Shown here: piece after piece, positions 1-25,219 of the stretch
How positions within the stretch are numbered: position 1 is the stretch's first letter
How the letters are laid out: every line of letters starts with the position of its first letter
Assembly: GCA_002306985.1 (NCBI GenBank)
Contig: DBTJ01000056.1
Span: 13,894-39,112 of the forward strand
From: Verrucomicrobia bacterium UBA1319
GTDB taxonomy: Bacteria > Verrucomicrobiota > Verrucomicrobiia > Limisphaerales > UBA1319
Direction of reading: 5' to 3'
Length of the DNA: 25,219 bases
The notes under the pieces: model-generated
Told to the model about the DNA's origin: nothing
The model's input: only the letters and a program-made list of their open reading frames with translations
Databases searched by the model: none
Made by a program: the position numbers and the translations under genes

Positions 1-453
1 CCGGAACAACGGCCCCGCCTGGCTGTCGGGCAGCAGCGAGCGCCCCAGTTTCGTCAATTGAAAACGCTTCCGCCGGCGCGCGACCAATCCGGCGCACTCG
101 CCGATCACGCGGACTAGATGCAACGGCCAAAGGTCTAATTCATTGACTACTTTGCATACGGTGCGAATGGAATTACGGTAAGGCCGGTCCAATTTCAACC
201 GCTCAAACATGAGGCCGACAAATTCGCGATTCAGGTTGCCCGTGGCCGTGGTCGGCGTCCCACCGTTTGCGTCCAAAGCCGCGAGAAACACGCGAAGATT
301 ATTAAAAAAGTCGGCCTCCGCGAAGGCGGATAGCGGCAAATCGCCCGCCAACCGCAACGGGCCATCCGTCTGCTTCCAGTCCGCAATTAGGAGTTTTTGA
401 ATATACACTAGCGGCGGAACGCCTCCGCCCAATGGGAGAGATTCTTTAAGCAT
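1..453 (-). CDS. Hypothetical protein, N-terminal 151 codons; the gene runs off the left edge of the window
   Basis: Manual reverse-complement translation from the ATG at 453-451 gives an open frame with no stop down to position 1 (MLKESLPLGGGVPPLVYIQKLLIADWKQTDGPLRLAGDLPLSAFAEADFFNNLRVFLAALDANGGTPTTATGNLNREFVGLMFERLKLDR...). An in-frame TAA lies 24 nt upstream of the ATG, with an A/T-rich stretch (aaaaaaacggaaataaattc) just before the start. It is absent from the ORF track only because it has no in-window stop. I recognise no family. Confidence 0.5.
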   Translation of the reverse strand, partial: MLKESLPLGGGVPPLVYIQKLLIADWKQTDGPLRLAGDLPLSAFAEADFFNNLRVFLAALDANGGTPTTATGNLNREFVGLMFERLKLDRPYRNSIRTVCKVVNELDLWPLHLVRVIGECAGLVARRRKRFQLTKLGRSLLPDSQAGPLFR

Positions 454-687
454 GAATTTATTTCCGTTTTTTTAGGCTCGCCTGGAATTCAATTATTTTC
501 GAGTACATGGCCACCATCGTGAATATTAGAGACATTTCGAGGCCTGGCCGCAAGTCCTCATTGAAGCACGGCAAGCCGACTCGCTGGTTTAGCCCTAAGT
601 TACACGGTCATCTGGGCGGCTCCGCTAGGGAGCAAAACGCGCGCGCGCGATTCCGTGAGCTCTATTCACGCGCCCTTTTATCCACGC

Positions 688-2811
688 TCAGTGTCCCGTC
701 GCTTTTGAACCGTCGCCCGTCTTCCGGTAATAGAGGATCGCCGATCCCGGAGTGGCGGGAATTTCCAGGCGGAAGGCGGCGAGCCCGGCGCCGGTTACCG
801 CGCGCGTCTCGGCGGAATCCTCAAAACTAACGGTATACCGGGCTTGCGCATCGATGCCGCGCAACGGGAGCGTTTGCGCCAAGTCCAGAGACTGCCCGCG
901 CCGGAAAACCATGGCAAATCCGTCTTGCTCGCGCTCGCGATGGAATTGATAACCGAACCAAGCCGTTTCATTGGTGGCGTGCGAAAATAGGGGGTAAAAA
1001 TCTCCCAGCATGAAGGGGCGTAACTTTCGGTACAACGCGGTGGTGCGTTTCACCGCCGCTTCGACTTCCGGCGAGGGTGTATCCAAGCGGCACTGGGTTT
1101 CGCTTGGGGCGAGGATATTACCGGCCGTCATCGCGCTGCGGAACCCATAAGCGGGCTCCAGTGCGAAGCAACCGCAGCCGTGCAAGGGCACCCAGCGATA
1201 CAGGGCGGCGTTTTGCAGTTGGTCGGGCGTGGGATCGCACTTGCCGCCGCATTGTGAATCGCTGTGCCACAAGGGCAAGCCATAGCGGCAAGCTTCGATA
1301 TCCAACCGCCGCCCGCCACTGGAGCAATTATCGATGATCAAGCCCGGATGCCGTTTTTGCAATTCCGCCCACATGGCGTAGAGTCCTTCGATATGCCGGA
1401 TTTCCGTGATGCCCTGCCGATCCGGCGCGTCGTTGCGCCGCCAGAACCCCAACGGGTCCATGTTAAAATCCCAGCGCAACCAGCCAAGCTGGGCGGCCGT
1501 AATCTGGGTGTCGATAAGGTCCGTAAGCCACTGGCGCGCCACCGGATCATGCAAGCGGAATAGCTGACTCCATTCGCCCTTGGCGGGCATCACCCACTCC
1601 GGGTGCTCTCGGTCGATCCGAGTGCCCGGATGCACTCGCTCCGGCTCGAACCATAGCAAATATTGCAGCCCGGCCGCGCGCACGGCGTCGCCGATGGGCT
1701 TGAGCCCCCGCGGGTATTTATTCGTGTCCACCTCCCAGTTGCCGGTGCCATTCGGAAACCCGCCTGGATACCATTGCTGCGGGTCCATGTCCGACCACAG
1801 CACCTCGACCCCGCGCGCTTTCAACGGCCCGGGCGCGAGGAGGTGCGGTTGCTCGTAAGAACCGTCCGGCGCCGCATAATTGACCGTGCCGCAGATTGGC
1901 GGGTAAACCAGTCGGCCTTCCCGGCGCGGGTAATAATGCGCGAGCGCCAATGAACGAAACAAATTATTGCCGCGCAAATCGTCGCTCCCCCGCCAAAACG
2001 TGATCACGCCGCGGGGTGTGCGCGCCGATTCGCCCGGATGCAGCTTGAAATGCGTGAGTTGCTGGCCCGCGCGCACTCGGAGTTCACCGCTTGGCAGCGT
2101 TTGAAACCCCGCCTCCCACTGGCCTGACCATCCGATGGCGAGCGCCATTCCGCCACCCGGCCAGCCCAGGTTGAAATAAGGCATCCGCCCCTGCGAAGAG
2201 CGCCCGCCCGCCGGCGCGTAAACCCGCTCCCGCGCATCCCCGCCAGCCACGGTTTCCGTCATCGGCGCAAAGCTCAGCGCGGAATTGCCGTCGCCGAGCG
2301 CGTGGTGAATCGTGAACCCGGTCCGCCCTGTATCCAGCCGAAAATCCAAGGCCTGGATCGATTCGAGAATGGGCGTATCCGCCTGGCCGGTGTTCTTGAA
2401 ATACACCACCCAATCGACGGCGGGAAACTCGGGGTAAGTGGCCGCCACACAGCGCACCTCGAGGCCGGTTTTCGGATCGGTCCAAGTGAGCGTTCGAATA
2501 CTTTCGACGGCATTGGTTAGCGAAGCGATCCGGGTGATTCGCACATGATTGCTGTCGAACGCATCCACGCGAGACTCGCGTTGCCAACCGGGTAGCAGCT
2601 CGCTGGATGGCTTCCCGCCATAGGTGAAAGAGAACGGCGCCACCGGCGCGCGGCCAGCCAGATGCTGTTCCATGACCCATCGGAACGCCAGCCCCATTTC
2701 CTCGGGGGTGCCTTCCGCCGCTAGCGCGTTGCCGCCCGCTAAACCGCTCGCGCCAACCAGCAGCAACAGAGCCCAACGCGTGTAACGATTGGAATAGTTC
2801 ATGATTTCCAT
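688..2811 (-). CDS. Secreted alpha-galactosidase, glycoside hydrolase family 36-like (melibiase clan GH-D)
   Basis: ORF 688..2835 (-) of 715 aa. GH36 hallmark motifs as I recall them: nucleophile region 'LRWDFNMDP' (KWDMN-type) and acid/base region 'IDNCSSGGRRLD' (CSSGGGR-type). N-terminal Sec signal peptide (RWALLLLVGASGLAGGNALAAEG). The track start at 2835 is a TTG inside the 89-bp repeat. I prefer the ATG at 2811 (MEIMNYSNRYTRW...), with 2802 as an alternative. Confidence 0.7.
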   Translation of the reverse strand: MEIMNYSNRYTRWALLLLVGASGLAGGNALAAEGTPEEMGLAFRWVMEQHLAGRAPVAPFSFTYGGKPSSELLPGWQRESRVDAFDSNHVRITRIASLTNAVESIRTLTWTDPKTGLEVRCVAATYPEFPAVDWVVYFKNTGQADTPILESIQALDFRLDTGRTGFTIHHALGDGNSALSFAPMTETVAGGDARERVYAPAGGRSSQGRMPYFNLGWPGGGMALAIGWSGQWEAGFQTLPSGELRVRAGQQLTHFKLHPGESARTPRGVITFWRGSDDLRGNNLFRSLALAHYYPRREGRLVYPPICGTVNYAAPDGSYEQPHLLAPGPLKARGVEVLWSDMDPQQWYPGGFPNGTGNWEVDTNKYPRGLKPIGDAVRAAGLQYLLWFEPERVHPGTRIDREHPEWVMPAKGEWSQLFRLHDPVARQWLTDLIDTQITAAQLGWLRWDFNMDPLGFWRRNDAPDRQGITEIRHIEGLYAMWAELQKRHPGLIIDNCSSGGRRLDIEACRYGLPLWHSDSQCGGKCDPTPDQLQNAALYRWVPLHGCGCFALEPAYGFRSAMTAGNILAPSETQCRLDTPSPEVEAAVKRTTALYRKLRPFMLGDFYPLFSHATNETAWFGYQFHREREQDGFAMVFRRGQSLDLAQTLPLRGIDAQARYTVSFEDSAETRAVTGAGLAAFRLEIPATPGSAILYYRKTGDGSKATGH

Positions 2812-2815
2812 GCCC

Positions 2816-2904
2816 CTAGAGTCCTTGAAGCTCAAAACACGTTGTGAACAGATCCAGTTTCAGGAAGCCGGACCGTCAAATAGTTGGGTCCGAGGCTCCG
2901 CCTC
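2816..2904 (+). repeat. Copy 1 of an 89-bp perfect direct repeat (second copy at 23016-23104); contains an imperfect stem-loop agccggacc-N12-ggtcc(ga)ggct
   Basis: Direct comparison by eye: ctagagtccttgaagctcaaaacacgttgtgaacagatccagtttcaggaagccggaccgtcaaatagttgggtccgaggctccgcctc is identical at 2816-2904 and 23016-23104. Flanks diverge immediately on both sides. The element is roughly 51% GC against roughly 60% for its surroundings. Confidence 0.9.
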
Positions 2905-3059
2905 TCCAGGAATGAGTTTTCAGGGCTAGCATGACTTCCCCATGCCGGTTTGACAAGCGCCTTCAAAAAGCTCAAAACGGCACGCACGAACTTTCGCCGC
3001 CCTGACGTGGAACTTCCGCCGCCGCGCTTCAACTAGTCAAAGGCGGCTAATACTTTGAA

Positions 3060-3491
3060 TTACTTCGCACCCTGATCGATCCAGGCGCGAATGAGGCCCA
3101 CTTGCTCGGCCGTCAACGGCTTGCCCATGGGTTTGGGTGGCATCGCCAGGTTTTCATCAATTTGGGCCACGGCGATCAGGAGCGGACTTTTCTCGCTCTT
3201 GCCGGGAACGATCACTTTCCCTTCCTTGCCCCCCTTCAGCAGGGCTTCCAAGTCATCCAAGCGCACACCGGCTTTGGGGCGGTTCTCGCCGTGACATTTG
3301 ATGCAGGCGGCCTCAAATATCGGGCGCACATCCTTGGCATAGGTCAGCCCTTTTTTAGCGGAAGGCGGCGGTAATTTTTCCAGGTTGGGTTCCGCCGCCC
3401 AGGCGCAACCGATCAAGGAAAGAGCCAACGCCGCCAATCCGGTCCGTTTTATGAAACGCGTTTGATGCAACATATTAGTTTTTCCAATCAC
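3060..3491 (-). CDS. Small secreted c-type haem-binding protein carrying only a PSCyt1 (planctomycete cytochrome c) domain
   Basis: 143 aa with a signal peptide (GLAALALSLIGCAWAAEP) and the CxxCH haem motif 'CIKCHGENRPKAGVRLDDLEALLKGGKEGKVIVPGKSEKSPLL...MPPKP...LTAEQVGLIRAWIDQGA'. This matches the PSCyt1 consensus as I recall it (C..CHG..K.GLRLD...PG.P.S.L...MPP...L....I..W). An alternative start is the M at 3473. Confidence 0.75.
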   Translation of the reverse strand: MIGKTNMLHQTRFIKRTGLAALALSLIGCAWAAEPNLEKLPPPSAKKGLTYAKDVRPIFEAACIKCHGENRPKAGVRLDDLEALLKGGKEGKVIVPGKSEKSPLLIAVAQIDENLAMPPKPMGKPLTAEQVGLIRAWIDQGAK

Positions 3492-3654
3492 CCGCCACGA
3501 GCAATCACCAGCCGGGCACCGGCCGCGCTCAACGCGGGTGACATTTTAAGGTTTTGACAAATTAGCGCATGACCGGCGAGGGTGCAACCGGCCCTGCGGC
3601 CCCCACCCATCACCGTTCGAATTCCGCCGCCCGCGAGGCGGTTTAGCACCCTAC

Positions 3655-4170
3655 TTAACCGTGCCGCAAAAACTCCGACATCGCTCGGCCGAACGCGGGC
3701 AGGTCCCGAGGCGTCCGGCTGGAGATCAGGTTGCCATCCTGAACCACGGGTTCATCCACCCAAATGCCCCCGGCATTTTGGAGATCATCCTTGATGCCCA
3801 GCGAACCCGTAACGCGCTTGCCATCCAGGATTTTCGCCGAAATGGGAATCCAGCCTCCGTGGCAGATAAAGGCCACCAGCTTGCCTTGCTCGAAAAACTC
3901 GCGGGTCAAAGCCAGTACCCGGGGGTAACGCCGCAGTTTATCCGGCATAAACCCGCCCGGGATAAGCAATCCGGCGAAATCCGCGCTCCGGGCCTCCTCG
4001 ATGAGCAAATCGGCGACGGCGGGGTAGCCGTGTTTCCCCGCGTAGGTTTTTATTTCCAACCCGGCCGCGCGCGTAACGTAACCGTCCTCCTCCAAGCGCA
4101 GTTTCGGATACCACAATTCAAGTTCCTCATAAAGGTCGTCCACGAAGGCCAGCAGCGATTTCGATTGCAT
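3655..4170 (-). CDS. DJ-1/PfpI family protein (YhbO-like general stress protein / intracellular protease-amidase)
   Basis: Aligns along its length to E. coli YhbO as recalled: 'GKLVAFICHGGWIPISAKIL...GNLISSRTPRDLPAFGRAM', with the nucleophile-elbow Cys in ICHG. The track ORF begins at 4248. I prefer the M at 4170 (MQSKSLLAFVDD...), which matches the family N-terminus and has TTATAT 7 nt upstream. Confidence 0.8.
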   Translation of the reverse strand: MQSKSLLAFVDDLYEELELWYPKLRLEEDGYVTRAAGLEIKTYAGKHGYPAVADLLIEEARSADFAGLLIPGGFMPDKLRRYPRVLALTREFFEQGKLVAFICHGGWIPISAKILDGKRVTGSLGIKDDLQNAGGIWVDEPVVQDGNLISSRTPRDLPAFGRAMSEFLRHG

Positions 4171-4279
4171 GGGAAGATATAAGCCAGGAATGGTGGCGGG
4201 GCAACTTCCCACCCGGGTTCCCCGTTCACTTTCCCCGCTCGACGCCATCCCCCGCGCCGGATAGCATGCGCCATTCCGT

Positions 4280-6646
4280 ATGATTAATGCGCGAAAGGTT
4301 GACCGAACTGTACGAGAGCCGAGGCTGGGGCGTCGCTGCTTTGTTTACTTAGCCATCGCTTGGCTGCTCATGCCGTCCACGGCGTTGCGCGCCCAGAATT
4401 CTAAACCGAACGCGGCCGCCGCTGCGCCGGCGGCCCTGTCCGCCAATCCGGACGCGCAACTGCCCGGAACGCCGGATGAAATCGATCGCGCGATCGCGCA
4501 AATCGAATCCCGGCTCGCGCATGTGCGTGAGCGGGCGACCGCCGCCGCTCCCGAGGCCACCCCGGACGAGCGGGTCGAAAAACAGCGGTTGGTCCAGCAA
4601 TGGACGGCCGCGCTGGACCTGCAATCCCGCCTGTGGCGGCGGTTAAATGACGTTCGCCGCCTCAACCAGGAGCGCGCCACCGAAAGCCAGAACTGGCGCG
4701 GCTTCACCGAGCCCCCGCCCTACTCGCTGGCGTTGGTCGAGGGGCTTCGCGACGCCATCGCGGGGCAGCGCCTCGAAGTGCAAAACCGGCAAATGATGCT
4801 CACGATTTTCGAAAACGGGGTCGAACACGGCGCGGTCCTGCTCGAAAATAGCCGCAAGCAAGCCCGGTTGGTCCGCGACCAGACCGAAGAAACGGACGCG
4901 CCAAGCCCCCGGCGGCTCTGGCTCCTACAGTTGGCTGACGCGCGGGTGCAAGCTCACGAAGCCATGGTCGAAGCGTCCGAAAAAGGGCGGCTCGTCATGC
5001 TCGAATCCCTGAGCGGCCTCCGCCAGTACATCACCTTTCTGGAACGTAAATTGGCCGCCGCCCAAATCCAAGCCCGGTTCACCAAGGCGGATTTCGACGC
5101 CATCCTCGTCCAGCAAAACGACAAACGGGAGGCGTTGCGAATCGAACTTAACGACGTCATCACCAAAGACGCCGAATTACGCCGCGCCCTCGCGGACGCC
5201 CGCGACAGCCTGCGCCAAGCGCAATCGGCCTCCCCCGCCCCACCCGCCGACCGGCTCCAAAGCTTGCGGATCGCCGTGCGGGCGGGGCAAATCCGCGCGG
5301 AAACCAGTGAGTTCAAAGTGGACTTCCTGCGAGGCTTCCAAGTTCTGGCGGATAAGAGCCAGGACTTGTGGGAAGACCGTTTCTGGGCCACATCCAACCA
5401 CTCGCTAGCCGAGTTGCGAAACAAGCGCCAGGTCTGGCTCGACACCTATGAAACGTTGCGCCCCTGGAAAATCTACGCCGAATTGAAACTTTCCGCCGCC
5501 GCGCAAGCTTCAAACGAAGCCAACGGCCTATCCGGCCCGCATGAATCCACGGAGGAACAAGAACTGGCGAAGCAAAGTCAGCCCGCCTTGGATGAACGGG
5601 TCGCGATTTGCCAGCGCGCGTTAAATAAATTCGCCCAGCTGGAAAATCTCCGCGAACGGCTGCTGGCGGACTTGGCGGAGCAAGAAGGAAAGTTATCCTT
5701 CACCAGTAAAGCCCAGTACGTGCTCGATGGCCTCCACGCCTTTCTCGGCCGCCTCTGGAACACCGAACTGTACGTCGCGGAAGCCTCGGTCATCGCCGAC
5801 GGCCAAAAGATTTCCGTCCCGCGCATCATCACGCTCGGCAAAGTCGCCATCGCCCTGGGCATTTTTATGTCCGGAATGGCCGTTGCGCTCTGGGGTCGAG
5901 GCGCGGTGAAACGGACCGCCTTTCGCTGGTTCAAGGCCGGAGATCTGGCCGCCGACATCGCCGCCAAAACCGCCGCCGGTCTGGCTGTGATCATCGCCCT
6001 ATTCGTAGCCATGGCGTCGGTCCGCATTCCCTGGACCATCTTCGCCTTCATGGGCGGCGCGCTGGCCATCGGAGTCGGCTTCGGCGCGCAAACACTCATC
6101 AATAATTTCATCAGCGGCTTGATCTTGCTATTCGAACAGAGCATCCGCGCGGGCGACATTGTGCAGGTGGGCGGCCAACGCGGGCGCGTGGACTTCATCG
6201 GCTTCAGAAACTCGCTGATCCGGCGCCCGGACGGCGTGGACGTGCTGGTGCCCAACAGCAAATTTCTCGAATCGGAAGTCGTCAACTGGACGCTCACGGA
6301 CAACCTCGTGCAATATAAAATTGCCGTGGGCGTAGCCTATGGCTCGTCGTTGAATAAAGTATCCGCCCTCCTCGCGCAGGCCGCGCAGGAACATCCGACC
6401 ACCATGAAAACTCCGGCGCCAAAAGTGTTGCTGGAGGAATTCGGCGACAACACCTTGATGTTCGCGCTGGTATTCTGGATCAGCCTGCGCCCCGGCGTGG
6501 ACGACTCGATGGTTCGCAGCGAATTGCGCCACCGCATCCACGCGCTGCTTGAACAGGCGGGCATCGCCCTCGCCTTCCCGCAACGCGATGTGCATCTGGA
6601 TTCCACTACCCCCATCGAAGTGAAAATCGTGAATCCACCCGCATAA
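4280..6646 (+). CDS. MscS-family mechanosensitive channel with a long N-terminal periplasmic coiled-coil domain (MscK/KefA-like architecture)
   Basis: 788 aa: signal peptide, then about 480 aa of Q/E/R/L-rich coiled coil, three predicted TM helices (aa 520-600), then the MscS core signature 'LINNFISGLILLFEQSIRAGDIVQVGGQRGRVDFIGFRNSLIRRPDGVDVLVPNSKFLESEVVNWT'. Confidence 0.85.
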   Translation: MINARKVDRTVREPRLGRRCFVYLAIAWLLMPSTALRAQNSKPNAAAAAPAALSANPDAQLPGTPDEIDRAIAQIESRLAHVRERATAAAPEATPDERVEKQRLVQQWTAALDLQSRLWRRLNDVRRLNQERATESQNWRGFTEPPPYSLALVEGLRDAIAGQRLEVQNRQMMLTIFENGVEHGAVLLENSRKQARLVRDQTEETDAPSPRRLWLLQLADARVQAHEAMVEASEKGRLVMLESLSGLRQYITFLERKLAAAQIQARFTKADFDAILVQQNDKREALRIELNDVITKDAELRRALADARDSLRQAQSASPAPPADRLQSLRIAVRAGQIRAETSEFKVDFLRGFQVLADKSQDLWEDRFWATSNHSLAELRNKRQVWLDTYETLRPWKIYAELKLSAAAQASNEANGLSGPHESTEEQELAKQSQPALDERVAICQRALNKFAQLENLRERLLADLAEQEGKLSFTSKAQYVLDGLHAFLGRLWNTELYVAEASVIADGQKISVPRIITLGKVAIALGIFMSGMAVALWGRGAVKRTAFRWFKAGDLAADIAAKTAAGLAVIIALFVAMASVRIPWTIFAFMGGALAIGVGFGAQTLINNFISGLILLFEQSIRAGDIVQVGGQRGRVDFIGFRNSLIRRPDGVDVLVPNSKFLESEVVNWTLTDNLVQYKIAVGVAYGSSLNKVSALLAQAAQEHPTTMKTPAPKVLLEEFGDNTLMFALVFWISLRPGVDDSMVRSELRHRIHALLEQAGIALAFPQRDVHLDSTTPIEVKIVNPPA

Positions 6647-6794
6647 ATCACACCCCAATCCACCCAGCAAGCCGCCAGCGGTAGTTTGCTTTCACCGCGG
6701 CCGGGGCTTTAACCCGGCCTCCCAGGTCAAGGCGTAAAACAGCATCACATCGGCGTATAAAAAGCCCGAAGCCAAATTGGCGACGAATTGCCGC

Positions 6795-7097
6795 TCACCG
6801 CCACCCTAATGAAAGGCCGCCGAACGCCAACCTCTGGATCATCGCGGGAACAACCTGAAATTCCCGCGTCAGCTTGGCCAATTTGTCCCCATCGTGGCAC
6901 CCTTCAACCAAACCTAATCCCATGTCGGTGGCGGTGACGCCCATGCCCATGATAATAGGGGCGGAAGCAATATCTCCTCCCGTTTCACGCCCGGCGCCAG
7001 CCAGCCATTCCGCAAATCCCGCCAAGGCGCCGCGCGGCGCGCCAGGCCAGATGTTTTTCCAGCAAGAGAGCCGTGTTCGCCTAGCCGCGAAAATCAT
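6795..7097 (-). CDS. Hypothetical small ORF, possibly a gene remnant; the frame stays open upstream to about 7252 without a convincing start
   Basis: 100-aa ORF whose C-terminal half looks protein-like (AGAGRETGGDIASAPIIMGMGVTATDMGLGLVEGCHDGDKLAKLTREFQVVPAMIQ). Third-position GC is only about 60% against about 75% in confident genes here. The same-frame stretch upstream (7098-7252) is Arg/Trp-rich and not protein-like. I recognise no family. Confidence 0.25.
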   Translation of the reverse strand: MIFAARRTRLSCWKNIWPGAPRGALAGFAEWLAGAGRETGGDIASAPIIMGMGVTATDMGLGLVEGCHDGDKLAKLTREFQVVPAMIQRLAFGGLSLGWR

Positions 7098-7356
7098 CCT
7101 CCAGGCAACCGGACGCCAGCGCCCTAATCGTATCGAAATACCAGGCGCATTCAGGATACGACGCCAAGGGTCGCCCCTCCAATTCTTGCAGCGTTTGGCG
7201 CCATCAGCGCGACAAGTGACGCCGCAAATCCGGGTAGCGTTTGTCCCCCGTTGCTAGCTCACAATATCCCAAAGTCGAGTTCAAGGTGACCAGGTACGCG
7301 CCTTCGTTTCGGTATTCCGCGAGTTGGGATAAATCATTGCCGGGCGACCGTAATTC

Positions 7357-7686
7357 CTAGGCTGCTATCGGAATTAGGAGGTCCATGAACTTGCGCATTT
7401 GTTTTTTGGCGGGCGCTCTTTCCGCCGAGTTTTTGAAGGCGAGATTAGCATAAGCTGGCGCCGGAATGGCGAACGGATAAAGGCGGCCTGCGGGGACTAT
7501 GTCGCAGTCTTTCAAAACTCGCGAGCGAGACGCCTCCGGCTTTTCCAGCCAGGCGTCAAATCCACGCCTCAAACGTTGCGCCACCCCCGCGACCACCCGC
7601 GCCGGGGACGTGTCCGATTGGGCGGGCGGAGTTTTCTCGAACATCCCCGCTAGAGCGGGGTTGGTGGCGACCAAATGGGCATTCAC
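7357..7686 (-). CDS. Hypothetical small ORF (109 aa, GTG start); may be spurious or a fragment
   Basis: ORF-track entry starting at GTG 7686. No recognisable motif. It is in a different frame from 6795..7097, with a 259-bp gap between them. The surrounding 1.4 kb has no confident gene. Confidence 0.2.
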   Translation of the reverse strand: MNAHLVATNPALAGMFEKTPPAQSDTSPARVVAGVAQRLRRGFDAWLEKPEASRSRVLKDCDIVPAGRLYPFAIPAPAYANLAFKNSAERAPAKKQMRKFMDLLIPIAA

Positions 7687-7795
7687 CCAAACCGCCAGGA
7701 AAGGAACGATCGGCAGCCATCGCAGGAAACCACGCGGGTGAATTTAAGCGGCCTATTTTCGGCCACCCCAAAAGACCCGTTGATTATTGCGAGAT

Positions 7796-7824
7796 TTGAC
7801 AATTAGCTAAACTGTGTGATAAGT
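7796..7824 (+). promoter_or_regulatory. Sigma70-like promoter candidate: TTGACA (7796-7801), 17-nt spacer, ATAAGT (7819-7824); a second TATAAGT lies at 7833-7839
   Basis: Seen directly: gatTTGACAattagctaaactgtgtgATAAGTtggcgctgTATAAGT. An AT-rich island in GC-rich DNA, about 270 nt upstream of the flotillin start on the same strand. Confidence 0.4.
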
Positions 7825-7848
7825 TGGCGCTGTATAAGTCAGCCTAAG

Positions 7849-7872
7849 TTGTCTTTCCTTCCTGAAAGACAA
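7849..7872 (+). promoter_or_regulatory. Perfect 9-bp inverted repeat ttgtctttc / gaaagacaa around a 6-nt loop (cttcct), about 25 nt downstream of the candidate -10
   Basis: Seen directly. There is no downstream U-tract, so it is not a classical terminator. It may be an operator or a 5'-leader hairpin for the flotillin transcript. Confidence 0.4.
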
Positions 7873-8094
7873 CGCGGGGGAACCAAATTCCCGGCTTGCG
7901 CGGGGGGACATACGTGCCAGCGCAGCCAGGACGGGGCGCAAGGCCGCGGGCAACCGCGACCAAGGTCACTTTCAAGACCAAGCCCGTCAGCTAACCTCGT
8001 CGGCCATTGGAAGGGCGACCCTCTTACGCCGCGGAATAACGGCGCACAAGCTCACCCCGTAAAAACAAGCGGCGCCACGCCAGGGCTTTGACTC

Positions 8095-9921
8095 ATGGCG
8101 ACGCGCCAAGCATTGGAGCAAACTATGCACGCAGATATCGCGGTTTTAGCCGCCTTAACCTTGAGTCAGTGGGGCTGGCTGGGAATTGGCGCGCTCGGCG
8201 CGTTGCTGGCCGCCCCCATCGTTACGGGCGCGGTGTTCATTCACGAACGGCAGGTGGGCGTGGTGATTAAAAAATTCGGTTCCCGCTCGCTCGCGCCCGG
8301 TCAGCTCATCGCCCAAGCGGGCGAATCGGGTTACCAGGCGGACACGCTGCCCCCGGGGCTGCACTTCGGCTACTGGATCTGGCAATATCGCGTGATCAAG
8401 GCGCCGGTCATCATCGTGCCCCAGGGCGAAATCGCGCTGGTCGTGGCCGCCGCCGGAGCGTCGATTCCGGCGGAACGGATCTTGGGCAAGATTGTCGCTT
8501 GCGACCATTTCCAAGATAGCCGAAAATTCCTGGCCGACGGCGGCGAGAAAGGCCGTCAATTGGGCATCCTCACTTCCGGCACGTACCGGATCAACAGCGC
8601 CTTGTTCAACGTGATCACCAGCAAGAACGCGATGAATCACGGGATGATGCCCGGGCAACTCCAGTTGCTCCGGGTCGAGCCGGACCAAGTCGGCATGGTC
8701 ACCACGCTCGATGGCAAACCCATCGAAACCGGCGAAATCGCGGGAGCCATCGTGGAAGGACACGACAATTTCCAGAATGGCCAGATCTTTCTCGACCACC
8801 TGGGCCGCCGCGGCTTGCAGGAGCAAATTTTGCTCTCGGGCACCTGGAATTTGAACCCGTGGTTGGTACAGGTGGAGCAAGTGCCCATGGTGCAAATCCC
8901 CATCGGCTATGTCGGCGTCGTCATTTCCTATGTGGGCATGGCGCATGAAGACGTAAGCGGCGCGGCCTTCAAACACGGCGACCTAGTGAATACCGGGCAC
9001 AAAGGCGTCTGGGTGTCCCCGCTATATCCCGGGAAACACCCGATCAACACGCGCATTATGAAAGTGGAGCTGGTGCCCACGACCAACATCGTGCTCAACT
9101 GGGCCAGTCGCACCGAGTCGCACAACTACGACGCCAAGCTTTCGTCGATCACCGTGCGTTCGCGGGACGGTTTCGGTTTCAATCTCGACGTGGCGCAAAT
9201 CATCCACGTGGGCGCGCTGGACGCGCCCAAGGTGATTTCCCGCGTTGGGTCGATGCAAAACCTTGTGGACCACGTACTGCAGCCGATTGTGGGAAATTAT
9301 TTCCGCAATTCGGCGCAAAACCACACGGTGCTCGATTTTCTCGGCGCGCGCAGCGAACGCCAGAAGGAGGCCGCCGAACACATTCGCGCCGCTCTGGGAG
9401 CGTACGATGTCCAAGCCATCGACACGTTGATCGGCGATATCAATCCGCCCGCCGAGCTGATGCAAACCCAAACGGATCGTAAAATCGCCGAAGAACAGCG
9501 CAAGACTTACGAGGTGCAGGAGGCGGCGCAAAAGCAGCGGCAGCAATTGGTCCGGCAAACATCCCTGGCCGATATCCAGCATCAAGTGGTCGGCGCGGAG
9601 CAAGGCGTGAGCATCGCCGAATTAACGGCCAACGCCCACATCAAACAGGCCACCGGCAACGCCGAAGCCGTGCGGCTTCAAGCCCATGGCGAGGCGGAAG
9701 CGATCCGCGCCACCGGCACGGCCAAAGCCGAGGCCTATCGCGCGGGAGTCGAAGCGCTCGGCGCGCCAGGCTACACCGTGATGCAATTGATGCAGACCGT
9801 GGGCGAACGGAATGTCCGCATCGTGCCCGATGTGGCGGTTACCAGCGGATCGCGCACCGGACTAGTGGATGCCATGCTGGCCATGCTCATCAAAGAGCGG
9901 CAGGACGCCAAGCCCGTTTAA
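8095..9921 (+). CDS. Flotillin-like SPFH/band-7 protein (YqiK/FloT family) with an N-terminal membrane anchor
   Basis: 608 aa. N-terminal TM segment (IAVLAALTLSQWGWLGIGALGALLAAPIVTGAVFI), an SPFH-like region, then the flotillin-type Ala/Glu-rich repeat tail: 'EVQEAAQKQRQQLVRQ...LQAHGEAEAIRATGTAKAEAYRAGVEALGAPGYTVMQLMQTV'. This resembles the E. coli YqiK 'AEAEAYRIRTVAEAEA...KAEAYRQYNQAAL' region as recalled. Confidence 0.7.
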   Translation: MATRQALEQTMHADIAVLAALTLSQWGWLGIGALGALLAAPIVTGAVFIHERQVGVVIKKFGSRSLAPGQLIAQAGESGYQADTLPPGLHFGYWIWQYRVIKAPVIIVPQGEIALVVAAAGASIPAERILGKIVACDHFQDSRKFLADGGEKGRQLGILTSGTYRINSALFNVITSKNAMNHGMMPGQLQLLRVEPDQVGMVTTLDGKPIETGEIAGAIVEGHDNFQNGQIFLDHLGRRGLQEQILLSGTWNLNPWLVQVEQVPMVQIPIGYVGVVISYVGMAHEDVSGAAFKHGDLVNTGHKGVWVSPLYPGKHPINTRIMKVELVPTTNIVLNWASRTESHNYDAKLSSITVRSRDGFGFNLDVAQIIHVGALDAPKVISRVGSMQNLVDHVLQPIVGNYFRNSAQNHTVLDFLGARSERQKEAAEHIRAALGAYDVQAIDTLIGDINPPAELMQTQTDRKIAEEQRKTYEVQEAAQKQRQQLVRQTSLADIQHQVVGAEQGVSIAELTANAHIKQATGNAEAVRLQAHGEAEAIRATGTAKAEAYRAGVEALGAPGYTVMQLMQTVGERNVRIVPDVAVTSGSRTGLVDAMLAMLIKERQDAKPV

Positions 9922-9942
9922 CCCAGCCACTCCTCGCACTCG

Positions 9943-9988
9943 CCCGGCAAGGCGGCGCCCCCGCCACGCGCTTTGCCGGGTTCTTTTA
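9943..9988 (+). terminator. Rho-independent terminator candidate downstream of the flotillin gene
   Basis: 8-bp perfect stem cccggcaa (9943-9950) / ttgccggg (9973-9980) enclosing an inner ggcgg/ccgcc pair, followed by ttctttta (9981-9988). Confidence 0.6.
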
Positions 9989-10158
9989 TGGCCGAAAGCC
10001 CCAACTGGTATTCACGATGGCAAGCCCCGCGGACAACTTCCAGGCGGTACTTCCGATTTGTAATCCAGCGGCGCGGCAAATTCTGGGGCAAAGGTTAACC
10101 GCACTTCGTATTTTTTAGCTTTTGCCAAGCCTCGTACCCTGTATAAAGGGGCCGCAAA

Positions 10159-12240
10159 ATGAAAACCAAACCAACTCACGAATGTTCCATTCGTCCCTTC
10201 CCGGGAATGAAATCCGCTTACTTGGCCGCATCCTTGGCGGGACTCCTAGGCTCGACTTGCCTCGCCTCGGCGGCCGAGGAGTCCCAAGGTCGAGATCTTT
10301 ACTCGGACACCTGGGTGGCGCAAGACGCCCTGGGCCGCAAGCTGCCTTCCTTCGCCGAAGTGGGGCCGGTTAAGCAGGGTCAGCGCCGCGTGGTGGGCAT
10401 TTTTTACATCACCTGGCACAGCGATTCGTTGGGCACGCTCAAAAGCCCTTATCTGGCGGACGTCAGCCGCGTGCTCGCGGGCGACCCCACCGCCCGACTG
10501 GACGCCAAGCATCCGTCCTGGATCGAGAGTTCCTATCATTGGGGCGAACCCGAGGCGGGCTATTTCCTAAGCAAGGACGAATACGTCATCCGCAAGGATA
10601 TGGCTATGCTTGCCGACGCCGGGGTGGACGTGCTGGTGATGGACGTCACCAACGCCGTCCGTTATTGGGACGAGTGGGAAGTGGTTTTCACGGTGATGGA
10701 AAAGATGAAGGCGGAAGGCAACCGGGTGCCCAAATTCTGTTTCTGGGCGTTCAACGGCCCGGCCATCACCGTGGTGCAGGATTTGTACGACAAAATCCAC
10801 AAACCGGGGCGGTTCAAAGATCTGTGGTTCGATTGGGATGGCAAACCCCTGCTCCTGTGCAACGGCAACCCCAGTGTGGACGCCAATGGCCAGGGCGTGA
10901 AAAACCCAAACCCGCACTACGAACCCGCCGCGAAAACGGACTCCAAGCATCCCCACTATGGCGACCCGGATTACGCCGAGGAGTTTTACCGGGATTACAC
11001 CAAAGAAGTTAAAAACTTTTACACCTTGCGCACCATGTGGTGGGGCTATTACGAATGGGCCGGAAAACGTTTCGTTGGCACCGAGGATAATTGGAGCTTC
11101 GGGCTGGATATGGGCGATAAGCACGTGAAGGCGATGAAGCCGGACGAGCTCGTTTCCAAGCATAACGGCAAAAAAGAGGAAGCGGCGGTGACGCCCGCGC
11201 AGCATCCCTCGAGCTTGATCGGCAAATCCTGGACCAAAGAACACGGCGAACCGGCCTTGAACGAGCAGGATCTTCCCGAGCCCACCTACGTGCCCTGGCT
11301 CGGCAAAAAAGTGGCGCATCCCGAAGGTTACGGTATCTATTTTCAAGAGCGCTGGAATGACGCGCTGCAAAGCGATCCGGAGTTCCTCTACATCAACGAT
11401 TGGAACGAATGGACCGCCGGCAAGTACTCCCCTGAAAACAACGGCAAGACGCCCTTCATGCGCCGAGACAGCAATTACTTTTTCGTGGATCAGTACAACG
11501 CCGAATTCAACCGCTGCATCCAGCCCATGAAAGGCGGCTACACGGACAATTACTATATGCAGATGGCCCAGAACATCCGGCGCTACAAAGGCGTCCGCCC
11601 CCTGCCGTCCGCGCACGGCTTTAGCCGGGTCAAGATCGACGGCCAATTCGCGGACTGGGCGGGCGTCACTCCGGAGTATCGCGACACGGTGGGCGACACG
11701 TTCCACCGCAACTACGCGGGTTACGGCGGCTTGCGCTACACCAACGACACCGGCCGCAACGACATCATCGCCAGCAAAGCCGCCGTCAGCCGCGACGCGG
11801 TATATTTTTACGCGCAAACCCAGGAGGCGCTCACGCCCCATACGGGCAGCAATTGGATGCTCCTCTTCATCGACGCCGACTTAAACCCCGACACGGGATG
11901 GTGCGGCTACGACTATGTCATCAATCACCAGGTGATTGACGGCAAGACCACCACGATCAAGCGTTACGCCCCCAACACCCCCGGCGGCCCGTGGATCGAA
12001 GTGGCGCGAATTCCCTTGCGCCACGCCGGCAACGCGCTCGAACTGGCCATCCCACGCGAACTGCTCGGGCTCAAGGGGAACACCTTCACCTTCGACTTTC
12101 ATTGGAGCGACAATCCCTCGGATCTGACCGATCCCATCTCGCTTTGCACCAGCGGCGACAGCGCCCCAAACCGACGGTTCAATTACCGCTTCGTATGGGA
12201 AAAATCGGCCGCCCCGGCGGCTCGCGCCAGCGCGCAATAA
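10159..12240 (+). CDS. Secreted putative glycoside hydrolase (N-terminal TIM-barrel-like domain plus C-terminal beta-sandwich); family not assignable by eye
   Basis: 693 aa. Signal peptide (MKSAYLAASLAGLLGSTCLASAAEE); an alternative start is the M at 10207. The alternating beta/alpha pattern with acidic and aromatic motifs (VVGIFYITWH, DVLVMDVTN, YWDEWE, FLYINDWNEWTAG) is typical of GH TIM barrels. The C-terminal approximately 200 aa are beta-rich. TATAAAG lies 12 nt upstream of the 10159 ATG. Confidence 0.45.
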   Translation: MKTKPTHECSIRPFPGMKSAYLAASLAGLLGSTCLASAAEESQGRDLYSDTWVAQDALGRKLPSFAEVGPVKQGQRRVVGIFYITWHSDSLGTLKSPYLADVSRVLAGDPTARLDAKHPSWIESSYHWGEPEAGYFLSKDEYVIRKDMAMLADAGVDVLVMDVTNAVRYWDEWEVVFTVMEKMKAEGNRVPKFCFWAFNGPAITVVQDLYDKIHKPGRFKDLWFDWDGKPLLLCNGNPSVDANGQGVKNPNPHYEPAAKTDSKHPHYGDPDYAEEFYRDYTKEVKNFYTLRTMWWGYYEWAGKRFVGTEDNWSFGLDMGDKHVKAMKPDELVSKHNGKKEEAAVTPAQHPSSLIGKSWTKEHGEPALNEQDLPEPTYVPWLGKKVAHPEGYGIYFQERWNDALQSDPEFLYINDWNEWTAGKYSPENNGKTPFMRRDSNYFFVDQYNAEFNRCIQPMKGGYTDNYYMQMAQNIRRYKGVRPLPSAHGFSRVKIDGQFADWAGVTPEYRDTVGDTFHRNYAGYGGLRYTNDTGRNDIIASKAAVSRDAVYFYAQTQEALTPHTGSNWMLLFIDADLNPDTGWCGYDYVINHQVIDGKTTTIKRYAPNTPGGPWIEVARIPLRHAGNALELAIPRELLGLKGNTFTFDFHWSDNPSDLTDPISLCTSGDSAPNRRFNYRFVWEKSAAPAARASAQ

Positions 12241-12289
12241 CCCGTCGCTTGCCGGGCAATTACGCCAAAGCGCCCGCGCGTTGGAGCGA

Positions 12290-12345
12290 CAAAAAAACCG
12301 CGGGGCTGGCCCCCGGTACTTGGCCAGCCCCTGATCTAGGTTTTA
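12290..12345. terminator. Bidirectional intrinsic terminator between convergent genes
   Basis: Perfect 10-bp stem ggggctggcc (12302-12311) / ggccagcccc (12322-12331) with a 10-nt loop. An A7 run lies immediately upstream (this is the U-tract for the minus-strand gene) and ...ctaggtttta downstream for the plus-strand gene. Confidence 0.7.
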
Positions 12346-12386
12346 TGGGTAAATGAACCGGGGCTCGCGCCCCGCGCGCGGCCTCG

Positions 12387-14063
12387 CTATTTCGGTCGCA
12401 ACCGCCCGCCATTCGCCAGCGTGTACGTCTTGCCATCAAGCCATCGGTTGGCGGCCAGGCTGGCGTCATAGCGCACCTCATGGCCATCGCCGCGAATATT
12501 GGGGATGGCGCCATCCACGATGCTTTTGGCATCGGTGAAGCTCGTAACCAGGGAATCTTTGGTCACCACCCAGGTGCTGGTGGCATCGAGCGCGAGCGCG
12601 CCGCCTTGAATCGCGCCGGTTAGCGTTGTTCCATTGCGCAAGGAGGCCGACACCGAGCTGATTTTGTCGCAAGTGATATCGCCCGCCAGGGTCTGGCCGT
12701 CGGCGGTGAACACGGCATGGCCGCCATTCGCTCCGCTGCGTCCCCAGCGACCCGCGCTGGCGTTGATGAGCACTCCGGAGGCGGCCACCACTTCGACGCC
12801 GGACAAGTCGATGACCCCCGTCGAATTCGCCACGTAAAACAGCGGCCCGGCGGCGGCTTTGAACGATCCGCCTTTCATCGTAAAGGCGCCCCGCCGGCCC
12901 TCGGCGTCGCCCGAAAAACTCTGGTAAATCATCACTCCGCATTTGGCGGCGCAGGTGAGCGCGCAATTCGTCAAGGTGACGGAGTTTTTTCCCTCGATCA
13001 CGACCGCCTCGGAAGCGGTGGCGGTAAAGGTGGCGCCGGAAGCCTGAATAGCGCCGGTCGAATAGATCCCCGGTGACGTGGTGCCGCGAGTCGTCATCGC
13101 GCCGCCCTCGACGTAAACCATGCCGCCGCCGCGGTCCGTGGCCACAGCCGCCGCGCGGGTGCGCGAGGTGGTAATCGTCACATTGGTGAGCGCCAAAGCG
13201 CCGCGCGCGCTCGCCATCGCCCCGTGGCCCGCGTCGCCGGCCGCCACAATGGTCCCGCCAGTCATCGCCACGGACGAGCCTATGCCTGAGGCAAAAAGCC
13301 CGTTAGCCCCGTGGCCGGTGGTTTTGATCGAACCGCCCAGCAGCGTGATTTTGCCCCCCTTGGCGGCGAGTACTCCGGCGTTAAGCCCGTAAAAACTGCT
13401 GTTTTCTTCGGAAGACGTATGGCCGCTGGTGACCACGATCGGATTGTCCAAGCTCAGTTTGCCGCCGTTCAAGACGCACACGCCGGAGACGTCCATATTC
13501 GTCGAAACATACGTCCCACCGGTGAAATTCGTGACAATCCCGTCCACCAGCAACACCCCGCTCAGCTTATAAGCGCCTCGCTCGCCCGTGCCTGGCGGAC
13601 GGTTGGAGGACTTGGATTTGCCCCCGGGACCACGATTAGAGGGAGGCCTGCCGGAGTCGCCACCGAACGAGGGTCCGCCCGCATCGAACGACGAGCGGCC
13701 GCCACTCCGCTCCGAGAAACCACCACTGGAGCTTGCGCCACTGACACTACTCACCGAGGACTGATCCTCGCCACCGCCGCCGGACATCGGTCCACCCTCG
13801 TCTCCGCCCGGCATCGGCTCCCCTTCCTCAGCGCCGCCCGGTCCGCCGTCCGGTCCGCCACCAGGCCCGCCGCCAGGACCGCCACCGGATGGCGGCTCCT
13901 GCCCCTTTACCCCACTAGCGGGGCCGACCGCCAGCAACGCCAAAATCAGCGCCCCCGCCGCGCCGCGGCAGAAATTACGGAGGCCGACACCGCCCGATTT
14001 CACCACCACAACGTCTGCGCGCCTATCCCGGTTGCGATCCTCTTCAGGTTTCATAACTTTCAT
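12387..14063 (-). CDS. Secreted protein with an approximately 110-aa Gly/Pro/Ser-rich low-complexity linker followed by a repetitive beta-helix-like (pectate-lyase-fold / adhesin-like) domain
   Basis: 558 aa with a signal peptide (GAAGALILALLAVGPASG). Linker residues 55-165 read 'PPSGGGPGGGPGGGPDGGPGGAEEGEPMPGGDEGGPMSGGGG...SGGRSSFDAGGPSFGGDSGRPPSNRGPGG'. The remainder is Gly/Thr/Ser/Ala/Asn-rich with periodic 'TGG', 'NGG', 'GxIxL' and 'VT..T' strands typical of right-handed beta-helices. The C-terminus shares a module with other secreted proteins here (see findings). Confidence 0.55.
   Translation of the reverse strand: MKVMKPEEDRNRDRRADVVVVKSGGVGLRNFCRGAAGALILALLAVGPASGVKGQEPPSGGGPGGGPGGGPDGGPGGAEEGEPMPGGDEGGPMSGGGGEDQSSVSSVSGASSSGGFSERSGGRSSFDAGGPSFGGDSGRPPSNRGPGGKSKSSNRPPGTGERGAYKLSGVLLVDGIVTNFTGGTYVSTNMDVSGVCVLNGGKLSLDNPIVVTSGHTSSEENSSFYGLNAGVLAAKGGKITLLGGSIKTTGHGANGLFASGIGSSVAMTGGTIVAAGDAGHGAMASARGALALTNVTITTSRTRAAAVATDRGGGMVYVEGGAMTTRGTTSPGIYSTGAIQASGATFTATASEAVVIEGKNSVTLTNCALTCAAKCGVMIYQSFSGDAEGRRGAFTMKGGSFKAAAGPLFYVANSTGVIDLSGVEVVAASGVLINASAGRWGRSGANGGHAVFTADGQTLAGDITCDKISSVSASLRNGTTLTGAIQGGALALDATSTWVVTKDSLVTSFTDAKSIVDGAIPNIRGDGHEVRYDASLAANRWLDGKTYTLANGGRLRPK
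13835..13895. repeat. Imperfect tandem 12-bp repeat (ccgccNccNggN, x5) encoding (G)GGP repeats of the low-complexity linker
   Basis: Seen directly: ccgcccggt ccgccgtccggt ccgccaccaggc ccgccgccagga ccgccaccggat on the plus strand, which reads GGGPGGGPGGGPDGGPGG on the minus strand. Confidence 0.6.
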
Positions 14064-14217
14064 CAGTTTGATGCCTTCAACTGTTGAGAGCTTACGCCTT
14101 CGAAGCTTAAGAAAGCATTAAACCCGCGAAGTATTCCGAAGATTTCAGGTTACAAATGCGCCACGGAACTAACGCACCCAAGCGCCGACTAGAGTGATCG
14201 ACGTTTTTTTGCGGCAC

Positions 14218-15861
14218 TTACCCATCGAGTGGTTCCCAGCGCCGCTGGCCAATCCGAGTTCGCAATCCAATATAAGCCGCGATCGCCAGCCCGGATTCCA
14301 CGAACACCAACCACCCAAACCAGCCACCGGACCAAGCCGCCGCCGCCAGCCCGGACAACACCAACGACAATAACATCAATCCGAACATGCTGAGCCCGCG
14401 CCCGGCGCTTTTCGCCTCCTCCGAGGGCGCCGAGAACGGCACAAACGCCGCTGTCGCGCAAGGTACCAGCGAAATGGCCGGCAGGGCGATGAGCCCCGGC
14501 AACAACAGCAATAATTGGGAACGATCCGGAGCCAAAAACCAAGCCGCAACCGCATACACAACCAGCAGTGGCGCCAACAATAGCCATACCACCGCCTGCC
14601 GCGCGCCCAGGGCGAGCGGCGCGGGCCCGGCGAGCGGGGCCAATCGGAACAAATCCGCCGCCTGCCATTGTTGCGAAAACCGCAGCATCTGCATCGCTAA
14701 CACGGGAATCAGACAAATATAGGTGCCGCCCAGCACGATGCCAAACGAGCCCAGGCCAGCTTTGCCATGGCTTTGCCACAGCAGCAATATGGGAAACACG
14801 AGCAGCGGCGCCAAACCGGGAAAAACGCGCAGCTTGACCTCGCGGTCGCGAACCAAGTAAGCTGCGGCAAGCAGAAACGAGGCGCGCGCGACCGGATCGC
14901 GCAACCCCCAGCAAAGGGGCGGCAGACCCGCCAGACGGTTAAGCCAGCGGCGCGGGGAACCGGGGGGCGACGGCCGGGCGGGCGCCGCCTCAGAGAGCGT
15001 TTGCAGTCCCAGTTCATAGTCGCGCGCCAATCGGCCAAACGACAACCAGAGCACGCCCGTCGTAACGACCACGCCAAACGCCCCCAGCGCCCATGAACTA
15101 GCGTCGCCGCTCCCCGCCAAGGCATCGTCGAAACCCGCGAACCACGCCGGTGGCAGCAAGCCAACCCACCACGCCTCCAGGCTCAGCGGCGCGCGGTCGG
15201 AAAACCGCCCGAGCAATTGCGGCGCCAGTTGCGCGCCCAGCACGGCAAAGATAGCCGTGAACACTTGGGCGGTGGTCATCACGCCATCCAGCCGCTCGCG
15301 GCCGAACCAGCGCAGGCAGAGCTGATACACGAGCACGACGGACCCGGCGCAAAAAAGCGCCGCCAGCACCGTCGAAAGGGCATGCGCCAGCGGGAAGCCC
15401 CAGCCGCCGTTGCGGCACCAGACCCCCACAAAGAACCCCGTCAAATTGAAAGCCCCCGCCAGCCAAAGGGAAACTTGCGCCAGCACCCCGACTTTCGCCC
15501 GCAGTAAAGCTTTCGGCGTCACCGGCCGGTGCAGCAAAATATCCGCCTCCTGGGAGTTGAATAGCATCTCGCCCGCCGAGCCCGCCACGAGCATCCCCAA
15601 AAATACCAGCGTCATCGCGTGCAAATAGAGCGCGAGCCCGAACACGGGTTTTCCCCAAAAGACGAACGCCATGAGCCCCATCAAGGTGTAAATCACCAAA
15701 GTTAACAGCAGCCTGGAGCCGATGGATTTTGGCGCGCTTTCCTTATGCAGCCCCCGCGCGCTCCGGCCGCGCAGGAAGAGCGTGAGAAAGAGCCGATGGA
15801 GCGTGCGCTCCATGGAGGGCGCCCTCGGGATGGGCGGCGACTGGTTGGCGGCGGCGCTCAT
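14218..15861 (-). CDS. ABC-2-type exporter permease, unusually long (547 aa, roughly 12 predicted TM helices, apparently two fused 6-TM halves)
   Basis: Highly hydrophobic with many predicted helices. Its start overlaps the stop of the upstream ABC ATPase gene by 4 bp (15858-15861), which implies translational coupling in an operon. Confidence 0.6.
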   Translation of the reverse strand: MSAAANQSPPIPRAPSMERTLHRLFLTLFLRGRSARGLHKESAPKSIGSRLLLTLVIYTLMGLMAFVFWGKPVFGLALYLHAMTLVFLGMLVAGSAGEMLFNSQEADILLHRPVTPKALLRAKVGVLAQVSLWLAGAFNLTGFFVGVWCRNGGWGFPLAHALSTVLAALFCAGSVVLVYQLCLRWFGRERLDGVMTTAQVFTAIFAVLGAQLAPQLLGRFSDRAPLSLEAWWVGLLPPAWFAGFDDALAGSGDASSWALGAFGVVVTTGVLWLSFGRLARDYELGLQTLSEAAPARPSPPGSPRRWLNRLAGLPPLCWGLRDPVARASFLLAAAYLVRDREVKLRVFPGLAPLLVFPILLLWQSHGKAGLGSFGIVLGGTYICLIPVLAMQMLRFSQQWQAADLFRLAPLAGPAPLALGARQAVVWLLLAPLLVVYAVAAWFLAPDRSQLLLLLPGLIALPAISLVPCATAAFVPFSAPSEEAKSAGRGLSMFGLMLLSLVLSGLAAAAWSGGWFGWLVFVESGLAIAAYIGLRTRIGQRRWEPLDG

Positions 15862-16628
15862 AACCGGAAGGTTTTAGCGAAATCCTCGGCCCGGCGCTCG
15901 ATCTCCGCGCCACCCGTCAGCCGCGTGAACAGCTTCTCCAGCGTCCCGGCTTGATGCGACGCCACCAGCTCGTCCGGACGCCCATCCAGCAACAGGCGCC
16001 CCTGGTCGATAATCAGGACGCGTTCGCACACCTTTTCCACCACGTCAAGAATATGCGAGCTATACACGATCGTCTTGCCCTCGCGCGCGAGCGTTTGAAT
16101 CAAGGCCTTGAACCCCACGGCCGCGTTCGCATCCAAGCCGTCCAGGGGCTCGTCGAAGAATACCACCGGCGGGTTATGGAGCAACGCCGCGGTGATCACC
16201 ACTTTGCGCCGCATGCCCTTCGAATACGCGCCCAGCAGTTTGTCCGTGAGCGTTTCGAAACTGAGATCGAAAAACGCGAGAAACTGCCGGATGCGCTCCC
16301 GGGCCGCCGCCTCCGGAATTCCGTACAAAGCGGCCACCATCTCCAAATACTCCAGCCCGGTGAGCGACTCGTAAACGGCTCCCGAGTCCGGCACAAACCC
16401 GGTCTGACGCTTCACTTCCAAGGTGTCGGTGGCCAGATCGAACCCCGCCACCGTGGCCGTGCCGCTGGTCGGCGTAAGCATACCCGTGAGCATCTTCAGC
16501 GTGGTGGTTTTACCCGCCCCGTTCGGCCCGAGAAAACCGACGATCTGACCGGCGGGAATATCGAAGGAAAGCCCCGCCACCGCCATTTGCGCGCCAAATC
16601 GTTTCACCAAGTTTTGGAGGTGGATCAT
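15858..16628 (-). CDS. ABC transporter ATP-binding protein (ABC-2 / bacitracin-type subfamily)
   Basis: Walker A 'GPNGAGKTT', Q-loop, signature variant 'YSKGMRRKVVITAALL' (the YSxGMxQR type seen in ABC-2 exporters), Walker B 'VVFFDEPLDGLD', H-loop 'YSSHIL'. 256 aa. Confidence 0.9.
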   Translation of the reverse strand: MIHLQNLVKRFGAQMAVAGLSFDIPAGQIVGFLGPNGAGKTTTLKMLTGMLTPTSGTATVAGFDLATDTLEVKRQTGFVPDSGAVYESLTGLEYLEMVAALYGIPEAAARERIRQFLAFFDLSFETLTDKLLGAYSKGMRRKVVITAALLHNPPVVFFDEPLDGLDANAAVGFKALIQTLAREGKTIVYSSHILDVVEKVCERVLIIDQGRLLLDGRPDELVASHQAGTLEKLFTRLTGGAEIERRAEDFAKTFRL

Positions 16629-16636
16629 GTGCGACC

Positions 16637-16678
16637 CGTTTATATCCTAATCCACTCGTTTTAGCCAGAATATAAACG
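16637..16678. promoter_or_regulatory. Perfect 9-bp inverted repeat cgtttatat (16637-16645) / atataaacg (16670-16678), each half containing a TATAAA-like box, immediately upstream of the ABC ATPase start codon (16628)
   Basis: Seen directly. The proximal half (gATATAAAC, minus-strand sense) lies 8-16 nt upstream of the ATG, suggesting a promoter -10 with a palindromic operator and a very short leader. Confidence 0.4.
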
Positions 16679-16843
16679 ACATCAAAGACGTTTTTGACGC
16701 CGACGAATCCAGCAATCAAGAGATTATGCCCGCCCCGGGAAGCGTCGGGATTCTTCCAATCCCTTCACCCCCTCTTATAGGGGCGAGCATTCGAACCTGT
16801 CAGCGGCCAAGCCGCTTCGCCCGGTCACCTCCGAACCGGCGAT

Positions 16844-19354
16844 TTATTGGATACTGGTTTTCACTCCGGGAAGGAGTTTGATCTGCGCGCCTTGCCAGCG
16901 AAAGGTGCCGGTGACGCCCTCGGGCAGCGTAATTTCACCCGCGCATTTGCCGGATTGGCGATCAAAATGGAGTTTCCCTTCAATCCAGCCTTGGGGATGC
17001 GGGGCTTTCACTTCCAGCCACTCGAGTCCGCCTGGCGAAGGGGCGATTTCCAGCTCGGTAAAGCCTAGATTCATGGGGCGAAGACCGAAGAGCGACGCGC
17101 GCATGTGGAAGAGCGGATGGCTGCCCCAGGCATGGCAGTCCGAGCGGGACGGTTCGGGGGATTCCACCGGCGTTTTGAATCCGCCCTTGAGCAAATCCTG
17201 CCAAAAGCCGAACCGATCGACAATCAAGTCGCCGCGATCGAACTTTTTGAAGGTCTCAAAAAGATAGAACGAAAAGTAAACCGTGGCCCGATGCAAGTCC
17301 TTGGTTTCGATCAGCGCCTTGAAACAGGCGGCCTCCTGGTCTTTAGCCAGCACGCCATTGAGCAACGCCAGGCATTGGGCGTGTTCGCTAAAACTGGTGT
17401 GCTTGGCGTCATCCGCCAGCAGACCGCGTTGAGCGTCCCAGAAACGTTTGACAAGGGCGTCGGACAACTCGCGAGCCAGTTGGCGATTGCGGGCGGCCAT
17501 AGCAAGATCACCCACCCCCTCCTCCACTTCAGCCGCTTGGCGCAAAGCTTGGACAAAGAACAAATTGTTGATGCAGGAGATACCCTGAACCCCGTCGGGG
17601 GCGTTGCCGGTGGCCCAAGCGGGCACCCAATCGACAAACGGCCAACCAGGCAGATGCTCAATCAGGCCGCTTCCCCCGCGTAAATTGCGAAAAAGCTCCA
17701 AGACGCCCCGCATCCCCGGCAGGCATTGGCGGACGAATCGCGCGTCGCCACGCCAGAAGGCGTAATCACGCACCATGGATACCCAGATCAAGCTAAACGT
17801 GGGCGATTGCTGGGGAGTGCGGCTGGGATAATGCTCCGCTACTTGCCCCCAGATGGCGCGCGACCAATCGAAAAGCTCGATGCCGCGCTTGGGCAAACGA
17901 TCATCGCGCGTCATCAGATAGGTGGTCAGCATTTCCAGCCGGGTATCGCCGACGTACATGAGTTGCTCGTAGTAAGGGCAATCCATGTACGTTTCATGAG
18001 AACACATTTGGAGGCCGCGAACCAGGAGTGGCAGAGTGCTATTGATGCCATCATTGGAGCAGGTGAATTTGCCCTCGTCCTCCAGCGGATAACGGCATTC
18101 CAACAGGCTGAATCCATCGAGTCGCAAGGGCTCCGACTCGGTGTGAACGGTCAGCCGGAGATAACGCCCGGCGCGCCACCACCAGGTGCGAAATTCGGCG
18201 GCTTCAGCGCTGGCGCCCTGGGGCAGGAAAGTGTCTTCGACACCGTGAAAGATTTTGCCTTCAATATCGTTCCGGTTGCCTTTGTTCGAAGTGGGCTTGC
18301 CCTGGGCATCGAGCAAATAGAGCGATTCCGCCCAGGCCAGCGTGACTTGGGCATCCTTGCCGAAGGCCATTTTGAATTGGGGGTACGCCACGAAGTAGTT
18401 TCCCAAATCCACGAGCACGGTAACGGTGTTAGAAGCCGGAATCGTGACGGAACCTTTGCCCTGCGTCAAAAGCGCGCTCCAGGGGGCGGCAACCGGGGCG
18501 GCAGCCAAGGCTAAGTGCTGAGCAGTAACGGGTTTTGCGTCGCTTAGCCCGCCCGGAATAATGGCGCGCACGGCGCCGGCATTCAGAACGGTGAGTTTCT
18601 GTTCCGGCAAAGGCGATGGCATGAGCCTCCAACCCGCGCGCATCAGACCATATTCGTTGCTATCGAGCGGCGGCATGACGACCGCCGGGACCACCCATGC
18701 CTGGGAGACATTCAGCGTCTTGCCACGCTGGGTTTGCTGGGCGCCGGTGAAATTGGGCGGCGGCCCTGGGGTGAAGGACCACCCGTCCACCAGGGCGGCC
18801 TTCCAGCCGCTTTTGTCTCCGGTGTTGAGAGAGGCGGACAGCGGCCCTTCGGCCGCGAAAATAAACCCGCCCCGGTGGGTAATCTGCGCGCAGGGGGCGT
18901 GATCGCCAATCCAGGCGGCCAGAGCCTCCAACGTGTGGGCGCCCGGCGCCAGTTTCAGACGGTAGGAGGCAAAGCTCCAGTGCATTAAATCGCCCCGATC
19001 CGGCCCCAAAGAGATTCGCCGGCCATCCAAGCTGAGCTCGTAACGCTGGTCCGCGCTAACGTGGATGGTGGTTTCGGTTTCCTTATCCACGGAAAATTGG
19101 TTCCGGAACAAAACGATGGCTTGCGCGCCTACCGCCGCGGCGGGGTGCCAAATCCAGGCGGCCTTTTCGATTTCGTAAAGGCGATAAATATTCCCGTTCA
19201 TTTCCGGTTGGACGCGCTCCACGTTGACACGCTGGACAGCGCTGACCGCCTCCGCCGCCACTAAACTGGTGGCGCCGAGCATTAAGGCGGCGGCCAGCGC
19301 CACCCGCCGGGCGACGGTGGATATTCGGATATAAGTTCCCATACCTGTTTTCAT
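16844..19354 (-). CDS. Secreted six-hairpin glycoside hydrolase, alpha-L-rhamnosidase-like (GH78-like)
   Basis: The track ORF is 16844..19513. I prefer the start at M 19354 (MKTGMGTYIRISTVARRVALAAALMLGATSLVAAEA, a signal peptide) with TTTAAATATAAG immediately upstream. A beta-rich N-terminal 400 aa is followed by an (alpha/alpha)6-like region containing 'MDCPYYEQLMYVGDTRLE' (compare the GH78 'DCPxRErxGWxGD' segment as recalled). A C-terminal beta-sandwich follows with 'GEITLPEGVTGTFRW', typical of Bac_rhamnosid_C-like tails. Confidence 0.5.
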   Translation of the reverse strand: MKTGMGTYIRISTVARRVALAAALMLGATSLVAAEAVSAVQRVNVERVQPEMNGNIYRLYEIEKAAWIWHPAAAVGAQAIVLFRNQFSVDKETETTIHVSADQRYELSLDGRRISLGPDRGDLMHWSFASYRLKLAPGAHTLEALAAWIGDHAPCAQITHRGGFIFAAEGPLSASLNTGDKSGWKAALVDGWSFTPGPPPNFTGAQQTQRGKTLNVSQAWVVPAVVMPPLDSNEYGLMRAGWRLMPSPLPEQKLTVLNAGAVRAIIPGGLSDAKPVTAQHLALAAAPVAAPWSALLTQGKGSVTIPASNTVTVLVDLGNYFVAYPQFKMAFGKDAQVTLAWAESLYLLDAQGKPTSNKGNRNDIEGKIFHGVEDTFLPQGASAEAAEFRTWWWRAGRYLRLTVHTESEPLRLDGFSLLECRYPLEDEGKFTCSNDGINSTLPLLVRGLQMCSHETYMDCPYYEQLMYVGDTRLEMLTTYLMTRDDRLPKRGIELFDWSRAIWGQVAEHYPSRTPQQSPTFSLIWVSMVRDYAFWRGDARFVRQCLPGMRGVLELFRNLRGGSGLIEHLPGWPFVDWVPAWATGNAPDGVQGISCINNLFFVQALRQAAEVEEGVGDLAMAARNRQLARELSDALVKRFWDAQRGLLADDAKHTSFSEHAQCLALLNGVLAKDQEAACFKALIETKDLHRATVYFSFYLFETFKKFDRGDLIVDRFGFWQDLLKGGFKTPVESPEPSRSDCHAWGSHPLFHMRASLFGLRPMNLGFTELEIAPSPGGLEWLEVKAPHPQGWIEGKLHFDRQSGKCAGEITLPEGVTGTFRWQGAQIKLLPGVKTSIQ

Positions 19355-19579
19355 GGCGCTTATATTTAAAGGAGCGGCCTCCGGTTTGAAATAGAATTTT
19401 ACCACTAGAAGAACTGCCGCAAACCGATCCGGACCGATGCAAAGGCTCCCACAACCCTGGATCAGGAAACGGCCGGCGAGTGGAGGGTCTCTCAAAGGGT
19501 CAGCGGGCGGCATAATAAATGCTCAATTCACACTTCAACACTTTGCGGATGCTGGTGAAAATGGTAGGGATGTAAAAAC

Positions 19580-22500
19580 ATGAAAAGGTGGTTCTACCTG
19601 GGGGGGATGGTCGCATATTTTGCGCTAGCGGGTTGGGCTCTTCGCGCGCAAGACCCGCTTGTCATTGATGGAGTCGCCGACCAACAAGTGGCCGCCGATG
19701 CCATCGCTTTTCGCGTTCCGGCCGCCGCCGGTTACACCTACACCATCTCACTGGATGGCCAGCGCGTGCCCACCGATGTCACGGTGAACGTCACCAATGT
19801 GAATTACCATGAGTTGCTCGCCGCGCGCGTCAACCTGGACACCGGAGCCACCACCAACCGGCTAATCCGGTTCATCATCCGGTCCTCCGAGCGGCGGAAT
19901 AGCGAATGGGGTCTCTCGCCTTGGGTACCCTATCCCGTGGTCAACGCGACCGCCGGCGAACTCGCGGGTGCCCACCTGCGGCTGCTGGCCCCCAAAGAAT
20001 ATCCTTTAGGTTTGGAAATCCCCGTGGTCGCGTGGATCGAAAACCCGGAGGGCAATCCCGTCCGCGCCAATGCGCAGATGCGGGCCAGCGGCTATCCCAC
20101 TATTCAATTACGGCGTGGCGCCGGCGCCGGTCTGCTTCCGGCCACCCAACCGGCGGGCGCCTTAAATTACGCTCCGTCATTGCCTGGCGTGACCGCGAAC
20201 CCGTCTATCAACCTCGAAAGTAATACCATCTGGACCTATGTCGGCGGTTTGCTTGATGGAGCGATCACCTGGCCCGCCAACTCCCGCATCGCCGTGACCA
20301 ACCACCTCGCCTTGACGGCTGGCGGCACCCTCACCATTGGCGAAGGCACGATTGTCCGGCTAAACAGCGGGGTTAACCTCACCAACGACGGCGCTTGGAC
20401 TATTAATGGCTCGGAAGCACGACCCGTGGTGTTCACCCCGGTAAATCGCGCGCACCCCTGGGGTGGCTTTTTCATGAAGCACAGCGGCGGCTCCCTCGTG
20501 GCCAACGGCACGATTTTTATCGCCAGCGGCGCGGACCCCAAGGGCGGCGCCGGGCACAAACCGCAACAGTGTCTTTTTTACATCGATGAGCGGCCGCGAC
20601 TGGCGCTGACCAATTGCGCGGCGATCGATCTGGCGGGCCAATTCGGACACGTCGCCTCCGGCATGACAAACGCCTCCGACACCGCCTGGACCGAAGTTAA
20701 TATCGTCCACACCTTGGTGCAGCGCTGTGTCACGGGCGGGGAATGGACCTGTTGCAAATTGAAACTGCTCCACTCCGCGATTTTGGAAGTGCCGTATGCG
20801 ACCTCCCAATTCGCGGACGATGACGAGGACGGCATCTATTTCACCAGCGGCGAATACGAGGTGCGCGATAGCGTCATTGGCTGGACCCGCGATGACGGCA
20901 TCGACGCCGGTAGCGGCTACGGCGGCTCGGTAGTCGTGAGCAATACCTGGATTGAAGCAACCTTCCATGAGGCTTGCGCCTGGTCCGGCGGCGGCGGCGC
21001 GTCCGGCACCCGGCGCACCATCAACAGCCATTGCGTGGCGATGAATTGCGGCCAGGGATACGAATGCGGCTGGAGCGCCGGAACCGCGTATTCACCGGCG
21101 GACGACGTAAATAATTGCCTAGCCATTGGCAACGGGATCGGCGCTCGGTTCGGGGATAATTATAATTGGAGCTATTACGGATTTCTGCGCGTCTCGGACT
21201 CCATCCTCCTCAATAATAACCGCGATGTCTGGGGATACAACTGGCAAGCGGATGCCGGGGGCTGGAGCTATCGCTCCGCGTATATGGACATCCAAAATAA
21301 TTTTCTAACTCGCCCTAATGCTTATCATCCGAACAATACCCTTTGGAACCCGGCCACGGATGGCTGGCGGCTGGCCGATTACACCACCACCCCGCCGGAT
21401 GCGCCGGTGGGTGTGGCTTTTGTCACCTGGACCAATCAACTCGACCTGGCCGAGATCTACCAAGGCATTCCAGTGGGCTTAAGCTGTTTTACGCCCCACT
21501 TTGTGAGCGTGAATTATGCGTTTGCGGACCCCCATGGCGTGCTTTCCAGCGGAACCTTGGAGTTCGCTCCGGGCGAGACGGTGAAGCGCATTTACCCAGC
21601 CAACTTCAGTACGGTGGACAAAACGTTCATAACCGTCACCTTGAGCCAGCCGGTGCAAAGTGAACTCACGGGCGAATCCCAAGTCACTTTCCAAGGTAGC
21701 ATGCCCGCGCCGCGGATTTCGTTTTGGTCGGACAGCGCCTCGCTGGACCGGGCGCGAGCGGCCGAAGGCGTGGCGTTAGTCTTGAGCGCGCCTGCGGCGG
21801 AATCGGTGACGGTCGAATGCGCCTGGGAAGTTTCTGAAAAAGTCCTAACCAACATCACGGTCACGTTCCTGCCGGGGCAAACCCTTCAGTGGGTGTCCGC
21901 GCCCGAATTGAGCGGCGTGGATCAACCCTTGGTCCGTCTCACCTTAAGTCATCCCACGGCGGCGCTTTTGGACGCCAAAGGCCATTTTTATTGGGTGCCA
22001 ACCCGCGCAACCCCCACGAATCGGATACTGCTGAATAAAGGGGCATCCTGGAAATACAATGACGCCATCACCCAAGAAGTCGCCAACTGGTATGCCATCG
22101 ATTTTGACGATCAGGCTTGGAAGCAAGGGCCGGCGCCATTGGGATATGGTAACTCGCCGAGCGAAACCACAACCGTCGGCTATGGGCCGGATTCCAGCCA
22201 CAAACACCTTGCCACCTATTTCCGCGCCTATTTTGAAGCCACCAACGCCGCCAGCCTGTCCCGCGTCACCCTCCACCTGTTGCGCGATGATGCGGCCGTG
22301 GTTTACTTGAATGGCGCGGAGATACACCGCGAGAATCTACCCGTCGGCGCGATTCGGTTCGACACCCCGGCCAGCACGAATTTTGGGGGCACGGCCACGG
22401 CTTACGCCTCAACCGGCATTCCTATGAGTTCACTGCCCACGCCTGTGCGTGAAGGCACCAATGTGCTGGCCGTGGAGATTCATCAAAACAACGGCGGATC

Positions 22501-22738
22501 ATCCGATATCCTTTTCGATTTGGAATTAACCGGCAGTCCACAACCCGTCGAGGAAACGCAACCCATGCTCTATTGGGGAGCTTTTAATCGCACGAATCTG
22601 GTGCTGGCTTGGAGCGATCCGGCTTACCTCCTCGAGCAGGCCGAAACCGTGGCGGGTCCCTATACGAATGCGGTTCAAACCACCCCCCTAGAATGGAGTA
22701 CCACCGGCCAACAACAATACTTCCGGTTGCGAAAATAG
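19580..22738 (+). CDS. Large secreted protein: N-terminal Ig-like region, central right-handed beta-helix (pectin-lyase fold / CASH-like), a galactose-binding-like jelly roll, and a short C-terminal tail module
   Basis: 1052 aa with a signal peptide (MKRWFYLGGMVAYFALAGWALRAQD). Beta-helix-type repeats include 'TLTIGEGTIVRLNSGVNLTNDGAWTINGS' and 'DDDEDGIYFTSGEYEVRDSVIGWTRDDGIDAGSG'. The domain 'WKYNDAI...WYAIDFDDQAWKQGPAPLGYG...TYFRAYFEA...DDAAVVYLNGAEIHRENL...GTNVLAVEIHQNNGGSSDILFDLEL' resembles the GH2 N-terminal sugar-binding domain (LAVMVLRWSDGSYLEDQD) as recalled. It ends ...QQQYFRLRK. Confidence 0.6.
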   Translation: MKRWFYLGGMVAYFALAGWALRAQDPLVIDGVADQQVAADAIAFRVPAAAGYTYTISLDGQRVPTDVTVNVTNVNYHELLAARVNLDTGATTNRLIRFIIRSSERRNSEWGLSPWVPYPVVNATAGELAGAHLRLLAPKEYPLGLEIPVVAWIENPEGNPVRANAQMRASGYPTIQLRRGAGAGLLPATQPAGALNYAPSLPGVTANPSINLESNTIWTYVGGLLDGAITWPANSRIAVTNHLALTAGGTLTIGEGTIVRLNSGVNLTNDGAWTINGSEARPVVFTPVNRAHPWGGFFMKHSGGSLVANGTIFIASGADPKGGAGHKPQQCLFYIDERPRLALTNCAAIDLAGQFGHVASGMTNASDTAWTEVNIVHTLVQRCVTGGEWTCCKLKLLHSAILEVPYATSQFADDDEDGIYFTSGEYEVRDSVIGWTRDDGIDAGSGYGGSVVVSNTWIEATFHEACAWSGGGGASGTRRTINSHCVAMNCGQGYECGWSAGTAYSPADDVNNCLAIGNGIGARFGDNYNWSYYGFLRVSDSILLNNNRDVWGYNWQADAGGWSYRSAYMDIQNNFLTRPNAYHPNNTLWNPATDGWRLADYTTTPPDAPVGVAFVTWTNQLDLAEIYQGIPVGLSCFTPHFVSVNYAFADPHGVLSSGTLEFAPGETVKRIYPANFSTVDKTFITVTLSQPVQSELTGESQVTFQGSMPAPRISFWSDSASLDRARAAEGVALVLSAPAAESVTVECAWEVSEKVLTNITVTFLPGQTLQWVSAPELSGVDQPLVRLTLSHPTAALLDAKGHFYWVPTRATPTNRILLNKGASWKYNDAITQEVANWYAIDFDDQAWKQGPAPLGYGNSPSETTTVGYGPDSSHKHLATYFRAYFEATNAASLSRVTLHLLRDDAAVVYLNGAEIHRENLPVGAIRFDTPASTNFGGTATAYASTGIPMSSLPTPVREGTNVLAVEIHQNNGGSSDILFDLELTGSPQPVEETQPMLYWGAFNRTNLVLAWSDPAYLLEQAETVAGPYTNAVQTTPLEWSTTGQQQYFRLRK

Positions 22739-22860
22739 TTTACGCGTGAGACCACCGTCGGATATCTCCCACAAATCACCGGCTATACCGCCCCCGCCAA
22801 CCCCATGGTGAACCAGGCTTTCTCAAGATATTCCAGCTTGCTTCCAGGTACCTGGCAGGC

Positions 22861-22889
22861 TATAAATAATCAACCCATCAACCGGTTGA
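22861..22889 (+). promoter_or_regulatory. TATAAAT box (22861-22867) followed by a perfect 12-bp palindrome tcaaccggttga (22878-22889), upstream of the SBBP gene
   Basis: Seen directly: ggcTATAAATaatcaacccaTCAACCGGTTGAgtttttgcc. Candidate -10 plus operator. The T5 after the palindrome could alternatively make it a weak terminator for the upstream gene. Confidence 0.35.
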
Positions 22890-22925
22890 GTTTTTGCCAT
22901 TGCCGCGCGCATTGGCGAATCGGCG

Positions 22926-24584
22926 GTGGTGGATCGGAGTTCGCGAAAACCCAAAACCCATAGGGCCGGCAAAATGACATCGAATCATGGAATCCCAGCC
23001 CGGAACGCTTTCCGGCTAGAGTCCTTGAAGCTCAAAACACGTTGTGAACAGATCCAGTTTCAGGAAGCCGGACCGTCAAATAGTTGGGTCCGAGGCTCCG
23101 CCTCGCTAGGTGATCGCTCCTTGGCGCTCGCGCTAACCATTTGGCTGGGATTGTTAACCGGGCTGCCCGCGGGCAAAGCCGCAACCGCGCCGGCAAACTG
23201 GCTTTACACTAAAATGGGAACCAGTTACCTAGTTAAAGGCTTGGGTTTAACGGTTCACGACTATCAAGGTTGCACGATTGTGCTGGCGCAATCCGCACGG
23301 CTGGTAAAACTGGATAAGGACTTCATACGCCCCAACACGATTGCGTTTCAATCGAACGACTGGTTGCTGGTTAAATTCGGCCCCGACAAACGGCCGCTAT
23401 GCCTAAGTAAAGTTGGGGAGGGCGATTTTCCCTATTTCGTCCAACTGGTCACGGATCGACAGGGCAATATCTACGGTTTGGGGAATTTTCGCGGCAACGC
23501 GCGAATCGAGGACGGGAGCACATCTCATCCTTTGCCGAACCAGGGCAAAAATGATTTCCTCCTTGCCCAATGGAACTCAAAACTTGAATTCGTCTTCGCG
23601 CGCGCTTTCGGTGGCCCCGACTACGAATATGCCCATGGGCTTGCTCTGAGTTCGCAAGGTCACCTTATCTTATCCGGCACGTTTATGGGGAGCTTGTCCC
23701 TGCCCGGCATTGGCGCCACCCCCATATGCCTTTCCGGCCAGCAATTGAAATATGATTATTTCATCGCGGATATGACTTTCCAAGGGCAATGCCACTGGGC
23801 GCGGCGCGTTGGCGGGGCTGACTCCCTCATTCCCTCGGCGATTGGGGTCGATCCGGACGGTAATTGTCTGCTGACGGGCGGCTTTGAAACACGCCTGCAA
23901 TTTGACGGAGCCCCGGACTCGGCTAACTTGCGAAGTCGCGGCATGAGCGACTTTTTCCTGGTCAAATACCTCGCAAACGGAGATTTCGCCTGGGCGCGAC
24001 AAGGTGGCGGAACCAATGAAGACTATGGGGTGTGGGCGCTGGTGGATGAACAGGGCGGTTGCTACCTCACCGGCCGCTACGGACCGGGCGCGTGGTTCGG
24101 CGAAGGCCCCACCGCCATGACCCTGGCAGCCAAGGCGGACGCCGACATGTTTATGGCTTGCTATGACAGCCAGGGCAATTTGGCCGGCGCCTTGCGCGTG
24201 GGGGGGCCCGGTCCATGGGTCGATCGGCATTGGACGATCGTATGGGATGAACTCGGCAACCGCTATTTAGTGGGGAAAACCGCGCAACCCGCCCAACTGT
24301 GGCGATTTTCCGCGACGCCCGCCCAGGCCGCCAAGGAGCAGCCATCCCAGACCGCTCAGGCGGATTCCCGTTCCCGCTTCGACGCCATCGCACGCGCACC
24401 CGATGGTTCCATCCAAATCCTCCTTTCCAACCCGCGCACCGCCGTGTACGTGATCGAAGCCTCGGCCGACTTGAACACCTGGATCCCGATCAGCACCAAT
24501 CAAGCGCCCGGAGGCCAGCTGGTGATTAAGGATTTTCTATCCTCCGGCGCGCCGATGGGTTTCTTTCGCGTGCGCCAACCTTAA
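22926..24584 (+). CDS. Secreted SBBP (Gloeo_Verruco) beta-propeller repeat protein with the shared C-terminal tail module; start codon uncertain
   Basis: Six or more repeats of the D-x-x-G-N-x-Y-x-x-G-x-F type: DRQGNIYGLGNFRGNARI, SSQGHLILSGTFMGSLSL, DPDGNCLLTGGFETRLQF, DEQGGCYLTGRYGPGAWF, DSQGNLAGALRVGGPG, DELGNRYLVGKT. A hydrophobic signal-peptide-like segment (LALALTIWLGLLTGLPAGKAATAPA) begins at 23121 (a TTG). The ATG candidates 22926 and 22974 would make the 89-bp repeat coding. It ends ...GFFRVRQP. Confidence 0.6.
   Translation: MVDRSSRKPKTHRAGKMTSNHGIPARNAFRLESLKLKTRCEQIQFQEAGPSNSWVRGSASLGDRSLALALTIWLGLLTGLPAGKAATAPANWLYTKMGTSYLVKGLGLTVHDYQGCTIVLAQSARLVKLDKDFIRPNTIAFQSNDWLLVKFGPDKRPLCLSKVGEGDFPYFVQLVTDRQGNIYGLGNFRGNARIEDGSTSHPLPNQGKNDFLLAQWNSKLEFVFARAFGGPDYEYAHGLALSSQGHLILSGTFMGSLSLPGIGATPICLSGQQLKYDYFIADMTFQGQCHWARRVGGADSLIPSAIGVDPDGNCLLTGGFETRLQFDGAPDSANLRSRGMSDFFLVKYLANGDFAWARQGGGTNEDYGVWALVDEQGGCYLTGRYGPGAWFGEGPTAMTLAAKADADMFMACYDSQGNLAGALRVGGPGPWVDRHWTIVWDELGNRYLVGKTAQPAQLWRFSATPAQAAKEQPSQTAQADSRSRFDAIARAPDGSIQILLSNPRTAVYVIEASADLNTWIPISTNQAPGGQLVIKDFLSSGAPMGFFRVRQP
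23016..23104 (+). repeat. Copy 2 of the 89-bp perfect direct repeat
   Basis: Identical to 2816-2904. It lies inside the longest ORF of the SBBP gene, in frame, but with low third-position GC (about 59%) and rare codons, which suggests it is non-coding. Confidence 0.9.
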
Positions 24585-24635
24585 GAACCCATTCGCAAAA
24601 AGCGCGGCAAGGTATCGCCAGTTCGCGCGCCAAAC

Positions 24636-25219
24636 TCAAGCGCGCTGGCAGGCCGGGCAATAATACGTGCTACGGGCGGCTTGGACCAGGCGACGAATAG
24701 GCGCGCCACACCGGGTGCAAGGCTGGCCCGCGCGATCATACACCCGCAAACGTTCCAAACTGAAATAGCCCGCATCGCGGACGAAAAGTTGCCCAGCCTC
24801 GGGATTGCCGTGACGATCCACCTGAATCGTACTACCCCATTCGATGGCTTCAGCCAGCACTTCGCGAATCGCCCGCCAGAGCCGTTCGACTTGATTGCTC
24901 TTTAGCCGTCGCGCCGCCACGCGGGGTGAAATTTCCGCGCGGAACAACGCTTCGGAGGCGTAGATGTTGCCCACCCCGGCCACCAGGCTTTGATCGAGCA
25001 ACTTTACTTTCACCGCCTGGGCGGAACGCTTCAAGGCTTGCGCGAAATCCGGAACGGTGAACGCCGGACCCAGTGGCTCCGGGCCCAATCGTTCGATGGC
25101 CGACCGGTCCAGCGTAAACCGGCCAAAATATCGAGTATCCTCGAATACAAAAGCCTCCGCGCCCATTTCCAGCACCACGGCGGCATGCTTGGCCAGTGGC
25201 TCGCCCACCCGCTGAAGGG
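24636..25219 (-). CDS. mutM: Formamidopyrimidine-DNA glycosylase (Fpg/MutM), C-terminal approximately 190 aa; the N-terminus lies beyond the right edge of the window
   Basis: H2TH motif '[26 protein letters not shown]' and zinc finger '[25 protein letters not shown]', closely matching E. coli Fpg ([26 protein letters not shown] ... CRVCGTPI...RATFYCRQCQ). Upstream it aligns with DTRYFGRF...LGPEPL = PRRFGAW...LGPEPL, so about 85 N-terminal residues are outside the window. Confidence 0.9.
   Translation of the reverse strand, partial: [193 protein letters not shown]

Follow-up and report, generated by a model that had tools for sequence, protein, structure and literature searches.

The window, the whole 25,219-nt stretch of DNA from Verrucomicrobia bacterium UBA1319 that was analysed, holds two copies of a short sequence, each at the 5' end of a gene for a secreted protein. 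A PSCyt1 cytochrome c gene (3060-3491) and a Melibiase/GH36 gene (688-2811), both on the minus strand, are separated by a 248-nt spacer that contains copy 1, and copy 2 lies between a 1052-aa ORF (19580-22738) and the signal peptide of an SBBP beta-propeller protein. The interval between the copies also includes an MscS-type channel gene (4280-6646), publicly named 'potassium-dependent mechanosensitive channel'. About 1.2 kb downstream of that gene is the sole Rfam match in the window, a c-di-AMP (ydaO/yuaA) riboswitch (7831-8020, plus strand; 49.6 bits against a gathering threshold of 38, E = 6.6e-9), which forms the leader of a 608-aa SPFH/Band 7 gene (8095-9921). The features at the two copies are, in window coordinates:

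688-2811, minus strand: Melibiase/GH36 gene, encoding a signal peptide; it adjoins copy 1 and lies outside the element
2816-2905, plus strand: element copy 1, 90 nt, CTAGAG...GCCTCT
2869-2904 and 23069-23104, plus strand: best-conserved part of the element (positions 54-89/90), the proposed origin-like end with two small hairpins
2906-2909, plus strand: target-type tetranucleotide CCAG (CNAG), adjoining the right end of copy 1
22974-24584, plus strand: public call of the SBBP beta-propeller gene, which adjoins or contains copy 2
23016-23105, plus strand: element copy 2, 90 nt, CTAGAG...GCCTCG
23106-23109, plus strand: target-type tetranucleotide CTAG, adjoining the right end of copy 2

The terminal sequences of the element are CTAGAGTCC on the left and GGGTCCGAGGCTCCGCCTCG on the right.

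Comparison of the window sequence with itself upheld the observation from which this analysis set out, an exact 89-bp direct repeat at a distance of 20,200 bp: positions 2816-2904 and 23016-23104 are 100% identical and in direct orientation. Other exact direct repeats in the 25-kb window reach at most 15 nt, so that a chance origin can be excluded. The first-pass annotation had also described sharp boundaries to the identity, and while the identity itself stands, the right edge is less abrupt than described, with a weak similarity that runs six bases past the 89-mer (TCCAGG vs GCTAGG, 4/6 match). The true unit is 90 nt long (2816-2905 and 23016-23105), the two copies differing solely at base 90 (T vs G; 98.9% identity). 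The element is indeed AT-richer than its surroundings, with the earlier GC figures of about 51% vs 60% now revised to 52.8% for the 89-mer and 60.3% for the window. An 11-mer from the left part of the element (AAGCTCAAAAC) recurs at 2968-2978, 63 nt to the right of copy 1 and near a TTGACA, and includes the 10-mer previously recorded at 2969-2978. A wider kinship of this site with the element did not hold up, as extended homology was not found around 2968-2978 and the local score was equalled by 1.25% of random windows; the recurrence is probably due to chance, a tiny remnant of the element being conceivable.

With respect to the neighbouring genes, copy 1 is antisense to the GH36 gene and lies 4 nt from its ATG at 2811, as had been reported, and it takes the place of the sequence directly upstream of this start codon. 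Copy 2 is in the sense orientation to the SBBP gene and lies inside the longest SBBP ORF, which is the publicly called 536-aa ORF with its ATG at 22974. An in-frame TTG at 23121 opens the hydrophobic SBBP signal peptide, and the gap between the end of copy 2 and this codon is 15 nt, where 17 had been given earlier. Frame +1 of the element is open, and deletion of the 90 nt leaves the ATG at 22974 in frame. In SBBP orthologues a short signal peptide begins close to where TTG 23121 stands, and the public 536-aa call is probably over-extended because the orthologues carry such short peptides, with the true start probably nearer 23121. The N-terminus is thus probably over-extended, or else bears a 30-residue insert derived from the element; copy 2 correspondingly either belongs to the 5' UTR of SBBP or adds 30 residues to its N-terminus. 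The 536-aa protein listed by both NCBI and JGI reads through the element and is a probable annotation artefact.

Both loci are also present in independent assemblies. Window positions 2881-18041 are matched at 100% identity by a Logan contig from SRR5325166 that starts 25 nt inside copy 1, a start consistent with the branching of a k=31 assembly graph at repeated sequence. In detail, positions 1-30 of this contig (SRR5325166_266) correspond to window 2881-2910, so that the start falls at 25 nt where ~30 nt would be expected for k=31; this offset could reflect a further copy or variant with a TCCAGG flank in the sample, or trimming of the contig end. In the JGI sample 3300075153, a 106,892-bp contig covers the copy-1 locus with an identical 248-nt spacer, and a 12,258-bp contig covers the copy-2 locus, where the SBBP product (536 aa, ATG 22974) is identical to that of the window, element-encoded residues included. 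Gene order and spacer lengths across both copies agree between these contigs and the window. The repeat is not an assembly artefact, which the SRR5325166 and JGI 3300075153 contigs rule out. Both JGI contigs stop inside a 547-aa gene of unknown family (14218-15861, minus strand), for which gene callers choose another start codon that yields 531 aa; the contig ends and the start discrepancy suggest strain variation or low coverage at this gene.

Outside the window, further copies were reached first at the protein level and then with short exact words. A six-frame translation of the repeat, concatenated and used as a protein query, gave a single match (P0001), the C-terminus of which is a read-through of the minus strand of the element, and the contig of this match, L004 (Logan SRR4102226), holds a copy with 91% identity. 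Two GenBank metagenome contigs, L005 (MTLE01004656.1) and L006 (MTLE01004850.1), were then retrieved with a 20-mer chosen from a conserved block that the window and L004 have in common. L006 and L004 are two assemblies of one locus, an ORF6N gene, with an element copy 91.1% identical, whilst L005 is a new locus whose copy is 95.6% identical to window copy 2. The neighbours in L005 are ordinary chromosomal genes, including those for squalene-hopene cyclase, an ABC transporter and Lgt, and here too the copy lies upstream of a gene start. Four independent insertions are therefore known (two in the window, L005 and L006), all exactly 90 nt long, with identical ends, without indels and with unrelated flanks. 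Pairwise identities are 94-96% between the window copies and L005, 90-91% between the window copies and L006, and 88.9% between L005 and L006. In the broad sense of the term the element is a MITE, being a short non-coding unit with shared ends found at several unrelated loci (n = 4).

Other searches were negative. A 24-mer from the middle of the element was absent from genome and metagenome contigs, a 21-mer from its left block was absent from genome contigs, and a collection of 185,579 species-representative genomes contained none of the 20- to 24-mers used as queries. The element was not found in viral contigs (two scans) or in plasmids (BLAST), and an nhmmer profile run over all fetched loci (~120 kb) found no further or degenerate copies. 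The known copies in the host genome number at least two. A literature search on the accession numbers found no publication; the element family is previously undescribed, and the kind of feature is ordinary.

All window proteins checked were singletons at 90% clustering, and relatives at ≥90% identity were not found. The closest SBBP orthologue, on a contig referred to as L008 (MTLE01011570.1, GCA_003575165.1; 62% identity), has no element upstream; SBBP orthologues, at no more than 62% identity, are too divergent for an empty-site comparison at the nucleotide level. L005, L006 and L008 all belong to one metagenome assembly, which therefore includes a relative of the window organism, possibly the bacterium that carries the L005 and L006 copies.

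For the copy in ORF6N, a homologue without the insertion shows the empty site. In L006 (positions 2158-9433, also in L004) the element sits within a type I restriction-modification operon that encodes HsdS, a 276-aa protein, an ORF6N protein (PF10543), a Fic-like protein and HsdR. It lies inside the ORF6N gene, the two halves of which share one frame, and inserts exactly 30 codons, two of them in-frame stops, into the invariant core of the protein, where they separate AMLS from SVLRS. This 30-codon insert is unique to L006 and absent from all seven aligned homologues (seven out of 7,962 matches), in which the motifs that flank it, ...YAFTEQGVAMLS and SVLRS...AVxVN, are invariant. In the DNA of an intact homologue, L007, the empty site reads ..GCCATGCTTT^CAAGCGTACTC.. 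(..ATGCTTT^CAAGCG..), and the filled site in L006 reads ..GCCATGCTAT, then the element (CTGGAGTCC...GCCTCG), then CAAGTGTGTTG.., with CAAGTG as the right flank. L006 and L007 thus differ by the 90 nt of a clean insertion, with a 1-nt ambiguity at the junction but without a target duplication of ≥2 nt; L007 is a homologue at 71% protein identity and not a sister strain. Translational bypass or an in-frame peptide insertion at ORF6N was considered and rejected on account of the two in-frame stops and the lack of matched take-off and landing codons. This copy provides an example of the element inactivating a gene of a defence island.

The consensus of the element is 5'-CT(A/G)GAGTCC...GCCTC(G/T)-3'. 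The right flanks of the four insertions begin with CCAG, CTAG, CTAG and CAAG, which can be written as CNAG, or CTNG on the bottom strand. CNAG has a background of 0.0187 per position in the window, and its presence at 4/4 sites would arise by chance with a probability of ~1e-7, a value to be read in the light of the motif having been picked post hoc. At the left terminus three copies have CTAG and one has CTGG, which resembles the target. Terminal inverted repeats were absent from the end sequences (left CTAGAGTCCTTG compared with the reverse complement of the right, CGAGGCGGAGCC) and from the 25 longest inverted-repeat pairs listed; the strict definition of a MITE, with terminal inverted repeats and a target-site duplication, does not describe this element. 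A perfect CTAG on both sides of two of the four copies (copy 2 and L005) can be read as a 4-nt target duplication, but a real duplication of this kind is contradicted by the empty site of L006 and by the CTAG/CCAG pair of copy 1.

The right 36 nt of the element are almost invariant and contain two potential hairpins, CGGACC-N12-GGTCCG and GAGGC-TCC-GCCTC, with a DNA fold of -8.4 kcal/mol that departs weakly from expectation (z -1.7). A hairpin at the left end is restricted to the L005 variant (-4.5 vs -1.1 kcal/mol). Variable columns fall mostly in the left part (10/12 in positions 1-54 and 2/12 in positions 55-90), an asymmetry that falls short of significance (Fisher p = 0.11). Variation is greatest in the middle of the element, the source of the 24-mer.

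The reading that we favour, and consider likely, is that the repeat is a MITE-sized, non-autonomous and non-coding element of 90 nt that transposed recently, most likely mobilised in trans by an HUH transposase of the IS91 kind. Among the options raised by the first-pass annotation, it is the miniature mobile or REP-like element that the evidence bears out: copies of the same length and with the same ends occur at unrelated loci, and one of these interrupts a gene for which the empty site was found. The identity of the window copies at 89 of 90 positions indicates recent transposition in this genome, with the transposase encoded elsewhere; neither the window nor L005 or L006 has a gene for any kind of transposase, and the searches yielded no full-length parent element. 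The absence of a target duplication, the absence of terminal inverted repeats and the specific tetranucleotide at one end argue for an HUH-type over a DDE enzyme. Within the HUH group the anatomy appears closest to miniature rolling-circle derivatives of the IS91 family, and less close to those of IS200/IS605. The IS91 family would provide the best fit because of the lack of a target-site duplication (L006/L007 junction), the target tetranucleotide at the origin end with a related tetranucleotide at the terminator end (four sites, for a motif chosen post hoc), the putative palindromes, and the precedent of miniature IS801.

In the proposed mechanism, an IS91-like HUH transposase, of the single-strand or rolling-circle type, would act on the element in trans. 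The origin would be the conserved right end, where two small hairpins stand beside the target tetranucleotide, and the termination site would be the target-like CTAG at the left terminus, with a single-stranded circle re-inserting beside another CNAG. Read on the bottom strand, the putative layout would be CTNG followed by the origin-like end with two hairpins and, at the far end, CTAG. A more far-reaching proposal, which we put forward tentatively and with more doubt than belief, is that the element is a natural minimal substrate for rolling-circle transposition (IS91/HUH Y2), in which 90 nt comprise an origin and a CTAG terminator, with CTAG/CNAG as the target, active in an uncultured lineage of the PVC group. 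If true, this would be the smallest known mobile unit of the rolling-circle class and the first MITE-like family assigned to it, and it would define the minimal cis requirements for rolling-circle transposition.

A derivative of IS200/IS605 (a PATE or REP-like element), moved by a Y1 HUH transposase and inserted 3' of CTNG on the bottom strand, is an unlikely but still live alternative. Like members of that family (PMC3201880, PMC6006769), the 90-nt unit has asymmetric ends, lacks a target duplication, carries small hairpins close to its termini and has its target tetranucleotide at one specific end. Mobilisation of this type would yield an equal lack of duplication and the same target-adjacent pattern. 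IS608, however, is cleaved at sites away from its hairpins, and these sites pair with a guide tetranucleotide located 5' of the foot of the hairpin (PMC3201880). Neither this spacing nor the guide pairing was apparent on inspection of the 90-nt sequence, in which the terminal hairpin lies 1 nt from the junction and the complement of CTAG is absent 5' of either hairpin foot. The likeness between the target and the far-end tetranucleotide is also more typical of the IS91 family.

That the element is a classical MITE of a DDE transposase (of the IS5, IS630 or IS701 type, for example), with CTAG as the target and a duplication of CTAG or of its central TA, seems quite improbable. CTAG or TA targets are typical for several DDE families, and CTAG stands at both junctions of copy 2 and L005. 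Against this, terminal inverted repeats are lacking, and the L006/L007 comparison leaves a 1-nt ambiguity but no further duplicated bases, with CTGG at the left junction and CAAG at the right. Copy 1, furthermore, pairs CTAG with CCAG although its other 89 nt match copy 2. A TA duplication around an 88-nt element was also considered and rejected as incompatible with the L006 junction.

A role in gene expression, as a cis-regulatory cassette or small RNA that spread between the two secreted-protein genes through gene conversion, had also been raised. In its favour are the position of both window copies at gene 5' ends and that of the L005 copy upstream of a gene start. We consider it very improbable. 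Orientation to the genes is mixed, the element being antisense to GH36, sense to SBBP and within ORF6N, where it destroys the coding sequence. The fold of the whole element is no better than that of shuffled sequence (z -0.64 and -0.07), and RNAalifold, run on both strands of the collected copies, gave predicted pairs with no compensatory or covarying changes. Nothing relevant came from Rfam, whether searched at the gathering threshold or with permissive E-values (the best match near the element had 11.2 bits, E = 5.8), and when the surroundings of copy 1 were scanned, the element was free of patterns for a sigma-70-like promoter or an intrinsic terminator. The suggestion of a gene-converted cassette or structured RNA is accordingly not supported by these analyses.

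Scarcely credible is the further suggestion of att-like sites, or edges of a mobile or amplifiable segment of 20.1 kb, for although two direct copies lie 20.2 kb apart and homologous recombination between 89-bp repeats is possible in principle, the remaining copies are solitary and at unrelated loci in chromosomal or defence-island settings, the window has no integrase or recombinase gene (an absence from the segment that had been noted correctly), and the 20-kb interval shows no compositional discontinuity and carries ordinary chromosomal genes, including the riboswitch-controlled SPFH gene.

A recently transposed miniature element explains the striking perfect repeat without a regulatory or island-boundary role. 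That it stands next to the start of two genes for secreted proteins is then a side effect of insertion, which may alter a 5' UTR or an N-terminus. On this reading, a mobile element has recently been active in this uncultured lineage, with insertions at the starts of genes and within defence genes. The direct 89-bp copies are a plausible deletion substrate for the 20.1-kb block of glycoside-hydrolase and transporter genes, and amplification is also conceivable. Should the rolling-circle assignment be true, the element would offer a compact model of the minimal ends that such transposases need, and a handle for locating the cognate transposase in PVC-group genomes.

When compared with known systems, the anatomy of the element is somewhat unusual, being without inverted repeats and without a target duplication, and with a CNAG target. 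Rickettsia palindromic elements resemble it in having a length that is a multiple of three (90 nt here) and a fully open reading frame. The difference is that the ORF6N copy adds two stops and breaks the gene, and tolerated or expressed element peptides are unsupported for the 90-nt element. Classical MITEs such as Correia/NEMIS and MITEPsy1 are, like the element, ~100 nt long, non-coding, dispersed, and found beside gene starts and inside genes, but they have terminal inverted repeats and target duplications (4 nt in the case of MITEPsy1; PMC3189936), both of which are lacking here. The IS200/IS605-derived PATEs and the REP/RAYT system share with it the absence of a duplication, hairpins near the ends, insertion at a short motif and dispersed non-coding copies; unlike REP sequences, the element is not a single GC-rich palindrome or an inverted doublet, and a high copy number is unsupported.

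The nearest likeness, drawn from anatomy only, is to the miniatures of the IS91 family. Members of this family insert without target duplication beside CTTG, GTTC or GTCC (T at position 2) at the origin end, have one or two subterminal palindromes at that end, and carry a target-like tetranucleotide at the terminator cleavage site (PMC13181058). One imperfect subterminal palindrome at terIS is a further mark of the family. A mini-IS91 has an 89-bp terIS and an 82-bp oriIS (PMC13181058), and miniature IS801 derivatives of 229, 360 and 679 nt were mobilised in vivo in Pseudomonas syringae with an intact right (origin) end and a target-like tetranucleotide at the left terminus, the left-end stem-loop being unnecessary (PMC3189936). 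The 90-nt element differs from these in its far smaller size, in its target of CTAG (CNAG) rather than CTTG, GTTC or GTCC, and in its host, an uncultured bacterium, probably of the PVC group to judge by the PSCyt1 domain, rather than a proteobacterium. Like the IS91 miniatures, it lacks target duplications and terminal inverted repeats, has its target at the right end (CTNG on the bottom strand, with T at position 2) and a target-like far end, bears two small putative subterminal palindromes at the origin-like end, and, being non-coding, needs mobilisation in trans.

Follow-up and report, generated by a model that had tools for sequence, protein, structure and literature searches.

The two genes and their C-terminal tails

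The window, the whole 25,219-nucleotide stretch analysed here (contig DBTJ01000056.1 of Verrucomicrobia bacterium UBA1319), carries two adjacent forward-strand genes, A and B, whose products end in short modules, hereafter tail 1 and tail 2. The features are listed below by their positions in the window; FN3 stands for fibronectin type III.

19580..22738, + strand: gene A (P0001), exported beta-helix protein of 1052 aa bearing tail 1 (open reading frame and translation)
19580..19648, + strand: predicted Sec signal peptide of gene A, MKRWFYLGGMVAYFALAGWALRA, with QDP following (inferred by reading the sequence)
22532..22561, + strand: Pro/Glu-rich linker GSPQPVEETQ preceding tail 1 (sequence)
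22562..22735, + strand: tail 1, FN3-like module, short variant of 58 aa with six strands, A-B-C-C'-E-F
22718..22729, + strand: YFRL, motif of the F strand (the last strand) of tail 1, followed by RK and the stop (sequence; aligned with YRV of the FN3 motif YxYRVxA)
22974..24584, + strand: gene B (P0121), SBBP beta-propeller protein of 536 aa as called, bearing tail 2 (open reading frame)
23121..23180, + strand: hydrophobic, signal-peptide-like segment of gene B, LALALTIWLGLLTGLPAGKA (sequence)
24312..24371, + strand: low-complexity linker ATPAQAAKEQPSQTAQADSR preceding tail 2 (sequence)
24372..24581, + strand: tail 2, FN3-like module, long divergent variant of 70 aa with six strands (translation, AF2 and family HMM)
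24561..24572, + strand: FFRV, last-strand motif of tail 2, followed by RQP and the stop (sequence)

Both C-termini were present as the initial annotation had quoted them, gene A ending in QQQYFRLRK and gene B in MGFFRVRQP, with the stop codon of gene B at 24582-24584. Read by eye, the signal peptide of gene A has K and R in its n-region, a hydrophobic core and an A-x-A-like site. We collected 223 homologues of gene A, and the same tail closes 111 of the 120 listed; Pro-rich linkers lie at the equivalent position in these homologues, some of which match Beta_helix (PF13229). PF28492, which is precomputed on many of them, was rejected as a model of the tail because homologues lacking the tail have it too. 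Gene B matches SBBP models (PF06739 and NF047494) and has P0122 and P0123 as orthologues. The sequence suggests that translation may in fact begin at a TTG, position 23121, with AGGTGA upstream at 23107-23112, and P0123 begins just upstream of the segment equivalent to the hydrophobic stretch of gene B.

Relationship of the tails to each other and to FN3

The features common to the two tails fell into one register in a MAFFT alignment: a hydrophobic strand ending in W/L, Y-h-h-E-x-A, W/Y and a terminal F[FY]R[LV]. Pairwise similarity was not significant: BLASTP gave no alignment between tail 1 and tail 2 at E<=100, and tail 2 escaped an HMM made solely from the tails of the gene A family, so a family-wide profile was needed. 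We therefore used an independent HMM of 95 copies, all taken from proteins that are related to neither gene and lie outside the window. Tail 1 scored 43.5 bits and the isolated tail 2 scored 17.1 bits, and the best of 2000 shuffles reached 10.6 bits. When the 373 six-frame open reading frames of the window were ranked with the same HMM, gene A came first (38.7 bits, E 1.4e-11) and gene B second (13.0 bits, E 0.0015), with the best decoy at 5.8 bits. Comparison with the independent family by hhalign gave a probability of 99.6% for tail 1 (E 8e-24) and 96.0% for the tail 2 orthologues (E 3.9e-9), and an iterated search seeded only with the tail 2 orthologues recovered the tails of gene A by the second or third round. 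The AF2 models of the two tails each have six strands, arranged in the same order, with pLDDT values of 87 (tail 1) and 80.6 (tail 2). That two unrelated C-termini resemble each other by chance, as the failed BLASTP alignment and the blindness of the gene A-tail HMM might suggest, thus has a negligible probability, and is already refuted by the independent-profile tests and the transitive iterated search. It is well supported that tail 1 and tail 2 are copies of one domain family, tail 2 being a weak member (13-17 bits).

The fold of this family could be related to a known one. When the module was aligned by hhalign with bona fide PF00041 repeats, a probability of 97.9% was obtained (E 3.3e-13, 62 columns); FyRL fell on YRV, and about 27 template columns of FN3, comprising the FG loop and the G strand, had no counterpart. 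On the basis of profile comparison and predicted structure, the module is a six-stranded beta-sandwich of approximately 55-75 aa derived from bacterial FN3 domains. The predicted topology is that of the FN3 beta-sandwich, with the order A-B-C-C'-E-F found in FN3 domains such as the Clostridium thermocellum Fn3-like module (PDB 3mpc), and the two have in common a conserved W in strand B, Y/F-R-V/L in strand F and the ability to occur as tandem repeats. The module differs from FN3 in lacking the FG loop and strand G, which follows YxYRVxA in a seven-stranded FN3 domain; the G strand is missing because the module stops after strand F, and in tandem arrays the F-strand motif is followed only by a short linker. 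It further differs in being strongly C-terminal and mainly confined to Verrucomicrobiota. By the same alignment and models, F[FY]R[LV] forms the last strand and corresponds to YxYRV in the F strand of FN3, rather than being a linear signal.

The module was not represented in the libraries searched. Pfam fn3-type models did not match the tails even at E<=10, nor did they match the tail-type tandem proteins P0135, P0146, P0161, P0162 and P0207, whereas the classical FN3 repeats of P0153 match fn3 with 269 bits. No model of the module was present in the Pfam-A and NCBIfam libraries that we searched, and our literature search returned no description of it. The module is a new, uncatalogued derivative of FN3. 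Its conserved positions belong mainly to the core: W in strand B, L in C, W at the start of C', and F and L in strand F. Apart from the last strand, the best-conserved stretch is C-loop-C' (L-E/Q-x-A...G-P-W), and the G-P-W turn between C and C' is almost invariant across the gene A family. The diverse family alignment held no conserved stretch of 7-10 columns.

Distribution, carriers and position of the module

A scan of 1.84 billion representative proteins gave 4544 matches at E<=1e-3; a tail-only query against a word-indexed database of 5.8 billion proteins gave no candidates. The top two library matches, P0133 and P0134, were rejected as sums of matches of about 8 bits over identical repeats. 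The genome matches were nearly all from Verrucomicrobiota, with 31 of the 37 genomic loci under Verrucomicrobiota-type record titles; these loci were found with the consensus sequence as query and are therefore skewed to the short variant. Loci titled Candidatus Acidoferrum and Bifidobacterium are taxonomic outliers. The family has its centre in Verrucomicrobiota (Pedosphaerales, Limisphaerales and Verrucomicrobiales), where carriers include Limisphaerales OZ260084.1, Haloferula sp. BvORR071 and Limisphaera sp. 4302-co; Haloferula, Limisphaera and Pedosphaera are cultivable carriers. Its carriers have mutually unrelated bodies, containing beta-helix, S8 protease, RCC1, InlB repeat, LamG, Ig and PKD domains as well as PA14, PATR, SBBP, FG-GAP, GH53 and CBM20, and a signal-peptide-type hydrophobic segment was found at the N-terminus of 25 of the 37 full-length-looking carriers. 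This diversity bears out the proposal that one conserved, lineage-centred module sits on otherwise unrelated proteins with signal peptides. Proline made up 12.7% of the 18 aa upstream of the first copy, compared with 6.4% overall.

The extreme C-terminal bias that had been proposed from two proteins was also recovered. Of the 147 top library matches, 130 (about 90%) had their last copy at the C-terminus, as did 46 of 48 open reading frames at genomic loci, each followed by a real stop codon; as these counts come from the top 150 matches of a profile made from terminal copies and from consensus-seeded loci, the bias may be overstated. In 110 of the 130 terminal copies the protein ends 2-3 residues past the motif. 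A restriction to C-termini did not hold: 58 of the 147 top matches have 2-9 copies, and in two proteins the module comes immediately after the signal peptide. Internal copies retain F[FY]R[LV] and then continue with the same x-x-P. Three small proteins, P0135, P0162 and P0201, consist almost entirely of tandem copies. Nor did a co-occurring machinery gene emerge of the kind that the initial annotation had suggested looking for: all-against-all clustering of the neighbouring open reading frames placed no family in more than 4 of the 37 loci, and gene context therefore offers no candidate machinery.

Comparison with sorting systems and possible function

We moderately favour the view that the module is an FN3-derived, six-stranded Verrucomicrobiota domain acting as a folded localisation or binding handle, rather than a short tag cleaved by an enzyme. 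Because the domain, though usually last, is also found in arrays and directly after signal peptides, its role is probably one of binding or localisation rather than that of a classical cleavable tag; the tandem copies, the internal copies that keep the motif and the N-terminal copies all point to a folded module that binds, not to a signal at the end of the chain. The module is carried on short Pro-rich linkers, usually as the last domain and singly or in tandem, by Sec-exported multidomain enzymes and adhesin-like proteins. It might keep its cargo attached to the cell envelope or to a polymer; alternatively, an outer-membrane export machinery might recognise it as a folded unit. It would not be a short tag for cleavage by a dedicated sortase-like enzyme. 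Function as such a handle is probable, although no ligand or partner came to light.

Soil, freshwater and the gut all harbour abundant Verrucomicrobiota, and to our knowledge there has been essentially no study of how these bacteria bring their many polysaccharide-degrading enzymes and adhesin-like proteins to the outside of the cell. Thousands of the proteins that they export end in one uncatalogued module, in the slot that T9SS or dockerin-type localisation modules occupy in other phyla, and this offers a concrete, testable handle on protein placement in the phylum. The module at least merits a domain-family entry of its own, which would improve the annotation of many 'hypothetical' proteins and aid the prediction of what Verrucomicrobiota secrete or display on their surface. 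Should the proposed role in localisation prove wrong, the module is just another FN3 variant.

That variant could be a passive structural domain, namely a lineage-specific FN3-type spacer, stalk or stabilising cap that takes no part in localisation or binding and whose C-terminal position is a by-product of multidomain assembly, which we regard as unlikely but well worth weighing. The module is homologous to ordinary repeated FN3 domains, its conserved residues are mostly core residues, and its matches in a fold library are generic. Some proteins are largely tandem copies, and P0135, P0162 and P0201 look like stalks or spacers, which a purely structural role fits equally well. However, a spacer is expected between functional domains, whereas in about 90% of carriers the module comes after all of these, set off by a flexible linker. 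The near-invariant G-P-W turn of the gene A family also exceeds what a core requires. Moreover, homologues from other phyla have localisation modules in its place: the Bacteroidota SBBP homologues of gene B terminate in CHU_C or Por_Secre_tail, and the Planctomycete-labelled homologues of gene A have an Asp-rich tail that looked dockerin-like by eye, with no Pfam match at E<=0.01. Exchange for modules of this kind argues for a localisation handle.

The same slot is what a dedicated C-terminal cargo tag would occupy. According to this alternative, which we consider improbable, a lineage-specific machinery recognises the domain, and perhaps removes it after transport, as with the C-terminal domains (CTDs) of T9SS. 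The sorting-tag interpretation of the initial annotation stands in part: the C-terminal bias with its constant end of 2-3 residues, the varied cargo with signal peptides, the flexible linkers upstream, the limitation to one lineage and the position shared with the T9SS CTDs of the Bacteroidota gene B homologues all speak for it, but the tail is a whole FN3-type domain, which goes part of the way to the refutation that the initial annotation had itself set out, and arrays of 2-9 modules, internal copies that share the motif and x-x-P, and two N-terminal copies speak against it. We know of no C-terminal sorting signal that occurs in tandem, internally and N-terminally as this module does. The lack of a recurrent neighbouring gene family (at most 4 of 37 loci) also weighs against a dedicated machinery.

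The sorting models were likewise unmatched, as the initial annotation had supposed. Por_Secre_tail (PF18962/TIGR04183) gave no match with the full proteins at E<=1 or with the isolated tails at E<=10, whereas the same library detected it in the Bacteroidota homologues P0125, P0127 and P0128. CHU_C (PF13585/TIGR04131) was not matched by gene A, gene B or the isolated tails, and was detected in the gene B homologue P0124 at residues 745-827 of 831. PEP-CTERM and the other NCBIfam sorting models were also unmatched. Like a T9SS CTD, the module is a small beta-sandwich that ends diverse Sec-exported proteins behind a linker. The T9SS CTD sandwich is reportedly seven-stranded, as described by de Diego et al. 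in 2016, whereas the module has six predicted strands. It also occurs in tandem, internally and at the N-terminus, and assignment as a type A CTD, which is single-copy and found only at the C-terminus, was rejected on the 2-9 copies in 58 of 147 matches and the two N-terminal cases. In the fold-library comparison the T9SS CTD was structurally no closer than any FN3 domain. The hosts differ as well, being Verrucomicrobiota, whereas T9SS is described as confined to Bacteroidota/FCB (PMC5445135, PMC12398890). That T9SS CTDs are, like the module, small beta-sandwiches at the C-terminus (PMC4804311) is a likeness in favour of a cargo tag.

Three other classes were rejected. Like PEP-CTERM and LPXTG signals, the module stands at the C-terminus of numerous secreted proteins from a single lineage and has basic residues close to its end, but it is predicted to be a soluble folded domain without a signature motif and transmembrane helix. 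An exosortase substrate (PEP-CTERM, TIGR02595) was excluded as neither tail has a hydrophobic helix or an NCBIfam match, and a sortase substrate (LPXTG) as motif and helix are absent from both sequences, again with no NCBIfam match. A dockerin was excluded since the duplicated Ca-binding loop-helix motif of the DxDxDG type is absent from both tails.

A possible mechanistic parallel is found in the pectate lyases Pel3 and PelI, in which an appended Fn3 domain is a type II secretion determinant, its C-C' loop is a key T2SS recognition signal, and the domain is cleaved off after secretion (PMC7949064). As in gene A, an FN3-type module is appended to a beta-helix polysaccharide-degrading enzyme, and in the tail family C-loop-C' is the best-conserved part outside the last strand. 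Unlike the module, the Fn3 of Pel3 is N-terminal, seven-stranded, packed on the catalytic domain and confined to a few gamma-proteobacteria; the comparison is a mechanistic lead and not evidence of membership. An FN3 domain left open after strand F might even serve as a general ticket for outer-membrane localisation in Verrucomicrobiota, a bolder proposal that we hold to be distinctly improbable. Either the type II secretion machinery would read the conserved C-C' face, as with the Fn3 of Pel3/PelI, or the exposed F edge would take a strand from an envelope anchor or another subunit, in the manner of donor-strand complementation, so that the cargo would be tethered or polymerised at the cell surface. 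If true, either way would amount to a folded-domain sorting system without a described counterpart in the PVC group.

The tails of genes A and B

The C-terminal sequences and coordinates that the initial annotation gave for genes A and B were correct. The two genes lie in a window of about 60% G+C; the genes around them include one for a GH78-type rhamnosidase and further ones for exported proteins.

Features of the window
19580-22738, plus strand: gene A, a 1052-aa protein whose beta-helix body follows a typical signal peptide; it ends with the linker GSPQPVEETQ and then PMLYWGAFNRTNLVLAWSDPAYLLEQAETVAGPYTNAVQTTPLEWSTTGQQQYFRLRK up to the stop
22974 (ATG) to 24584 (stop), plus strand: gene B as called, an SBBP beta-propeller protein; it ends with a low-complexity linker and then SRFDAIARAPDGSIQILLSNPRTAVYVIEASADLNTWIPISTNQAPGGQLVIKDFLSSGAPMGFFRVRQP up to the stop
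23121: in-frame TTG, alternative start of gene B, with AGGTGA at 23107-23112 just upstream
15858-16628, minus strand: ABC-transporter ATPase, overlapping the next feature by 4 nt
14218-15861, minus strand: 547-aa polytopic membrane protein
12387-14063: exported protein of 558 aa, Gly/Pro-rich in its N-terminal region, adjoining the ATPase/membrane-protein pair

Where gene B starts within 22926-23183 is uncertain. ATG 22974 puts about 50 aa ahead of the hydrophobic segment and TTG 23121 leaves a short signal peptide; the orthologue P0123 begins shortly ahead of the equivalent segment. TTG 23121 is a plausible true start. In gene A, residues ~840-983 (22100-22530), directly ahead of the tail, form a W-x-x-x-x-F-D-D-x-x-W...G-Y-G segment without a Pfam match, which we take to resemble a CBM/galactose-binding-like domain common in verrucomicrobial exported proteins. 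Precomputed PF28492.1 annotation is present on most gene A homologues, tail-less ones included, and absent on gene A itself.

No pairwise likeness between tail 1 (gene A) and tail 2 (gene B) was detected by BLASTP at E<=100, and an HMM from gene A homologue tails alone gave tail 2 only 1.5 bits. Both tail types were aligned (A1), the resulting profile was run against 1.84 billion representative proteins (50% identity clusters), and an independent HMM was built from 95 copies in matches unrelated to either gene. On the isolated tails this HMM scored 43.5 bits for tail 1 and 17.1 bits for tail 2, compared to a maximum of 10.6 bits for 2000 shuffles of tail 2. When all 373 six-frame ORFs from the window were ranked, gene A came first (E 1.4e-11) and gene B second (E 0.0015); the third reached 5.8 bits, and the HMM scans found the tail on no further window ORF. 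Using hhalign, tail 1 matched the independent family at 99.6% (E 8e-24) and tail 2 at 96.0% (E 3.9e-9). When an iterated search was seeded with three tail 2 orthologues only, it grew from 8 to 39, 243 and 319 proteins; long variants (P0264, P0273, L037) joined first and short variants, gene A-type tails among them, afterwards. Collectively, these sequence comparisons indicate that the tails belong to one family as divergent members, a short variant in tail 1 and a long one in tail 2. The shared C-terminal module first proposed for the two adjacent proteins was thus borne out at the level of the family profile, without a pairwise signal.

Relationship of the module to FN3 domains

One six-stranded beta-sandwich was predicted alike for both tails by AlphaFold2.

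Predicted strands
Tail 1 (pLDDT 87.3): residues 9-14, 18-23, 29-33, 41-44, 49-52, 59-63
Tail 2 (pLDDT 80.6): residues 3-8, 14-18, 25-31, 38-44, 49-52, 64-68

The top match of tail 1 was the C. thermocellum Fn3-like protein 3mpc; a PDB sequence search gave nothing significant, its marginal matches being mostly FN3/Ig-type proteins. Giant proteins with classical Pfam fn3 repeats, such as P0153, were also among the library matches, and when the tail family was compared with these repeats profile to profile, the result was 97.9% (E 3.3e-13).

Profile-profile alignment
Tail l-x-L-s-W: FN3 strand B
Tail g-y-x-L-Q-x-a...G-P-W-t: FN3 strands C and C'
Tail F-y-R-L: FN3 F-strand motif Y-x-Y-R-V-x-A

The final ~27 FN3 columns (FG loop, strand G) had no counterpart in the tail family. 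From this alignment it is well supported that the module is an FN3 derivative stopping at the F strand, without a G strand. The terminal aromatic-aromatic-R-(L/V)-R of the initial annotation is thus the FN3 F strand. The relationship held for profile and fold, but not for the Pfam threshold or a seventh strand. Besides the last strand, conservation was highest in the C-loop-C' stretch, which includes the G-P-W turn.

Isolated tails matched nothing in Pfam-A (E<=10) or NCBIfam (E<=1), tail-type tandem proteins gave no fn3 match, and newer-release precomputed Pfam annotation contained nothing across the tail in >100 carriers; the family has no model in Pfam-A or NCBIfam. We found no description of the module in the literature. 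Membership tests for T9SS CTD types A and B, PEP-CTERM, LPXTG and dockerin were negative, in agreement with the earlier view that the tail fits none of T9SS CTD, PEP-CTERM and LPXTG.

Distribution and cargo

In the profile search, 4544 representative proteins matched at whole-library E<=1e-3 (125 at E<=1e-10), some of them artefactual. The best two, P0133 (7432 aa) and P0134 (2240 aa), are non-members whose very low E-values arise from ~8-bit matches summed over 20-34 identical repeats, and part of the 4544 will be of the same kind. The 147 top matches with mappable copies comprised 61 gene A-like proteins, 1 gene B-like and 85 of neither type. Cargo included S8 subtilase with P-domain, RCC1 repeats, InlB B-repeats, LamG, Big_7, PKD, Ig, PA14/GLEYA, PATR, SBBP, FG-GAP, HYR, GH53, CBM20 and DUF11. 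A signal-peptide-type N-terminus was found in 25 of 37 full-length-looking carriers, and most others resembled truncated gene calls.

Scanning one genome per GTDB species with the family consensus (short variant) yielded 37 loci. By record title, 31 were of Verrucomicrobiota type (Pedosphaera, Limisphaerales, Limisphaera, Verrucomicrobiales, Haloferula), 5 were Bifidobacterium or Bifidobacteriaceae MAGs, which are probably mislabelled bins, and 1 was Candidatus Acidoferrum. Four loci titled 'uncultured Bifidobacterium/Bifidobacteriaceae' (L014, L023, L028, L035) encode verrucomicrobial-type proteins in which the tail is combined with PATR, LamG or Ig bodies. Neighbouring tail-bearing genes, as in the window, were common, with three consecutive in L001 and L035 and two in L008, L014, L016, L030 and L037; ~565 kb of loci held 10 additional carriers, a sample biased by gene clustering. 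That the module is centred on Verrucomicrobiota, mostly terminal on exported proteins, is well supported.

Position and candidate role

C-terminal placement, as originally claimed, stood as a strong bias, but not as a rule. In the top 150 matches to a profile from terminal copies, the last copy lay <=8 residues from the C-terminus in 130 of the 147, and in the window and the loci seeded with the short-variant consensus a genuine stop codon came directly after it in 46 of the 48 ORFs; 110 of the 130 terminal copies ended exactly 2 or 3 residues past F[FY]RL. However, 58 of the 147 carriers had 2-9 copies, mostly in tandem at the end, and the small proteins P0135, P0162 and P0201 were nearly all module copies. 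Two proteins, of ~1400 aa (L002, 9842-14089, plus strand) and ~2270 aa (L036, 12468-19277, plus strand), had the module directly behind the signal peptide and not C-terminally. Internal copies kept F[FY]RL followed by the same x-x-P and short linker, so that terminal copies have no signature of their own. This lack of a terminal signature, the occurrence of the module in tandem, internally and N-terminally, and the finding that no neighbouring gene recurs in the loci all speak against a tag in the style of PEP-CTERM, LPXTG or T9SS, and against the cargo-tag reading of the initial annotation.

The C-terminal slot was compared across homologues. Tail 2 was kept by P0122 and P0123, the sole close relatives of gene B, while distant Bacteroidota SBBP homologues ended with CHU_C (P0124, residues 745-827 of 831) or Por_Secre_tail (P0125, P0127, P0128). 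The tail was kept in 111 of 120 gene A homologues listed; one homologue, P0058, combines a tail of the long variant with Ig and TSP3 modules. In five homologues labelled Planctomycete (P0090, P0093, P0099, P0103, P0109) the FN3-like tail is replaced by an Asp-rich, DxDxDG-type C-terminal segment that by eye appears dockerin-like, with no Pfam match at E<=0.01. In both families, then, this slot holds different localisation-type modules across phyla. Linkers were short and Pro-rich, proline making up 12.7% ahead of the first copy versus 6.4% overall. The marked preference for the terminus, the flexibility of the linkers, the range of cargo and this slot equivalence speak against a mere spacer.

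As the evidence opposes both a short tag and a spacer, we favour, by inference, a folded localisation or binding handle, which might either retain cargo at the envelope or a polymer, or be recognised by export machinery as a folded unit. In the pectate lyases Pel3/PelI, the C-C' loop of an appended Fn3 contains a key T2SS signal, and secretion is followed by removal of this Fn3 (PMC7949064). The C-loop-C' stretch is, after the last strand, the best conserved in the tail family, and Pel3/PelI offers a precedent for such recognition, as a lead and not as evidence.

For L002, the record title reads Candidatus Acidoferrum (Acidobacteriota). Outside all HMM matches, a 956-aa ORF of this locus at 6351-9218 (minus strand), ending ...EAEQSNDLVTWHSG...AVTFLRLRVTRLP at the stop, looks like a further divergent tail variant.
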